DNA of 64,000 nucleotides from a virus. Its lineage: Duplodnaviria > Heunggongvirae > Uroviricota > Caudoviricetes. Shown one piece after another: positions 1 to 64,000 of the stretch (its first letter is position 1; every line of letters begins with the position of its first letter). The stretch is from IMG/VR virus record IMGVR_UViG_3300032007_001569. One strand, given 5' to 3'. The position numbers were made by a program, and so were the translations under genes. The notes below the pieces were generated by a model, which was given only the letters and a program-made list of their open reading frames with translations, searched no databases and was not told the DNA's origin.

Positions 1-321
1 CATATTTGCCTGTGGACATTTCAAAATCAGATCGACACCATAAGTATAGCTTCGTAGAGTGCTGTCACGCTCCGGCTTATACAACTCCAAGCATTTTTGT
101 ACTAATTGTCCAACGGTTGTTTTGCCAGAAGTCCCAGATAATCCATTTAGCAATCGTTTAGTTACTTCTTCCTCCTTCTCTCTGAGTTCTTCTAATGTCT
201 TACCATAAATAGTCTTTCTGACACCATTCGATTCTGTAAAACGATATTGATACCGCCCATCCTTTCTCTGGCTTTCACCTTCCTTCAATATGCGTTTTTT
301 ACTATCACGCCTTTTATCCAT
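1..321 (-). CDS. int: Tyrosine integrase, N-terminal part only (gene continues past the left window edge); Tn916 Int-like
   Basis: The reverse-complement translation MDKRRDSKKRILKEGESQRKDGRYQYRFTESNG...TVGQLVQKCLELYKPERDSTLRSYTYGVDLILK closely resembles the arm-binding and SAM-like N-terminus of the Tn916 integrase. The ATG is at 321-319. The ORF is not in the supplied track because it is partial. Confidence 0.6.
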   Translation of the reverse strand, partial: MDKRRDSKKRILKEGESQRKDGRYQYRFTESNGVRKTIYGKTLEELREKEEEVTKRLLNGLSGTSGKTTVGQLVQKCLELYKPERDSTLRSYTYGVDLILKCPQANM

Positions 322-410
322 GCGATGCTCCTTTCCTGCTAGAGAAAATAGAGCCTCGATATGACGTAATTATTATATCACATCGAAGCTCTATTTGTGA
401 GTCTTATTTG

Positions 411-611
411 TTAAATGGAGTATTGTGATTCAATATATTTGTCAAATTGTTTGCGCTTTATCAGCCTTTTATTCCCAACCAATATCACAAAGTTACAGGT
501 TTTCTCGTTTGTGATTTGTCTCAGTTTTTTGGTGCCAATGTTACTATATGCCGCAGCCTCTTCCAGGGTTAGGTTGCTCTTTTCCCAAATTGGAATTTCG
601 ATCTTGCCCAC
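411..611 (-). CDS. xis: Excisionase (Tn916 Xis-like HTH protein)
   Basis: The 66-aa protein MGKIEIPIWEKSNLTLEEAAAYSNIGTKKLRQ...IKRKQFDKYI is near-collinear with Tn916 Xis ([27 protein letters not shown]...IKRKQFEKII). It lies directly upstream of int on the same strand. Confidence 0.6.
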   Translation of the reverse strand: MGKIEIPIWEKSNLTLEEAAAYSNIGTKKLRQITNEKTCNFVILVGNKRLIKRKQFDKYIESQYSI

Positions 612-637
612 AACGCGCCTCCATCTTTAGGCGATTT

Positions 638-1069
638 CTACTTTGTCCCGGTTGAACCAAAGCCGCCACGGTCTTCTCCTTCGAGATGGTCAACCTCTAT
701 AAATTCTACCGGTTCCATTCTCTTGGTGATGCGGAATTGGCAAATCCTATCGCCTTCGTGGATAACAGTGTGGCGCATTGCCAGCGCAGGAAATCCCCAA
801 ATATCATTGTCGCCAGAGTAGCTATTGTCAATGACACCGTAAGAATTTGTCTGGAGGATTCCCCACTTCTTGAACGTCGAGCTGCGCGGGACGATGTTTG
901 CCTCATACCCATCTGGCAACTTCATCGAGACGCCCAAAGAGATGATCCTGAACTCTCCTTCATCCATTTCACAAGTCTCAGCGGCGCGCAGGTCAATCCA
1001 GTCTCCTTCGGCGATCTTCTGAATCTTTTCGATGTTTTTATTGTGGTATTTGATCTGAATGGTTTTCAT
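638..1069 (-). CDS. dut: dUTP diphosphatase
   Basis: 143 aa with dUTPase motifs [15 protein letters not shown] and RI-QL. The size is typical of trimeric dUTPases. Confidence 0.8.
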
Positions 1070-1081
1070 CTTTTATTCTCC

Positions 1082-1480
1082 TTATATGGCTACATGTTTG
1101 AAAATCTCTGGTTCTTCCGCTTCCCAAAAACCGTCTTTTGCTTCGTTCCATACGAAATACATTCTCATATCATCGCCAGCGCTATTGTACAGGCCGGGGA
1201 ATTTGCACAGAATGAAAGCCGCATTAAAGACGCCGCCATCTCGTATGTCAAGCGCGTTTTCATGTAAGGCGTTCACAGCAGATTCCAGCTCATAGTAAAA
1301 GCCAACAGAGTCGCCAGAAGTATCAGGCCAACCGGTCGGTTTTCCATTTGGAAGTATATACTCTTTTGCCGCTTCATTCATAAGATATATTTCGTAGATC
1401 GGCGGTTGACCGCCTCTGGTTTCGGATAGGTGTTCAAATAGTTCTTTATCAATCATCCTTACCCACCACCATACAAACAA
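1082..1480 (-). CDS. hypothetical protein
   Basis: 132-aa ORF in the co-directional gene array; no recognisable motifs. Confidence 0.3.
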   Translation of the reverse strand: MFVWWWVRMIDKELFEHLSETRGGQPPIYEIYLMNEAAKEYILPNGKPTGWPDTSGDSVGFYYELESAVNALHENALDIRDGGVFNAAFILCKFPGLYNSAGDDMRMYFVWNEAKDGFWEAEEPEIFKHVAI

Positions 1481-2087
1481 TTATTGAACCGATTGCATTC
1501 CCAATCGACACACAAATAATCTGTGCGATTGCCGCGAATGAAAATATGCGAGCCGCCGCGAAGAAAAACATATCTGCGATGCTATGCTCAAATCCACACA
1601 GCAGGAATGTTGGAATACCCAGCAGAATACCGGCAATCGTTTTATCTTGCTTGAACGCATCAACCGCCACATACATCAACATGCCGCACAGCATGGAAAG
1701 CGCGAGTGTTTGCGCCGCGTTCTGCGCCAGTCTGTTTTCAACAATCTTACCGGCCAGGTCTACGATGTGTTTATTTGCTGTGGAGGCAATAGCCGCAAGA
1801 AGCATTGCCCCAATCAAATTGCCAAGCCATGTAAGCGCCAGTTGTTTGATAAACACCTTATTTCGGAGAGTGACTAAATAACCTATCTTCCCGGTAAATA
1901 GCCACAAGCTATTTCTGCAAATGGTGAACAAGCCGATGCAGAATAGAAGAGAGCCGACGTATTTGCTTTCGCATATAAGCCATGCGATGCCGCCAACGCC
2001 GATGAACATACCGGCGAGTATGGCGCGGTAAAGTATGGAGAATACATCAAACCCTGGTGCGTTTGTATTATTGTTTTGTGATTCCAT
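1449..2087 (-). CDS. Formate/nitrite transporter (FNT)-like membrane protein
   Basis: Hydrophobic 212-aa protein containing CGFEHSIADMFFF, which resembles the FocA/NirC signature GFEHSIANMF. It is shorter than canonical FNT proteins, so the N-terminus is uncertain. Confidence 0.45.
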   Translation of the reverse strand: MESQNNNTNAPGFDVFSILYRAILAGMFIGVGGIAWLICESKYVGSLLFCIGLFTICRNSLWLFTGKIGYLVTLRNKVFIKQLALTWLGNLIGAMLLAAIASTANKHIVDLAGKIVENRLAQNAAQTLALSMLCGMLMYVAVDAFKQDKTIAGILLGIPTFLLCGFEHSIADMFFFAAARIFSFAAIAQIICVSIGNAIGSIIVCMVVGKDD

Positions 2088-2091
2088 CTAT

Positions 2092-2490
2092 TTACTTCCT
2101 TGTTTTGCACGACTGAACACGGTCGATTGTAGTATCTGAAAATACTTTTTGTCCACAACTAAAGCAGAACTTCATATCCTTTTTTAGGTGCTCACCGCAG
2201 ATTGGGCAATGGTAAATCGTCTGTGTTCTGGTGTCATATTCGTATTTGTGGCAGTACATCCGAAGCGGATCATCCATTGTCCTTCCCTTTCGGACAATGG
2301 GTGTGGCGGTCTCAAGCCTGAACTCGCAAGCCTCCCAGTCAATTCCCATTCCCGCGCTGGATATTGGAATGCCCATCCTGCCGCCAACCGAAGGCTCGTC
2401 AAGCGTCACAACGACTTCCGCGTGCGCATGATCTCTATTGAGTGCCAATTCGACGCGCCTTTTCAATTCAATTAGTTGCATTGTCAACAC
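2092..2490 (-). CDS. hypothetical protein with C-terminal zinc ribbon
   Basis: The C-terminus carries a CPICGEH...CFSCGQK zinc ribbon. Confidence 0.3.
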   Translation of the reverse strand: MLTMQLIELKRRVELALNRDHAHAEVVVTLDEPSVGGRMGIPISSAGMGIDWEACEFRLETATPIVRKGRTMDDPLRMYCHKYEYDTRTQTIYHCPICGEHLKKDMKFCFSCGQKVFSDTTIDRVQSCKTRK

Positions 2491-2828
2491 CTTTTATCCC
2501 TGTATTTATCACTGTTCCAATGTGCAATCGCCGCCTTGACTGACGTAAAATCGTCGGAGCAGTCAAGGCAGTCTTCGCACATAATATACCAAACATTCTG
2601 CGGGTCAAATATGGTTCTTCCCGTGCAGATATTCAGATTGTTGCCGCCACAGTACCGACACGGCAGGAGCTTACTGCGATATTTTGCCGTATATTTTAGC
2701 GCGTCGTCGAATCTTTTTGCCAAGGGAACTCCTGCTTGAAATCGTCGCCCATGATTTCTCTGAGCGATTCTTTCATAAAGATCGGCGTGCGCGTTCTGGC
2801 GCATGAGTTGACAAGCTCCATTATCCAC
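2484..2828 (-). CDS. hypothetical Cys-rich protein
   Basis: 114-aa ORF with several Cys pairs, co-directional with its neighbours. Confidence 0.3.
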   Translation of the reverse strand: MDNGACQLMRQNAHADLYERIAQRNHGRRFQAGVPLAKRFDDALKYTAKYRSKLLPCRYCGGNNLNICTGRTIFDPQNVWYIMCEDCLDCSDDFTSVKAAIAHWNSDKYRDKRC

Positions 2829-3475
2829 TCCTTTTCGGGAACTACCTTTCCCTTTCTGTTCCCGGTTTCCGCGCCGACAATAATCCAGTTCACAAAAGCA
2901 TCGTCATCGCCCAGCCCAGTAAACGGCTCCATAATCGGCTCAATGCTCAAAAATGTATTGAACATCAGATGACTCCAGAATTGGCTGCGCTTGTAAGGAG
3001 TTGTAGAGCCGAACCAGAAATTGGGCTTGCATGGCAGTATTCCTTTGCCCAGCAGGTCTAAATACCGCGTCGGGTTCTTTGTGAGGAACAAATAGGTGTG
3101 CTGAGGGGCATTTCCGCACGAATAAAATATCTGTTTTATCCACTCGTCAGGAACCCAATTTCCGAACAAATCTGCCATAGAACAGACGAAAATTGACCTT
3201 CCACGCCCTATTTTTGCCGGTTCATCGAGCTTATATCGGTAAAAAGTGGGTTCAAATCCATATGGATATGGTGATATAACCAATTTCCCATCTTTTTGAT
3301 ATTTGTAGGCCGGAGAATCTAAAACATGAATGTGCTCGTCGTCTGCGCCGTCGCCAGCAAACCTTTTGGCAATGCCTCGTGCATAACAGTATGGGCAGTC
3401 ATGATAGCAGCCCGATACTGGGTTCCACGAATCATCACACCAATCTATCTTCGTGTTTAATCCCACTTGCACCAC
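2696..3475 (-). CDS. Phage Gp37/Gp68 family protein (DUF5131)
   Basis: The N-terminus KIDWCDDSWNPVSGCYHDCPYCYA matches the family hallmark (I-x-W-x-D-x-x-WNP-x-x-GC...C-x-x-CYA). Confidence 0.55.
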   Translation of the reverse strand: MVQVGLNTKIDWCDDSWNPVSGCYHDCPYCYARGIAKRFAGDGADDEHIHVLDSPAYKYQKDGKLVISPYPYGFEPTFYRYKLDEPAKIGRGRSIFVCSMADLFGNWVPDEWIKQIFYSCGNAPQHTYLFLTKNPTRYLDLLGKGILPCKPNFWFGSTTPYKRSQFWSHLMFNTFLSIEPIMEPFTGLGDDDAFVNWIIVGAETGNRKGKVVPEKEWIMELVNSCARTRTPIFMKESLREIMGDDFKQEFPWQKDSTTR

Positions 3476-3478
3476 CCC

Positions 3479-3754
3479 TTATATCAACGCGGTAATTTTG
3501 AAATCCTTGGCGAAGTCTTCGGGAGAGACAACCTTGTCGTCACTTCCGTCATCGGCTCCATAGAAAACCGCAACCTTTCCGTTGCAGGTGTTCGCCACAC
3601 CGGTTTTGCCGGTCGCTAGTTCAACAACCTCTATGGTGTGGCAACGCGGTTCGTTCATAACCAATTTGGCGTATTCGTTCATGCTGTCTCTCCCCCTATT
3701 GCCGCATCGTCGTTGATCCTGTTTGTCTCTGAGCTTGGCTCTATTATACACCAT
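3479..3754 (-). CDS. hypothetical protein
   Basis: 91-aa ORF directly downstream of promoter P1. Confidence 0.3.
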   Translation of the reverse strand: MVYNRAKLRDKQDQRRCGNRGRDSMNEYAKLVMNEPRCHTIEVVELATGKTGVANTCNGKVAVFYGADDGSDDKVVSPEDFAKDFKITALI

Positions 3755-3771
3755 TTTAGCTTCATTGTCAA
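3743..3771 (-). promoter_or_regulatory. sigma70-type promoter P1 (TTGACA-17-TATAAT)
   Basis: Minus strand TTGACAATGAAGCTAAAATGGTGTATAAT, upstream of ORF 3479-3754. Confidence 0.6.
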
Positions 3772-3789
3772 TATATTATGGCAATTATT

Positions 3790-4293
3790 CTAAATCATTT
3801 CAACGACTTGCCCTGTAATAATTGTTCTGTTGACATCAATAATGCGCTGGTTCCTGCTTCCGCGAAACGGCAGCGATAGACACTTTTGCTTAATATCAAA
3901 AGCTCCGTCAACTATTACGTCGCAGATGGCGGCAAATTCAATTTGCGCATCTGTTTCAAATAGATCGTCATAACTGTAACCGGTGTAAACCCACAGTTTC
4001 TTTTCTGGATGATAGAGCTTAAATCTGCCACCGACATATGTAGTAAACGGGATGTTTGCTTCGGCAAACGGTTCCCCGCCTGATATTGTCAGCCTGACAA
4101 TGTTTGGATCGTCCAAACATCTAAATAGCTTTTCGTCGGTTTCCTTTGTATAAGGCATTCCGCCAAACCAGTTCCATGTCTGCGGATTGTGACAGCCTGG
4201 ACAATGGCGGGCGCAACCCTGTACAAACAGAGTCGCGCCAACGCCAAGGCCATTGTTAATGTCATATGTTTCAATTCCTGCGTATCGCCACAT
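3790..4293 (-). CDS. nrdG: Anaerobic ribonucleotide reductase activating protein (radical SAM)
   Basis: 167 aa with a CARHCPGCHNP (CxxxCxxC) cluster, sitting next to nrdD. Confidence 0.75.
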   Translation of the reverse strand: MWRYAGIETYDINNGLGVGATLFVQGCARHCPGCHNPQTWNWFGGMPYTKETDEKLFRCLDDPNIVRLTISGGEPFAEANIPFTTYVGGRFKLYHPEKKLWVYTGYSYDDLFETDAQIEFAAICDVIVDGAFDIKQKCLSLPFRGSRNQRIIDVNRTIITGQVVEMI

Positions 4294-4371
4294 AGTATTA
4301 CCTCGTATGCTTTACACGCATCTCGACTTCTTGCTGCTTGCCTTCGTTAAAGGCGGTCTTGTAATCTCCTG

Positions 4372-5004
4372 TTAAATCACATTTGTGGACTGTTCCTTAC
4401 CCCGTGAGGTAGTCGTGTCCAGTCTCTGCATTCCGAAAAATACGTCATAATCTTTGATATGAGATCGCCGTGTTTTTAGTCTGAATCTCATTGATTCAAA
4501 ACTCGCGCCATATTCCTTTGCCAAAAACCGCGCACAATCCGCGTAGGAGCAAAAGCTAATCGTGTTGCCATCTTTTATTAAATCAACAGGCTTCATTCGT
4601 AGTGCCCTGGCAATCGCCAGATTGTTGGTTCCCCTTATTGATATGTTTGAATGATCCCGATTCTTCATCTGCTCGCTTCTTGTGACATACCTTAGATTTG
4701 TATATGAGTTGTTGTGCGTGTTTCTATCAATGTGGTCAACTTCATATCCATCCGGTTTGTCTCCAAGCCAACACTCAGCAACGGCAACATGGATCATTAC
4801 TCTTTTTGTGATTGCATTTTTGCTTCTCCCGCCAAGATGGACAAATGTGACATAATACCCATCTTTAGAATGGTGGTAATCGAGTTTGATTTTGCTTTGC
4901 TTTTTTGATTTTACATTTCTGAATATTGTGCCATTACTATTGATCTCATATAGATAATTCAAAGACTTTATCTTCCGAAACTCAAGATTTGAGTTTTCAC
5001 CCAT
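4372..5004 (-). CDS. HNH homing endonuclease
   Basis: GYEVDHIDRNTHNNSYTNLRYVTRSEQ is an HNH motif. The gene is free-standing between nrdG and nrdD, the classic position of phage homing endonucleases. Confidence 0.65.
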   Translation of the reverse strand: MGENSNLEFRKIKSLNYLYEINSNGTIFRNVKSKKQSKIKLDYHHSKDGYYVTFVHLGGRSKNAITKRVMIHVAVAECWLGDKPDGYEVDHIDRNTHNNSYTNLRYVTRSEQMKNRDHSNISIRGTNNLAIARALRMKPVDLIKDGNTISFCSYADCARFLAKEYGASFESMRFRLKTRRSHIKDYDVFFGMQRLDTTTSRGKEQSTNVI

Positions 5005-5084
5005 CCCTTGATACCCCCTTAACCATTATTTGATTTCTGTCCCTTATTAGGGAACCAGTTAAAGGAACGCCATATCCAATAGCT

Positions 5085-7373
5085 TTACGACATTTGAGGG
5101 GCATTTCCACAGGAGGATAACCCCGTTACTCTGCGGAGACGGCTGATATTTGTGCTTCCGCATACCGGGCACTCATTGCCGATCTCGTCCGTATAACCGC
5201 AATTATTGCAAGTGTCATTGGGGACGTTCACGGCGAAATACGGAATGTCCTTATCCATCGCATAATTGACGATTTGTTCAAGCGCGTCGATGTTGTTCTT
5301 CGCGCCGGAGTTCAGTTCGACATAGGTGATGCAACCAGCATTTGAGTAGCCCGTCAACTGCGATTCAATGTCGATCTTCTCAAACGGATTGACATTTCGC
5401 CAGACAGGGACGTGAATTGAGTTTGTAAAGATCTTCCGGTCTGAGACATTAGGAATCTCGCCGTACTTTTCCTTAAACCGCTTCATCGCAGTAAAGCAAA
5501 GATTCTCGGCGGGTGTGAAGTACACACCGAAATTCAAGTGGTACTGCTGTTTGAACTCTGCGCAACGATCCTTGAAAAGCTGCTCGATTCGCTTCGCCAG
5601 TTCCATGCCGCGATCTTCGGTGTGGTCACAGCCAATTAGGATTTGCAGCGTTTCGGCAAGGCCAAGCTGACCGATGACCAGCGTACCGTGCTTCATGGCT
5701 GATTCAACGGTTTTGCCGTCATACCCGGCCATTGTGTTGTTCTCGTACATAAACTTCGCACTCTCCGGCGACTGAGAACAGATGTAATGGTAGCGTTCCA
5801 GGAGCATGTCCTTGGCCTCGTGAATCTTCTGGTCAAGCAACTGCATAAATGAATCGACGACACCATTCTGCTGTTCGGCATCGGTGAACAAATTTCCCTT
5901 GGCAGGGAATCCCTCTTTGGTCTCCATTGCCAGTGTCGGCATGATAACCGTCACGGGGCATATATTGCCGCGACCATCTTTGAGCTGGCCGAAGCCGTTG
6001 ATGTCTAGGCCGTTCGCCGTCCTACAGCCCATTGTACTGAAGTATGTGCGCGGATCGTTGATGTCGTAACCGGCGTTGTTTGACCAATCAACATTTGCGT
6101 AGTTCGGATAAAGCCGACGAGCCGTTGACTTCAATGCTAAGCGGAACAGATCGTAATTCGGTTCGCCCTGTTTGCGGTTTACACCCTTCATGCACTGGAA
6201 GATTCCGCAGGGGAAAATTGGCGTCTTGTGCAGACGGCCAATGCCTGAGATGGACACATCCAGCAAGCACTTCGTGACAAGACGGCCTTCTTCAAGGGTG
6301 CATGTGCCGTAATTAATTGACGTGAATGGCAACTGATTGCCAGACCGGCTTTGGAGTGTATTTAGATTATGGTACATTCCCTCCACAGCTTGTTTCGTCT
6401 CAATGATTGTGTCATACAAAGCGCTCTGATAATACTTGCGGTTCAAATCCGCATTGCCAAGTTTGAAATCGGATTCTGCCCCGCCCGTTTTCTCGAAGAA
6501 CCGTTCTTTGTTCTTGTCAATCCAATCATCCAGTTTATTGCGAACAACTCTGACAGTTCCGGTATCCTCTTCGTATGAATCGAAAAGCAAATCCATGAGA
6601 TCAAGTTCGCCAAAATCTGGATTATCCTTGAGCCATGCGACGATATAGTGCTTCATGAAGCTCTTGCGGACATACGGAACCATCGTCCAATCCAGGTGTG
6701 TGGCGCTGACGCCGCCGAACTGCTGCAAGCTCTGAAGCTGGAATAGCACAGCCACAAGCTGAAACGCCGTGTTCACAGACTGCGCCGGGCGAACATCTGT
6801 CTGCCTGGTATTGAAACCCTTGGAAAGCAGATCATCAAACGGAATTGAAAGACAGTTATGGTCTCCAATCGCGTAATGATTCAGGTCATGAACATAGATT
6901 TCGTTGTTTAGGTGGTTGTTTCGCGCCATCTCAGACATACAGTTATTCAGCGCATACTGTTTCATAATCTCGTCTGACGCTGCGCCAATGCGACCGCCGA
7001 AAGAGCGCTCGTCAACATTGGCGTTCTGGTTGTCAATCTTCTGCGCACCCAGCTTTTCACCGAACTTCTGAATTAATTCGCTGTTGTTTTCGCGAACGCG
7101 ATTCCGGTCATTTCGATAGATGATATAGGCGCGCGCAACATCTTTACGGTCACTTGCCATCAGCTTCTCTTCGACCAAATTCTGAATGTCCTCGACACCC
7201 AAATCCTGATCGAGCGCTTCGATGTAGTCTGCAATACTGTTCGCCGTGTCAATGGCATAGGCGCTGATCTTGCCGTCCGTCTCTACGAACGCCTTTTGAA
7301 TGGCGGCGATGATCTTGCCCTTTTGGAAAACAACTTCTCTGCCATCTCGTTTTGTGACTTTTCTCATTAGCAT
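5085..7373 (-). CDS. nrdD: Anaerobic ribonucleoside-triphosphate reductase (class III)
   Basis: 762 aa with an N-terminal ATP-cone-like region, a C-terminal Zn ribbon CNNCGY...CPVCGS and a glycyl-radical region RRVTGLSSCGN. Confidence 0.9.
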   Translation of the reverse strand: MLMRKVTKRDGREVVFQKGKIIAAIQKAFVETDGKISAYAIDTANSIADYIEALDQDLGVEDIQNLVEEKLMASDRKDVARAYIIYRNDRNRVRENNSELIQKFGEKLGAQKIDNQNANVDERSFGGRIGAASDEIMKQYALNNCMSEMARNNHLNNEIYVHDLNHYAIGDHNCLSIPFDDLLSKGFNTRQTDVRPAQSVNTAFQLVAVLFQLQSLQQFGGVSATHLDWTMVPYVRKSFMKHYIVAWLKDNPDFGELDLMDLLFDSYEEDTGTVRVVRNKLDDWIDKNKERFFEKTGGAESDFKLGNADLNRKYYQSALYDTIIETKQAVEGMYHNLNTLQSRSGNQLPFTSINYGTCTLEEGRLVTKCLLDVSISGIGRLHKTPIFPCGIFQCMKGVNRKQGEPNYDLFRLALKSTARRLYPNYANVDWSNNAGYDINDPRTYFSTMGCRTANGLDINGFGQLKDGRGNICPVTVIMPTLAMETKEGFPAKGNLFTDAEQQNGVVDSFMQLLDQKIHEAKDMLLERYHYICSQSPESAKFMYENNTMAGYDGKTVESAMKHGTLVIGQLGLAETLQILIGCDHTEDRGMELAKRIEQLFKDRCAEFKQQYHLNFGVYFTPAENLCFTAMKRFKEKYGEIPNVSDRKIFTNSIHVPVWRNVNPFEKIDIESQLTGYSNAGCITYVELNSGAKNNIDALEQIVNYAMDKDIPYFAVNVPNDTCNNCGYTDEIGNECPVCGSTNISRLRRVTGLSSCGNAPQMS

Positions 7374-7382
7374 TCCTCCATA

Positions 7383-7925
7383 TCAAATAAAGTAACCCTT
7401 GATGTATTCCGCCGTGTCAGCTACGTTCTTTTCGCGCCTGAATAGCGAATCCTCGATCCAAGGATGGACTTCATTTTCGCCAAAGCCAATCACGTAGATA
7501 TGTTTGCCGCCAAATGAGTTGACGGCATTCACGTAGCCAAGCTCCATGTGTGTTCCGATGCTACTCTCAATATTTGCCAGGTTGACAACCATCACATCGC
7601 ATTGCCTGAGCTGGTTCAACTCAAACTCCTTGACTTCCCGCTCTGACTTGTGGAGATTCTGCTCATAATTGTAGAACTCAGGCGGGTGAAAGAATTTGTA
7701 TATTGTATCGCCATTTGACAGATACCATTGCAGTCGCTTTCGCCATCCGTAGTATTCATCAAACGTTAGTCCCTTCATTGCGCCAGCCGTATAAATCTTG
7801 ATCTCACTCATCACCATACTCCGTTTGAACCTCTTTGACGGCTTCGGTAATATGATCGCGAAGGTCATCAATGGTCTTGGCAATCTTTTCGTTGTGTTCT
7901 TCAATCGCCTTATCCAAGGCTTCAA
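7383..7925 (-). CDS. Nucleoside 2-deoxyribosyltransferase-like protein
   Basis: KIYTAGAM and GTHMELGYV resemble the NDT family motifs KIYLAGP and GT-x-E-xG. The true start is probably an internal Met near 7817. Confidence 0.5.
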   Translation of the reverse strand: MKPWIRRLKNTTKRLPRPLMTFAIILPKPSKRFKRSMVMSEIKIYTAGAMKGLTFDEYYGWRKRLQWYLSNGDTIYKFFHPPEFYNYEQNLHKSEREVKEFELNQLRQCDVMVVNLANIESSIGTHMELGYVNAVNSFGGKHIYVIGFGENEVHPWIEDSLFRREKNVADTAEYIKGYFI

Positions 7926-8496
7926 CCTCTTGTTCTGGCGTCAGTTGGAAGCGTTCATTGACCAAACAAATATCTACTTCCTTTTCAACGCCGTCAAACT
8001 GTCCGACATCTGAAAGGCTGCGCCGGTAGGCTTCCTCAATGTCATCACCACGGTTCAGCATGGAAACCAAGCGCGACCGCCTATCAACATAGAGATATAC
8101 AATGATTGGGCTATTGTCACTGAACATGTTGTATGTTCTTAAAGCGCGGAATCCAGCGGGCGTCAGCACGACGATTGCCTTATCCAGCTCGCAATCTTCA
8201 CGCGCCGTACCATAGCGCCAGTTTCGATACATGTTCTCTTCAACAAAAAAATCTCTTTTTGAAAACTCGTCAAAGGCTGCTTCGGACAGGAAATGGTAGT
8301 CTACACCATCCTGCTCGCCTTCGCGCGGCGGGCGCGTCGTGTAGGTGACAATTCGCCTGTATTCCGGGTGTTTTTTGACATACTCTTTGACAAGGGTTGT
8401 CTTGCCGCTTGCCGATTCGCCAACAACAACGATCATATTACATCGCCTCCTAAATCTAATGCTTCTGCTTTTTCGAGTAGTGATAAGCTGTTCCAC
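7804..8496 (-). CDS. Guanylate kinase-like deoxynucleoside monophosphate kinase
   Basis: P-loop GESASGKTTL plus the guanylate-kinase signature TTRPPREGEQDGVDYHF. Confidence 0.7.
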   Translation of the reverse strand: MEQLITTRKSRSIRFRRRCNMIVVVGESASGKTTLVKEYVKKHPEYRRIVTYTTRPPREGEQDGVDYHFLSEAAFDEFSKRDFFVEENMYRNWRYGTAREDCELDKAIVVLTPAGFRALRTYNMFSDNSPIIVYLYVDRRSRLVSMLNRGDDIEEAYRRSLSDVGQFDGVEKEVDICLVNERFQLTPEQEVEALDKAIEEHNEKIAKTIDDLRDHITEAVKEVQTEYGDE

Positions 8497-8669
8497 GCTT
8501 CTTCAACATATTCGCTCGCGTGCTTTTTGCAGTAATCGTGATAATCTATTCGATATTCTGCGGGATTGCCGCAGACATCACAAACGACAACTTCAACATT
8601 CGCCAAAGGGCAAAAACTTCCAATGCACGGCAACTGGCAATCAACACATTGATTCTCGTGGACTGTCAT
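8433..8669 (-). CDS. small Cys-rich protein
   Basis: 78 aa containing CVDCQLPC...CDVCG. Confidence 0.3.
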   Translation of the reverse strand: MTVHENQCVDCQLPCIGSFCPLANVEVVVCDVCGNPAEYRIDYHDYCKKHASEYVEEAWNSLSLLEKAEALDLGGDVI

Positions 8670-9343
8670 TGCAGCTCCCTCTTCGGCCTCCTACCGCAGC
8701 CACGCTTCTCGGGGCAATAGCCCAGCATATCGCACCACGGCATCATGTACTTCTCGACGATGAGCTTCCATTCGTCCGAAATGCCTTTGAGCGCCGCTAA
8801 GACATCCGCGAACATCTCGCGGAACTCCCAATAGGCGCGAGTACACATGCGCGGATGCGACATGTCAATCAGATTGCGCAGATTGCGCTTGTCTACAACG
8901 CGAGTCTCCATGCCGAGCGGGAGAAGCATCCCTGCATCCTCGCGCGAAACGCCGATCTCTTCAAGCTGCTGAACGGCCTTAGAGATCGAATCCATGACAC
9001 TGTTGTAGATATTGGTAGCCTGGTCATTTGCGGCAATCGTTTTAGGGGACACGTAGGGGAAATCGGCATAATTAATGTATCGCGTGCTGGCCTGAAGTCT
9101 CGTTGGCGCGCCACCAATATGCGTATACCATTCGCGGATTACACGCGCGGAGTAGCCATCGAGCACCATTTCAACATTGACAAATTCAAGCGTTCGCCCA
9201 TGATTGGATTCAAGGCAGTCAAGACCGCGCTTGTAATTTTTCTTTTCATCTGAGATGTCTGCGCCCCAACAGACACCAGCCCGCCGACCAATCAGACTGA
9301 TTGGGTCTTTTGTCGTTTCGGGAAGAATCGTAATTGTTCCCAT
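8666..9343 (-). CDS. thyX: FAD-dependent thymidylate synthase
   Basis: About 225 aa, the size of ThyX. QASTRY matches the ThyX Q-x-S-x-RY motif, there is an NHGRT region, and the gene sits in a nucleotide-metabolism context. Confidence 0.55.
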   Translation of the reverse strand: MGTITILPETTKDPISLIGRRAGVCWGADISDEKKNYKRGLDCLESNHGRTLEFVNVEMVLDGYSARVIREWYTHIGGAPTRLQASTRYINYADFPYVSPKTIAANDQATNIYNSVMDSISKAVQQLEEIGVSREDAGMLLPLGMETRVVDKRNLRNLIDMSHPRMCTRAYWEFREMFADVLAALKGISDEWKLIVEKYMMPWCDMLGYCPEKRGCGRRPKRELQ

Positions 9344-9702
9344 TAGTTTTCACCGCCATCCTTTGCTTCTCTGTGTTTCTCATCATCGACAAGGGCGTTC
9401 CACAGATTGTCAATCGTTGCCATCGGAATATCTGTGCCGTCTGGCATTGTAACCATACCGGGCTTCCATTTTCTGCCGCAGTCAAGCTCAAATAGATAGT
9501 AGCCGATGTTGTCATGCTGATCGTGTGTTGCGTCCTGCAGAAGCTCAATGACATCCTCAACAAGCGTCGGGAACATCAGTTCACATTCAAAGCGCGTGCC
9601 GTATGTCCCGCGCGTTATATCGTCAAACTTACTCTGCATGTCCAACAGCTTTACGATATGCTCAATGTGAACCTTGAACTTATCCTTCTCAATCGTAATC
9701 AA
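9343..9702 (-). CDS. hypothetical protein
   Basis: 119-aa ORF, translationally coupled to thyX. Confidence 0.3.
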   Translation of the reverse strand: MITIEKDKFKVHIEHIVKLLDMQSKFDDITRGTYGTRFECELMFPTLVEDVIELLQDATHDQHDNIGYYLFELDCGRKWKPGMVTMPDGTDIPMATIDNLWNALVDDEKHREAKDGGEN

Positions 9703-9715
9703 TCCGTCACCCTCT

Positions 9716-12700
9716 TTACAAGTTGTCGATTAGTTTGTACTTCGTAAGCCAACGCTCATATTCGCCCGGAATATCCTCGAACTGGCCGTCCTCTGTACGC
9801 CGTTTCTTTGGCTTTGGCACTTCGCCCATGACGCGGATTATGTCGCCCTTTGAAAACTTTTCCTTGCTAAAAACTTTCTTTTCAACTTTCCGCTCCAGGA
9901 TTGTGCCGTTTTTCAGGGAATACAGTTTGGCGCGCGGGGAGAATTTGGTATTCAGATCGAGTACAAAAGCCATTCCCTTGTACTCATCCCCCACCACATC
10001 AATGTAGCCGAGGCAATCAAATTGCGCTTTTGTTCGCTCTTTCAGCGTCCGTTTGGGCGGGTTTAGCCGCCTTGCAGCGTCAACCATGAACCGCCTCATG
10101 TCAATTCCGGTCAACATCTTCTCAGTTTCCTTCTGCGTGTATGGCAAAATGAGTTCCAGCGGAACGCCCATTTCTTCAAGTTTATCTTTTCGGATTTGCT
10201 TTCGGCCATCAAGCATCTGGAGCATATCAAAGCATGACATTAGATAGTTCGCGTCTCCAAACTCAGAAAAGAAATCCAGATTGATGAGGATTTGAATTTG
10301 CCGCGCATCGGCTGATGTGCAATCCACAATGTCATAGAGGACTTCCATGAAGCTGGAATACTGATTGCCGCGAAGCGCATACAATTCATCGGCGACGCGG
10401 GCGTTCATATACTTGATTGAAGAGATCCCTTTGTAAATCACGCCCTGGTCTTTGTCGAAATTGTATTGAGCCGTCGAATGCCGGAAACGAATGGGTAGAA
10501 TTTTGATTCCCTGCCGTTTAGCGTAGTCGATAATTGCGAGGCTCTTTTCTTCTTTGCCCTCAAAGATGTTCAGTGCGGTTGTGATAAATTCAAGCGGGTA
10601 GTGATAGCGCAGGTAGCCGCAGATGTAGCCGATCCACGAGTACGGGTCTGCGTGATTTTTGGAGAACAAATAGTCGCTGGCATCCTGAATGACCTGCAAG
10701 AAGTTGACAATAATCTTCTCCGCATCCTCTCGCTCAACACCGTATTCATCCTTCATCGTCTGCATGAAACCTTTGATGTAATGCCCTGTCTTTTCATTGA
10801 GCACGCCGCCATCCTTGATGATGGGAATATCCGTTTCCGTGCCGGTCTTTTTGCTGAAATGTCTGCGTACAATATCCGCCTCGCCCATCGTAAATCCACA
10901 GAATTTATGAAGGAACTCAATAATCTGTTCTTGGTACACGAGGTAGCCAAGTGTTGGCGCGAGGAATTGATTCAGCGCGTCGTTGCCATTGTCGCGGTAG
11001 ATGCCGCGAGACAGTAGGTCACGATACGATTCACCGGCTGGCCGGATTGCGCCATTACCAATCGAGAGCAAATCCATATAGGAGAAATCAGGGTTCTTTT
11101 CCTTGATTTTTGCGATTGTCTGATCGCTGAAAAGTTGCCGCAGGTAAGCCGTGGCCGACGCGGACTCCCACTGAAAAATCATCGTTGTGTCGTCCTTGAT
11201 GCTGTTCCAAACGTCCATATCGTCTGGCGGTGTATTGTCTGGCGTCAGGAATTGGATTCCCGCCGCATCACACGTCTTATAGATCAGACCGATGTTGTCA
11301 AGCCCTAGAATGTCCAGCTTGACGAAATTCAGTGAATCTATCTCCTTCATGTTGAGAAGCGACACCGGATATTGGTCTGTTGATGTGGTGAATGTCCCGA
11401 ACCATTCATCGACAGGGAACGGCGACACAACACAGCCCGCAGGGTGATTGCCGACAGAGACGACGCAGCCATTCACCAAATCGACATATTCAAAAATCTC
11501 AGGATATTTTTCACGCGCAGATTGTTCATCCGCTTCCGCCATGTCGTTCAGCTTATTGGAGAAATCAAGGTAATTATACGGAACATCCTTGTGGATGCTG
11601 TGCCTTTTGTATTCCTTCTCCAGCTCTGGCGGTAGCTCCTTATCGTCCTCGTTTGCGGATTGCCTCTGCTTTACCCACTGATCTATTTTCTCTTTTGTGT
11701 CGGTTGGCAGGTTGTCCAAGTTGTCATTGCGCATACCACGGCATACATCATTGACCGCACCTTTCAGGGCGATGGTGTTAAATGTGACAATATCGCAGCA
11801 GTAAAGCCCGCGTTTTGTGTAAAGGTAATTCTTGACGATTTCGCGGTCTTCCGAAAGCCAGTCTGTATCCACGTCGGCAAGGCTTACTCGCTCACGATTC
11901 ATAAAGCGTTCAAAATTCAGATCGTATTTTACGCTGTCAACCTCTGTAATTCCTAGCAGATAAGCAATGACGCTCCCGCTGACCGACCCACGACTATATC
12001 CAAACCGCACATTCCTTCGCCGCATTTCGGACTTATAGTCCTCTTCCAACAGCATGAAGTCGATGGCCTTGTTGTACTTATATGTTTCAAACTCTTCATG
12101 GATTCTATCGACGTATTCCTGATAGTTTGGATAATTCATGATTCCGCGCCGCACAACACCCTCGTTGATCTTCTGCTTGAAGACCTCTTCCGAATTGCCG
12201 TACAGCTTCGGATATTTCGCGCTGTAATCCAGCACGAACGGCTCAACCATATCGGCCAGGCGGTTTGTGTTTTCAATGGCTTCCAGCACAACATCCATCG
12301 GCAGGGAGCCTTGCTTCTCATACGCGGCCACAAGCTCGTTATAGCTCTTAAACGTCAAATCCCATTCGTCCTCATTGGCGAAGTGAACACCTTTGGCCTT
12401 TTGCAGAATCGCGCGGCCTCTCATATGCGTTTCGTTCAGCGCGTGAGTATCGGTTCCGGCAATTAGCGGCGCACCGATTTCCTGACTGACCGCGTAGAGC
12501 ATTTTGTTGTACTCTATCTGGTCTGCGCAATTATGATGCTGGATTTCTAGGAAGCACCGATGGGCGTTTTTGCGCAGGAAATTTAGCATCCGCTCTTTGC
12601 AAGCCGAAGTGCCATTATGGAGTACGCCGCCCAAACAAGCTGTCGTGACAATGATGTTATCACTCGTCGCAAACAGTTCGTCAAACGTCATGCGCGGCGC

Positions 12701-13054
12701 GTAGTAGAAATGGCCGTCGTCCCGATTGAAAGATTTTGACACCAATTTGTTCAGCTCGTGGAACCCATCATAGTTTCTGGCAATGAGAACGCAGTGGTAA
12801 TTATCCCTGATCTTCTCCCCCGTCGTCTCTGTAAGATAGACCTCGATGGCGTGCAGATATTTCATTCCGGCTTTTTCGATGGCTTCCTTTTTGTGTAGCC
12901 ATTCAAAGAGAGACCCGTGTTCAGATAGCCCCAGCGCGGCCATACCAAGTGCTTTTGCCCTGTTGACATACTCGCGGAAATTCGTAATACTGTCGATATT
13001 GGTTACGCCATTGCTTAACATGCTGTGAAGATGATAGACGGTGTAATTACCCAA
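9716..13054 (-). CDS. dnaE: DNA polymerase III alpha subunit (DnaE-type replicative polymerase with PHP domain)
   Basis: 1112 aa. The N-terminal PHP motif is YTVYHLHSMLSNG, followed by the pol beta-like palm and fingers regions. Confidence 0.85.
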   Translation of the reverse strand: MGNYTVYHLHSMLSNGVTNIDSITNFREYVNRAKALGMAALGLSEHGSLFEWLHKKEAIEKAGMKYLHAIEVYLTETTGEKIRDNYHCVLIARNYDGFHELNKLVSKSFNRDDGHFYYAPRMTFDELFATSDNIIVTTACLGGVLHNGTSACKERMLNFLRKNAHRCFLEIQHHNCADQIEYNKMLYAVSQEIGAPLIAGTDTHALNETHMRGRAILQKAKGVHFANEDEWDLTFKSYNELVAAYEKQGSLPMDVVLEAIENTNRLADMVEPFVLDYSAKYPKLYGNSEEVFKQKINEGVVRRGIMNYPNYQEYVDRIHEEFETYKYNKAIDFMLLEEDYKSEMRRRNVRFGYSRGSVSGSVIAYLLGITEVDSVKYDLNFERFMNRERVSLADVDTDWLSEDREIVKNYLYTKRGLYCCDIVTFNTIALKGAVNDVCRGMRNDNLDNLPTDTKEKIDQWVKQRQSANEDDKELPPELEKEYKRHSIHKDVPYNYLDFSNKLNDMAEADEQSAREKYPEIFEYVDLVNGCVVSVGNHPAGCVVSPFPVDEWFGTFTTSTDQYPVSLLNMKEIDSLNFVKLDILGLDNIGLIYKTCDAAGIQFLTPDNTPPDDMDVWNSIKDDTTMIFQWESASATAYLRQLFSDQTIAKIKEKNPDFSYMDLLSIGNGAIRPAGESYRDLLSRGIYRDNGNDALNQFLAPTLGYLVYQEQIIEFLHKFCGFTMGEADIVRRHFSKKTGTETDIPIIKDGGVLNEKTGHYIKGFMQTMKDEYGVEREDAEKIIVNFLQVIQDASDYLFSKNHADPYSWIGYICGYLRYHYPLEFITTALNIFEGKEEKSLAIIDYAKRQGIKILPIRFRHSTAQYNFDKDQGVIYKGISSIKYMNARVADELYALRGNQYSSFMEVLYDIVDCTSADARQIQILINLDFFSEFGDANYLMSCFDMLQMLDGRKQIRKDKLEEMGVPLELILPYTQKETEKMLTGIDMRRFMVDAARRLNPPKRTLKERTKAQFDCLGYIDVVGDEYKGMAFVLDLNTKFSPRAKLYSLKNGTILERKVEKKVFSKEKFSKGDIIRVMGEVPKPKKRRTEDGQFEDIPGEYERWLTKYKLIDNL

Positions 13055-13834
13055 CTACTCACCCTCTTCCCCATATTGCACGTATTCGCACGACGACCTG
13101 AAATCACATAGATTGTGGCAATAGAAATAGTCGTAGGTTTCAGGGAAGTCGTCTTCGTGCGCAATATTTCCGATGGTCTCGACGAACCAGTGAATTGTTG
13201 AAAGATACTCTTCCATGTTGAATGGGATGTCAACAATATCCTGTCCCTTGAAATGATTCCATACAATGTGCTTCGGAAACTCGCCGTATTCCTGTTTGAT
13301 CGCGTGACAGTAAAGATACATCTGCTTTTTGTATGACTCAAAGCTGGCTTCATGCGACTTCAACACTTTGCCGGTCTTCTTTGATAATGGGTATTTTGCC
13401 GACTTGTGGTCAATGAGGATTATATCGCCCGTCTCTTTATTGCGAACAAGCAGGTCAATGAACCCCGTGAATTTGTAGCCGCCGATCTCATCCTTGACTT
13501 CCTTCTCGACGCCCAGCACATCAAAGTGATTCAGCCAGTCAAAGCCGACATCGCAGAAGTAGTTCGCGCACGCTTCAAATGTGTTTTCCTCAATGACTGG
13601 CTTTGTGTGATAGAACACATTGTCATCAAAGTGGTCAACAAAATATCGCGCTGCATCTTCAACGGCCAGCTCTTTGCGGAAGATCATCGCCAGAATCTCA
13701 TGCACATATGAGCCAACTTCCGCGTAATAATTGCCCTCTGGATAATACATATCATTATCCTGAACAATGTACTTCAAATAGAACTGGTATTTACACTGGG
13801 CGAATGTTGTAATTCTGGAATACGACCATACCAT
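13055..13834 (-). CDS. PD-(D/E)XK nuclease, Cas4/RecB-like exonuclease with a C-terminal Cys cluster
   Basis: A DHK motif region plus a C-terminal cluster YFYCHNLCDFRSSCEY (4 Cys), typical of the Cas4-like nucleases of phage recombination modules. Confidence 0.55.
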   Translation of the reverse strand: MVWSYSRITTFAQCKYQFYLKYIVQDNDMYYPEGNYYAEVGSYVHEILAMIFRKELAVEDAARYFVDHFDDNVFYHTKPVIEENTFEACANYFCDVGFDWLNHFDVLGVEKEVKDEIGGYKFTGFIDLLVRNKETGDIILIDHKSAKYPLSKKTGKVLKSHEASFESYKKQMYLYCHAIKQEYGEFPKHIVWNHFKGQDIVDIPFNMEEYLSTIHWFVETIGNIAHEDDFPETYDYFYCHNLCDFRSSCEYVQYGEEGE

Positions 13835-13867
13835 ATCTTCTATTTTTTCTGAATACTCACTCAGCTC

Positions 13868-14881
13868 TCACACCACCTTTCGTTTCCTGGCATAAAGCTC
13901 TTCCCATACCTCCTGCCCGCAATCAGCCGGGGAATTTTTAGCAATTTCGCCGCCTAATAGTTTATACGGATCATTGATGACATAGACATTGGTTATAAAC
14001 TTCAATTTGTCAATATCTTTTTTGACATCTGGCTGATTATAATTTATGTCAGAGTCATAGGCAAACACGATGTTCGCATGAAGTCTGGCAAGCAAAGTTA
14101 CCTGTTCTGGCGTCAGTGTGTGTTTTTCGGCTGAGACACAATTCCTGTAACCCCAGCCGTAAGCCTTCATCACACTTTTAACGGATTCAAAGATAATGAC
14201 CTCGTTCTTCTCTTTTACTGCTGGCAGCGCCATATCAAGGCTTTGAAAGTAATCCATCACACCAACCTCGTGATAATTGATATACTTTGGAATGCGTAAA
14301 TCCTTGAAGTTCTTGTATCGCGTCCGCGCCTTGATGTTGATAAGCCGTCCTTTAATATCCCTGACCGGATAAACAATTCTGTTCGATGATTCATCGACCC
14401 GTATATCAAACACATCCAGCGCCTTTTGCTGAATCCCTTCATCAAGCCATTCAGGAATCTCTTCCTTTATATATTGCGCGTATTCTGCCTCTGGAAGGAT
14501 GGGATGCTCAAACGGCTCATGCTTGTCCTGTGACCATCTTTTCAGCCTTTTCAAAAACATGACCGTTTCGGATTGGCACATGGTTGAAAGATCAACATTC
14601 GCCAACTTCGCGGCCTGTTCTATTGCCTCGTCGAATCGTCTGCCCTCATACTCTTTGAGGTAATTGATAATCCCGCCGCCGCGTCCGCAGCCAAAGCAGA
14701 AGAACTTGTTTTTATCGGGCGTCACACTGAAGGATGGTGTCTTGTCTGTGTGGAGCGGGCAATGTCCGAAGAAGTCATTGCCCTGTCGTTTCAGAGGGAT
14801 TTCACGCTCAATATAGGATAACAGGTCAACGTTTTCTTCAATCTGCTGGAGCATATCATCATCGTATTTTTGATAGCCCAT
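13868..14881 (-). CDS. DNA primase (CHC2 zinc finger + toprim)
   Basis: The CHC2 finger is FGHCPLHTDKTPSF...FFCFGCGRGGG. Confidence 0.75.
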   Translation of the reverse strand: MGYQKYDDDMLQQIEENVDLLSYIEREIPLKRQGNDFFGHCPLHTDKTPSFSVTPDKNKFFCFGCGRGGGIINYLKEYEGRRFDEAIEQAAKLANVDLSTMCQSETVMFLKRLKRWSQDKHEPFEHPILPEAEYAQYIKEEIPEWLDEGIQQKALDVFDIRVDESSNRIVYPVRDIKGRLINIKARTRYKNFKDLRIPKYINYHEVGVMDYFQSLDMALPAVKEKNEVIIFESVKSVMKAYGWGYRNCVSAEKHTLTPEQVTLLARLHANIVFAYDSDINYNQPDVKKDIDKLKFITNVYVINDPYKLLGGEIAKNSPADCGQEVWEELYARKRKVV

Positions 14882-14902
14882 AATAATATGCCCTCCACTT
14901 CG

Positions 14903-16252
14903 TTAATTGAATCCGCCCTGCCGCTCATGTTGAACCGCTTCTACGATTGTCATGTTATCTCCCGAGAAGGTAAAGTCGATGTACTCGTCTTCGTCATCCT
15001 CCTGCATCTGCGGCCCCAGGCGGTTGACGTAGATTTTCGCAAAGGCGTTTCCGCATTGCATTCCGTCTTTAGCAATCTGCTCCTGTGATTTATAACCCCA
15101 TTTGATGCCCACCGACAAATAGCGGTTGATCTTGTCGCTGTCCGCCACTTCGTGTTGACGATTGAGCTGACAAGCCGCGAGAACCGGCAAATCCAATTCC
15201 CCAGCGATTTTATTTTTTAGGAAGTCGCACATTTGACCGAGTATGTTATAGTTCATGCCCGTGTCCTTCTCGTTGCTTTTCAGGTAGTCGTAAACCACAA
15301 AACCAAGATTCATTTTGCGCTTCAGGATTTTGCAGATTGAGTACAGCTTTGAGAGCGTCATGTTGGGATCGTATTTATGGATGAGCGGCTGTGCCTTCAA
15401 CCACTTTCGCCACTTGGCAACCTCAGCCTCTTCCTCCTGGCTCATCATACCGCCCTTGATGCGCTTCATCTCTATGCCAGACAGGTGAGATAAAAGGCGC
15501 TCCACGTACAACCTGTCGGGCATCTCACTGTCAATCACAAGCACGGATTCACCGCACTTTAGTTTGTGAACCGCCTCGTTCATGAGCAGGACAGACTTAC
15601 CTTCCTTATATCTGGCTTGGACTATGACAAGTTCGCCAGGCTCATAGGTGAAATATTCTGAAAATGCTTCGTATTTTGATGGGAGACCGAACAGACCATT
15701 ACTCGTTCGGCGGCTGACGATTTCGTCCCATATCCCATCAATCTGGTCGCCAAGTGTTTGTAGCTCATCCTGAACAACATATTGCTGAGTCAGATTGTCA
15801 AGCGTGCCGTATACCTCATTACTCAGGGCTTCGAGGTCGGTCTTATTCGCAAGGCAATCTTTCTGCATTAAATCGAGCTTCTTAGCCAGATCGCGCTTGA
15901 ATGCCAGTGTAATCACGTTGTTCATGAAGAACTTATATTCTTCTACTGTATTGCGCGCGGCCTCAGAATACAAGTCGATCATGTCTTTGACATTGGGAAG
16001 ATTGTACTTATCAAGCTCATGCTGAACGCCATCGTGCCCCTGCAGGACTTTTGACAGGTTGAAAGCGTCTATGTTGTTTACGCCGCTCTCAATGAGCTGA
16101 CGAATGCCCCAATAGTAGCAAGCGTTCTCCTTGCTTGAAAAATAGCCCGGCAGGAGGTTGTCTGATATGGCCGCGAAATCCGGGTGTAGGATCAGCGATC
16201 CAATAACTCCACTCTCAGACTGTACATCTGATAGCTCTGATGTATCGACCAA
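14903..16252 (-). CDS. dnaB: Replicative DNA helicase (DnaB family)
   Basis: 449 aa with the DnaB N-terminal domain and a RecA-like ATPase core (GELVIVQARYKEGKS). Confidence 0.85.
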   Translation of the reverse strand: MVDTSELSDVQSESGVIGSLILHPDFAAISDNLLPGYFSSKENACYYWGIRQLIESGVNNIDAFNLSKVLQGHDGVQHELDKYNLPNVKDMIDLYSEAARNTVEEYKFFMNNVITLAFKRDLAKKLDLMQKDCLANKTDLEALSNEVYGTLDNLTQQYVVQDELQTLGDQIDGIWDEIVSRRTSNGLFGLPSKYEAFSEYFTYEPGELVIVQARYKEGKSVLLMNEAVHKLKCGESVLVIDSEMPDRLYVERLLSHLSGIEMKRIKGGMMSQEEEAEVAKWRKWLKAQPLIHKYDPNMTLSKLYSICKILKRKMNLGFVVYDYLKSNEKDTGMNYNILGQMCDFLKNKIAGELDLPVLAACQLNRQHEVADSDKINRYLSVGIKWGYKSQEQIAKDGMQCGNAFAKIYVNRLGPQMQEDDEDEYIDFTFSGDNMTIVEAVQHERQGGFN

Positions 16253-16256
16253 ACAA

Positions 16257-16775
16257 TCAACCTCCCGTCAATATTCTTTCAAATCCTCCGGTTTTTCGCG
16301 GCGCTGGAGGTTTAATTTCAGCTTCCGCTGTGTCATGATGCTCCTGCGCCTTGAACTCGTTCATCGATACGAACTTGCGATTCTTCTTTTCGTACTCTGC
16401 TTTTATATCCTTATCATTCACGTAATAGCGAAAGCCGCCCGGATAATTCAGCTTGCAATGGTTTTTCACAACGTACTGCATGACAAAAACGAGGTAGTCA
16501 GAAGCTATACCGCGATTTAGTAAATCATACAACACTTTGTTCAGCTCTGCAAAAATGACCGTCTGGCTGATATTTTTCACCCACATACTGCGGATGAGCG
16601 CCATGTCAGCGGTTTGTTGCTTCTTTTTCTCATCCTCAGCCACTTTGAGCTTATAGCAATCCGCGTGAAAGTAAGACCTGCCCTCACTGACATACTCGTC
16701 TTTGCCAATCAGAATTATCTTTCCGTCATGGGCGCAATTTGGATAGCGGCAGGATTTGACCTCAACCTTCGGCAT
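16257..16775 (-). CDS. hypothetical protein (N-terminal Cys/His cluster)
   Basis: 172 aa beginning CRYPNCAHDGK...HADCYK. Confidence 0.3.
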   Translation of the reverse strand: MPKVEVKSCRYPNCAHDGKIILIGKDEYVSEGRSYFHADCYKLKVAEDEKKKQQTADMALIRSMWVKNISQTVIFAELNKVLYDLLNRGIASDYLVFVMQYVVKNHCKLNYPGGFRYYVNDKDIKAEYEKKNRKFVSMNEFKAQEHHDTAEAEIKPPAPRKTGGFERILTGG

Positions 16776-17392
16776 TACTCTTCATCCTCCAGGAGATATG
16801 TAGCCTCCAAGTCGGCCTCGTTAATGGCAATGATCGCGGGATACTTCCTGATCGCATCGCCGATGGTTGAGTATGATTCCTTCGGTTCCGTGAAAAGCAT
16901 ATGCCAGCGAATCATCATCCGCTCGACAGGCTTTAGTCTTACAAACTCTTCGATCATCATGACGGATTTCTCGCCATGCCCGTATGGGATTTTGTCTTCA
17001 ACCTTCCAGCCTGGGACAGAGACCCAATCAAACCGCCCGTTGCCATCGCTCTTTGTACCTGTTTCGCTGTACACCTTTCGATTGCGGTACTCGGGCACGT
17101 ACAGATAGGTCTTACAAATGTCATGGAGCAGGGCGGTGATGATTATTGATTCATCATCCACCCCTTCCAGAACAGCGTTCCACGGCCAAGTGCGCTTCTT
17201 CTCCTTTAGACACAAATAAACATTGTAGCTGTGCAGGAGAAGCCCGCCCTCATTGTGGGAATGAAACCTTGTGCTGGCGGGAGCCGTGTAGAAATCGGAC
17301 TTGCGGATAAACTCAAGTAGCTTGTCAATGCCTTCGCGCTTTACGGACAGAAGCAATTCCTCAAACTTTTCTCGCAGTTCGTTATTCTCCAT
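16775..17392 (-). CDS. HD-domain phosphohydrolase
   Basis: HSHNEGGLLLHS ... LLHDICK is an HD motif pair. Confidence 0.5.
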   Translation of the reverse strand: MENNELREKFEELLLSVKREGIDKLLEFIRKSDFYTAPASTRFHSHNEGGLLLHSYNVYLCLKEKKRTWPWNAVLEGVDDESIIITALLHDICKTYLYVPEYRNRKVYSETGTKSDGNGRFDWVSVPGWKVEDKIPYGHGEKSVMMIEEFVRLKPVERMMIRWHMLFTEPKESYSTIGDAIRKYPAIIAINEADLEATYLLEDEE

Positions 17393-17403
17393 GTTTCTAC
17401 CTC

Positions 17404-17877
17404 TTAAAATGGCAATTTGTTATCGTCGTCTTCTTCCGCCTGTTTCGGGGCTGACTTCGGCTTACTGGCTGTCTCGCCCGATGCTCCGCCACTGTTGTAG
17501 GTATCGAAGTCAAAAATGGTATAGTTTGTGAACATTTTGTCGTTGTTGCCCTTCCTGACGCGAACTTCGCAATTCAAAATAATGATGGGAACGCCGCTCT
17601 TCGGAATATCCATCCTCTTTGCCTTGACATATGCGTCGCCAACGAATGACACGAAGCCATCCTGAAAATCCGTCTCCCACGGGCTTTCGCGGTCTTTGCG
17701 TGTTGAAGTCGCAATCTGACCGGAACCAAACTTGCCCTTATCCTCAAACTTAAACAGCCTTGCAAAACCGCCCTGCCGCGCATCCTTCATGGCCTTTACG
17801 ACGGCCTCTTTGTTCGTGCCGAGCGATTCGGCCATCTTCTCGATATTGTAACTTGCACTTCTAAATCCCATTGTCAA
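17404..17877 (-). CDS. ssb: Single-stranded DNA-binding protein
   Basis: OB-fold-sized protein with an acidic C-terminal tail ending EEDDDNKLPF. Confidence 0.7.
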   Translation of the reverse strand: MTMGFRSASYNIEKMAESLGTNKEAVVKAMKDARQGGFARLFKFEDKGKFGSGQIATSTRKDRESPWETDFQDGFVSFVGDAYVKAKRMDIPKSGVPIIILNCEVRVRKGNNDKMFTNYTIFDFDTYNSGGASGETASKPKSAPKQAEEDDDNKLPF

Positions 17878-17882
17878 TCTCC

Positions 17883-18602
17883 TTACTTTCTCACACCGAG
17901 TAGGCGCTTCTTCAACTTTTCGAGGATGTCGGCATCATCAATATTTTTCGGATCGCCGCGCACCATGTCTTCTTCCAGATCGGGGTTGGCTTCCTTCTCC
18001 GCAGTCTTGCACAGCTTACCGACCTCAGATTTTGCCTTGTCCGACAGGGCGCATTTCTTTGTGATGAGCTCCATGACTTCATCCTGCAATTCAAGGGTTT
18101 TGCTGATTTCCTCCGGCAATTCCTCGCCCATGAAAATGTGAATTGCCAAACCCTGTTCGGCCAGCGCCTTGACCAGGCAGCGCTTCAGGCTTTTGTTTGC
18201 GTCTACGCTGGTAATCTGGTCTGCCGGAATGCTCTTATTCTTGAAATCCATGATTGCCAGGGTTTCAACAACCTCTTCTCCAAGAATAGTTACGCCGACC
18301 TCAACCCAGCCGGTATGCCCATCGTCGTGCCAGAAGCGCGTGTTGCCGTAGCCATCAAGAATTTGCTCATAAATCTTGAATGTCGCGTCCGGGTAAATCT
18401 TTTTTACTTCAGACCAAGCCGCCGCCCAAGGCAGGTAGCTCAGTCCGTTCTTTTCCTTGATCTTATCTGTTACATTCAGCGCGCTCAAAACGCTGAATAC
18501 GCTCTTTCCCTGATTCGTTTCTGTCATGCGTTGCCCTCCGATTAAACTTTCCTCGCTGGTACTCTTTGACTTCGTTATGGTCTGATTCCCTCGCCCATTC
18601 AA
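17883..18602 (-). CDS. Single-strand annealing protein (Rad52/Sak-like)
   Basis: The GLSYLPWAAAW motif is typical of Rad52-like phage annealing proteins. It is adjacent to ssb. Confidence 0.55.
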   Translation of the reverse strand: MNGRGNQTITKSKSTSEESLIGGQRMTETNQGKSVFSVLSALNVTDKIKEKNGLSYLPWAAAWSEVKKIYPDATFKIYEQILDGYGNTRFWHDDGHTGWVEVGVTILGEEVVETLAIMDFKNKSIPADQITSVDANKSLKRCLVKALAEQGLAIHIFMGEELPEEISKTLELQDEVMELITKKCALSDKAKSEVGKLCKTAEKEANPDLEEDMVRGDPKNIDDADILEKLKKRLLGVRK

Positions 18603-18741
18603 TCACGTTTTGGTTGATGTATTTCTTGCCGTCCGGCTTAACCCTTTCAACGGTGCTTGGCATAAAAAACTCAATATCGCTTGAACGATAAACAACTTGC
18701 GTCCCATCGTGATACTTAATCGTCAAATACTGGTCGTCCAT
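18463..18741 (-). CDS. hypothetical protein
   Basis: 92-aa ORF. It overlaps the annotated start of the annealing protein, which probably starts at a later Met. Confidence 0.3.
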   Translation of the reverse strand: MDDQYLTIKYHDGTQVVYRSSDIEFFMPSTVERVKPDGKKYINQNVIEWARESDHNEVKEYQRGKFNRRATHDRNESGKERIQRFERAECNR

Positions 18742-18756
18742 CTTGCCTCTCCCCTA

Positions 18757-19737
18757 TCAGTGCGCAGCAACGTCCGCCTCGTGAAGAAGGATGATGTCGC
18801 GGTATAGTTCATCGCCAATCATGCGCCTATCTCGCTCCAAAGCCTTTTCTGACTGCTTCCATCCCATGAATGGGTGCATGTGGAAATAGATCATGTTGAT
18901 AATATCAACCTTTTCCTCGATGGAATAGTCAAGCGGTGCAAGATAGAACACGGCCATATACGCGCCTACGCATTGATGCTGGTAATAGTGGCAGTCGCCA
19001 TCCTCTTCGCCCTTCGCATTGACATAGCTCTTCGTTGCCAGCTTGCCGATGTCGTGCATAAACGCGGCGGCAAAAACCGTTTTGTGTGTCGGCGCTTTCT
19101 CCATGACATATTTCTGCGCAGCGAGACAATGTTGCCCAAGTGTCAGGCTGTGATGCCTGTTGCCTTGATTGAAATCCTTCATTTTCTCATACAATGACGA
19201 CAGCTCATATTCCGGCGCGCTGTAATAATCATAGCTGGAGAAATAAAAGTAAATCTGATTGAAGCCCTCATGGTAATGCGGCGGTTGCCAGTTCTTATAC
19301 ATCCGTTCAATCGCCCGTTCTGGAACCTTCCGTTCCCGTTCGCTGTTTCTGGTGAGGCAATCTTCAAAGGTTGTCATTACACAGATACAAACTTTCTCAC
19401 ATACGATACCGGCAATCTCATTGAGAAACGCCATGCGCTGTTTCTTGTTGATATTTGTCGCGTCGTAAATGACGTGCTTGCCATCCAACAGATCGCGCTT
19501 GATGCGCCGATGTAGCTCCGCGAAAAGCTGATTATTGTGGCGGTTGTCCTCTTCGCTTCCATATAGTTCAAGGCGCAGGGCATCGGATGAATGGATAACC
19601 GGGCGCGGATAAAACGCTTCGTCGGTTGCAATGATCTCGCCATCCTCAATGGCAAGCTGTTTCGCAAGGGATGTTTTGCCGCTGGCTGGCAAGCCTACGA
19701 GCATAATCAAAAAAGGCCAGTTCTTTTCCATATTCAA
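18757..19737 (-). CDS. P-loop kinase-HD phosphohydrolase fusion (polynucleotide kinase/phosphatase-like RNA end-healing enzyme)
   Basis: Walker A GLPASGKTS near the N-terminus and an HD motif FMHDIGK in the C-terminal half. Confidence 0.5.
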   Translation of the reverse strand: MNMEKNWPFLIMLVGLPASGKTSLAKQLAIEDGEIIATDEAFYPRPVIHSSDALRLELYGSEEDNRHNNQLFAELHRRIKRDLLDGKHVIYDATNINKKQRMAFLNEIAGIVCEKVCICVMTTFEDCLTRNSERERKVPERAIERMYKNWQPPHYHEGFNQIYFYFSSYDYYSAPEYELSSLYEKMKDFNQGNRHHSLTLGQHCLAAQKYVMEKAPTHKTVFAAAFMHDIGKLATKSYVNAKGEEDGDCHYYQHQCVGAYMAVFYLAPLDYSIEEKVDIINMIYFHMHPFMGWKQSEKALERDRRMIGDELYRDIILLHEADVAAH

Positions 19738-19745
19738 AAACCTCT

Positions 19746-19949
19746 TTAATCATAGCGAATGTAGACCGTTGGCGATGAACACTCGGTTGTTGTAAATGAT
19801 AAAAGCGCCACAACTTCTACGATATTTGAGCCACAACCTTCAATGCCATCTTCCTTATAGCAAACTTCTACATCTGCATCTTTGTTTAATTTACCTAAAA
19901 TATCAATCAGCTCGCTCACCTTCATCGGTTGCATCCTCACTTTCTTCAA
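19746..19949 (-). CDS. hypothetical small protein
   Basis: 67-aa ORF. Confidence 0.25.
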   Translation of the reverse strand: MKKVRMQPMKVSELIDILGKLNKDADVEVCYKEDGIEGCGSNIVEVVALLSFTTTECSSPTVYIRYD

Positions 19950-20505
19950 TAGCGGGTTTTCTCAGCGGGATATATGTTGCGCTGTGCTCTGCGCCTGGGA
20001 GCCATACGCACCACATCACATCCATCAGCGGCGATCCCTTGCCACGCGACTTAAATAGGAAATCCGGCCTCCATGTCAGCGGGAGAATGTACGCGGGCGG
20101 ATGCTCATAATACAAACCAAACCGCTTTTTCGCGTGCCAGAATTGAGATTTAAGCAAGAGCGCGAAGGGCACATTGTGCTCCAAACTGCGCCTGATGAAC
20201 TCTTCGGCCAGGGAGAACGGCGGATTTGTAATAATCCAATTCACGCCATCCGGCTTTTCTGTTGCGAGGTAATCTTCGCCGGTCAGGATGTCAGTCGCCG
20301 TGACCAAGAATCCGTTGTTTTGCAAAACGCTGACCATGTGGCCGTCGCCACAGGCCGGTTCCCAAATGTGATCGCCATCGTGGAGTATATCGCCGATTTT
20401 CAGCGCATCAATCAAGGCTTGCGTCGCTTCGGGCGGCGTGGGATAATAGTCTGATTCAACGCGCTTATAAGCGGTATTGCCTCCGGCGATCCTGCTTCCA
20501 AGCAA
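19903..20505 (-). CDS. N6-adenine DNA methyltransferase (small, gamma-class)
   Basis: Motif I IWEPACGDGHM and motif IV ITNPPF. Confidence 0.65.
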   Translation of the reverse strand: MLGSRIAGGNTAYKRVESDYYPTPPEATQALIDALKIGDILHDGDHIWEPACGDGHMVSVLQNNGFLVTATDILTGEDYLATEKPDGVNWIITNPPFSLAEEFIRRSLEHNVPFALLLKSQFWHAKKRFGLYYEHPPAYILPLTWRPDFLFKSRGKGSPLMDVMWCVWLPGAEHSATYIPLRKPAIEESEDATDEGERAD

Positions 20506-20506
20506 A

Positions 20507-21571
20507 TTATCCGAGATCGTACATCACTCCCTCCTTTGTGAACCCCTTATTCAGCGAAGATGCGTTGATGTCCATGACAAATTCCTCGACGCGCTTCATA
20601 TCTGGATGGGGCGGCAAGTCGGTATGCTTCTTCGCGTAATCGAGTTCTACCTCCAAGTCCTCAATGCGGTCGAAGAACTCCTGCTGATAGGTTCCATCCT
20701 CATTTTGGTATAGGCCATTTCGGATGTTCAACAGCATTTCACGCTCTGCGTCGCTCCGGTAGGTCTTGATTTCCTCGTTCTCCAGAATGTCAATGCACAT
20801 GAGGTAGAGCCGGACAAGGTGCATCGCGTGCTTATTCAGATGGGCATCGTCTTTCTTGTGGTTTCTATGGCCTGTCTTTTCGTAGTCGCGGATGACGGCA
20901 GACAAAGTATTAATCATGGTCTGGAAGTCCCGCGCAGGATATTTGTTGATGTTCACATCACAAAACAGCTCATAATCCAAATCATCGCGGCTGCTCTTGT
21001 CCACATACAGCTTCATGCCGCCTTCGCCAAGGGGAACATGCTTGACCTCAAAGGCCGCGACTGCGTTTTTCGCGGAATGCAGGATGTGTTGCTCGGCCTT
21101 GCCCTGCGGCAGTTTGTCCCGCGCCAGCGCGTTTTCCAAGCGCTTTAGCTGCTGTGTGGCATAACCGCCAAATGAATAGGCCGCACGCTGCGACAGGAAC
21201 ATCTTTCGGTTCGCAATCAGCGCCTTGCCAGCCTCATTCATCATAAGATAGTGATCTGGCTTGCAGCCAAGCAGTTCAATGGTGTTTGGGTTGCAGTTCA
21301 GGAGCAGATTGACCAGCTTATTAAAGCCGTAGACCGTCGTGTCTGTCGCATTATTGATGAACTGCTCGAAATTTGAAAGGCCGATGAGGTCGCTTCGACT
21401 GTTGAAGGCGCAGCCGCGAATATCCAAGTCGGAAGTCTCCACGTTTGTTCCATAGGCATGACTTCCGGCCACGGTCAGAAACATGATGTTGTCACCCAGG
21501 CGCGGTTCCTTACGCAGGAAGTCATAATCTGGACTCTGGATTGTCGCCCGAATTTGCTCAATGGTCATTTT
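20507..21571 (-). CDS. Nucleotidyltransferase-fold protein (Pol beta superfamily)
   Basis: GSHAYGTNVETSDLDIRG is a GS...DxD NTase motif. The start was moved to the internal Met (MTIEQIRAT) to avoid a 118-nt overlap with the upstream gene. Confidence 0.45.
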   Translation of the reverse strand, partial: KMTIEQIRATIQSPDYDFLRKEPRLGDNIMFLTVAGSHAYGTNVETSDLDIRGCAFNSRSDLIGLSNFEQFINNATDTTVYGFNKLVNLLLNCNPNTIELLGCKPDHYLMMNEAGKALIANRKMFLSQRAAYSFGGYATQQLKRLENALARDKLPQGKAEQHILHSAKNAVAAFEVKHVPLGEGGMKLYVDKSSRDDLDYELFCDVNINKYPARDFQTMINTLSAVIRDYEKTGHRNHKKDDAHLNKHAMHLVRLYLMCIDILENEEIKTYRSDAEREMLLNIRNGLYQNEDGTYQQEFFDRIEDLEVELDYAKKHTDLPPHPDMKRVEEFVMDINASSLNKGFTKEGVMYDLG

Positions 21572-22359
21572 TTCATGTCCTCCAGCGCTTGCAGGTCGTC
21601 CAGCATGGTTACATCGAGGTATCGGCGCAGAATTGGCAACGCGCCATCGAGATACAGCTTGTAATACTCGCCAGCAAAACAACCACCGATTGCGCCCAGC
21701 GTGTCAGTGTCGCCTAACATGCTGATTGTCTTTCGCAGGAAATCTTCAAAGCTCTCGCTTTCATAGAAGCAACGAATTGCGACGGGCACACAATCTTGAC
21801 AGGTTGCGTTCCAGCGATATTTTTCACGGATGACATCGAGCGGCTGAGAGCAGGAGTATTTGTAATCCTCTGGCGGATATTGCTTCGTACCGTATTCGAG
21901 GATTTCGTTTTTGCTGGCTCCATTTCGCGCCATCCAGCCGCAAACGGCGGTAACAACCGCGCCATTGATACCCTCCGGGTGATTATGTGTAACAACTGCG
22001 GACTGCGCGGCCAGCTTAATAACCTCTTCTTTGCTGTCTGCGAAGTCAATGACCGGCGAAACGCGCATGGCAGAACCATTGCCAAAGCTGTTATATGGCG
22101 CTAGGTCGTCGCTGTTCAGCCACTCCTTGAACATGTTGCCATAGCCACGATCATAGTAAGCCCTCCCGTAGGAGTAGTAGGCGTCCTGAAACGACGCTTT
22201 GTCCTTCAGCGCATGTAGCGTCGCCATCGTGAGAACGGTGTCGTCTGTGAAATGGTTCTTTGCGGTGAAAAGCTCTACGTGCTCATAGTCAACCGGCTTG
22301 TGATTGAACTCGAAAGGCTGACCGGCAATGTCACCGAGGATTGCACCAATGACGCTCAT
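21565..22359 (-). CDS. ADP-ribosylglycohydrolase (DraG/ARH family)
   Basis: The N-terminus GAILGDIAGQPFEF and the TDDTVLTMA motif are characteristic of ARH hydrolases. Confidence 0.65.
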   Translation of the reverse strand: MSVIGAILGDIAGQPFEFNHKPVDYEHVELFTAKNHFTDDTVLTMATLHALKDKASFQDAYYSYGRAYYDRGYGNMFKEWLNSDDLAPYNSFGNGSAMRVSPVIDFADSKEEVIKLAAQSAVVTHNHPEGINGAVVTAVCGWMARNGASKNEILEYGTKQYPPEDYKYSCSQPLDVIREKYRWNATCQDCVPVAIRCFYESESFEDFLRKTISMLGDTDTLGAIGGCFAGEYYKLYLDGALPILRRYLDVTMLDDLQALEDMKK

Positions 22360-22362
22360 GCT

Positions 22363-23670
22363 TTACACCGCCTCTTCTTTGACAAATTCCTCCGCCTCTT
22401 CCATATCTGGCGCATCGGACATGTCCTTGACAATCCCTTCAAGACATTTGAAGGCGAACCCCTTATGCTTGTAAGCCGTGAAAGACTCCCTATTGTCAAT
22501 GCGCACAACGACACCCTCACGAATGTGCGTTTTACCAATCGGATCGGGGCCTTCGTAGTATTTTTCTACGCGCGCCATGAGGTCTTCCCAAGTTGTATAA
22601 GTGAACTTCTCGAAAATCTTGACAAACTTGACGCCCATCTTTTCGCAAAGTAGCTTAACTTCCTCTGTCGGCATTTCTACGACAAAACCATCTTCATTGG
22701 TGAGCGTCATGCGATATACATAGCAGTCGTTTTCACCGGGCGCACAACCGTAATTAAAAACGGTCTCGTCTCCATAGAGTTTTGAAAACTCCTTATCCTT
22801 AATCAGGCTGTTCTTGCATCGCCCCATGATTGGCGTGGTTTCGCTCACCCAGCCGACGATCTCGTAGAAAACCTCTACGCCTTTAGGCAGACGCCCTGCG
22901 AAGAAATCGTGCCACTTTTTGCGGAAGTCATTGTCGCCGTAATAGCCGCCCGGCTCGAAATTGCGAAGCGTCGTTCGCCGCGTGCCACTTACCATGCGAT
23001 AAGTTCTCGTTTCGCCTGGATTAAGATGAAACACGCGCTGGAAGATGTTCTGCTTCTTCTTTGCAACAGAGATCGCATTGGCCGTGCGCGCGCTGGTGCC
23101 GTGCATCTTCAGCGTGATGTAGCAGGTATCGCCCGGCCTGAACGCCTTTTCATTGTAGGCGAGCTGCTCTGTGTCGATATGTTCAATGAAAAATGGGAAC
23201 TTTTCTTTTGATTCTGGTTTTGCAGACTTCGCCTTGTTGTGAGGCCCGTGCTGGATCGGCGTTGAACTGCGCGGGATGTACTTCCGGCAAATCTCATGGC
23301 CGTCAATCTCCGTGATCTGCGTGCCGTCCGCCAGTTTTTCAATATCGGTATATTTTGCAAGGACTTCAATGGGAAGCACCAGGCCGTCAGACTTTTCGCC
23401 GCGCAGTTTGATCGCGGTGATATTACGCTTGTTTGGGTCAAGATAGCCGCCGACGTTGTTGCCGTTCTCGTCGAGCTTCCTGACGAGGTTGTTATCGGCG
23501 CAAAACTCTTCGCTCAGTTGGCCGTCAACCGGGAAATAGACGATTCTCTGGCCTTCATGATAGCTCAGGTCAACGATGGTGTCGTTTCCGAAGATTGTCG
23601 CCACCTGAAGCCGGTCGGCGTTTCCGTGCTTTCTGATTTGCCTTATCGTTGTTACATATCCGCAGTACAT
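22363..23670 (-). CDS. ATP-dependent RNA ligase (Rnl, DraRnl/NgrRnl-like KxHG type)
   Basis: Nucleotidyltransferase motifs I KMHG, IV EGVVV and V YKHK, preceded by an N-terminal OB-like domain. Confidence 0.55.
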   Translation of the reverse strand: MYCGYVTTIRQIRKHGNADRLQVATIFGNDTIVDLSYHEGQRIVYFPVDGQLSEEFCADNNLVRKLDENGNNVGGYLDPNKRNITAIKLRGEKSDGLVLPIEVLAKYTDIEKLADGTQITEIDGHEICRKYIPRSSTPIQHGPHNKAKSAKPESKEKFPFFIEHIDTEQLAYNEKAFRPGDTCYITLKMHGTSARTANAISVAKKKQNIFQRVFHLNPGETRTYRMVSGTRRTTLRNFEPGGYYGDNDFRKKWHDFFAGRLPKGVEVFYEIVGWVSETTPIMGRCKNSLIKDKEFSKLYGDETVFNYGCAPGENDCYVYRMTLTNEDGFVVEMPTEEVKLLCEKMGVKFVKIFEKFTYTTWEDLMARVEKYYEGPDPIGKTHIREGVVVRIDNRESFTAYKHKGFAFKCLEGIVKDMSDAPDMEEAEEFVKEEAV

Positions 23671-23857
23671 TTACTTCCTTCTTTCTAATACCTGTTTGAA
23701 ATGAATTTTGACGAAAAGCAAAAGGTTTCTTCTTTGTCTCCATCCAACAAGCGTGGCAGCGATAAAATTCCTTACACTTGCCACCCTCAAAACTCAATAC
23801 GTGGACTACCGGTTTCCCGCATCTTTGACAATACATTGTTCGGCGCTCCTTTCTCAT
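23570..23857 (-). CDS. hypothetical zinc-ribbon protein
   Basis: CQRCGKP...CHAC. The true start is probably an internal Met, because promoter P2 overlaps the annotated 5' end. Confidence 0.3.
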   Translation of the reverse strand: MRKERRTMYCQRCGKPVVHVLSFEGGKCKEFYRCHACWMETKKKPFAFRQNSFQTGIRKKEVNVLRICNNDKANQKARKRRPASGGDNLRKRHHR

Positions 23858-23873
23858 GAGAATATTATAGCAC
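23845..23873 (-). promoter_or_regulatory. sigma70-type promoter P2 (TTGACA-17-TATAAT)
   Basis: Minus strand TTGACAATTAAATTAAAAGGTGCTATAAT. Confidence 0.55.
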
Positions 23874-23898
23874 CTTTTAATTTAATTGTCAATAGGTT

Positions 23899-24261
23899 TT
23901 AGTATTCTTTTTTAAGGATTTTCTGCTCGTCGATGAACTCAATGCCGCATTGCGGACAGTATGCCGCGTTGATTAGATCAAACTGGCCTTCAGGCTCACC
24001 GGCCTTCGTCGCATACAGATGACAACCACACTCGCCGCAACGGATTGTGACATTATCGCCGAACCTGGCGAACACCTTAAAGCCCTTATGCTCAATCAAT
24101 CCCTTTTCGGCCAAATGCGAATACAGTCTTTTAATTTCGCCGGTACTCGTTACCCATCGGTTAAATTTCCCGCAACTCGCACAATAGATTGCCGTGCGAT
24201 TTCTAACGACGCGCAGTTCTAAATGCTCACTGCCGCACAGCCTACACCTTTCATCCAGCAC
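23899..24261 (-). CDS. hypothetical zinc-ribbon protein
   Basis: Four CxxC pairs: CRLCG, CASCG, CGECG, CPQCG. Confidence 0.3.
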   Translation of the reverse strand: MLDERCRLCGSEHLELRVVRNRTAIYCASCGKFNRWVTSTGEIKRLYSHLAEKGLIEHKGFKVFARFGDNVTIRCGECGCHLYATKAGEPEGQFDLINAAYCPQCGIEFIDEQKILKKEY

Positions 24262-24267
24262 GGCTTA

Positions 24268-24534
24268 TCACCTGGTATAGCAGGAATTGGTCTGCTTCTG
24301 GTAGACATCTTCGTACAACTCGCCTTTGTCACCGTTGAAGGTGTATTCGGCGTAGATACCATCGCCGCTGACATTGGTTGAAACAAGGCATTTGTAATTC
24401 TGCAGGGTTTTGCAGCTCCAAACGATGAAGGTATCTTCAAGGTTTATCTGTAAATAAGGCCAATTCTCTTTGTACCAATCGACCAGCTTTTCGCGGCACA
24501 GCGTTTGAAAATGATCCATTCCATTAATTATCAT
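24268..24534 (-). CDS. hypothetical protein
   Basis: 88-aa ORF. Confidence 0.3.
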   Translation of the reverse strand: MIINGMDHFQTLCREKLVDWYKENWPYLQINLEDTFIVWSCKTLQNYKCLVSTNVSGDGIYAEYTFNGDKGELYEDVYQKQTNSCYTR

Positions 24535-24540
24535 TGCACA

Positions 24541-25047
24541 TCATCCTTTTTCGTTCTCATATTTTATAGGCAATAGAACAGTTGTCCTTTCAATCATCCA
24601 CGGTTTGTCTGGCGGCGCAAAGTCTTTATCGTACTCGTTCAGCACAACAAAATTGCCCACGGTGTACTTTACGTGAGATTTGTGAGGCCCCTTCCTCGAA
24701 TCATATGTTTGTGCTAGTCCAACCTTCATGATACAATCCGACACGGCGTTTGTGACAAATAAAAGCGTACCGTCATGAATTAAAGAACTACAAACAAAAT
24801 AATCAAAATCGGCATCCTCGTCAAACTCAATATCCACATGGAGGGCTTTAGGTTCATCACAATCGTTCTCTTGAATCATGATGTCATAGCTCTGTATGCC
24901 GCCAAGATAAGGCTCAAAAAAGTATTCGGAATCAAGCTCTTTGGCTTTGCTCCAATCCCGGTTTGAGACATTAGACCGATTCGGATCGGACGCCGCAGTT
25001 TGGCAGAAGGTAAGCGATTTACTCATACGGCTATTTCCTCTTCGCAA
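24541..25047 (-). CDS. hypothetical protein
   Basis: 168-aa ORF. Confidence 0.3.
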   Translation of the reverse strand: MRRGNSRMSKSLTFCQTAASDPNRSNVSNRDWSKAKELDSEYFFEPYLGGIQSYDIMIQENDCDEPKALHVDIEFDEDADFDYFVCSSLIHDGTLLFVTNAVSDCIMKVGLAQTYDSRKGPHKSHVKYTVGNFVVLNEYDKDFAPPDKPWMIERTTVLLPIKYENEKG

Positions 25048-26612
25048 ATTTCAGGCAGGTTTGCGCGAACCAATGCAGCAGGAATAGGTGGGCAAACAGC
25101 ATTGCCACAACGCGCTACCTGTTCAGATTTCGGATATGGTTTGCCATCTGCGTCCACGTCGATAATGTAGTCGTCCGGGAAGCCCTGGGCATCGAAAAGC
25201 TCTCGCGGCGTCAGCATCCGCAAGCCAATATCTATGATCTGGTAATCCTGACCGTGAACTGTGACCAATCCCATTCTGTCTTTGGAGGTAATTGTCGGCG
25301 CGGGGCCTTCACAGGAGACGGCGTTATCACCACTTCCATAATACTTCACCAAGAATGCGCATACTTCTCCAAAATGATTGGTCTGCGCCGTCATGGTATT
25401 GAGCGGCTGTGTTACTTCCTGCCCGATTGAATTGTTGTTAAACTGCGTTACCGCAACCGCGCACACAGCGTTATGATCGACGGCTGTAATGGTTGGCAAC
25501 GGCTTATCTGTCCCGCTCGCTATGTCATCGCCATTGTAATACTTACTGATAAACGTAGACACAAGGCCGTAACGATTGGAAGAATCAACCGTCATGAGCG
25601 GCTGGTCGATATGCTGGCCGCGCACATCATCTGTCTGCTCACTGTGATACTGTATCAGGTTTTCGGCCTGGGCTTCGGTATCGCTTGTCTTTACGATGAA
25701 GGGATTCGGATTATCTATGACAAATTTCTGAATGCCTCGCGCAATTCGTTTGAGCGTCGCGTCGGCAAGAGGACGCACCGCACGTATGCCATATTGCGCC
25801 ATGATTTCATCGCTACTGGCAAAAATTGAAGGACAAGGAATCGAAAAATCCAACACGTCTGCCACGGGAACCCAAGGTTTTTTCAAACCAGCCTGAACTT
25901 CAAGGCTATCAGGCGCAGCGTGCGTCGGCTCAGGCCAGACGATGGGCTTCCCATCACTTCTGGCAATCAGGAAAAAGCGCTTGCGGATTGTCGGCGCACC
26001 GTAATCACAAGCCTTCAGTTCACGATATGACACTTTATAATGCAGACCGTTCAACAGGCGCTTGGCGTCATATCCATCACGCGAGATATTCAGGAACTCG
26101 CAAGCCTCATGGAATGCCGGGGCGGTTGGCTCAATGCCGTCCGTCAGCATTTGAATGAAACCCTTGAATGTCTCACCTGTGTGTGCCGGATCGGGAACAA
26201 ATTTGCCTTGCTCGATCTCAATCAGCGGCCCCCAAGTCTGGATTTCTTCAACGTTCTCCATCATCATGACGCGCGGGCGAACGAGCATTGCCCAACGGAG
26301 AATAACCCAGGAAAGGCCACGAATATGTTTGCTGACCGGCTTGCCACCCTTCGCTTTGGAAAAGTGTTTGCAATCCGGGGAGAACCAAGCGAGCGCGACG
26401 GGCTTTCCTCCGCATACTTCAACGGGGTCAACATCCCAAACATCTTCGGCATAATGTTTCGTGGTTGGATGGTTTGCTCTGTGCATGGCTATCGCGGCGG
26501 GGTCATGGTTGATTGCCACATCAACGCTGCGGCCAATCGCCATTTCAATGCCTGTTGAAGCACCACCGCCTCCCGCAAAGTTATCGACGACAATTTCCTG
26601 GAAATTCGACAT
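25023..26612 (-). CDS. DNA (cytosine-5)-methyltransferase
   Basis: Motif I DNFAGGGGAS, an ENV motif MMENVEEI and an FSPDCKHFSKAKG catalytic-Cys region. Confidence 0.7.
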   Translation of the reverse strand: MSNFQEIVVDNFAGGGGASTGIEMAIGRSVDVAINHDPAAIAMHRANHPTTKHYAEDVWDVDPVEVCGGKPVALAWFSPDCKHFSKAKGGKPVSKHIRGLSWVILRWAMLVRPRVMMMENVEEIQTWGPLIEIEQGKFVPDPAHTGETFKGFIQMLTDGIEPTAPAFHEACEFLNISRDGYDAKRLLNGLHYKVSYRELKACDYGAPTIRKRFFLIARSDGKPIVWPEPTHAAPDSLEVQAGLKKPWVPVADVLDFSIPCPSIFASSDEIMAQYGIRAVRPLADATLKRIARGIQKFVIDNPNPFIVKTSDTEAQAENLIQYHSEQTDDVRGQHIDQPLMTVDSSNRYGLVSTFISKYYNGDDIASGTDKPLPTITAVDHNAVCAVAVTQFNNNSIGQEVTQPLNTMTAQTNHFGEVCAFLVKYYGSGDNAVSCEGPAPTITSKDRMGLVTVHGQDYQIIDIGLRMLTPRELFDAQGFPDDYIIDVDADGKPYPKSEQVARCGNAVCPPIPAALVRANLPEICEEEIAV

Positions 26613-26661
26613 TCATATTCCCCCTACTTTAGAGACTTACTTTTTCAATAAAACTGACTTT

Positions 26662-27051
26662 TTATCCATTATTCCACTTCGCATCGTTCGGACTGCCAAG
26701 TTTTCGGATTTCCCATGTTCCATTCGCGTGAACGTCCATTTCATAGTGACCACAGTTCAAATGATTGAGCATTTCCTCTGCCGTCCTCTCCACCTTTTCA
26801 AACCAACACGTTTTAATAAACGCATAGTGCAGGATGACAGTGCCGCCGCATAAAGTATTTTCGCAATTCCCGTCCGGCGTCCAACAGTTCTTCAAACAAC
26901 CCTGCGCAAGGCTTCCATACACATGATCGTCTGGATCGTGATAAAACATTGTCCCGGCCTTTAGCATCCCGAAATCCTTAGTCAGCCTGTAATAATCATA
27001 GTTCGGGTTTGAAAAAGCGCGAACTGAATCTACTGCCATATTGTCATTCAC
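26662..27051 (-). CDS. hypothetical protein
   Basis: 129-aa ORF with a good RBS (AAAGGAG). Confidence 0.3.
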   Translation of the reverse strand: MNDNMAVDSVRAFSNPNYDYYRLTKDFGMLKAGTMFYHDPDDHVYGSLAQGCLKNCWTPDGNCENTLCGGTVILHYAFIKTCWFEKVERTAEEMLNHLNCGHYEMDVHANGTWEIRKLGSPNDAKWNNG

Positions 27052-27216
27052 TCCTTTGGTCGTTCTTCATAGACGAGAACCATCTTTTCGATGTTCACAC
27101 GCGGCGTCGTTGAAAAAATGCAGATAATCTGATCTCATGTAATCCCATGCTCGTTGATGAATGTTTCAAGTTGTCGTTCAACGCTTACATCTCCCATACA
27201 TTCATGTGTGAAAGCC

Positions 27217-27486
27217 TCAACTTTTATCATGCCTGCCTTTATCACGCCTTATTCTCTCCAATCGATCTGTAAGTTTTGTTATGATATTTGATAGATCATC
27301 TACATCCATCTGTTGAATCACTATGTCGTTTGGAAACAATAGAACATCGTTGTTTGGAAATGCAGATTTAATTTGATTATGTATTTCCATCATTTCTCTA
27401 TAAGTGCGCGGTTCGCCATAACTGGCTACAATAATATCCCATGGATTACACTTCAGTGTTGATAGATTAATGTTCTTCATAAACAC
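27217..27486 (-). CDS. hypothetical protein
   Basis: 89-aa ORF. Its stop overlaps the ATG of a 31-aa downstream ORF (ATGA). Confidence 0.3.
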   Translation of the reverse strand: MFMKNINLSTLKCNPWDIIVASYGEPRTYREMMEIHNQIKSAFPNNDVLLFPNDIVIQQMDVDDLSNIITKLTDRLERIRRDKGRHDKS

Positions 27487-27490
27487 CCCA

Positions 27491-27850
27491 TCAGTAATCG
27501 AAATCTACCTGCGCAGCCATTTCCTTCGCATCAGCGTCAAGCATCTCAGAATCTGGTGAACGTGCTTCGACATATTCACCCACATCGTCGAAATAATCAA
27601 TTATATCATCGTAGCACCAACCATCCCATTCACTGGTTTCCTCATTAAGAACTTCGAAATTGCCCGAATTGCAATAGTCGCCGCGAACATTGTTGTTGTA
27701 GAGGAAGCAATCATAGAAAGCCAGGACATCCATGATCTTCTTCGCCTCTTCAACGGAATGAACAGGAATATGGAACCAATTTGAACTACCCACCTGCGGA
27801 CACCAAGATACACGCATTATCTGATTATCCATAATTACTCTCCCTCTCAT
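27491..27850 (-). CDS. hypothetical acidic protein
   Basis: 119-aa ORF. Confidence 0.3.
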   Translation of the reverse strand: MRGRVIMDNQIMRVSWCPQVGSSNWFHIPVHSVEEAKKIMDVLAFYDCFLYNNNVRGDYCNSGNFEVLNEETSEWDGWCYDDIIDYFDDVGEYVEARSPDSEMLDADAKEMAAQVDFDY

Positions 27851-27852
27851 TA

Positions 27853-28434
27853 TTAAAAGCTAAATGAATTTTCGTTTTCTTGATCTTCAGCGTAGAAATT
27901 TGGATCGTCAAACACGTTACCCACAATAACCGTTGTCATCCTTCCCATAATGATAGCCTCCGCAGCAATTTCTCCAAGCTCTATATAGTCCCAAGCGCTT
28001 TGTGGACATTTACGGAAGAACTCCTTGCTTTTCCTGGCTTGCCATTGGAACGCTTCGCCGTTCCAGAACACAGCTACGGTATGTGCGCCAAATTGCAGAA
28101 TGTCGCCGTCAAAAATGCGATTACCGTCAGCGTCATCCAGCCCCGTATACTGGCAAACCGTGAGTGGTTCAACCTTGACGGCAACACACATAGCGGTTTC
28201 GTCTATTGGCGTTGAAGCGGCTATGCTGGTACAAATAAATGGTTCGTCATTCGGTGCCATAAATAATGCGCCAACAACCCATTCTCCACCGGAGCAACTT
28301 TTCCCGCGAAAAATCGCTTCTTTTATTGGTTTCACCCCCTTGCCCATTGGAATTTGCGGCAGGATTTGCACCTGCGAAGCCTTCATGACAAATGTCTGTC
28401 GGCGCGGGCGCTTGCCAGATGGCCGCGCTCCCAC
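27853..28434 (-). CDS. YopX-like protein
   Basis: The C-terminal part (VCQYTGLDDADGNRIFDGDILQF) resembles the YopX domain. Confidence 0.4.
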   Translation of the reverse strand: MGARPSGKRPRRQTFVMKASQVQILPQIPMGKGVKPIKEAIFRGKSCSGGEWVVGALFMAPNDEPFICTSIAASTPIDETAMCVAVKVEPLTVCQYTGLDDADGNRIFDGDILQFGAHTVAVFWNGEAFQWQARKSKEFFRKCPQSAWDYIELGEIAAEAIIMGRMTTVIVGNVFDDPNFYAEDQENENSFSF

Positions 28435-28468
28435 GGGGTTTGGCTACTTCCCGCTTACGCAAATAAGT

Positions 28469-28756
28469 TTAAGTCTCAATAGCAGACAGCTTAGTATACA
28501 GATTGTACGCCTCGCGCATGTTACCTCCGCAGTAAAGCCAATCGTCGCCCTTCCATACGTGATAGACTGGCGCGCGGCCAAACATATCTTCATTCAGATT
28601 CTGGATCGGCTTTTCTTTGGTCACATATAGCGCCAAATCCAGCGCTTCATTGTATTCGAGACGCCATACCTCTTTGGGCGGCTGAAAAGACGCCGCCCAT
28701 TTGTCACGCAATCTACTCATACATCCCTTGCAATCTCTGCCACCGACATGTTCCAC
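28469..28756 (-). CDS. hypothetical protein
   Basis: 95-aa ORF. Confidence 0.3.
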   Translation of the reverse strand: MEHVGGRDCKGCMSRLRDKWAASFQPPKEVWRLEYNEALDLALYVTKEKPIQNLNEDMFGRAPVYHVWKGDDWLYCGGNMREAYNLYTKLSAIET

Positions 28757-29145
28757 TTCGCTTCGAGTTCATCAACATCGTACTTCAGGCTCAGCCACAC
28801 ACAATGGTGATAATCATATCTGTATCGCCCCTTCTTTGTTGGAATGATGACGCCAATCTCTTCATCCAAATAAATAATGGCATCTTCAGAAAGGTCGCGC
28901 ACGATTTTGACATAGGCGCATTGATTGACCGCGTGTTCAAAGTCCGCTTCAAAATCGTCTTTATTGATGGCGTTCTTCCATTTGCCAATAAGGTTTCTGT
29001 CATCGGTTATAAATTCCACCTTGTTCTTTAATTCGCCAATAACGCTTTTGTCTCTGTTCTCATACGCTTGGCATTCTTCCCGCGTATCAAACATTGTGCC
29101 GTCAGACGCGACATACTTTGTGACCTCTAAAATCGTCTTCATCAC
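28717..29145 (-). CDS. hypothetical protein
   Basis: 142-aa ORF. Confidence 0.3.
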   Translation of the reverse strand: MMKTILEVTKYVASDGTMFDTREECQAYENRDKSVIGELKNKVEFITDDRNLIGKWKNAINKDDFEADFEHAVNQCAYVKIVRDLSEDAIIYLDEEIGVIIPTKKGRYRYDYHHCVWLSLKYDVDELEAKWNMSVAEIARDV

Positions 29146-29154
29146 CCCATCCCC

Positions 29155-31170
29155 TTACGCTACACCCGCAAGCAAGAGTTGCTTACCAACATCAATCAGA
29201 TACTCGTCGGAATGCGCCATAACCTGATCGTAAGCCTCGCGGCCCTGGAACTCATCGACGACACGACGGCTTTCTTCGTCCATCTCGCTATACCGCACCT
29301 TGCCATAAGACGGCGGGAGCCATGCTTTGCTGCGGCCAACATAGATATTGAGCTTGTCCACAATCTTCTGATTGTGGAACTTGATGTGGCATGTTCCCTT
29401 TTTGAAGAAGGTTACGTCGAAATACTTACACTGAATGTTACGGCTCCGGTCGGCATCCTTCGCGGCTTCAAGCGCGAAGAGCATGTTCACATCTGATGTC
29501 TCGCCATTGTCCAGATAGTTCAGCGCCTTTTCCAGATCGGACAGGATATGGAAGCAACCGTTCGGCGCGATGGTCGTTTCAACCTGTTTGAGGCCGCCGC
29601 GCTTGTCCTGTCGATACTCCGTCGCAAAACAACCCCAAGTCGGGATGATGCAGCGATTGTTGACATAGTGCGCCTTGTTGGTCTTCCAGCCGTTGTAGTA
29701 ATGGATGTTTTCATTTTCGATGTCCTGATGGTAGGCGTGCTCATTGGAGAGCTTTTCAAAGCATTTCACAATCGCCGCCTCGACGCCCACGGTAAGCTGC
29801 CCCATGATGCGCTCAAGAACCTGCTGGATATTGAAGCGGGAGAACTCATAGTCGCACATCTCGCCAATCAAACCACTATACTGCTTCTGCATGTCCGTTG
29901 TCATCTTGTCATGCAGAACAGGCAGGTCGAAGAGCTTCTGCCAGTAATACGCGCGAACAGATCGCAGGAAAGCATTCACATGTTTTGCTTCGCACTTCTC
30001 GACATGATTGTCCCTACCGATTCCGAGCGTGATAAACGGATAGGCTGCGCCTTCCGTCGTCAAATGCGGCGCAACACCATTGTAACAACGCATGAGGGAG
30101 ATACCAGCCTCGCACATGATGTCATGCTCCCTGATAAGCCGCTCAATGTTATCGGACGGAGCGATGTCGTTTGCTTCGCCGTCGCCGTCAAGACTATCGG
30201 TTTCCCTCGCCTTTTTCAGATTCTCCCAAAGCGTATCGTCTACAAAGCTGACGGGGATGTCAATATTGATGAGCGCCACATCAACCCTGGCCTTGCGCTC
30301 CGCCTTGGCAAAAGCATCATCCACAAAACGAATGGACGCGCCAACCTCTTTCAGCTTCTTCGCTAACACGCGGCGGGAATTGGTGCATGGATTGCGAATG
30401 GTTTCAGCATTCAGGATACAAGCAATCTGTCCGCCATTCTGCGCCAGATCAATGGCACGCAACAGGTGAAGATCGCCCTCGGAGAAAGGCGGGTTCATCA
30501 GGATCAAATCGTAGCGCTTTCTAGTTGTGAATGTAAGGAAATCATCGTGGACAACACGGAAGCCCTTGCTGTGAAGAATGGCCTGAAGGTTTGTGTCCAG
30601 CTCAATGCAGTCGATGTCAAGCTCTTCACGGTCATTGTAATAGTATTCGCCGCCATAGCGATACCTGCGCTTGCGCTGGCTGACACATTCAAGCAGATCA
30701 CCCTTGCCCGCGCTGGGTTCCAGAATTGTCTTGACGGCATTGATGTTGACGCCTTCAAGGAGTTTTCCTGCCAGCTCAGAAGGAGTAGGATAAAACTGAT
30801 AATCGGAAGACGGCAGGTAGGCGACGGGTGTTTTTCTGATTTTCTCGCCCTTGAGATACTCGAGGTATTTGAGCGCCTTTTCTGTCATGCCCACCTTGGC
30901 CGCGTAAAGGCTGTTGTACTCGCCGCATCGGGTTAAGCGCCGCCCGTAGTAATCACGCGGCTCCTCGCGGTCGTAGACATACGCCTCGTAGTCACCATGA
31001 TTCCACTGGCGATTCGGATTGTATTCAATCTTTCCAACGGGTTCGCCGTTCAGCGTACAATTCCATCTGGTAAAAGGCTGCTTGATCTTCGATGATTCCG
31101 GGGCGATGTTCAGTTGGATAAATCCATTCTGGTTGTTTTCCTTCACAGTGTTGGTAAGCATTGACGGCAT
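29155..31170 (-). CDS. Large N6-adenine DNA methyltransferase (gamma-class) with a C-terminal extension
   Basis: Motif I ILEPSAGKGDLL and motif IV MNPPFSEGDLHLL, in a 671-aa protein. Confidence 0.7.
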   Translation of the reverse strand: MPSMLTNTVKENNQNGFIQLNIAPESSKIKQPFTRWNCTLNGEPVGKIEYNPNRQWNHGDYEAYVYDREEPRDYYGRRLTRCGEYNSLYAAKVGMTEKALKYLEYLKGEKIRKTPVAYLPSSDYQFYPTPSELAGKLLEGVNINAVKTILEPSAGKGDLLECVSQRKRRYRYGGEYYYNDREELDIDCIELDTNLQAILHSKGFRVVHDDFLTFTTRKRYDLILMNPPFSEGDLHLLRAIDLAQNGGQIACILNAETIRNPCTNSRRVLAKKLKEVGASIRFVDDAFAKAERKARVDVALINIDIPVSFVDDTLWENLKKARETDSLDGDGEANDIAPSDNIERLIREHDIMCEAGISLMRCYNGVAPHLTTEGAAYPFITLGIGRDNHVEKCEAKHVNAFLRSVRAYYWQKLFDLPVLHDKMTTDMQKQYSGLIGEMCDYEFSRFNIQQVLERIMGQLTVGVEAAIVKCFEKLSNEHAYHQDIENENIHYYNGWKTNKAHYVNNRCIIPTWGCFATEYRQDKRGGLKQVETTIAPNGCFHILSDLEKALNYLDNGETSDVNMLFALEAAKDADRSRNIQCKYFDVTFFKKGTCHIKFHNQKIVDKLNIYVGRSKAWLPPSYGKVRYSEMDEESRRVVDEFQGREAYDQVMAHSDEYLIDVGKQLLLAGVA

Positions 31171-31175
31171 GATAA

Positions 31176-31334
31176 TTACTCTCCTTTTCTTTCACCTTTT
31201 GACAATGTTTTTATTGCTAAATAGAGAAACAGGACGACAAGAAGAGACAAACAGAGCTTTGCGAAAATGCGCAAGTAAATGATTAAATACCATACAATAA
31301 CCGCTAGGTTTTCAATCATAAAATCGCCGTTCAT
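31176..31334 (-). CDS. small hydrophobic leader protein (about 52 aa) between promoter P3 and the methyltransferase gene
   Basis: Manual six-frame read: GGAGG lies 8 nt before the ATG at 31334-31332. Product MNGDFMIENLAVIVWYLIIYLRIFAKLCLSLLVVLFLYLAIKTLSKGERKGE. Not in the ORF track because it is under 60 aa. Confidence 0.3.
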   Translation of the reverse strand: MNGDFMIENLAVIVWYLIIYLRIFAKLCLSLLVVLFLYLAIKTLSKGERKGE

Positions 31335-31375
31335 CTTCGCATTCCCTCCGTTCGTCTCTGCTTTATGTGAGCATT

Positions 31376-31404
31376 ATAACTCGGTCATGCTTTATTGTCA
31401 ATAC
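31376..31404 (-). promoter_or_regulatory. sigma70-type promoter P3 with an UP-like A/T tract; member of the 55-bp conserved promoter module
   Basis: Minus strand AAAAATTTCAAAAAAGTATTGACAATAAAGCATGACCGAGTTATAAT, upstream of the leader ORF and the large methyltransferase. Confidence 0.65.
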
Positions 31405-31418
31405 TTTTTTGAAATTTT

Positions 31419-32522
31419 TTATTCGGTTTTTTCGCCGCCAGCCAGATACTGACCGATGATGTCGGTTAAATTTGCGAAGGTGACACCATTCCCACCGCCA
31501 AAGGACGGGATCAGCTTGCCATCCCACCGCGCGATAAACTCCTGTTGGATAACGTATTCGTTCAACCCTGCGGCCTTGGCTTCCAATTCTGCCTTTTCCG
31601 CTTCGGCCACGGCCAGACGCGCGTCACGCTCTGCCTCCGCCTTTGTTCGCGTCACATACGCGCTGTTCTCAGCATTAATCTTGTCTGTCTCAGCCTGGGC
31701 ATTGGCCTTCTGAATGGCAATGGCATTGGCGTTCTCAGCTTCAATACGCTTGATCTCCGCGTTTCGCTCCGCCTCCTTGATCGCAATGGCATTTGCGTTC
31801 TCCGTGGCAATGCGCTTTGTTTCAGCCTCACGCTCCGCATTCTTGACGGAAACTTCGTACTGCGTTTGCGCGGCGATGGTTTCATTCTGTTGCTGCAAGC
31901 GGTTGTTTTCAAGCTGGGCATTCAACAGGGCGCGTTCTTCCAAGATCGCGGTGTATTCCGGCGAGAAGTCATATGTTACCATATTGACGCGGACAATATT
32001 GATCCCGTGCGGCTCAGTCGCTCCGGCCAGCTTATCACGGATAATCGCCGGGATTTCACTCTTTGAGGTAACGATTTCCTCCGCATTGAACTGCGCGAAG
32101 GTTTCCTTGATGAATTGAAGCGCATTGGAATTGATAAGCGTCTTTGTATAGTCTGTGCCGTAATTACTGTAAACAATATAGGACATTTCGGCATTGAGCT
32201 GGTATTGAATCTCAAATTCAAACACCGGCACGAGCTGCTGATCCTTGGTCTCCGCCGTATCGCTTGTTGTCGCGTTGGCAACACCAGATGCGATGCGCAT
32301 AGTCTGGATGCGGTTGTCCATAACGACGATGCGCTGCCAAGGCAGTTTGAAGTGCATACCGGGCGACAGCGCCGTGTCCTCTACCCTGCCATATGTAGTC
32401 ATGATTCCCGTTGAACCAGCCGGAACGGATGTCATGATCGAGACACCTGGCGGCAAAATGCCAAGAAGCAGCAGCACAACGAGAGCGCCCGCGACGATTG
32501 TCGCTATTTGTTTGCCTTCCAT
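31419..32522 (-). CDS. SPFH/band-7 (prohibitin/flotillin-like) membrane protein with a coiled-coil tail
   Basis: N-terminal TM segment, an SPFH core, and repetitive Ala/Glu-rich heptads (AIAIKEAERNAEIKRIEAENANAIAI...). Confidence 0.7.
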   Translation of the reverse strand: MEGKQIATIVAGALVVLLLLGILPPGVSIMTSVPAGSTGIMTTYGRVEDTALSPGMHFKLPWQRIVVMDNRIQTMRIASGVANATTSDTAETKDQQLVPVFEFEIQYQLNAEMSYIVYSNYGTDYTKTLINSNALQFIKETFAQFNAEEIVTSKSEIPAIIRDKLAGATEPHGINIVRVNMVTYDFSPEYTAILEERALLNAQLENNRLQQQNETIAAQTQYEVSVKNAEREAETKRIATENANAIAIKEAERNAEIKRIEAENANAIAIQKANAQAETDKINAENSAYVTRTKAEAERDARLAVAEAEKAELEAKAAGLNEYVIQQEFIARWDGKLIPSFGGGNGVTFANLTDIIGQYLAGGEKTE

Positions 32523-33361
32523 TATAAAATCCTCCTGATGTCGGTATACAAAATTTCGTATTTGCCAAAAACGCTGCGGTCAAGATGATAATGACCGCAG
32601 AACCAGCGGTCAAACGACAACCCCTCATATAGAAGCGTATTGAAATAGATCGTGAGCAAATCTGGCTTATAAAAGCCCATCGAGACAGCCGACGCTATTT
32701 CCTGGGGCAGACAATGGGCGATGACAAAATCAACATGATAATTCCTGCCAATCAGGTTTGATTTGCCGCGCGTCATTTCCTCTTCGGACGGTAACTCTTC
32801 CGGCCACCAGCTCGCGCCTTTCACGCGGAACATCTTGCCAGCCAAGCGCCAGGAATTGAGCGTTTTCAAAAACTCCCGATGATCGACAAAATGAGATTCA
32901 TCAAGAATGCCGTCATCAATGTCATGGCTGGACGCGCCGCCAAAGGCGAAGAATGATTTCCCCTCCAGGTCAAAGGCATAGCCTCGCATCAAATGGAAGA
33001 TGCTGTCCCTGATTTTGTGCGCTTGTCCGCCGTGGAAGTCAACCTGCTCAAACTCGCTGGAATTGAGGCGATCAAAGTTTTCGTGATTTCCGTCCACAAA
33101 GAGTGTCGTGAATGGTTTGTCATTCAGCCAGTCAAGCCAATAGCGCTCTTCATGGGAATCACACCATACGCCGCCAAAGTCACCGCAGACGATGACGAAA
33201 TCATCCTTCGTCAGTTCCTTCTGCTCAGGAAAATCCCGTGTTGAAAAACGCCTGAAATCAGCGTGTGTATCGCCTGTGACGTAGATCAAAGAAATACTCC
33301 TTTCATCGGAATAATGTGCATCCCCCCTCCTTATACAGGGCGACCATATCGGCCAGCGCAT
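32522..33361 (-). CDS. Calcineurin-like metallophosphoesterase
   Basis: GDTHAD, VIVCGDFGG and GNHENF motifs. Confidence 0.7.
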   Translation of the reverse strand: MRWPIWSPCIRRGDAHYSDERSISLIYVTGDTHADFRRFSTRDFPEQKELTKDDFVIVCGDFGGVWCDSHEERYWLDWLNDKPFTTLFVDGNHENFDRLNSSEFEQVDFHGGQAHKIRDSIFHLMRGYAFDLEGKSFFAFGGASSHDIDDGILDESHFVDHREFLKTLNSWRLAGKMFRVKGASWWPEELPSEEEMTRGKSNLIGRNYHVDFVIAHCLPQEIASAVSMGFYKPDLLTIYFNTLLYEGLSFDRWFCGHYHLDRSVFGKYEILYTDIRRIL

Positions 33362-33599
33362 CTTCTGAAGTCTCCAGCTCCTCCAGGAGACAAGGGAGAC
33401 AGAAGAAGCAGTCCATATTGCGCATGAACAGCTTGCGCTGAACGCCGATTACCTCTGCAAACGATAGAGCTGTTCCCCGCTCAACGAGGTTCCCGCATTC
33501 TCGGCATCGAAGATCGCCTTCCTTAATTTGATTTCGCCCCATAGAGTTTCCTTTCTCCAAAGCCAGCCGCGACAATGGTTGGTGTATGACTTCAAGCAA
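33303..33599 (-). CDS. hypothetical zinc-ribbon protein
   Basis: CRECGN and CFFCLPC. Confidence 0.3.
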   Translation of the reverse strand: MLEVIHQPLSRLALEKGNSMGRNQIKEGDLRCRECGNLVERGTALSFAEVIGVQRKLFMRNMDCFFCLPCLLEELETSEDALADMVALYKEGGCTLFR

Positions 33600-35179
33600 T
33601 ATGCCCGGTAATAATCCGCAAATGGCACATCATATTCCCGAATGATTTGTTCGTAGAGCGCGTCATCAGCATGGAACAGTTGGTGTTTCAGCTCATCAAA
33701 ATGTGATTTGACATAATCATAAGCTGTCTCAAAACCGATAGAAATGCTGAACAAATCTTCGCCATTCAGCAAATGAGCCAATGTGTCGTCAACACAATAA
33801 ATAGACGAGATGCGCATATGGTTTTCACACCACCGCCGCGCGAAAAGCTGAAACTCTATCAACGTGTCATCTTTGAGCCGGATTCCAAACAGCTTTTTGA
33901 GAAGACGCACAAAATCACGTTGGGCCGTTGACAAGCGAAAGAGTGCGCAGCTCCGCCGACGATGCGCCGCCATGACAAACTCTTTTGTGATTGTCGCAAG
34001 ATCATTTGGCGTAACCGGGAAATAGGTAACACCTACAAACATGAAATAGTTACCGCTCGTGTATCTGGAAAATGCAGCGCCCAGCATGGCATTATACCAG
34101 TTTGAGTAATAGTAACCATATGGAGGCGCTGAAAAATGCTTCTGCAAATCCACAATGTCGATCATGCCATTGTCGATCAGGGCACGATTGGCATATTCAT
34201 ATACATCAGACGCAAACCTGAGCGCAATGCCGTTTGGTGGCATGACTTCGCGGAAAGTGACGCGCGTGTTCCCGTGTTTTACCGACCGCGTGCGCCCTAC
34301 AATACACCGCCAGATGGCGTTTTCATCTATGCCTGTCTGCCCACTTGCTTCCCTCTTATCCCTGTATGACGCGACGGGCGCTTCACTTTGACGCTTTACA
34401 TCAAACATTTCAAGCGCGCACTTCGGTTTTGATGGAACATCGCCGGGATCGAGATTGAAAACGGGCTTTCCAGACATCGCATCTTGACACAAAGCGGCGG
34501 CTTTTGTTTGACCATACGGCTTCCCGGACGGAGACGCCGCCTCAACACCAAGGGGATATATTTCCTTTGCGATTTCAAACAGAGCGTCGTCGTGCGTTTC
34601 CATGCTGGATGCAATTACTCCGGTGTGGCAGCCGACAGCCGTCAATCCCTCGCTCCACTCCGCCATGAATCGCTCGAAAAGTGCCGCTCTGTCGTGAACC
34701 GCATCCAAAAATCCTTCGTCATGCTCAATGAATGACGCGACATCTTCCTCTGAAACCACATGGTTCGCAACAGCCGCCCTATTGCGTTCCAGCATCGCCT
34801 TTACCCTGGCAATATCTCTCTCGTCATCCCAATGACGCCCAATATTTTCGTTGAGTTTGAGGGTGTGGAGGGCGTCATCGATGGAATTAATCAAAGAATT
34901 ATTTGGTTTGCCAATCAAAACAAGCAGATTGCCTGGTTGGTCTTTCAGATACTTTTCGACCTTATCCAAATCTGCATCTCCAACAAGGTAAAGGCAACAA
35001 ATAATATTTGGCGCTGACAGGCTCGCGGCATAATTGATCGCTGCCCTGTATTTCTTTGCGATGCTCCAGAAGAATAAGAATCTGTTTTTGACGGGCTGGC
35101 TGTAAGAATAGCGCGGCGTATACAAGAAGGTGTTTGTGTCTTTGTATTCCGGCGCTGGCTTTTCACGCTTCTGCGCCAC
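33449..35179 (-). CDS. hypothetical large protein
   Basis: 576-aa ORF with no recognisable catalytic motif. Confidence 0.4.
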   Translation of the reverse strand: MAQKREKPAPEYKDTNTFLYTPRYSYSQPVKNRFLFFWSIAKKYRAAINYAASLSAPNIICCLYLVGDADLDKVEKYLKDQPGNLLVLIGKPNNSLINSIDDALHTLKLNENIGRHWDDERDIARVKAMLERNRAAVANHVVSEEDVASFIEHDEGFLDAVHDRAALFERFMAEWSEGLTAVGCHTGVIASSMETHDDALFEIAKEIYPLGVEAASPSGKPYGQTKAAALCQDAMSGKPVFNLDPGDVPSKPKCALEMFDVKRQSEAPVASYRDKREASGQTGIDENAIWRCIVGRTRSVKHGNTRVTFREVMPPNGIALRFASDVYEYANRALIDNGMIDIVDLQKHFSAPPYGYYYSNWYNAMLGAAFSRYTSGNYFMFVGVTYFPVTPNDLATITKEFVMAAHRRRSCALFRLSTAQRDFVRLLKKLFGIRLKDDTLIEFQLFARRWCENHMRISSIYCVDDTLAHLLNGEDLFSISIGFETAYDYVKSHFDELKHQLFHADDALYEQIIREYDVPFADYYRAYCLKSYTNHCRGWLWRKETLWGEIKLRKAIFDAENAGTSLSGEQLYRLQR

Positions 35180-35973
35180 TACTTCAAATCATCCTCAATC
35201 TCGCCCATTGCAGACGGCGCATTGAGGCATATCGTTGTGAAATTGTTGCTAAAAAACGAAGGGTAAAGCTCCTTCATAGCGCGAACATAGGCTTCCTTGC
35301 GGATGTTGATTTCATCCTCGCGCTTAGCTTCCGCCCGCTTCAACTGGCGATTGCGCTTCTTTTCAGCTTCCTTCTTGGCGCGCGTTGCTTTCTGCTCTTC
35401 GTCCATCTCAGCTTCGAGCTTTGCGTAAAAACCGTTGTCGTAAATCTTGACGGCGCGCTTAATGATCTTGTTGAAAATGGACTGACCAGCGCCAGGTAGC
35501 TTTATGTCGATCAGCTTTTTGGCAATGCAGATTGTGATGCCGGATTCGAGATCGCAGAAATCATCCCGCGAGCAGACGGCTTTTGTGCTCGTGTTGTCGG
35601 CGAAATCGACCTTCACCGCGAGGAAATAACTGTCGTAAACATCCTTGCCATCCTCATCATAGGTGTGCACCGCCACGATGTCGGGCATGATACCGTTCGC
35701 GTTGATGAGTTTCTGATTGGCGTACCTGCTGGCGCGCAACCTGCCATTTTCGCTTATCAAAATGGTCTTTGCTTCTGGCGGGACTGTCGCCGCTTCATTC
35801 TGCAGCCTAATCCTATCCGATTCGATTGCATTAATTATATCAGATGTGATAGTGTCTCCCAAACTTATCGTTTCGTCTGTCACGACATTCCTTATCGTTT
35901 CGTCTGTCACGACATTCGTATTTGATAAACCACCTGTACCAAACGGAAGTTTATAATCGGTAATTCTTCTCAT
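35179..35973 (-). CDS. hypothetical protein (basic KR-rich C-terminus; contains a 9-aa tandem repeat)
   Basis: 264 aa. The segment NVVTDETIR NVVTDETIS is encoded by a perfect 27-bp tandem duplication. Confidence 0.4.
   Translation of the reverse strand: MRRITDYKLPFGTGGLSNTNVVTDETIRNVVTDETISLGDTITSDIINAIESDRIRLQNEAATVPPEAKTILISENGRLRASRYANQKLINANGIMPDIVAVHTYDEDGKDVYDSYFLAVKVDFADNTSTKAVCSRDDFCDLESGITICIAKKLIDIKLPGAGQSIFNKIIKRAVKIYDNGFYAKLEAEMDEEQKATRAKKEAEKKRNRQLKRAEAKREDEINIRKEAYVRAMKELYPSFFSNNFTTICLNAPSAMGEIEDDLK
35864..35917 (-). repeat. Perfect 27-bp tandem duplication inside a CDS
   Basis: cttatcgtttcgtctgtcacgacattc occurs twice, giving a 9-aa direct repeat in protein 35179-35973. Confidence 0.8.
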
Positions 35974-35982
35974 TCCATCCTC

Positions 35983-36213
35983 CTATCGTTCAGCGCACTC
36001 CATCGACGCCCCATTCCAGGAATAGCGCTTATCCTTATACAGCTTTGATATTTCCTTGCTGGCCTCCGCCTCCGTTGCGAAGCGAATGACCTTACCGCCC
36101 TCTCCGGTCAACTCTCCGGACACGCCATCGGCATGTTTGATGATGATGACGTATCTTCCGTTCTCTTCCTCTTTCACTTTTCGCGCCATGTAATACTCTC
36201 CTTTCACGCGCAT
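35983..36213 (-). CDS. hypothetical small protein
   Basis: The ORF was trimmed to an internal Met so that it does not overlap the upstream tRNA. Confidence 0.3.
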   Translation of the reverse strand: MRVKGEYYMARKVKEEENGRYVIIIKHADGVSGELTGEGGKVIRFATEAEASKEISKLYKDKRYSWNGASMECAER

Positions 36214-36219
36214 AAAAAA

Positions 36220-36295
36220 TGGCGGCGGCGGGATTTGAACCCGCAGATAAGTAAGGTTTGAGCTTACCGCGTCTGCCGAATTGCGCCACGCCGCC
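36220..36295 (-). tRNA. tRNA with anticodon CAA (type I, Leu-like decoding)
   Basis: Manual fold: acceptor GGCGGCG/CGCCGCC, anticodon arm GGTAAG-CTCAAAC-CTTACT, T arm GCGGG-TTCAAAT-CCCGC. A short variable loop is unusual for a Leu identity. Confidence 0.6.
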
Positions 36296-36304
36296 AAATA
36301 ATAA

Positions 36305-36376
36305 AGCCAGCACAGGGACTTGAACCCTGAACCCCGCGCTTACAAGGCGCGTGCTCTGCCATTGAGCTATGCTGGC
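36305..36376 (-). tRNA. tRNA-Thr (anticodon TGT)
   Basis: Acceptor GCCAGCA/TGCTGGC, D arm GCTCAATGGCAGAGC, anticodon arm CGCGC-CTTGTAA-GCGCG, T arm CAGGG-TTCAAGT-CCCTG. Confidence 0.75.
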
Positions 36377-36740
36377 AAAATATCGGCTGATCTCTCCTAT
36401 CTCACGCTACCTGCGGCCTGAACACCATTGGTTGGTTCGCCGTTGCCTCTCCTGCGGCATTTCCTTTGCGCCGCTTGCCACGCCTCGCGCTGTTGAACCA
36501 GATTGACCAGCCGATAAATCGAGGTTGATTTTCAAACGATGCGCGCGTCATCCACGTCGCCAACCTCTTCCGCCTATTCACACTCGTCTGTGCAAGACCA
36601 ATCCTCCGCGAAACTCCGCGCGAAGAATGGCTCTATAATAATAAGTCTTGGCATTAATAGGCATTAAGCCGAGCGCGACTCTGATGACTGAGCCGCACTT
36701 CCCTATTGGAGTTTGGGCTTAAAATACGGACTAAGCCGCT

Positions 36741-36817
36741 GGTCGAGATGACATGATTTGCACATGCGGCCTCACGCTCCCAAAGCGTGCGCTCTGCTGA
36801 CTGAGCTACATCTCGCC
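36741..36817 (-). tRNA. tRNA-Pro-like (anticodon TGG), possibly degenerate
   Basis: Canonical D arm TAGCTCAGTCAGCAGAGC and anticodon arm CACGC-TTTGGGA-GCGTG. There is one acceptor mismatch and an atypical T loop, TGCAAAT. Confidence 0.45.
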
Positions 36818-37033
36818 GTTGATTTTGTTCCACCGCTGCGCCGCCAGGAGTGGCAAAGGCGCAATGTAAGTCATGGGCTTTACGGGGCATCTCTTCGATG
36901 AACGATTGCACCGCACAAAATAACCATCTATACCATAGTCCTGATAGTGGCTGATCTTCTTGGGAACCTTACCGCAGCCCTTGCATGGGCGAAGAACAAT
37001 GCCGATTGATGCCGGTTTGACAGCCACAATCAT
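36806..37033 (-). CDS. hypothetical small zinc-finger protein
   Basis: 75 aa with CKGCGK...VRC. Its 3' end overlaps the tRNA by about 12 nt. Confidence 0.3.
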   Translation of the reverse strand: MIVAVKPASIGIVLRPCKGCGKVPKKISHYQDYGIDGYFVRCNRSSKRCPVKPMTYIAPLPLLAAQRWNKINGEM

Positions 37034-37476
37034 TCCTCCTTCGGAGTGAATATGTCCGAATCCAGTTTTGGTTCTGGTACTGATTCAATTCCCTTGACCA
37101 TCTTGTAATACTTCAAATACTCTCGATCCACGAGCTGCATGTCGTTTATCATATCCTCGACAACGGCGCGGTTCCGCAAATTATCTCCAAAGGTTTGTTG
37201 GATTGCGTTCAGCTTCGCGCTGTATTCATTGGCGGTCAAGCCTTTCGCAAAATACTTATCCAGCACCACGTCTTTGCGGTGTTTACAGAAAATGCAGACA
37301 TACGGTTCGATGATGCTGATGCTACACTTGTATCTGTCGCCGTAGTATTGCATATCCCGTTCTGTTGACACTTCAAGATACCAGGGGAAATCAATATACT
37401 TGTGCTCGCATTCTTTCGGAGGCGCGATTTTGACAGGCGCGGCTTCTTTTCTTTTCCTTCTCCCGAACCCAAACAT
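37030..37476 (-). CDS. hypothetical protein
   Basis: The start was moved to the internal Met MFGFGRRKRK. Confidence 0.35.
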   Translation of the reverse strand: MFGFGRRKRKEAAPVKIAPPKECEHKYIDFPWYLEVSTERDMQYYGDRYKCSISIIEPYVCIFCKHRKDVVLDKYFAKGLTANEYSAKLNAIQQTFGDNLRNRAVVEDMINDMQLVDREYLKYYKMVKGIESVPEPKLDSDIFTPKEE

Positions 37477-37644
37477 AATCAAACCTCCTAAAAAGTCGCT
37501 GCCGGTCGGAGTTGCACCGCCCTCCCCCACTGTTTAGCCAGGGTGTACCACTGTTATACGAGACAGCTAACCGGGCGACCAACCCGGAATTATGTTAGTT
37601 TCTGCGCGCCGACTTACGACTCACTGGTTGCTGGCGCGGGTCTG

Positions 37645-37732
37645 GTGGTAGCGGCAGCGGGAGTTGAACCCGCACGGGTGAAGCCCAGTAGATTTTAAGT
37701 CTACTGCGTACTGCCAATTTCGCCATGCCGCC
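37645..37732 (-). tRNA. tRNA-Leu (anticodon TAA), class II, encoded CCA
   Basis: Anticodon arm GTAGA-CTTAAAA-TCTAC, long variable arm, T arm GCGGG-TTCAACT-CCCGC, and a 3' ACCA. Confidence 0.7.
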
Positions 37733-37934
37733 ATAGTCTACGCCAATTTGATACTGTACAGGCCGGACTTTACGGATTCTGATTTCCTGCCTTCCAGATG
37801 TGCGCATCATCTGACGCCATCCGGCCTGTAAGCCGCGCTCTTTCTGGCGGGTTAAGCGCGGGAGCCAACATTAATATTGAATGAAACCGGAGAAAAATGC
37901 AGGAATCATGTCGTTTACCTCGCTTTGTTACTGA

Positions 37935-38094
37935 TCGGGAACCTGGGACTCGAACCCAGGCAAAAACACGGCTTATTGGTGACGCTGGCGGGTCTTGCAC
38001 CCGCATACCCAAACTTGTTGAATGGCGCGCCAACGCTTTACTTTTGAAGCTACAGCGTCAAGGCCGCTGCTCTAACCGACTGAGCTAGTTCCCG
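37935..38094 (-). tRNA. tRNA gene interrupted in the anticodon loop by an 83-nt insert; predicted mature anticodon TAT (Ile-like) if the insert is removed between positions 34 and 35
   Basis: A perfect 7-bp acceptor pair CGGGAAC/GTTCCCG, a canonical D arm TAGCTCAGTCGGTTAGAGC and a T arm CTGGG-TTCGAGT-CCCAG lie 160 nt apart. The anticodon stem GCGGC...GCCGT flanks the insert at 37977-38059. Confidence 0.5.
37977..38059 (-). ncRNA. 83-nt tRNA-like insert nested inside the interrupted tRNA
   Basis: It has its own 7-bp terminal helix GACGCTG/CAGCGTC followed by ACCA, a D arm GCTT-CAAAAGTA-AAGC and a T arm GCGGG-TGCAAGA-CCCGC. The anticodon region is degenerate. Confidence 0.35.
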
Positions 38095-38100
38095 AAATGG

Positions 38101-38172
38101 AGCACTGGACGGGAGTTGAACCCGCCACATCAGATCGGAGGTCTGATATGTTACCAAATACACCACCAGTGC
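38101..38172 (-). tRNA. tRNA, probable Gly (anticodon TCC)
   Basis: Acceptor GCACTGG/CCAGTGC, anticodon arm TCAGA-CCTCCGA-TCTGA, T arm GCGGG-TTCAACT-CCCGT. Position 33 is C, which is atypical. Confidence 0.55.
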
Positions 38173-38441
38173 GAATCCGGTCTCTAAACAGCAAAACTTG
38201 ACCGGCGCGCGAGAGCAGATGCCGCACTCTCAACACAGTTTTTCGAGGGGCGTCCAGTTGGCACTTTGGTAGGACGTGATTACGCCGGGGTTACACCGAC
38301 AACCTCTATTGCAGACCCCATGTGACACTCGCGACGTGATGATAACCTATCCGCGCCGCGAGCGCCTGTTTCACGAGCTGGCCTACCCGACCGCATTGGC
38401 ATTCCGGCCTTCTGACCGGCGCTGTTTGCGGTGAAGTATAG

Positions 38442-38513
38442 AGCAGACAACGGGGATTGAACCCGCATTTCCGGCTTGGGAAGCCGGGGTGCTACCGATT
38501 ACACCATACCTGC
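38442..38513 (-). tRNA. tRNA-Gly (anticodon CCC)
   Basis: Anticodon arm CCGGC-TTCCCAA-GCCGG, T arm GCGGG-TTCAATC-CCCGT, and an acceptor with two GU pairs. Confidence 0.6.
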
Positions 38514-38617
38514 ATCCGGGGCGGTTTGCGTTGCGTCATGCTGCGCGCCGCAATGCGCAACGCCGATTCTCTGCGGCATTTTGGGACGCACACCGCCAGC
38601 TTTCCCACAATACTATT

Positions 38618-38692
38618 TGGTGCCGCATATGGTGGAGCGTGCGGGTTCTGCCCCCGCAACCTTCGGCTTGCAAAGCCGACGCGCTACTGTTG
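38618..38692 (-). tRNA. tRNA-Ala-like (anticodon TGC) with non-canonical D and T loops; encoded CCA
   Basis: Anticodon arm TCGGC-TTTGCAA-GCCGA. The D loop AACAGTA lacks G18G19 and the T loop GGCAGAA lacks TTC. Confidence 0.45.
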
Positions 38693-38872
38693 CGCCAACG
38701 CCCCATTTACGTGTTCCAGATGCGGTGTGATATGTGTCTTTGGCTTATGGCCGTTCAGACCAAGGCGTCTGTTGTACACCATCCGCTTACCATATCTCCT
38801 TGCATCTGGCATTGTCATTCTCTCTGAGGCATTACGTATGCTCTCAGATCATCCAGGCCGCTACCCGACTTC

Positions 38873-38946
38873 TGGCACTTTGGATAAGAATTGAACTCAT
38901 ACCTATGACCACAAGGTCATCGTGCTATCCTTTACACCACCAAAGT
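38873..38946 (-). tRNA. tRNA-like gene with a 6-nt anticodon loop (CTTGTG; Thr-TGT-like) and encoded CCA
   Basis: Acceptor ACTTTGG/CCAAAGT + G + CCA, and T arm ATGAG-TTCAATT-CTTAT. The anticodon stem ATGAC/GTCAT encloses only 6 nt. Confidence 0.4.
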
Positions 38947-38988
38947 ATAGTCCGCATAGCTCATCGCTGTAAGCCTTAATGCGGATGA

Positions 38989-39076
38989 TGCGGGCGACTG
39001 GATTTGAACCAGCAAAGGCCAATTAAGACCAGTCGGCTTCTAAGGCCGATGCGTGTGCCAATTTCGCCACGCCCGC
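38989..39076 (-). tRNA. tRNA-Leu (anticodon TAG), class II
   Basis: Acceptor GCGGGCG/CGCCCGC, anticodon arm TCGGC-CTTAGAA-GCCGA, a variable arm with a 4-bp stem, and T arm GCTGG-TTCAAAT-CCAGT. Confidence 0.7.
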
Positions 39077-39120
39077 AAGATCGGCGGAAATCGAACGCTC
39101 TACCCAAAGAAATGCTAGAT

Positions 39121-39144
39121 AGAAGGATGAACGTTCCAGCCGCC
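39121..39144 (+). repeat. Copy A1 of the conserved motif AGAAGGATGA-N-agccg
   Basis: agaaggatgaacgttccagccgcc; see the finding on the 5-copy motif. Confidence 0.6.
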
Positions 39145-39260
39145 TTTGAAGGAAATCGGAAATTTGAAGCTCTTTCTTTCACTTTGCTCTACCAACTGAG
39201 CTACATCGCCGGTAACGGCGATGGCTGGAGTCGAACCAGCGACACAAGCCTTGGCATAGA

Positions 39261-39282
39261 AGAAGGATGAGCTTCACAGCCG
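39261..39282 (+). repeat. Copy A2 of the conserved motif
   Basis: agaaggatgagcttcacagccg. Confidence 0.6.
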
Positions 39283-39302
39283 ATCACCTTTCAACTGTAC
39301 TT

Positions 39303-39331
39303 ATTATAACACCGTTAATCTATTTTGTCAA
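39303..39331 (-). promoter_or_regulatory. sigma70-type promoter P4, positioned to drive the tRNA array
   Basis: Minus strand TTGACAAAATAGATTAACGGTGTTATAAT with upstream AAATATTTCAAGAAAAATTGTCAAAAGG. The next downstream features are tRNAs at 39288 to 36220. Confidence 0.6.
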
Positions 39332-39363
39332 TACCTTTTGACAATTTTTCTTGAAATATTTTT

Positions 39364-41604
39364 TTAGAGCAGTTCGCCCATGAAATAATCCACATCATAC
39401 GGCGTGATGACGGGAATCTGCGTCTCTTCCCCATCGAGACCAACGCGGTAAACGGGCGTATTGTCCGGGCTGAAGATAATGTCTGCATCCTGCTTGTCGG
39501 CCACATGGAGACCCCGCGCGGCCATATTGAGCGCAATCAGATCATACATGTTCGGCTTGGCAATGTCCGTAAAGGCTTCGCAGATTACCTTGACGCGGTT
39601 GTAGTTTGTCGCCGCATTGTTCGGCCTACATACCGTATATCTTGATTCATACAGATCAAGATTCATGTCCATCCAGATAAAGCGCTTTTCAACGCAGTCG
39701 AACAGAACGGGGACGCTTGTTGTGCTGTTTGTCTGCAGTTTGATCGCCATTTCGACCGTGGACGGCTCGAAGATTTCTCCGTCGTCCAGGCCGCTCCGCT
39801 CCATCCAGCCAAACCGACAATTCGGCAAATTGCAAAACGGAATGCGCGTGAAGGCATAGACCTGATACGCGATATATCGCCCGCCGTTTCTGGTAACACT
39901 GTCGATGTCAACATCCAGAAACTCCGCGACGCCATCGCCGTCAACGGAGCCTCCGTCTACAATGTCACCGGAATGGTAGCCCTTAAACTTATCATCGCGC
40001 ATGTTATAGTAGGCAACTTCACCCATTCGGTTGAAGTCTTTATCCAGGACTGTCGCGGAAAGGTCAATGTCAACACGGTTATATTCCGTATTCGTCCACC
40101 AGATGAAGCCGCGCACGACCTTGGCGTCGCTGCCAATCGGAACCTTACTGCCCCTAGTCAGCGTCTTGTTTCCGCTGGACGCGCTACGCTGGCTGAAAGG
40201 CACAATGTAGTCCTTCATGGCTTCGTCGATGTATACGCAGCCCATGTTGTCGCGCTTTGCGTAGTTGATCTTCAGCGCTCGCTCACAGATATTGACCACC
40301 GTGTGACAAATCCCGTCAGTCATTTCCGGCAATTCATTTGGAATAATAATTGCCTTGGCGACATTGCCCTTCGGGAAGAATACCCTTGTTTCGCGCTTCT
40401 TTCCGCGCTCAATGAAAGACTGACGAACCTGCAGGAGAACAGATGTTGAAACCTTGTCGGCAATCATGGCGAAATGATTGATAACCGTGTTGACTTCGGC
40501 ACGATCCTTTGCATCGCGGATGAGCTTGTCAAGCCGTCGCGCAAATTCGCCCGGCCTCTTCATCAATAGCTCAGATACTTCAACGACATTATGCTTCTCC
40601 AGTCCGGTTTCAACCTGACCACCGAAATAGAGCGGCTTCTTTTCCTCGCGCAACATGTGGAAACAGTCGCGCACATTCTGATATTGACCACCCATAAACT
40701 CCGCAGGATGGATGATCTCGCCAATGCGCAACCATTCGTCACGATAACGGAACAGGTCTTCGTCGATCCTGCCCAGCTTCGCTAGGAGCTTCATGATGAA
40801 CCGGCGCTCAGGGCGACGCATGTGCTTGAACCTCGTCTCACTGGCAAGGCTCAAATCGCCATCAGACATGGCGACAATCAGGCGAAGAACGTCTGTGGCC
40901 GTGTTCATATACTTGCTGACAGCCTCGAAATTCCCTTCTGGGTTATTCTTCATCAGGAGATTGGCAATATAGGCCGCATTCTCCTTCATGGGAATCACGT
41001 CGGGCAGACGCTCAATCAGCGCGGGATATGAGGCAAAGATCGTCTTGATGTCCTCCAAATCCTGCTTGGACAAGGATGTCTTTGAGGCACATAGATTGAC
41101 GAGAATTTCACCCAAATCATTCTCATTGCCGATGCTCAGGACTGTCTTTTTGCCCGCGTTCAGAAGAGGCATACGAGGCTCAGACTTATACTCCGGCATC
41201 CATTGTCCAGCCGTGAAGTAGTGGAGAATTGCGTTGACAAACAGCTCCGCGTCGGACGCCTCCGCCACCTGCTGTGGGAAATTCGGGTACATGGGCTTAT
41301 AGGTCACGTCAGCACCGCGCAACGCCTTGAGCATGGGAAGGAGTGCTTCATGAAGCCCGATGAGCGCCGGGCGGGTGTATGTCATGAGAACCTTCAGCAC
41401 GTCGAAATCAAAAGTATAGCCCAGCGCCTCAACGTTGTTTGTTACGGCGACGACATAGCGGGCAATCTCTGTCTGCGCGCCTTCAACCTGGTCGAAGTGC
41501 GTGTCCATCGGCTGGATGGTCAGCTTGTTCTTTCGGCGCAAGAGGATTTCGCTGATGTTGAACTCCATTGTATCAATCCTTTCAAAATAAAAGTAGGAAA
41601 TCAT
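39364..41604 (-). CDS. Large protein with a C-terminal TerD-like (Ca-binding tellurite-resistance/stress) domain
   Basis: SGDIVDGGSVDGDGVAEFLDVDIDSV...RYIAYQVYAF matches the TerD pattern GDxxxG..DGDG..E.L.VDL....I.F.V.IY. The N-terminal roughly 500 aa are unassigned. Confidence 0.45.
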   Translation of the reverse strand: MISYFYFERIDTMEFNISEILLRRKNKLTIQPMDTHFDQVEGAQTEIARYVVAVTNNVEALGYTFDFDVLKVLMTYTRPALIGLHEALLPMLKALRGADVTYKPMYPNFPQQVAEASDAELFVNAILHYFTAGQWMPEYKSEPRMPLLNAGKKTVLSIGNENDLGEILVNLCASKTSLSKQDLEDIKTIFASYPALIERLPDVIPMKENAAYIANLLMKNNPEGNFEAVSKYMNTATDVLRLIVAMSDGDLSLASETRFKHMRRPERRFIMKLLAKLGRIDEDLFRYRDEWLRIGEIIHPAEFMGGQYQNVRDCFHMLREEKKPLYFGGQVETGLEKHNVVEVSELLMKRPGEFARRLDKLIRDAKDRAEVNTVINHFAMIADKVSTSVLLQVRQSFIERGKKRETRVFFPKGNVAKAIIIPNELPEMTDGICHTVVNICERALKINYAKRDNMGCVYIDEAMKDYIVPFSQRSASSGNKTLTRGSKVPIGSDAKVVRGFIWWTNTEYNRVDIDLSATVLDKDFNRMGEVAYYNMRDDKFKGYHSGDIVDGGSVDGDGVAEFLDVDIDSVTRNGGRYIAYQVYAFTRIPFCNLPNCRFGWMERSGLDDGEIFEPSTVEMAIKLQTNSTTSVPVLFDCVEKRFIWMDMNLDLYESRYTVCRPNNAATNYNRVKVICEAFTDIAKPNMYDLIALNMAARGLHVADKQDADIIFSPDNTPVYRVGLDGEETQIPVITPYDVDYFMGELL

Positions 41605-41720
41605 GGCGGCTGAATTGTGGTCATGGGCGACAACCCATGTAATTTCAAAGAAGGAAGCCGCCGTATAGCCTAAACCATATCCACCGGAAATTGAGGCATC
41701 AAGTTACATCCAAAAATAAC

Positions 41721-41743
41721 AGAAGGATGACGCCTCATAGCCG
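41721..41743 (+). repeat. Copy A3 of the conserved motif
   Basis: agaaggatgacgcctcatagccg. Confidence 0.6.
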
Positions 41744-41761
41744 GATGGGCGATTGATTATC

Positions 41762-42304
41762 TTACGGCCATTCGCCCAGCGGACACGCGGCCTTCTGCGT
41801 GCCGTACAGCGCTCCCGTCTCCTCGGGGAGATCGGTGCAGAAGAACACGCCTTCCATCACGCCGAACAGATTGTGGGCGATATTTTCGTAGAGCGTGCTG
41901 CACTGTCCGTAGATGTCGCCAAGGTCATCATTAAAATACTGAACGACCTTATTCTTGAACACGACATAGGTCAGATCATTTGTGAAAATGCCCCTGATGC
42001 GCTTCACAAACGAGAACGCATCGTTCCCCTTGAACGCGGTCTGGAACACGTCAGCCATAGCGGTGGGCACACCGACAAAACCATTGGCCGGAACCACATT
42101 GACATACAGCGTGACGTTGCCAAATTCCTTCTGGTCTGGAAGGAGCTGGGACAGCGCCTCCGCCTTTGCACCGCTATCGACATACAGCGTCAGCCGATAA
42201 TTTTCATCGTCAAAGACGACATGCACTTCGGGATCGTGACGGAACATCTCTGCCGTTTCTTTTGCGAAAGTGACCCACGGTGGGGCGAGTTTAATCTTTG
42301 CCAT
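41762..42304 (-). CDS. hypothetical protein
   Basis: 180-aa ORF flanked by motif copies A3 and A4. Confidence 0.4.
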   Translation of the reverse strand: MAKIKLAPPWVTFAKETAEMFRHDPEVHVVFDDENYRLTLYVDSGAKAEALSQLLPDQKEFGNVTLYVNVVPANGFVGVPTAMADVFQTAFKGNDAFSFVKRIRGIFTNDLTYVVFKNKVVQYFNDDLGDIYGQCSTLYENIAHNLFGVMEGVFFCTDLPEETGALYGTQKAACPLGEWP

Positions 42305-42384
42305 TTATCTTTTCTCCTTTTCTGTTCGTGTCGTTTGGAAAATGCGGAAATCGGGCGATCAAACAATATCGTCTATTAAAAGGA

Positions 42385-42407
42385 AGAAGGATGACCGCCC
42401 ATAGCCG
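42385..42407 (+). repeat. Copy A4 of the conserved motif
   Basis: agaaggatgaccgcccatagccg. Confidence 0.6.
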
Positions 42408-42475
42408 CAAAGTGACTGTGCTCCCTTCGGAAATCAAAGCGCCAGAACATCAATAATTACCACTTATTTGTTAAT

Positions 42476-42497
42476 AGAAGGATGACGCTTTCAGCCG
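42476..42497 (+). repeat. Copy A5 of the conserved motif
   Basis: agaaggatgacgctttcagccg. It directly abuts the 3' end of tRNA-Lys. Confidence 0.6.
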
Positions 42498-42510
42498 AAG
42501 GCCGACGAGC

Positions 42511-42585
42511 TGGTGGCCTGACCGGGAGTCGAACCCGGCATATGCACATTAAAAGTGTGCTGCCATACCGCTTGGCTACCAGGCC
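42511..42585 (-). tRNA. tRNA-Lys (anticodon TTT), encoded CCA
   Basis: Acceptor GGCCTGG/TCAGGCC, D arm GCCA-AGCGGTA-TGGC, anticodon arm GCACA-CTTTTAA-TGTGC, T arm CCGGG-TTCGACT-CCCGG, and a 3' ACCA. Confidence 0.8.
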
Positions 42586-42666
42586 AGATAGTGTCGGTCT
42601 CTCCCGACTGCCAATCCTCTTTGTTCATTTGAAATGTTGCTTTTGAGGATTCAGCGCACCTTTCAT

Positions 42667-42754
42667 TTGGCGACGGCGGCTGGATTTGAACCAGCGGAGG
42701 CGCGAGCCTCGGCGGTTTTCAAGACCGCTGCAATAAGCCACTCTGCCACGCCGC
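42667..42754 (-). tRNA. tRNA-Ser (anticodon TGA), class II, encoded CCA
   Basis: Acceptor GGCGGCG/CGCCGTC, anticodon arm GCGGT-CTTGAAA-ACCGC, a 16-nt variable arm, T arm GCTGG-TTCAAAT-CCAGC, and a 3' GCCA. Confidence 0.75.
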
Positions 42755-42758
42755 CGCA

Positions 42759-43106
42759 TTATTCCCAGCCTAAAAACTCATACATCCTTTTGAGATCGTC
42801 TGGATCGTCAAGGCGGAATGAATAGCTTTCATTGCCACTATACAATGTTATCACATAGATGCTACCATCTCGTGTGTCAAACTTGAAACTGACATACTTA
42901 AACATACGCCGCCCTTCATGGTTCACATCGGCCATATTCGCCCAGCTATTCATGAACATGATGTTGTCATATATCTTGCTGACTTCCTGAATCGTCATCA
43001 GACAACCTCCATGGTTTATGATCGGGCGTGGATTTGCACCACGCATGTATGTTGCCATACCGTTTATTAGGCTACATGGAAGGACATTACATCTTCGTGC
43101 TCCCAC
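42759..43106 (-). CDS. hypothetical protein
   Basis: 115-aa ORF. Confidence 0.35.
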   Translation of the reverse strand: MGARRCNVLPCSLINGMATYMRGANPRPIINHGGCLMTIQEVSKIYDNIMFMNSWANMADVNHEGRRMFKYVSFKFDTRDGSIYVITLYSGNESYSFRLDDPDDLKRMYEFLGWE

Positions 43107-43182
43107 TTAACTGGTGGGCGCTACTGATTCTCGCTACACACAACCAACGCCTGTCTACCTTATTCCAGCACCGATCAGACTG

Positions 43183-43482
43183 TTACCACAATTCATTCTG
43201 CAGGTCATAGTGCTTCCGATAGGCATTGCCATCTGAAACATCTTCGCTGTGCCTGACACGGCGATTCGACTGCTGCTTCAAAAACCGCTTGCGCTCACTG
43301 CTGCTGTTCTCCTTGACGTGGTTTCCGGTGACAATCCACCTTCCATCCACATACTCTTCCTTCACCCAGCCGACAAACGGCAGATACCGACCGGCCACAA
43401 TTTCCAGCAGACGCCTCCGCGCCTTGCGCTGTACCTTACGGCGATAACCACGATCCCTGTTCCTGGCGATTCTCTCTTCCAT
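43183..43482 (-). CDS. hypothetical basic protein
   Basis: 99 aa, rich in Arg and Lys. Confidence 0.3.
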   Translation of the reverse strand: MEERIARNRDRGYRRKVQRKARRRLLEIVAGRYLPFVGWVKEEYVDGRWIVTGNHVKENSSSERKRFLKQQSNRRVRHSEDVSDGNAYRKHYDLQNELW

Positions 43483-43589
43483 TTATCATCCCTCCTGATA
43501 AATTGGCTGAGGCTGTGAGGGTCGAACTCACATTGCGGGAGTCAAAGTCCCGTGTCCTACCGTTTGAACGAAACCTCATTGTGCCGGAA

Positions 43590-44708
43590 TTATCCGGCCT
43601 TGCGAGACTGATACCATTCGTTCCACTTGTTGATCACCGCTCTCTGTTGCGGCGTGACATCATTGTTATAGGCTTGCTTCGCATGGACGATCTTTCCGCC
43701 GACAACTTCCAGCGTAACGAGGGAGTGCTCCAAATTGTCTTTGTTTCTCATGAAAAGGATGTCGCACTCTCCGTCTATCACCTTGTCGATATATGAGGCA
43801 ACGCAATTATTCTGCTGGACGGCTTCATCCTTAATACTCTGCGTCGTTCGAGGATAAATAAAGGCATACGCGCCGATTGTTTGCTCCATTTCCTTCTTTA
43901 CGCGCCTGGCGAACATCTCTTCATTAAACTCTTTCTTCATGCGTTGATAATTTCGCATGACAATATCGTGGGTCGTTCTCAGGTAGCGCGGGTAGCGGTC
44001 AAACTTCGGGCTGATTGCGCTCATCATGGAGCATGTATCCCGCAAATTTCTGAAAGCATCCCAAGGGTCAAGGGCTTCATAGGTGGCAAGCCTGTCAAGG
44101 TATAGCATCAAAGACTTCATCGTGTAGCCATACTGCTTGATAAACTCCGAAACATACATGCGCCTTTGGCCGTTATAGAAATACTGCGTCAGAAGTTTAT
44201 AGACATCGTTCGGCCCGAGCGTCACATAGGGTAAGCTGAAAGCCAGCGTATAACCGTTTGGGTCTTCCTTGTACCCATCAATGAGAGGCGCAGTCAACAT
44301 CAAGTCGTGTTTGCGACAAATGCGGATGAGGTTTGTCGGCACATCGGCGAAATTGTAGCATCCAATGTTTGTAGAGACTTTCTTTAACCCCGCCGAGAAA
44401 TACTGCTCAAACTTGCTGTATTCCGGCACATGCAACAGGATGGTTCCAATGTTGCTGATGCGGACGCCGCATGACATTTGCGCGTTCATGATAAACTTGA
44501 TAAAGTTTCCGTAGCGCTCGTCCTCGCATCCGTCGATCATATCCTGAACGCTGAAGCTGGCAAGCTGACGCCTGATGTCCTTAACCGGCTGGCCGTTCAG
44601 ACCGTATGCCGTCTTTGTGGCAAAATCATAGGAGATCGTTCCGCCTTGGATTACCCGCTCGAAGACCAGCAAAGGCCCATCCTTATGCACCCTCAAATAA
44701 TCCTTCAC
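43590..44708 (-). CDS. hypothetical protein
   Basis: 372-aa ORF directly downstream of the strong promoter P5. Confidence 0.4.
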   Translation of the reverse strand: MKDYLRVHKDGPLLVFERVIQGGTISYDFATKTAYGLNGQPVKDIRRQLASFSVQDMIDGCEDERYGNFIKFIMNAQMSCGVRISNIGTILLHVPEYSKFEQYFSAGLKKVSTNIGCYNFADVPTNLIRICRKHDLMLTAPLIDGYKEDPNGYTLAFSLPYVTLGPNDVYKLLTQYFYNGQRRMYVSEFIKQYGYTMKSLMLYLDRLATYEALDPWDAFRNLRDTCSMMSAISPKFDRYPRYLRTTHDIVMRNYQRMKKEFNEEMFARRVKKEMEQTIGAYAFIYPRTTQSIKDEAVQQNNCVASYIDKVIDGECDILFMRNKDNLEHSLVTLEVVGGKIVHAKQAYNNDVTPQQRAVINKWNEWYQSRKAG

Positions 44709-44741
44709 GCTTCCGTTTGCCTCCTTTCAACTTACGGGACT

Positions 44742-44770
44742 ATTATAACTCGGGTTTTCGCTATTGTCAA
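44742..44770 (-). promoter_or_regulatory. sigma70-type promoter P5 (conserved module)
   Basis: Minus strand AAAAATTTCAAAAACCTATTGACAATAGCGAAAACCCGAGTTATAAT. Confidence 0.65.
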
Positions 44771-44789
44771 TAGGTTTTTGAAATTTTTT

Positions 44790-45560
44790 TCAAAGAAAAT
44801 TTTTACCGCTCCCCGCCTCTTCGATCCGGCGTTTTGCAATATCGAAATACTTTGGTTCAAGCTCGAAGCCAACGTACTTCCTGCCGCAATCCATCGCCGC
44901 CACGCAGGTGCTCCCCGACCCCATACAGCTATCCAGCACCACTTCGCCAGGCTCCGTATAGGATTTAATGAGCCATTCCAGAAGCTCAACGGGTTTTTGC
45001 GATGGATGAAGAAATTCCTTGTGTTCAGGCTGGATGTCGATGACTGATTTCGGGAATTTCTCGTCTGAGATGACGGACTGAACCTCGATGAAGCTCCCAT
45101 AGCAATTATTGTTTGTCCGCCCAGCCAGATTGCCGCGCCCATGATTGCGCTGGTGCGGCTCGCACTTCACCATCTGCGGATGAAATGTGGGCAGCTTCTT
45201 ATAGAATACGGCGATGTCCTCGTGGTTTCTTAATGGCATTCGGTTTGCATTCAGAAAACCGGACACGCGCTCGCCTTTCTTCCAGATGAGGTTGTAGCGC
45301 CACATCTTCCGATTGGACAACATCAAATCGGCTGTAAATAGACCTGAACCGAAGAGCACGATTGCGCCGTTGTCCTTTATGACGCGGTTGTAGGAAGCCC
45401 ACAGCGCGTCGAATGGAATGACGGAATCCCACTTGGCGTTCGCGTTGCCCTTATTAAGCACGCCATATGGCAGATCACAGAGAATCATGTCGATGGATTT
45501 ATCCGGCAACTCCTTCATCAATTCCAGACAATCGCCTTGGTTAATGTAGCTCTCCATCAT
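44790..45560 (-). CDS. DNA methyltransferase, beta-class (N6-adenine or N4-cytosine)
   Basis: Motif IV-like DLPYG is followed later by motif I VVLDSCMGSGSTCVAA. The IV-then-I order defines the beta class. Confidence 0.7.
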   Translation of the reverse strand: MMESYINQGDCLELMKELPDKSIDMILCDLPYGVLNKGNANAKWDSVIPFDALWASYNRVIKDNGAIVLFGSGLFTADLMLSNRKMWRYNLIWKKGERVSGFLNANRMPLRNHEDIAVFYKKLPTFHPQMVKCEPHQRNHGRGNLAGRTNNNCYGSFIEVQSVISDEKFPKSVIDIQPEHKEFLHPSQKPVELLEWLIKSYTEPGEVVLDSCMGSGSTCVAAMDCGRKYVGFELEPKYFDIAKRRIEEAGSGKNFL

Positions 45561-46078
45561 ATCCCCTCGGCGTTCTCCAGCATATGTTGATTCACACGAT
45601 CCAAAAAATCCGCAAACTTCTTTGCGCGCTCATCGGTCAGCCGGAATCGATAATCCTTGTTCATCCAGTTGCTGAACACCGAGAATTGAATCATGTCTGG
45701 GCTGTAATCCCACTTTGGACGCCTCCGCCCGCGCTGGAACTCAATCTCCCATATGGAACCTTCCTGCCCCGGCGAATAGAGACATGACCTGCTGTTGTGC
45801 GCCAGAACATAGCGAATGGATTCACTCAAATCCGTCAGCGCCGAGCACTCATCGCAGCCGATGCGGAACAGAACCCGCGTTGGTTCAGACTGATATTTGT
45901 GGATGATCGCCCAAGAATAGTAAACCTTATAGACGGCGTTGAACGACTTAGGCGGCTTATCCTCTTCAAAGCCGTGCATGTGCGAGCTTTTCGGGTAAAA
46001 GCGAAAAACGATGTCGTTATCTTCGTCATCCCATATATCGTGCCCGATGACGAAATCCATACGCCGTTCCTTACTCAT
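45557..46078 (-). CDS. hypothetical protein
   Basis: The start was moved to the internal Met MSKERRMDF to reduce overlap with the upstream gene. Confidence 0.35.
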   Translation of the reverse strand: MSKERRMDFVIGHDIWDDEDNDIVFRFYPKSSHMHGFEEDKPPKSFNAVYKVYYSWAIIHKYQSEPTRVLFRIGCDECSALTDLSESIRYVLAHNSRSCLYSPGQEGSIWEIEFQRGRRRPKWDYSPDMIQFSVFSNWMNKDYRFRLTDERAKKFADFLDRVNQHMLENAEGI

Positions 46079-46733
46079 TGCGCGTTCCTCCCAAATGTAG
46101 CTCTGTAATATCCATGAATGCACCGCAACAGGGACAAGCGCTTCGCGTTGCCTTGGCCATAGCGCCGCAAATGGAACAGGTAAAGTGATCTCCGCCATTG
46201 CCTATCGCTATCCACCGCCCGTGAATCAGGCCGTCCGTATGCTCAAATTTCATATCCTGCCGCATTTGCTCAACGACACGATTAAACCGCGCTTCAAAAT
46301 CTTCATGGCTGATTTCCTGATACTCGCTTGACAGTTTCTCGTATGGATCTTGCGCATCGCACGACTTTGAATAGAGCGTATCCTCATCGAATGGGATAAA
46401 CCCATCGAGTGGATAGACGGCTTCGCTGGCTTCCTCATCATGAGCCACGCCAGGAATATAGAGCACGGGATATTGATATGGATTAAAGTCGTAATGGATG
46501 CCTATCAGACGTGGGCGCGGCACATCCAGAATTTTCACGAAGCCATTTTTACCCGGATGGTTGAATGTGTCGGCCACAAAGCAGCGCCCCACATTGACGT
46601 CAAGCCGATTGATGATAAGCTCTCGCCTTCGACCTTCCAGCTCCCGCAGTCTGCCATTGAGCGGCGTTATCTGGTTATTGAGATTGCGCCGCTCTTCATC
46701 GATCAGGCGAAGTAATTCATAGGTGTCACTCAT
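46071..46733 (-). CDS. hypothetical protein with a C-terminal Cys cluster
   Basis: 220 aa with CSICG...CPCCG. Confidence 0.35.
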   Translation of the reverse strand: MSDTYELLRLIDEERRNLNNQITPLNGRLRELEGRRRELIINRLDVNVGRCFVADTFNHPGKNGFVKILDVPRPRLIGIHYDFNPYQYPVLYIPGVAHDEEASEAVYPLDGFIPFDEDTLYSKSCDAQDPYEKLSSEYQEISHEDFEARFNRVVEQMRQDMKFEHTDGLIHGRWIAIGNGGDHFTCSICGAMAKATRSACPCCGAFMDITELHLGGTRNE

Positions 46734-47640
46734 ACTTTACTCCCATCCTTTCCAACACATTCTGCAGACCAAGCCCACCTTCACTCCACGGCTTCATGCA
46801 ATAGCGCCATAGCTGAGGATGCGTCTGCTTTAGCTTTTGAAATCTGTTTGGCTCCTGCTCGACGTGACAGCCGTACATGCAGAATACACAGCCTGTTCTG
46901 TCGCAGCCAGTCGTATGATATTTGCCGCTCTCATCCTTGACAATATCGCCATAGACCGGTGCATAAGCCAGACCGAAGCGATCTATATACTGAAGCACAT
47001 CCTGTTCCGTCCAGAAGGACATAGGCTTTGACATGGGGCGCTTGGCGTCGAAAGCGTTACAGCCCGTTTTTAACCATTCGGATTTTCTGAGCAGACTTTC
47101 AGACGCCATTGTCGCCACAATCGGATGAAGACCGCTTGCCTTTTCAAAGTGCTTTGCCGGATTCTTCTTCATCACCTGGCAACACTTATGACTGATGGGA
47201 ATGTTGCTGTCCCGCAGCCACTTCCACTTCGCCATTGAGAACCGGCCATTATACTTTTTGTTGTACTCGCTGTTCTCATCAAATCGAGCCGCCGTGTAAC
47301 CGTCTGGCTTCTGGCGATATTCATATATTTTCTGAGAAACTTCTTTGCTGACGAGCGGATAACCGTATGTTTCAATAACTTTCCTGAAATTCATTTCAGG
47401 CTTCAGCCATGTCACATTTGGAACTGTCTTGACGAACTGCCTGATCTCCGGGTATTCAAGCCCTGTGTCAACGAAAACGGCCAACATATCAGGGCAAACA
47501 CGGCGGGCGAGGTCAAGAAGCACCGTGCTGTCCTTTCCGCCGCTGAATGAAATGTAGGTTTTATTGTCAAATTGGAGGCAAAATTCGATGATTTTTGCCT
47601 GAGTTACCTGTATTTTTCGTTCCAGAGGCCACGCTTGCAT
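46726..47640 (-). CDS. PAPS reductase-like PP-loop ATPase (DndC/CysH family)
   Basis: PP-loop FSGGKDSTVLL, VFVDTG and a C-terminal Cys cluster CDRTGCVFCMYGC. The start is set to the Met at 47640, because the N-terminal extension in the ORF track is encoded by the IS terminus. Confidence 0.6.
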   Translation of the reverse strand: MQAWPLERKIQVTQAKIIEFCLQFDNKTYISFSGGKDSTVLLDLARRVCPDMLAVFVDTGLEYPEIRQFVKTVPNVTWLKPEMNFRKVIETYGYPLVSKEVSQKIYEYRQKPDGYTAARFDENSEYNKKYNGRFSMAKWKWLRDSNIPISHKCCQVMKKNPAKHFEKASGLHPIVATMASESLLRKSEWLKTGCNAFDAKRPMSKPMSFWTEQDVLQYIDRFGLAYAPVYGDIVKDESGKYHTTGCDRTGCVFCMYGCHVEQEPNRFQKLKQTHPQLWRYCMKPWSEGGLGLQNVLERMGVKYE

Positions 47641-47707
47641 TGTTTGCGGTAAAATGGAACTGTAGCAAAGGGGCACCAAAAAGTGAGCGGGCAATCGGGC
47701 AAAAAAA

Positions 47708-50006
<2,299 letters not shown>

Positions 50007-50008
50007 AA

Positions 50009-50135
50009 AGGGGCTCCAAAAAGTGAGCGTTGGGGCTCCAAAAGGGGCTTCAAAATGTGAGCGTTGGAGCTCCAAAATGTGAGCGAAAGGGCGCGACCCT
50101 GGGGCTCCAAAATGTGAGCAAAAGGGCTTCGCTGT
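50009..50135 (+). repeat. Array of 4-5 direct copies of the IS terminal motif (ggggctccaaaa[a/t]gtgagcg) inside the IS, just after istB
   Basis: The same about 20-nt motif forms the terminal inverted repeats and probably represents IstA binding sites. Confidence 0.6.
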
Positions 50136-50154
50136 TTTTCCCCTGCCGACGGCC

Positions 50155-50300
50155 TGAAAATTTAATCCACGGTTCCCTTGACATGGGGCCCTCCGTGGGG
50201 CGGTTTTCAGGTCAATGGGCCAACCCCGCGCTTCGCTGGATTGACCTGGCAAACAGCCTAACCGCCCCACGCCCATGTCAAGGGACTTTCGCGGATTAAG
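50155..50300 (+). repeat. Large nested palindrome inside the IS right end (about 38-bp imperfect arms plus inner 13-bp and 9-bp arms)
   Basis: ggcctgaaaatttaatccacggttcccttgacatggg pairs with cccatgtcaagggactttcgcggattaagttttcaggcc. The inner pair is ccgtggggcggtt / aaccgccccacgc. Confidence 0.55.
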
Positions 50301-50644
50301 TTTTCAGGCCTGAGCTCTGTATCCCCACGACTCTACTGCGGTGTTGGCAGGTGCTCACTTTTTGGGAGCCCTTTTGCTACACTTTTACGTTGACAAACAC
50401 ACGCTTGCATGACCTTTAGGTCTTCGTTTGTATATTTCACACCGACCACAAACCGTATGCCGGTCAGCGGTCAACTATTATCTCTTCCCATGCTACTTGC
50501 CCAACGGCTTTCACGCTACAACCAATAATTTTGCGCCATGCTTAACAAGCTCATGACAACCCGGCTTCACCGGGATAGGTGTTACTCCTTCCTGAAAATC
50601 ATCATATTGAAAAATACCTTCTTGTTGGTTTGTTCGTTCATGAG

Positions 50645-50830
50645 TTATGTCTTCGCGTGAACCTCAACACGAACCTTAGCCCACCCGAAATTCAGAAGAT
50701 GCTTTTCAAGCTCTTCCGCATCCTTGTAGGCCGCTTCCTCGCAGAAATAGTCGCCGCACTCCTTTGTCTCTGACGGCTCCGCGTCATACTTATTTTCCTT
50801 CCAGATCATGACCTTCAGATAGTACCTCAT
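50645..50830 (-). CDS. small protein translationally coupled to the DGR reverse transcriptase
   Basis: The RT stop TGA overlaps this ORF's ATG (ATGA) at 50827-50830. The product is 61 aa and acidic. Confidence 0.35.
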   Translation of the reverse strand: MRYYLKVMIWKENKYDAEPSETKECGDYFCEEAAYKDAEELEKHLLNFGWAKVRVEVHAKT

Positions 50831-51834
50831 TCAGTTTCCTCCGATATTTCAAAACGGTTCTTCTTGAGCAATTCATCCACCATGCTATCAAGGCTGGCAA
50901 TCAGGCGCTTACAGTTCCCGTGGCTCAGGTGGTTTTTCATTGAGCTATATATCACATCGAACTCATCCACGCTCATTTCGCCATTCTGAGCTTTTGCAAT
51001 CAGCTTGCGAATCTTTTTCTTCATGCCGCGCTTCTTTGCGCCATTGAGAAGGCGAATGACTTTGCCATCGTCCGTCACGTAGAAATGAAAGCCCAGGAAT
51101 TTGATTCCCTTCCGCAGCGGGACGATCTCTGTTTTCTCATTCAGCGTCAAATCCAGGCTTGCCAATAGCTTTTTAATGTCATCAAGCAGAGCTTTCAGCG
51201 CTTCGCGGCCTTCTGAAATGACATAGAAATCGTCCATGTATCTTCCGTACCTGCTGAACCCTCTTTCGGTTGTTATCATTTCGTCCAAGCGCATCAAATA
51301 CATCAGGGCGAAAACCTGGCTTGCCTGATTGCCCAACGGGAGGCCGATGCCCTCCGTGCTGTCAATTAAAAGATTACAAATCCACCTGATCCTCTCGTCG
51401 TCAAAGTGCTGCTCGACGACGCGCTTCATTTTCTCATGATTGATTGAATAGAAGAACTTCCTTATATCGCATTTCAGAATATAACCGTTTAGTCCGTGCT
51501 CCGCATAGAAACCGGACAGATGATCGGACAGCGTGTTCAGCCCGAAATCCGTTCCCTTGCCCACCTGCCCGGCAAAATTGGTCGAAATGAAGCTGTCTTT
51601 CAGCTTCGGCAAAAGGACATAATCACATAGGCAATGCTGAAGAACTTTGTCGCGGAACGAACCGACCATGATGACGCGACGCTTTGGCTCAGTCACAATC
51701 AGCTCATGGTATGGCGCTACTTTATATGTTCCATCCACGAGTTGCCGCTTCATTAATTGAATATTCTCCAAGGCATAGCGCTTAAATTCCTGCGCTTCCG
51801 CGCTGCGCCTTCTTCCGAGAAGCGACCGCTTCAT
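50827..51834 (-). CDS. Diversity-generating retroelement reverse transcriptase
   Basis: RT motifs are in order: CDIRKFF (motif A), the DGR-specific GIGLPLGNQASQ ([I/L]GxxxSQ replacing the group-II QGxxxSP), RYMDDFYV (YMDD) and KFLGFHF. The adjacent TR/VR pair supports the call. Confidence 0.85.
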   Translation of the reverse strand: MKRSLLGRRRSAEAQEFKRYALENIQLMKRQLVDGTYKVAPYHELIVTEPKRRVIMVGSFRDKVLQHCLCDYVLLPKLKDSFISTNFAGQVGKGTDFGLNTLSDHLSGFYAEHGLNGYILKCDIRKFFYSINHEKMKRVVEQHFDDERIRWICNLLIDSTEGIGLPLGNQASQVFALMYLMRLDEMITTERGFSRYGRYMDDFYVISEGREALKALLDDIKKLLASLDLTLNEKTEIVPLRKGIKFLGFHFYVTDDGKVIRLLNGAKKRGMKKKIRKLIAKAQNGEMSVDEFDVIYSSMKNHLSHGNCKRLIASLDSMVDELLKKNRFEISEETE

Positions 51835-51994
51835 AGACCGATAAAGGTTCCCGAAGTCGGTCAGCTTCTCAAAATCAGATAATGACTTTTGTATTTATCC
51901 CACCCTCTTTCGGCGAGAAAGGCTATACGCTCTTTTGATGTGGCGCTCTCCTTTGAGCTTCAACAGAAACCTAATCGCTCTCACAATCCACCAG

Positions 51995-52075
51995 AACGGG
52001 CGGACACCGTTGCAATAGTCAGAGTCGTTCCAATTCAGGACGCCATTGGAGTTGACGTTGCAGACGTTGCCAGCT
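51995..52075 (-). repeat. DGR template repeat (TR)
   Basis: 81 bp homologous to 52523-52603. It lies 160 nt upstream of the RT start on the RT strand. In the target frame it encodes AAC AAC AAC AAT AAT AAC GAC GAC TAT AAC codons. Confidence 0.85.
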
Positions 52076-52101
52076 ACAGCGTATAGCCCATAACGGTTTT
52101 G

Positions 52102-52467
52102 CTATAGTTTTGATCTTGCAGAAAGCGTCATATACTTTATGTCTGCAACGAGGGAAGACCAGGAATTGCACGTAACCTCGCTTATTAGCTTGGCATGAAG
52201 GCTGTATTCAGCCAGCTTCAAGAACTTGTTGCAGCATGATATGACACTCGTTTGCATATCGAATCGCGCGTCTTTCCGCTTCTGAGTGTCTGTTTTGATA
52301 CTGTTCGCGTCCTCTGAAAGACAATATATGTCGATAGCGCAGCCTTGTAACTTGTCGGAAAGCCTACGGAATCTGACAGGATAATGGCTTTTGCTCGTGG
52401 TGATGTCAAGCACACTTGTCATTAATTCACTGGCCTTTTCTCCGATGATAAATCTCTTCTCTGGCAT
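52102..52467 (-). CDS. Accessory variability determinant (Avd)-like small protein
   Basis: A 121-aa ORF located exactly between the target/VR and the TR, the canonical Avd position. No independent sequence confirmation is possible here. Confidence 0.5.
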   Translation of the reverse strand: MPEKRFIIGEKASELMTSVLDITTSKSHYPVRFRRLSDKLQGCAIDIYCLSEDANSIKTDTQKRKDARFDMQTSVISCCNKFLKLAEYSLHAKLISEVTCNSWSSLVADIKYMTLSARSKL

Positions 52468-52473
52468 TAAGAT

Positions 52474-53100
52474 TTAAGATTCGACAACCTCAAAATTCGA
52501 GATGGAAGAGTTCAAAATGCAAAACGGGCGGACACCGAGGCAACAGCCAGAGCCGCCCCAATCCAGGACGCCATCGGAGTCGACGCGGCAGACGAAGCCA
52601 GCATAATCTTTGTGATCGCTGACGGGCGTAGCCAGCCACCACCACTTGCCATAGGCAGGAAGATACTGACGATAGCGGCGGTAAAGCTCAGTTGTGAGCA
52701 AACTCACATGGTCGCGGCAGCACTTGCCGACGTTGGTTCCATCGTCTGCGGTCAGATTGACATTGTGCATGATGACATTCTGTCGGCCAACCGCGTCGGC
52801 CAAGCTGTCGAAGAAGGGGCCGTTCAGGTAATCGCGCACTTTGCTTGCCTTGTAGTTGTTATCTTTGCCGAACTCCATTTCCTTGACAAAATCCTTTGTA
52901 ATCAGCGCCGTCGTCTCCGCGCTGTGACCGAGTACGATATATTTGACATCGCCAATCTTGACCACTTTGCCACACTCGACATCGCCCAGCGGCACGCTGT
53001 TCTTGTTGATCTCATCAACATACAGCGTGATGGATTTGCCGTCGTCAGACTTTTCTACCTTCACATTGATACCAGTATTGTTGACAACATTGATCTTCAT
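52474..53100 (-). CDS. DGR target protein (208 aa) with a C-terminal C-type-lectin-like variable region
   Basis: The VR maps to residues about 166-193. The C-terminus GKWWWLATP...YAGFVCRVDSDGVLDWGGSGCCLGVRPFC fits the CLec-fold target pattern (W-rich, G[FV]RP). Confidence 0.75.
   Translation of the reverse strand: MKINVVNNTGINVKVEKSDDGKSITLYVDEINKNSVPLGDVECGKVVKIGDVKYIVLGHSAETTALITKDFVKEMEFGKDNNYKASKVRDYLNGPFFDSLADAVGRQNVIMHNVNLTADDGTNVGKCCRDHVSLLTTELYRRYRQYLPAYGKWWWLATPVSDHKDYAGFVCRVDSDGVLDWGGSGCCLGVRPFCILNSSISNFEVVES
52523..52603 (-). repeat. DGR variable repeat (VR) within the 3' end of the target gene
   Basis: It differs from the TR at 15 positions, all of them TR adenines on the coding strand (11 A to G, 2 to C, 2 to T). 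It ends with an invariant GC-rich 15-mer cggtgtccgcccgtt (IMH-like) shared with the TR. Confidence 0.85.
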
Positions 53101-53122
53101 ATCGTTATCCCTCTCTTTTCTA

Positions 53123-54184
53123 TTATCGTTTGGAAATCAGCGCATTTCCGCATGTGATCCTGTCGCTATCCTCTTCCAGGCTTGGCACAAAAACGATGAC
53201 ATCCCATCCCAAGTCAAGGAGTGGCTGCTCGAATTGCCGATATACGTCATAGTCTGTGTAGCTGGAACCAACATCAAAGCCATTGGCAACGGCGGAATTG
53301 GTCTGGTGAATGGGCGTAATCTTGACGATAAACTTTTCCCTGTCAAACATGCTGTCCAGCTTTGCAGCGTCCAGAATTGTATCTTTGGTAATGGCGAAAT
53401 TCAGCGTATATTTTCTGCCCTTTGGCATGGGAAGGTCATCAGCCAATTTTGCAATCTCGCGCAGACTTAAACTGTGCCATGCGAACTGTTCGTCGCGCTG
53501 AATATCATCCGTCGAGTTAATGCTGAACTGCAATCCGGCCTCGCCGTTGTATACATCATTCTTGACCGTACACCACAGATGGATAAAATCTGACAGGTAA
53601 TGGTTTGTTCGCGGCAACATCGTCGAGATGACCGGGTGGATTGTATCGGCACGAATGTAATCCCTGACCAGATGTCGCAATCGCTCGAACGCGAACGTAA
53701 TCACCATACCGTTATACGTCGGCTCTCCCATTCTTGCAAAGTGGACGTTAAAGCGCTCTGTGTGCTCAACATCCGGCTCGTTTTGCAATATGGTTTCAAT
53801 CTGGTATATCAGATCGTCCATTGATGCGTTGCCATAGAATCCATATTTCGGGCAGTCGCAAAAAGTACAGCGCTGGAAGCACCCTCGTTGTGTGCTAATC
53901 GTGGCAACCCATTTCTTACTCAGATCTACAGCCGTGTTTGCGACGCCGTGGATTTCCTTTGTGAGGCCGAGAAAATTGGCCTTGATGTTGTTCTCTTTGC
54001 CATAGTCTCCAACGGTGAGAAATTCCAGACGGCGCTCGCGGTCTACATAAATTTTGCCCGTGTGCGTGTTGACGACTTCAAGCATAGGCATCACCAATCC
54101 TTTCAAACAGTACCGAATTAAACGAGGCTTCCGGCACTTCCAAGAGCCAAATTTCCGTGCGGCTTCTGCCGACATGGATTTCAT
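53123..54184 (-). CDS. Radical SAM enzyme
   Basis: CFQRCTFCDC (CxxxCxxC) in a 353-aa protein, immediately upstream of the DGR target. Confidence 0.65.
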   Translation of the reverse strand: MKSMSAEAARKFGSWKCRKPRLIRYCLKGLVMPMLEVVNTHTGKIYVDRERRLEFLTVGDYGKENNIKANFLGLTKEIHGVANTAVDLSKKWVATISTQRGCFQRCTFCDCPKYGFYGNASMDDLIYQIETILQNEPDVEHTERFNVHFARMGEPTYNGMVITFAFERLRHLVRDYIRADTIHPVISTMLPRTNHYLSDFIHLWCTVKNDVYNGEAGLQFSINSTDDIQRDEQFAWHSLSLREIAKLADDLPMPKGRKYTLNFAITKDTILDAAKLDSMFDREKFIVKITPIHQTNSAVANGFDVGSSYTDYDVYRQFEQPLLDLGWDVIVFVPSLEEDSDRITCGNALISKR

Positions 54185-54401
54185 CGACGGTATAGGTCGC
54201 GCCGAAAGTCAGATAGTCCTTAGCCTTTTCTTTATCACATTCCATACCGTTATACGGATAGGAAAACCGCACCTTGTCGCCGTGCTTGCAGAAGATCGCC
54301 TCGCGCGGGTCGCCGGAACACTGGCCGCACCTCCAGCCATTCGCGGGCATGTAGTCCAGAAATACACCATCCAGCTTGCAATCGCACTTACTGCATCTCA
54401 T
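54078..54401 (-). CDS. hypothetical Cys-rich protein
   Basis: 107 aa with CSKCDC...CGQCSG...CKHG. Confidence 0.3.
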   Translation of the reverse strand: MRCSKCDCKLDGVFLDYMPANGWRCGQCSGDPREAIFCKHGDKVRFSYPYNGMECDKEKAKDYLTFGATYTVDEIHVGRSRTEIWLLEVPEASFNSVLFERIGDAYA

Positions 54402-54533
54402 TCAAATCCTCCCTTTCGTACTTCTCCGCCTGGCGCTCCATCGCATCATCCTCACGACTGGCGACAATCAGACTGGCATAAGCCGTAATCATAATGAGGA
54501 CGAGAAAAATTAAACCAAGAATTAGCCAGTCTT

Positions 54534-54995
54534 TCATCGAGCGCCTCCGCCATACAGCTTAATGACCCTGCCGCCATCGGCCTTATAGCGGTGTACGTCC
54601 AACAGTCTGCACATTGATCGCTTCTCCATGTCTTCATAGAACACATCGAAAATTCCGTCCACAAAATAGGCGGGCTGATTGTCGAAGCAGACCATCGCAA
54701 CGCCGTCTGAATCGGAATAGATGATGGTGGTGTGTTGCTTGGTCATCGCCTGGCCGTACATATAGCCGGACTCCGCGAAGCCTCCGCCCGTGTTCGGGAA
54801 CCATTGCGGGAACACATCGACGGACGTGTCGTCCAGATACGGCGCGCCTTCCTCATGGCACTCAATCCGGTGCTTATTGAACACGCGGACAAGCCATTCA
54901 AGATCGGGGTATTTTGCGTTTGGGTTGATTTCGTGCATGGTTTCCTCCTTACGCGGCTTTGTCGGCCTTGATTTGTTCCTCAATGATGTAATCAA
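54534..54995 (-). CDS. hypothetical protein
   Basis: 153-aa ORF. Confidence 0.35.
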   Translation of the reverse strand: MITSLRNKSRPTKPRKEETMHEINPNAKYPDLEWLVRVFNKHRIECHEEGAPYLDDTSVDVFPQWFPNTGGGFAESGYMYGQAMTKQHTTIIYSDSDGVAMVCFDNQPAYFVDGIFDVFYEDMEKRSMCRLLDVHRYKADGGRVIKLYGGGAR

Positions 54996-55335
54996 TGTCG
55001 CGGATAGCGATATTCCGCGCGGCGTTGAAGTCGGCGTTTTTCTTATAGCCGCAGCGCTGACACTGGAACACAGCCTGAATCTTGCGATTATTCTTATCTA
55101 TATGGTGCGAACTTGGCCGCGTTTTCATGGGCGCTTGACGTTCGCACCGCGCGGATTCAATCTGAATTATCCGCGACTTCTTCCGGCTTCCCGCCGTATT
55201 TCTCCACGAACTTCTCCATTATCAGGCCAGTCGCCAATCGCTTGATGGCCTCCCGGTTTGCCCGGCATTGCTTCTTGCAATAGGGCTGGCGGCGGCACTC
55301 CGAACACTTACCCGTGTCCTGCCATGCTTCCCTGC

Positions 55336-55962
55336 TCATGCGCTTCCCTCCGTTTCTTCCTGGTCTGCGATTCTCGTTCGATACTTCCTGCCCGCCATGC
55401 CGTCAATGCTCTTTGAAAGCTGGTTCACGCCGTCCTCGTTCAGGCGCATCCTGCCCACATAGCCGATGATCTCCATTTCGTTCTTGATTCGGCGACGATT
55501 TCTCAGTGCACCCTGAAGCCTCTTGCAATACATATAGCCTTGACAGGCATTGAAGGAAGTCAATTCGATGTTGTGATAGATGTCGCTGATCTCCTTATCC
55601 GCCCGGCTTAATTCGGCTATAAGGTCTGCGCTCCGTTCGCCCAATCCGGAAACAATGTCAATCAATGAATCAACCATGTCAGCGGTCGTGCGCTTTTCCT
55701 CTGGCGCTTCTGGCGAGGCCGCGCCGAACGGGATCAACTCGCCCATCTTTTCCGGTTTCGTCAATGTGACGCGCTCAACGGTGATTGCCTGAACGGAATA
55801 ACGCTCTCTGAGCTTCTGAGCCAATGAGCTGCGATACACATTGTTCGCCTTGTCCAGATCGTCCCACACCGTGGCGTATCTCTGGCCGGTGATCTCGACA
55901 TACTTCCCGTTATCCTGACGGATAAAACGCCCTTCCCCATCCGCCAACACATACCGAATCAT
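55336..55962 (-). CDS. hypothetical protein
   Basis: 208-aa ORF. Confidence 0.35.
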   Translation of the reverse strand: MIRYVLADGEGRFIRQDNGKYVEITGQRYATVWDDLDKANNVYRSSLAQKLRERYSVQAITVERVTLTKPEKMGELIPFGAASPEAPEEKRTTADMVDSLIDIVSGLGERSADLIAELSRADKEISDIYHNIELTSFNACQGYMYCKRLQGALRNRRRIKNEMEIIGYVGRMRLNEDGVNQLSKSIDGMAGRKYRTRIADQEETEGSA

Positions 55963-55994
55963 GATTTACACTCCTTATCTATTTCTTGTACCTG

Positions 55995-56023
55995 TTGACA
56001 ATGTAATTTGACTGTTTTATATT
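55995..56023 (+). promoter_or_regulatory. Plus-strand sigma70-like promoter (TTGACA-17-TATATT), antisense to the gene array
   Basis: ttgacaatgtaatttgactgttttatatt on the plus strand, preceded by gtacctgttgaca, which resembles the tacctgtttgaaat element found at 56408 and 57509. Confidence 0.4.
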
Positions 56024-56055
56024 GGCCGCGCGTTTGACGCGGCCATTTTATTGGG

Positions 56056-56295
56056 TCATGCCGCTGTGTTCTCCAAGGCAAGCATTTCCTCAAACAACGT
56101 CAGCATTTTATCCCGAATGGCGTTCCGCTGGGGCCAACTCAGGTTTTCCGCATGGAACAGGCGGAACTCTCGCTCGTTGATCTCGAAAAAGACATCAAGC
56201 ACCATGCCATTTTCGAGCCTCACGCGCGATTCATACCAAGAGAACAATTCTCCATCAAACCGTTCGACACTCACAACAGTCATCTTCAATCTCAA
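56056..56295 (-). CDS. hypothetical protein
   Basis: 79-aa ORF downstream of promoter P7. It is preferred over the overlapping Ser-rich plus-strand ORF. Confidence 0.35.
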   Translation of the reverse strand: MRLKMTVVSVERFDGELFSWYESRVRLENGMVLDVFFEINEREFRLFHAENLSWPQRNAIRDKMLTLFEEMLALENTAA

Positions 56296-56348
56296 ACACC
56301 TTCCTTCATCTCACAATCGAACGTTTGTTCTTTTTGGGCGGTGAGATC

Positions 56349-56377
56349 ATTATACCTTATTTGGCAGGTCTTGTCAA
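56349..56377 (-). promoter_or_regulatory. sigma70-type promoter P7 (TTGACA-17-TATAAT)
   Basis: Minus strand TTGACAAGACCTGCCAAATAAGGTATAAT. Confidence 0.6.
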
Positions 56378-56459
56378 TACCAATCACTAAAATTATTTCT
56401 CTGTACCTGTTTGAAATTAAATTTATCTCCAATGAAAAGGGCTTTGTGCCCTGTTTCAT

Positions 56460-57449
56460 TTATTGGTGAATGTAGCTGACGATCTTGTTCCTGAACTGTT
56501 GAATATCGTCTACAATGCCGTATTTCTGCGCCGCCGCGCGGAAATCGTCAGCTTTGCCAGAATCCCTCTGCGCGTTCAGAATGGCATTTGCTCTTTCCGC
56601 ACCGTAAGTTTTAACCAGCGTATCATAGAAGCCAAGGTGGTACAGGACTATATAGCTGACATCCTTGCCGAAACCAATATCCTTTGCCGCCGTCTTGATG
56701 CAGTTGTGAAAATAGGCACAGGCAATGGTCGGCTGTTTGTCGTTGATTTTGTCAACCTGCGAAGCCCTGGTGGGCAGCGTGAAATAGCTGTCGTGATAGG
56801 GCGTCATAATCAGATTCCCACGCATGAACGGAATGACCTTCATTTCGTGAACGCGCTGCGCGAGGTTGAACGTCTTTTCGTCCAGTGTGATCGTCCTGAA
56901 ATCTGCCAGCCTGATCGTGCGCGTCTTGGGTGATATATCCTCTTCCTTTACCGCGATGATTTCCGTCGATTTGGAAAAGCCGCTGTAGAAAAGACGGATC
57001 ATTAGCTCGATAAAGTCTGCCCGCTCCGCATCATAGTATCTGCGGACGCCGGAAATTAAATCCTCCATATCCTGCGTGGTGAATACATCGGTTTCATCCG
57101 CCAGGGCCATACTCAGATTATGCGCTGAAAACTGCTTCGCGTTGAACGGATTGTATACCGACGCATGATAAGTCTCATTATACCACTCAATCATATTGCG
57201 ATAGCAATTTGCGACGATGTAAACGGTGGAGAACGGAGCGCGTCTGCCGGATTTGCTGACGATCTTGTTCTTCAGAAAGTACATGATTTCGTCCGCGTTC
57301 ATCTCGATCAACTGCTTGCCGATTTCCTCTTCGTATTCATAGAGTTCTTTCCGGTCAATCATCGTGATAAACTTTTCAGGCGTTTTCATATTTGTCTTTG
57401 AAGCTGTATACTTATCTATCATTTCCCGTGTCGTCATATGCTCTGCCAT
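56460..57449 (-). CDS. hypothetical protein
   Basis: 329-aa ORF downstream of a promoter. Confidence 0.4.
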   Translation of the reverse strand: MAEHMTTREMIDKYTASKTNMKTPEKFITMIDRKELYEYEEEIGKQLIEMNADEIMYFLKNKIVSKSGRRAPFSTVYIVANCYRNMIEWYNETYHASVYNPFNAKQFSAHNLSMALADETDVFTTQDMEDLISGVRRYYDAERADFIELMIRLFYSGFSKSTEIIAVKEEDISPKTRTIRLADFRTITLDEKTFNLAQRVHEMKVIPFMRGNLIMTPYHDSYFTLPTRASQVDKINDKQPTIACAYFHNCIKTAAKDIGFGKDVSYIVLYHLGFYDTLVKTYGAERANAILNAQRDSGKADDFRAAAQKYGIVDDIQQFRNKIVSYIHQ

Positions 57450-57478
57450 TCCGCTCTCTCCTTTCCTTTTACTTCGTC

Positions 57479-57507
57479 ATCTTATCACAAAAATCCGATT
57501 ATGTCAA
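57479..57507 (-). promoter_or_regulatory. sigma70-type promoter (TTGACA-17-TAAGAT)
   Basis: Minus strand TTGACATAATCGGATTTTTGTGATAAGAT, upstream of ORF 56460-57449. Confidence 0.5.
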
Positions 57508-57525
57508 TACCTGTTTGAAATATTT

Positions 57526-57813
57526 TTATTCTCTTTTTCCCTGCCGCCGAACGCCGAACGTCCAGCCCGGCAGAATATAGATGAGCGTGCCGCCATGCTT
57601 ATCCTGATAGCCGATATAGGGCTTTTCTTCCGGGTTGCCATGATGGAGCAGGTTATACTGCATGGCCTCCATGAGCGCCGCCGCAATTTCATTCGTCATG
57701 GCCTTTGATTTGGACGTGATTATTTCCTTGCCCTTTTCATCCTTCCTGACGAACGCCAGGAACACGCCCTGCTGATACGTCTTGGGATGGATGTTCTTCC
57801 ATGTAATCCCCAT
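57526..57813 (-). CDS. hypothetical protein
   Basis: 95-aa ORF. Confidence 0.3.
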   Translation of the reverse strand: MGITWKNIHPKTYQQGVFLAFVRKDEKGKEIITSKSKAMTNEIAAALMEAMQYNLLHHGNPEEKPYIGYQDKHGGTLIYILPGWTFGVRRQGKRE

Positions 57814-57822
57814 GTCGTCGCC

Positions 57823-58797
57823 TCACTTCTTCATGGATTCGGCCAGCTCTTCCAGCTCCGCGAAGGCGTTTATATGCGTCTGCGGGTCTGCGTTCGCATT
57901 CTCCATGCCCATAGAATAAGCCAGCCTCAAAAGCTCACGTAGGTCGGCGCTCTCCAGATGGACAACGGGAGAATCCGCATGGGGGGCGGCTGACTTCCCC
58001 TCGATGCAATCCCTGAAAAAGTTTCCGAAATCGTCGTAGTATTTGTGTTGCTTTTCCCGCGTCAAGCCGATGTATGAACGGGTCGTGTTCGCGCTGGAAT
58101 GGTTATAAATCCCCTGCAAAACCTCCATCGAATTGACATCGCCCGCGTGTAGCTCGCGGGAGTATTTGCCGAAGGTCTTCCTGGCGCTGTGGGAGCCGAC
58201 ATTGTACTCAATGCCAAGCTCCTGCGCCGCGCGCTTCAAGGCTTTAAGATAGCCGCTGTAGGACAGGACGCGGCCTTTATAATTTCCCGAAAGCTGGAGG
58301 AACACCGGTGCGGAGAAATCATCCTTCGGGACACAGCCGGTCTTGTCGCAATAGAACCAGATCGCGTTTCTCACTTCCTGATTGATGCGGGGCGCGGCCA
58401 GCTTGCCGGTCTTTTCCTCAGAGATGGAGGCCAGTTCCTCGCGGAAGTTTTCGCGGGCGTCGAAGAAATTCTCCCACTTCAGGGCTAGAATATCGCCAAC
58501 GCGACGCGCCATGTTGCAGCTCAATTCCAGCGCAAGGCGGGGAAGCCACATCTCATGGCTGGTGAAATAATCCACCATGCGGCGCATGTCGTCCATCGAG
58601 AAGGCGTAAACCTCAGACTTGACGCCAGCCTTTTTGTTGCACACCGTCTGCTTGACGGTTCCATCCTTTTTTAGGTGCTGGGGAACGATGCGGATCACGT
58701 TCCCCTCTTCCCTGGTGGTGTACTTCACGGCGGCTTCTGACATGTTCATTCCCTCCTTGCGCTGTTGATGGCTGAAGTATAACTCGGTAATCTTCAT
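57823..58797 (-). CDS. Tyrosine recombinase / phage integrase family protein (second, internal copy)
   Basis: The catalytic region VGSHSARKTFG (HxxR) and LQGIYNHSSANTTRSYIGLT (Tyr nucleophile region) are present, and the gene has its own strong promoter P8. Confidence 0.7.
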   Translation of the reverse strand: MKITELYFSHQQRKEGMNMSEAAVKYTTREEGNVIRIVPQHLKKDGTVKQTVCNKKAGVKSEVYAFSMDDMRRMVDYFTSHEMWLPRLALELSCNMARRVGDILALKWENFFDARENFREELASISEEKTGKLAAPRINQEVRNAIWFYCDKTGCVPKDDFSAPVFLQLSGNYKGRVLSYSGYLKALKRAAQELGIEYNVGSHSARKTFGKYSRELHAGDVNSMEVLQGIYNHSSANTTRSYIGLTREKQHKYYDDFGNFFRDCIEGKSAAPHADSPVVHLESADLRELLRLAYSMGMENANADPQTHINAFAELEELAESMKK

Positions 58798-58804
58798 TTG
58801 TCAA
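58776..58804 (-). promoter_or_regulatory. sigma70-type promoter P8 (conserved module; TTGACA-17-TATACT), upstream of the internal integrase
   Basis: Minus strand AAATTTCAAAAACATGTTGACAAATGAAGATTACCGAGTTATACT. Confidence 0.6.
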
Positions 58805-58828
58805 CATGTTTTTGAAATTTTCCTTCAG

Positions 58829-60715
58829 TTAATTTTTTGAGTCCTTATCAAATGGCGGCTGGTATGTGTTGATAATGGGTTTATGATCCAGTTTGGCATA
58901 ATACGCCAGAACATCGTCATACCACGCGCGGTCAAAGGAGCTATGGCGCATCCGGCGCATGACAACACCGTCATTTTCGCTGACCATTTCCCAAATCAGA
59001 TTATCCGGGATGTCGCCAAGCCAGCCGTCGAAGATCAGATAGTCGTTGCGAAGCCAAATTCTCCGCTGCTGCTTGCCGCGAGACGGCACATAGTCAAGCT
59101 GCACCGCATCGCTGTACTGTGCATAGGTTGTTTTCTTCCAGCTTTTCACCGTGAGACGGATCATTTCTAGCCCACCGAAATCATACATCTTAATGATGGT
59201 GAGACGCTGACCGGGCTGTGGATTCACCCTTGCAAACTGCTCCTGCGTGCTGTTCATCTCCACCGCCAGCTTGTACATGGCGATCTTGAGCCTTTCCATA
59301 TTTTCCGGCAGGGCGCGGATGACGCTTGCGCCAAATCGGATTCCCGGCTTTCCGTTTTCGCCGTAGATTTTCCGCTTCATTGCCTCTTTGTAGATGTCGA
59401 AATTATCCGTATCCCAGGAGGCAATAAGACCATTTGATTCGATGACTTCCACGCTGGTGTCTTCCAGAGTGTCGGCAGCAAATTTATTGTCATTAAGCTG
59501 TTCCTCGGTCATGACCTGCTCGCCCTTGTATTCATTGACGACGCGGGTCTCTTCGCCGACCAGATAGACATAGCGGCAATAATTGTAGCCCTCCGGGTTG
59601 ACGATCAGCTTCATCTCGCCATCGCAGAAGACAGCGACGCACTCATTCTCGAACCATTCCACCGTCTCGCGCTCTTCGGCGGTCATGTTGTCATAGTCGG
59701 TCATGGAGTTGACGCGCCAATCGTCGGTCGCGCTCCCACCCATTCCGGCGACGAAGCTCCAATCATCGAGAAGCTGAGACGTGAAGATGTCATAAAGCCC
59801 CTTTGTGAGATGGACTTCCCGCGTCACGCGGCAAACGCGGCTCTCGTTCGTCCCCTCTTCTTCAATGGAGCGCTCGTATAGGGAAAGAATATTGCACTTG
59901 CAATCCTTCGGGAACACGGCATTCTCGACGAAGTATTCAACATCGCGCGTCACGGCGGCGGCTTCAACTTCGTTGCGCTGCGCCTCTTCAATCTGACGGC
60001 GGCGCTCATACTCCGCGTGTTCGGCCTCGCGCTTGGCGCACATTTCAGCCCATTCGCGCTGCTTCCGCTCTTCCTCTTCACGCTCAAACTCAACCTTGGA
60101 CGCCTGGAAGCGCTGGATCATGTCTGCGATTTCATCGGTCTGCGCCGTCTCGACATAATCATAATGCGCAGAACAATAACCACCGTAGAAATTGTGCCAA
60201 TGATAATCAGCGTAGGGGTCGCTGTCGCCATACTGGAAGCTGTGAGTGTAAGCGGTAATGTAGTCTATGATCGCCTTCAGCTCTTCGCTGTCCTTGGCAA
60301 AGGGCGCGGCCTTGACCTCGCTCCAGAAATCATTGTGGTCATGGACGGTGAAGGACAGACGGCACATCGGGAACCGCTCTTTGATGTGCTTACGGATGAT
60401 CGCGGCGATTTCTTTCGGCTGAAGCTCCTTATCGACGTTGTTCCCGATCCCGTCCGTTCGCGTCATCTTCCAAAGGTCGTAAGGCTCGGCAGGATTAACA
60501 GGCTCAGACGCGACATCCTCCACCATCTGGCCGGAAACCTGGCTGGCGATGTAGCGGGTCTTGTCCGACTGGCGGGCGTACCACATCTTTTGCTTGCCAC
60601 TCCAGCGGAAGCCGCCCAGCTTCATCATGTCGATCACGGACGTTTCCGGCTTGCTCTCAAAATACAGTTCAATCCCATTCTTCGCGGTGTTGTAGACGAC
60701 GCTCACATTAGTCAT
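58829..60715 (-). CDS. hypothetical large protein with a central coiled-coil/acidic region
   Basis: 628 aa with a central ERE-rich segment, downstream of promoter P9. Confidence 0.4.
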   Translation of the reverse strand: MTNVSVVYNTAKNGIELYFESKPETSVIDMMKLGGFRWSGKQKMWYARQSDKTRYIASQVSGQMVEDVASEPVNPAEPYDLWKMTRTDGIGNNVDKELQPKEIAAIIRKHIKERFPMCRLSFTVHDHNDFWSEVKAAPFAKDSEELKAIIDYITAYTHSFQYGDSDPYADYHWHNFYGGYCSAHYDYVETAQTDEIADMIQRFQASKVEFEREEEERKQREWAEMCAKREAEHAEYERRRQIEEAQRNEVEAAAVTRDVEYFVENAVFPKDCKCNILSLYERSIEEEGTNESRVCRVTREVHLTKGLYDIFTSQLLDDWSFVAGMGGSATDDWRVNSMTDYDNMTAEERETVEWFENECVAVFCDGEMKLIVNPEGYNYCRYVYLVGEETRVVNEYKGEQVMTEEQLNDNKFAADTLEDTSVEVIESNGLIASWDTDNFDIYKEAMKRKIYGENGKPGIRFGASVIRALPENMERLKIAMYKLAVEMNSTQEQFARVNPQPGQRLTIIKMYDFGGLEMIRLTVKSWKKTTYAQYSDAVQLDYVPSRGKQQRRIWLRNDYLIFDGWLGDIPDNLIWEMVSENDGVVMRRMRHSSFDRAWYDDVLAYYAKLDHKPIINTYQPPFDKDSKN

Positions 60716-60768
60716 TGTTTTATCCTCCGTTCTTTATTCTGCGGGGTTCCTCCCCTGACTTCGCTTGT

Positions 60769-60797
60769 ATTGTAACTCGGCTATCCGTTATTGTCAA
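60769..60797 (-). promoter_or_regulatory. sigma70-type promoter P9 (conserved module; TTGACA-17-TACAAT)
   Basis: Minus strand AAAAATTTCAAAAACCTATTGACAATAACGGATAGCCGAGTTACAAT. Confidence 0.65.
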
Positions 60798-60977
60798 TAG
60801 GTTTTTGAAATTTTTTTAGATTTTTTCGACCGCTTACTGCGCCAGAAAAACCGCGTTCTTAAAAACGTAAAGTGATTGCAGCGCCCAGCCAGAAAATTCC
60901 CATTCTTAAAAACGGTGTCTCAATGTCACGGGCAGGGCAATCCGTTTTCAAATACCCGAAAATTCTGTACAGGGCAT

Positions 60978-61007
60978 AAAAAAAAAGAAGCGGCTGTTCG
61001 CCGCCTC
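60978..61007 (-). terminator. Rho-independent terminator for minus-strand transcription downstream of ORF 61006-61902
   Basis: On the minus strand a GC hairpin (gaggcggc-gaaca-gccgcttc) is followed by a run of 9 T. Confidence 0.55.
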
Positions 61008-61902
61008 AGTATTCGTCGTATTCCGGTGGACTGACAAGCCCCAAATCATCGTCATATTCACAGGGAACAACGATGTTCTTTCCGTCCGGCATGAAGCGAT
61101 AGCCATTTGCCAGCACCAGCTTTACGGGCATGGGCACCAGATAATCACCGACATTCCCCCGCGCCTCCGCCTCGAAGCGCTCAGGAACGGCCAGGATCGT
61201 GTGCCCCGCGTCCGCCACATAGGTATAAAGATGCTCGATTTCCTGCGGAATATGGCCGGGATAACGGCTCGTCGCCTGGAATACGCGCATGGTTGTGGTA
61301 TCATTCTCACCCGCCGTATAACGCCCGGCGGGGCTTGCCAGCGCCGCCAACTCGTCAATGGAGAATTGATACATTCTTCGTAGCGATCCTTCATAGGCCG
61401 CGCGGCTAAACGGACGTGCCTCAATGTCGTGAACAATGGCGTAAATCTCCATCGACATAGCGCCGGACAAACCGACGCGCCGGATATTGAGCAGTTTCCC
61501 GCGCTCGTCGAACAAATAGATCGTGACAGGATAGCCAGCGCCCTCCAGTGGCAGGGCGTCAAGCCCATGCGCCGCGCCGATATGGGGCGTATAGCTCATA
61601 TCGAAGGAAATATCGCCAAAGAATGCGGTCATGACAAGCAAGTCGTCAAAGCGCGCAGCCGTGAGTTTCAAAGGCGCGCCGGACTTGAAGAGATTGATTT
61701 CATCATCGGCGGGGTCAATCAGATTGCAGACAATCATAATCTCGCCGCCAGCAATGCCGAGTCTCGCTTGGTCATTCATTGCCGCGAAATTCGGATAGGT
61801 ACTTCCGACAGAAAAGGCTTGCATTGTCGCACCGCTCCCTTCAGTTTTTGCCCCATGCGTCCAGAATTTTGAACTGATTGGACGCCAATTTGCCCTCTTC
61901 AT
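61006..61902 (-). CDS. hypothetical protein
   Basis: 298-aa ORF followed by a rho-independent terminator. Confidence 0.35.
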   Translation of the reverse strand: MKRANWRPISSKFWTHGAKTEGSGATMQAFSVGSTYPNFAAMNDQARLGIAGGEIMIVCNLIDPADDEINLFKSGAPLKLTAARFDDLLVMTAFFGDISFDMSYTPHIGAAHGLDALPLEGAGYPVTIYLFDERGKLLNIRRVGLSGAMSMEIYAIVHDIEARPFSRAAYEGSLRRMYQFSIDELAALASPAGRYTAGENDTTTMRVFQATSRYPGHIPQEIEHLYTYVADAGHTILAVPERFEAEARGNVGDYLVPMPVKLVLANGYRFMPDGKNIVVPCEYDDDLGLVSPPEYDEY

Positions 61903-62494
61903 CGGCTGGAGCCGAGAATAAAATCAGAGTTTCATCGTCTTCCAATTTCTTGGATAAATCCTCCGCGTCGCGCCGAGCGGCTTCAATGGTCTTGTATACA
62001 ACCAGCTTGTGCTTGCCGCTCTTGGTTCCGGCCAGCTCATAACCATAGCATTCTCTCATTGTATCATTCTCCTTATCCAATATTTGATCTTCTATTGACC
62101 AAAGCTCATGCTTGACTCTTTCCCGCTCTGAATCATTGAACCACGAACCATCATTCCCCAGGAAGTTTTCAAGCGGAATATTCAGCCTGTCGGCAATCTT
62201 TGACAGATGGGCAAGCGGCATTTTTATATCGCGCTTTTCCGTGAACCATGCCTCAACCGTTGAGCGCGTGACGCCGGTTATCGCCATGACGATACCGTGC
62301 TTATTGCCGTAGCGCTGACGGATATTTGACATATACGGTTCAAAAATCAAATCCACATTGCCTATGATCGTGCTTCTATCCGTGTCGTCGTAGCGCTTGG
62401 CAAGGGCAAGAAAAGCTGGGATGAACTTTTCTGCCCCGTCGAAGCGCCGCAAAAACGCCGCCAGCTCTTCCGCCGTCATCTCATACTTACGCAA
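61841..62494 (-). CDS. XRE-family HTH transcriptional regulator
   Basis: ITGVTRSTVEAW...LSKIADRLNIPLENF is a helix-turn-helix. Confidence 0.55.
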   Translation of the reverse strand: MRKYEMTAEELAAFLRRFDGAEKFIPAFLALAKRYDDTDRSTIIGNVDLIFEPYMSNIRQRYGNKHGIVMAITGVTRSTVEAWFTEKRDIKMPLAHLSKIADRLNIPLENFLGNDGSWFNDSERERVKHELWSIEDQILDKENDTMRECYGYELAGTKSGKHKLVVYKTIEAARRDAEDLSKKLEDDETLILFSAPADEEGKLASNQFKILDAWGKN

Positions 62495-62538
62495 TCAATG
62501 ACACCACCTTCTCGCTGTATTCAATTTATTCTAGCATA

Positions 62539-63708
62539 TCAGGCGGGAATTTGCAATGTTTCCCGCATGGGCTTCATAAATTCCAACATGCCGTCTACGT
62601 TCAACTCATTGGCACCGCCGTCGTTGACCCGGATTGGCAGCAATAGAGCGGTCGTTTTCTCCGTGGTAAACGTGGCGGGAGAAACGATACTATTAAACGT
62701 GACGCGCATTTTGTCCTCATCCATCGCGTTCAATACATCCAGCATATACTTGATGTTGTGGGCAAAGAGGAACAGAGAGTCGTCATAGTCCACATTCACG
62801 GCGCTCACGGCGCAACACTCCAGCTTGTCGGCCAGATAACCAGAGTCAGTAACCAGAGACATCGTAGTAATGCCGCTTCCAATGGCAAGAAACTCGACGT
62901 TCCTCCTGTTCCCTCTGTATTTTGAGTATTCCTTCGCGACGCCGAGCATCTCTTTTGCGCTTGCCTCAATTCCCAGCTTATAGGTCTTGGGAATGATCTG
63001 CTCATACTTGATAAACTCGCCCGCAATCGGGACGATCTCATAGGTGAAATCATCACAGGACAGCTTGACGCACTTCTCGCAGCACTCAATGGACACATCG
63101 CCGTCCTTCTTGTTGACGATCAGGTTTTTCATGTCGGCATAGGTTTCGCCGGGCAGCAGGAGATTGCCGTCGTGCGCCGCGTCCTGAACCTTGACCTTGC
63201 GCAGAACTAGATGGAAGCCGTCAAGCGTGACCATTTCCCTTGTGTTCAGACAGAAAGCCGTCAGAACGGCGCGGGTTTCGTCGTCGCTCCTGGCACCATC
63301 CGTCACCTTGAAAGCGTCCATCAATTCAGGGGTGGCGATGGAGCCAAAGGGCTTGAAAGCATAGTCTTCCCAGTCTCGAATGATTCCCAAATCGCGCAGA
63401 CCGGTGGAACGGCGCTTTTTCTGATTGGCGGCGGTCAGCTTTTTGCCGTCGTCCTCATAGGTCACATCATGATCCAGGCCGCAAATCAGGCTAACGTCGT
63501 CCACATTCACAGCCACAACGCCGGGATCGACCACAAAGGCCGGGACGTGGACAGAAACGCGCTTGTTCGGCTGGACGGCAGTCAGGAACACGGATTCCTC
63601 AGCCGCTTCAAACTTGATGATGGGCGGGATCACCGAACGCTTCGGGAAAGTGGCCGCAACGCGCTTGATCGCAATCGTCATTTCATCGCCATTCACAACA
63701 AATTTCAT
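62539..63708 (-). CDS. DNA polymerase sliding clamp (beta-clamp-like)
   Basis: A 389-aa protein starting MKFVV...IKRV...VIPPI, with the three-domain length and a C-terminal LLPIRV typical of DnaN-like clamps. This is weak similarity only. Confidence 0.45.
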   Translation of the reverse strand: MKFVVNGDEMTIAIKRVAATFPKRSVIPPIIKFEAAEESVFLTAVQPNKRVSVHVPAFVVDPGVVAVNVDDVSLICGLDHDVTYEDDGKKLTAANQKKRRSTGLRDLGIIRDWEDYAFKPFGSIATPELMDAFKVTDGARSDDETRAVLTAFCLNTREMVTLDGFHLVLRKVKVQDAAHDGNLLLPGETYADMKNLIVNKKDGDVSIECCEKCVKLSCDDFTYEIVPIAGEFIKYEQIIPKTYKLGIEASAKEMLGVAKEYSKYRGNRRNVEFLAIGSGITTMSLVTDSGYLADKLECCAVSAVNVDYDDSLFLFAHNIKYMLDVLNAMDEDKMRVTFNSIVSPATFTTEKTTALLLPIRVNDGGANELNVDGMLEFMKPMRETLQIPA

Positions 63709-63732
63709 TGAATTATCCTCCCTTTATCTATG

Positions 63733-63942
63733 TTACGCGATTTCGCGCAGTTTCCGCTGTTGTTCCTTGAACTCTGACACATTCACTTCGTGCTCTTCGC
63801 TTGCCCAGGTCAGCGTTCCGTAATTCTTACAGGCCGGGCAGTTTTCCGTGCCCCGACTGACCAGCATTTCCTTGCCACACATGCAGCACCGCACATGATC
63901 GGCTCTTTCCTCGTGCTTCTTGGTGTAAATCTTGACGCTCAT
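63733..63942 (-). CDS. small zinc-ribbon protein
   Basis: CCMCG...CPAC. Confidence 0.3.
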   Translation of the reverse strand: MSVKIYTKKHEERADHVRCCMCGKEMLVSRGTENCPACKNYGTLTWASEEHEVNVSEFKEQQRKLREIA

Positions 63943-64000
63943 GTCTTTTCTCCTTTGTTTATCGCCGTACCTCGTTTACGGTTATATCTTAGCACATGCC

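Follow-up and report, generated by a model that had tools for sequence, protein, structure and literature searches.

The prototype of the diversity-generating retroelements (DGRs) is that of Bordetella phage BPP-1, in which the cassette has the order mtd-avd-TR-brt (avd, accessory variability determinant; TR, template repeat) and the repeat is 134 nt long with 23 adenines. The Bordetella target site has a hairpin or cruciform downstream of the variable region (VR), which is not universal among DGRs. Among reverse transcriptases (RTs), the SQ motif ([I/L/V]GxxxSQ, motif 4) is specific to those of DGRs. Handa et al. (bioRxiv 10.1101/2023.10.23.563531) described several structured elements in the RNA of the Bordetella DGR. 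They include an 11-bp duplex, the ‘cPRT Stop’, in which the bases immediately preceding the TR pair with spacer nucleotides 59-70, a stem-loop and A-minor adenosines directly past this duplex, and an Avd-binding tetraloop stem-loop located just past the TR. Equivalents of these elements were predicted in 207 other DGRs in the same work (bioRxiv 10.1101/2023.10.23.563531).

DGR targets consisting of a DUF6273 domain have also been reported. In the ‘tgt2’ proteins of the gut phages nd4 and nd12, DUF6273 was described as a C-lectin-like DGR target with the VR hairpin at the C-terminal end of the domain (Baykov et al. 2023, PMC10743442). Further DUF6273 targets were found in the Faecalibacterium phages (prophages) Lelie, Roos and Pioen (PMC11792537) and in Toutatisvirus, and some phages keep the target without the DGR (bioRxiv 10.1101/2024.10.15.618418).

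Here we analysed a stretch of 64,000 nt of phage DNA, referred to below as the window. On its minus strand we found a target gene, avd, TR and RT gene in the canonical DGR layout (Table 1), i.e. in the same target-avd-TR-RT order as in BPP-1. We consider it very probable that the locus is a complete DGR of a large (~140 kb) phage and that this DGR is currently, or was very recently, active.

The cassette and its repeat pair

Table 1. Features of the DGR locus, listed along the minus strand; coordinates are those of the 64-kb window.
Feature	Position	Strand	Description
DGR target gene	53100→52474	minus	208 aa; stand-alone DUF6273 / C-type-lectin fold; VR near 3′ end
VR	52602→52520	minus	83 nt; codons 167-194, near the 3′ end of the target gene
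Variable adenine-derived sites	52596-52538	minus	codons 169, 172, 174, 176, 180, 182, 183, 185, 186, 188
GC-rich 15-mer CGGTGTCCGCCCGTT	VR 52537→52523; TR 52009→51995	minus	identical in both copies; candidate IMH core
Avd-like accessory gene	52467→52102	minus	121 aa; phrog_3206 ‘Avd protein of DGR’, E=2e-9
Long-range duplex, 5′ arm GGGCUAUACGCU	52089-52078	minus	3 nt upstream of TR
TR	52074→51992	minus	83 nt, 17 adenines; non-coding, between avd and RT gene
Tetraloop hairpin	51971-51956	minus	21 nt downstream of TR; candidate Avd-binding stem-loop by analogy
Long-range duplex, 3′ arm AGCGUAUAGCCU	51931-51920	minus	61-72 nt downstream of TR end
Second hairpin and A-rich run	51918-51885 (hairpin 51918-51898)	minus	directly after the duplex; near-invariant A-rich run TAAATACAAAAGT
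DGR RT	ORF 51834→50827; conserved coding up to 51894	minus	335 aa as called, up to 20 codons more upstream

Using a repeat search over the 64-kb window, we recovered the TR and VR as one ungapped direct repeat of 83 nt with an identity of 82 % and an offset of 528 nt, and the base-by-base comparison revealed no homology between them past either repeat end. The initial annotation of this DNA had listed the template codons in the target reading frame as AAC, AAC, AAC, AAT, AAT, AAC, GAC, GAC, TAT and AAC. The list matches exactly; the adenine-containing TR codons in the 208-aa frame are AAC (five times), AAT (twice), GAC (twice) and TAT (once). It had also placed all 15 TR-to-VR differences at the first and second codon positions and on 15 of 18 template adenines. 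Redoing the alignment base by base showed that the repeat and the mutational pattern are real, but both counts were too high by one, as the VR in the window differs from the TR at 14 of 17 adenines. The placement at codon positions 1 and 2 is correct for these 14 differences but not for the fifteenth mismatch (TR C51994 vs VR T52522), a synonymous C-to-T change at codon position 3 (TTC→TTT). This mismatch is the first base past the 3′ end of the shared 15-mer CGGTGTCCGCCCGTT, outside the interval 51995-52603 to which the annotation applied. The claim that no other base had been changed holds within this interval, but fails over the full 83 nt on account of the one C/T mismatch.

All 17 TR adenines are at codon position 1 or 2 (P ~0.001 for avoiding position 3), and a placement of at least 14 of 15 mismatches on the 17 adenines of the 83 nt has a hypergeometric probability of 3.7e-12. 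The proposed avoidance of stop codons follows directly from the genetic code, since the third base of all mutable codons is C or T and no stop codon can arise. When the adenines of the TR were masked, the resulting pattern matched only two places in the 64 kb, the TR and the VR, against 0 expected. Neither this search nor the count of non-adenine matches recovered a second VR in the 64-kb window, and no second DUF6273 paralogue was found in the window by tblastn.

The Avd-like protein was identified solely via PHROGs and fold comparison; searches with the single sequence and with a profile gave no match in Pfam, NCBIfam or PDB. Its AF2 model is a four-helix bundle (pLDDT 89). The top Foldseek matches of this model are 2rld and 2gsc (TM ~0.8), which we take to be members of the 23S-rRNA-IVS/Avd family, and Bordetella Avd (4dwl) was matched at TM 0.69/0.77. 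The position of an Avd-like gene adjoining the TR is one of the features by which a DGR can be recognised. Another such feature is an RT of the DGR clade. The RT has significant hits from RVT_1 (E=2e-17) and phrog_1423 (E=1e-91), carries the motifs LGNQASQ and YMDD, and no NCBIfam model scored above the cut-off on it. Its best PDB match is Bordetella bRT (8ub7, E=8e-35), while the retron and group II intron RTs gave values of ~1e-13, so that the match to bRT is ~20 orders of magnitude better than that to either of them.

In DGRs, directionality is given by an IMH at the 3′ end of the VR and a non-identical IMH* in the TR. The initial annotation had described the 15-mer shared by the two repeats as being positioned like an IMH. 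We confirmed that it is present in both VR and TR and that the copies diverge right after it. The C/T mismatch following the 15-mer (repeat position 81; 52522 VR-T / 51994 TR-C) is fixed in 8/8 TR/VR pairs described below and, because it is constant in all eight, TR-to-VR transfer ends 5′ of repeat position 81. Judged from the sequences, the position of the 15-mer and the stop of information transfer are compatible with a candidate IMH. The VR-side flank at the 15-mer also encodes the conserved VRPFCILNS, and because of this overlapping coding, conservation of the VR-side sequence is not attributable to an IMH. We detected no hairpin or cruciform 3′ of the VR, where the DNA fold of 52545→52440 reached −5.2 kcal/mol (z=+1.44) and was weaker than 191 of 200 shuffles.

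Variation of the VR among related phages

The target falls into a 90 %-identity cluster of 21 members, of which 15 were used for the alignment. In this 15-member alignment, the mean column entropy was 2.23 bits at the ten adenine codons vs 0.09 bits elsewhere. Eight VR alleles could be compared with their own TR (the window, L006, L010, L011, L017, L018, L019 and L063); the loci were obtained by exact-protein look-ups of the cluster members, except for L011, which came from a scan of metagenome contigs (3 loci only). The TR turned out to be near-invariant. It is identical to that of the window at 83/83 positions in six related loci and at 81-82/83 in two more, and the flanks differ by 5-16 %.

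Over the eight pairs, the VR differs from its TR in 94 of 136 adenine cells vs 2 of 520 non-adenine cells, a tally which leaves out the fixed boundary mismatch at repeat position 81 and in which the 94 differences are not independent events, the alleles being related by descent. Both non-adenine differences belong to the allele of L063. None of the 17 adenines is retained in all eight alleles. In the lineages with a flank divergence of 5-16 %, VR differences are found at 0-1 of 66 non-adenine sites and at 6-13 of 17 adenine sites, and this low non-adenine divergence fits repeated overwriting of the VR from a conserved TR. Moreover, L018 amounts to a natural experiment in marker transfer: two changes private to its TR, a synonymous C>T at repeat position 36 and an A>T at repeat position 17, recur in its own VR. 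A VR that varies among relatives, together with a near-invariant TR whose markers are carried into the VR, is again typical of DGRs. The earlier reading of the locus as an active or recently active DGR was thereby borne out: the comparison with alternative VR alleles revealed not an invariant VR or off-adenine variation but a VR that is variable in populations, with changes confined almost wholly to the TR adenines.

The finest comparison is that of near-identical genomes. L010 shows 0 differences from the window over 5597 flank bases, and its VR differs only at 52544 (G/T) and 52539 (C/T), both of which are adenine sites. The same two VR differences were found in L002, a 143-kb JGI contig, over the 5771 nt that it has in common with the window. 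The two near-identical contigs are possibly from related samples. L002 ends at 52597 inside the VR and a Logan contig ends at 52537, which corresponds to both edges of the variable stretch; such breaks are what co-existing VR alleles would cause. We conclude that the DGR has been active in the immediate lineage of the window.

The breaks also bear on whether the VR allele of the window is a real haplotype or a chimera made by the assembler from co-existing alleles. The fact that near-identical genomes were broken exactly at the VR in two other, independent assemblies shows that the stretch is hard for assemblers. The exact 208-aa protein is, however, on record from both JGI/IMG and ENA, and a chimera seems to us quite improbable; the conclusion that this is a DGR would in any case be independent of the haplotype being real.

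The situation is less clear at first sight for the start of the RT gene, which raises the question whether the DGR was once active and is now dead in the lineage of the window, with the allele diversity and the adenine pattern persisting as relics. Where relatives have a conserved ATG, the window and the phages closest to it have TTA, and in the window an ATG is first encountered ~16-20 codons inside the conserved N-terminus. Because this N-terminus is conserved without an ATG in the lineage of the window, the start codon is uncertain. However, the region upstream of the called ATG shows mostly synonymous changes between lineages and therefore appears to be translated, and the alignment with 8ub7 also begins upstream of this ATG.

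Decay of the cassette does take place in the wider family. Target relatives are encoded by 42 IMG/VR loci, ~26 of them with a full-length RT downstream, most of these also with a TR located ~520 nt past the VR and a match to Avd, and ~13 with neither. Two loci (L031 and L035) retain cassette fragments only. In three close relatives of the window (L014-L016), avd, TR and RT are absent, and the 61-aa ORF otherwise located behind the RT comes directly after the target. Their VR has five non-adenine differences from the TR of the window, which fits a VR frozen after the loss of the cassette. The most distant loci (L047-L058) were left out of the counts for their many non-adenine mismatches in the fixed 83-nt comparison, which we attributed to different repeat boundaries.

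Against a dead cassette in the window stand its intact RT, Avd and target ORFs and the intact helices flanking the TR. Close relatives all have the TTA and yet carry differing VR alleles, the window and L010 differ at two VR adenine sites with unchanged flanks, and assemblies break at the VR. We therefore hold a fossil DGR to be very unlikely, and the diversification within the lineage argues that the RT enzyme still works despite the missing ATG. An ordinary duplication under diversifying selection or recombination, without reverse transcription, could draw on the fact that the variable residues are on the exposed hairpin of a binding fold, where positive selection could concentrate changes, but it can practically be dismissed, as selection on amino acids would not restrict changes to the adenines of the other copy (94 vs 2), hold 66 non-adenine VR bases, synonymous ones included, identical at 5-16 % flank divergence or copy a synonymous change from TR to VR (L018, position 36), and as the genes for an RT and an Avd, together with a structured TR RNA, lie next to it.

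RNA elements around the TR and a model of diversification

We compared the RNA around the TR in ten loci, whose targets are 53-100 % identical, using RNAalifold and explicit pair counts. The long-range duplex GGGCUAUACGCU:AGCGUAUAGCCU is present in the MFE fold of the TR transcript; it was 100 % paired across the 10 loci and contains 4 compensatory pairs. In the tetraloop hairpin, 5 of 6 pairs are compensatory and the loops of the relatives include UUCG and UACG, while the second hairpin has 2 compensatory pairs. Taken over the three helices, 99.5 % of cells were paired vs 36-55 % when the partners were slid by 1-3 columns. Compensatory changes were identified in 11 of 23 pairs, and the observed covariation was reached in 0 of 500 shuffles. 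Taken alone, the MFE structure of the complete TR RNA was not significant (z=−1.3), and the helices are credible because of the comparative analysis. Structured RNA around the TR, here with three covarying helices, is a further characteristic of DGRs. No Rfam family covers the TR region; the sole Rfam matches in the window are tRNAs. The scan for sigma-70 promoters and terminators around the cassette gave results no better than shuffles.

The order and spacing of these elements match those in the Bordetella DGR RNA. The second hairpin with its A-rich run takes the place of the stem-loop and adenosines that belong to the Bordetella cPRT Stop element. The duplex between 52089-52078 and 51931-51920 corresponds to the avd:Sp ‘cPRT Stop’ duplex, with its 3′ arm at spacer nucleotides 61-72 compared to Sp 59-70 in Bordetella. 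The covariation, observed in an unrelated phage lineage, backs the TR-flanking RNA elements that were defined by cryo-EM for the Bordetella DGR.

Following the Bordetella phage model, the RNA spanning the end of avd, the 83-nt TR and a spacer of ~100 nt would fold into the long-range duplex bracketing the TR and the two hairpins. The RT-Avd complex would bind this TR RNA and make cDNA, misincorporating opposite the template adenines. By analogy, synthesis would be cis-primed from the spacer, run through the TR and halt just before the duplex. Such a stop would lie ~3 nt past the 5′ limit of the TR/VR homology, which would fit the observed repeat boundary, and the roles that we assign to the individual RNA elements are likewise taken from Bordetella. 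The 3′ end of the target gene would then receive the cDNA in place of its VR, and transfer would end within or just before the GC-rich 15-mer, which may function as an IMH. As a result, ten residues on the beta-hairpin surface of the C-type-lectin-fold target could be randomised, and this without stops, since all 17 TR adenines are at positions 1 or 2 of AAY, GAC and TAT codons. By analogy, the target would serve in ligand binding.

The diversified target and its place among known systems

The target protein matches Pfam DUF6273 and phrog_9958. Its structure model (pLDDT 89) has a C-type-lectin fold, and dozens of animal C-type lectins appear further down the list of fold matches. The ten variable residues are situated on the predicted strands 169-173 and 179-183, which form a beta-hairpin, and on the next strand, 187-190. 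A VR in the C-terminal part of a C-type-lectin-fold target, with stop-proof mutable codons, is also characteristic of DGRs. The theoretical repertoire is about 1e10 protein variants by our own arithmetic (15^7 × 4^3).

The window encodes a DNA polymerase, NrdD, a DnaB-like helicase, an RNA ligase and methyltransferases, along with 13 tRNA genes identified with Rfam, and related contigs have sizes of ~135-147 kb. No relatives of the target were found in a scan of one genome per GTDB species, which thus gave no host assignment. In all close relatives except L063 the target directly follows a radical-SAM-like gene, and its neighbours in the window are replication and nucleotide-metabolism genes. 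The protein has no recognisable virion-attachment domain. On the basis of the stand-alone domain, the missing attachment domain and this gene context, it is conceivable, though on balance rather unlikely, that the target is not a tail receptor-binding protein but a diversified soluble or intracellular binder (directed, for instance, at a defence protein or at a host factor that varies) or a capsid or mucus adhesin. If true, such a target would widen the range of phage DGR targets past host-receptor recognition.

In a specialist's eyes the DGR is an ordinary one, and its value lies in an unusually clean natural data set. The data comprise eight TR/VR pairs, one of them with non-adenine TR markers copied into the VR, and near-isogenic genomes whose differences are limited to VR adenine sites. 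The sister lineages without the cassette and with a frozen VR provide a natural control. Moreover, active DGRs can be spotted cheaply in metagenome assemblies by contig ends that fall at the edges of a VR.

Compared to BPP-1, the locus is alike in having the VR at the 3′ end of the gene for a C-type-lectin-fold target and in its adenine-specific TR-to-VR differences. The bRT of BPP-1 is the closest solved homologue of the RT, and an Avd-like four-helix bundle is common to both systems. The differences concern the repeat, which is shorter here (83 nt with 17 adenines), the post-VR hairpin or cruciform, which is present in Bordetella and was not detected here, and the surroundings of the target gene, which lies among replication and nucleotide-metabolism genes and not among tail genes. 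Furthermore, the target consists of the 208-aa DUF6273 domain alone, without the beta-prism and beta-sandwich domains of Mtd, according to the published description of that protein (PMC10743442).

With nd4, nd12, the Faecalibacterium phages and Toutatisvirus, the target has in common the DUF6273 C-lectin fold and the C-terminal VR beta-hairpin. Its closest deposited relative is nd12_tgt2 with 37 % identity over 159 aa (tblastn). The targets of these phages show 24-37 % identity to it and are longer (234-294 aa vs 208 aa), and the phage of the window is much larger than theirs. While nd4, nd12 and Toutatisvirus have two targets each, a single VR is present in the 64-kb window. The phages with a target without a DGR reported in the Toutatisvirus paper have their counterpart here in L014-L016. 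At the nucleotide level, the cassette had no megablast match in 50,697 phage records. As DUF6273 targets are already published, the locus is not a new system, but adds another well-documented DGR to those known.

The target gene neighbourhood with and without the cassette

Immediately upstream of the DUF6273 target gene we identified a radical-SAM-like ORF and a Phage_T4_Y07B-like ORF (53123-54401). The arrangement of these two ORFs followed by the target is common to all close relatives except L063, including those that have no DGR; in L063 the Y07B-like ORF is present and the radical-SAM-like ORF is absent. In three close relatives, L014, L015 and L016, avd, TR and RT are wholly absent and the target gene is retained, while in two other loci (L031 and L035) avd and RT are reduced to fragments. 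The 61-aa ORF at the end of RT is kept in all relatives and directly follows the target in the DGR-less loci. Searches with this ORF returned no family matches, and it is probably not a part of the DGR.

Coordinates of the features in the window and of the target gene in DGR-less relatives
Feature	Location	Strand	Remarks
Phage_T4_Y07B-like ORF	54401-54078	minus	107 aa; upstream of target
Radical-SAM-like ORF	54184-53123	minus	353 aa; phrog_24834, E=6e-101; Pfam Radical_SAM under its cut-off
61-aa ORF	50645-50830		overlaps the RT stop codon
IS21-family element	47641-50399		carries istA and istB
istA	47708-49279	plus	
istB	49263-50006	plus	
Tyrosine-recombinase-like ORF 1	58797-57823	minus	Phage_integrase, E=3e-12
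Tyrosine-recombinase-like ORF 2	57449-56460	minus	weak XerA-like match
Target, L014	2324-2947		DGR-less locus
Target, L015	3001-3624		DGR-less locus
Target, L016	1089-1712		DGR-less locus

A related phage contig of 156 kb, IMGVR_UViG_3300031555_002371, encodes two DUF6273 paralogues about 20 kb apart (loci L039 and L061). A TR and an RT lie next to the copy in L039 but not next to the one in L061.

Regarding other genes of the region, several relatives (L006, L007, L015 and L018; positions 1-1150) have, some 2 kb ahead of the target, a TnpB-type gene (Cas12f1-like_TNB) encoding 463-485 aa, and its place is taken by a 208-aa and a 60-aa ORF in genomes of the window type (L005 and L010). Two tyrosine-recombinase-like ORFs (56460-58797) are located a few kb from the DGR. 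Farther away, the minus strand carries a cluster of tRNA genes (36219-43578), of which Rfam recovered 13 and ARAGORN 11; the tRNA at 38873-38946 has an anticodon that ARAGORN could not assign (output 'tRNA-???, tg').

VR alleles and contig ends

The DGR-less close relatives (L014-L016) share a single VR allele (protein P0004), present in five contigs, at least three of which are from different runs. This allele displays five non-adenine differences from the TR of the window. Among the eight TR/VR pairs, the only non-adenine exceptions are two differences between the VR allele of L063 and its own TR (3496-3578 vs 4024-4106), namely a synonymous C>T at repeat position 37 and a T>G at position 58. 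The TR of L063 has also acquired an additional adenine at position 34.

L002 and L003, two independently assembled metagenome contigs from near-identical genomes, stop precisely at one edge each of the variable stretch of VR; the first position of L002 corresponds to 52597 and that of L003 to 52537. The opposite end of L003 is situated near an end of the IS21-family element.

The IS21-family element

Some 430 nt separate the RT stop codon from this element, which lies downstream in an intergenic position ahead of a PAPS-reductase-like gene and leaves the DGR uninterrupted. Its terminal inverted repeats start with TGTTTG, GGGGCTCCAAAAAGTGAGC motifs are repeated close to its ends, and an 11-bp duplication, CACGCTTGCAT, is found on both flanks. 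The site is empty in relatives such as L006 and L009.

The N-terminus of the reverse transcriptase

At the conserved N-terminus of RT (51834-51897) no ATG was found in the window, and at about 51882 the window lineage has TTA vs ATG in relatives. The only in-frame table-11 starts there are ATA (51894), which immediately follows a TAA stop, and CTG (51864), which is TTG in L018. Upstream of the called ATG (51834) substitutions between lineages are mostly synonymous, and homology, both to bRT of the Bordetella phage DGR and to the relatives of the window, reaches approximately 12-20 codons upstream of this ATG.
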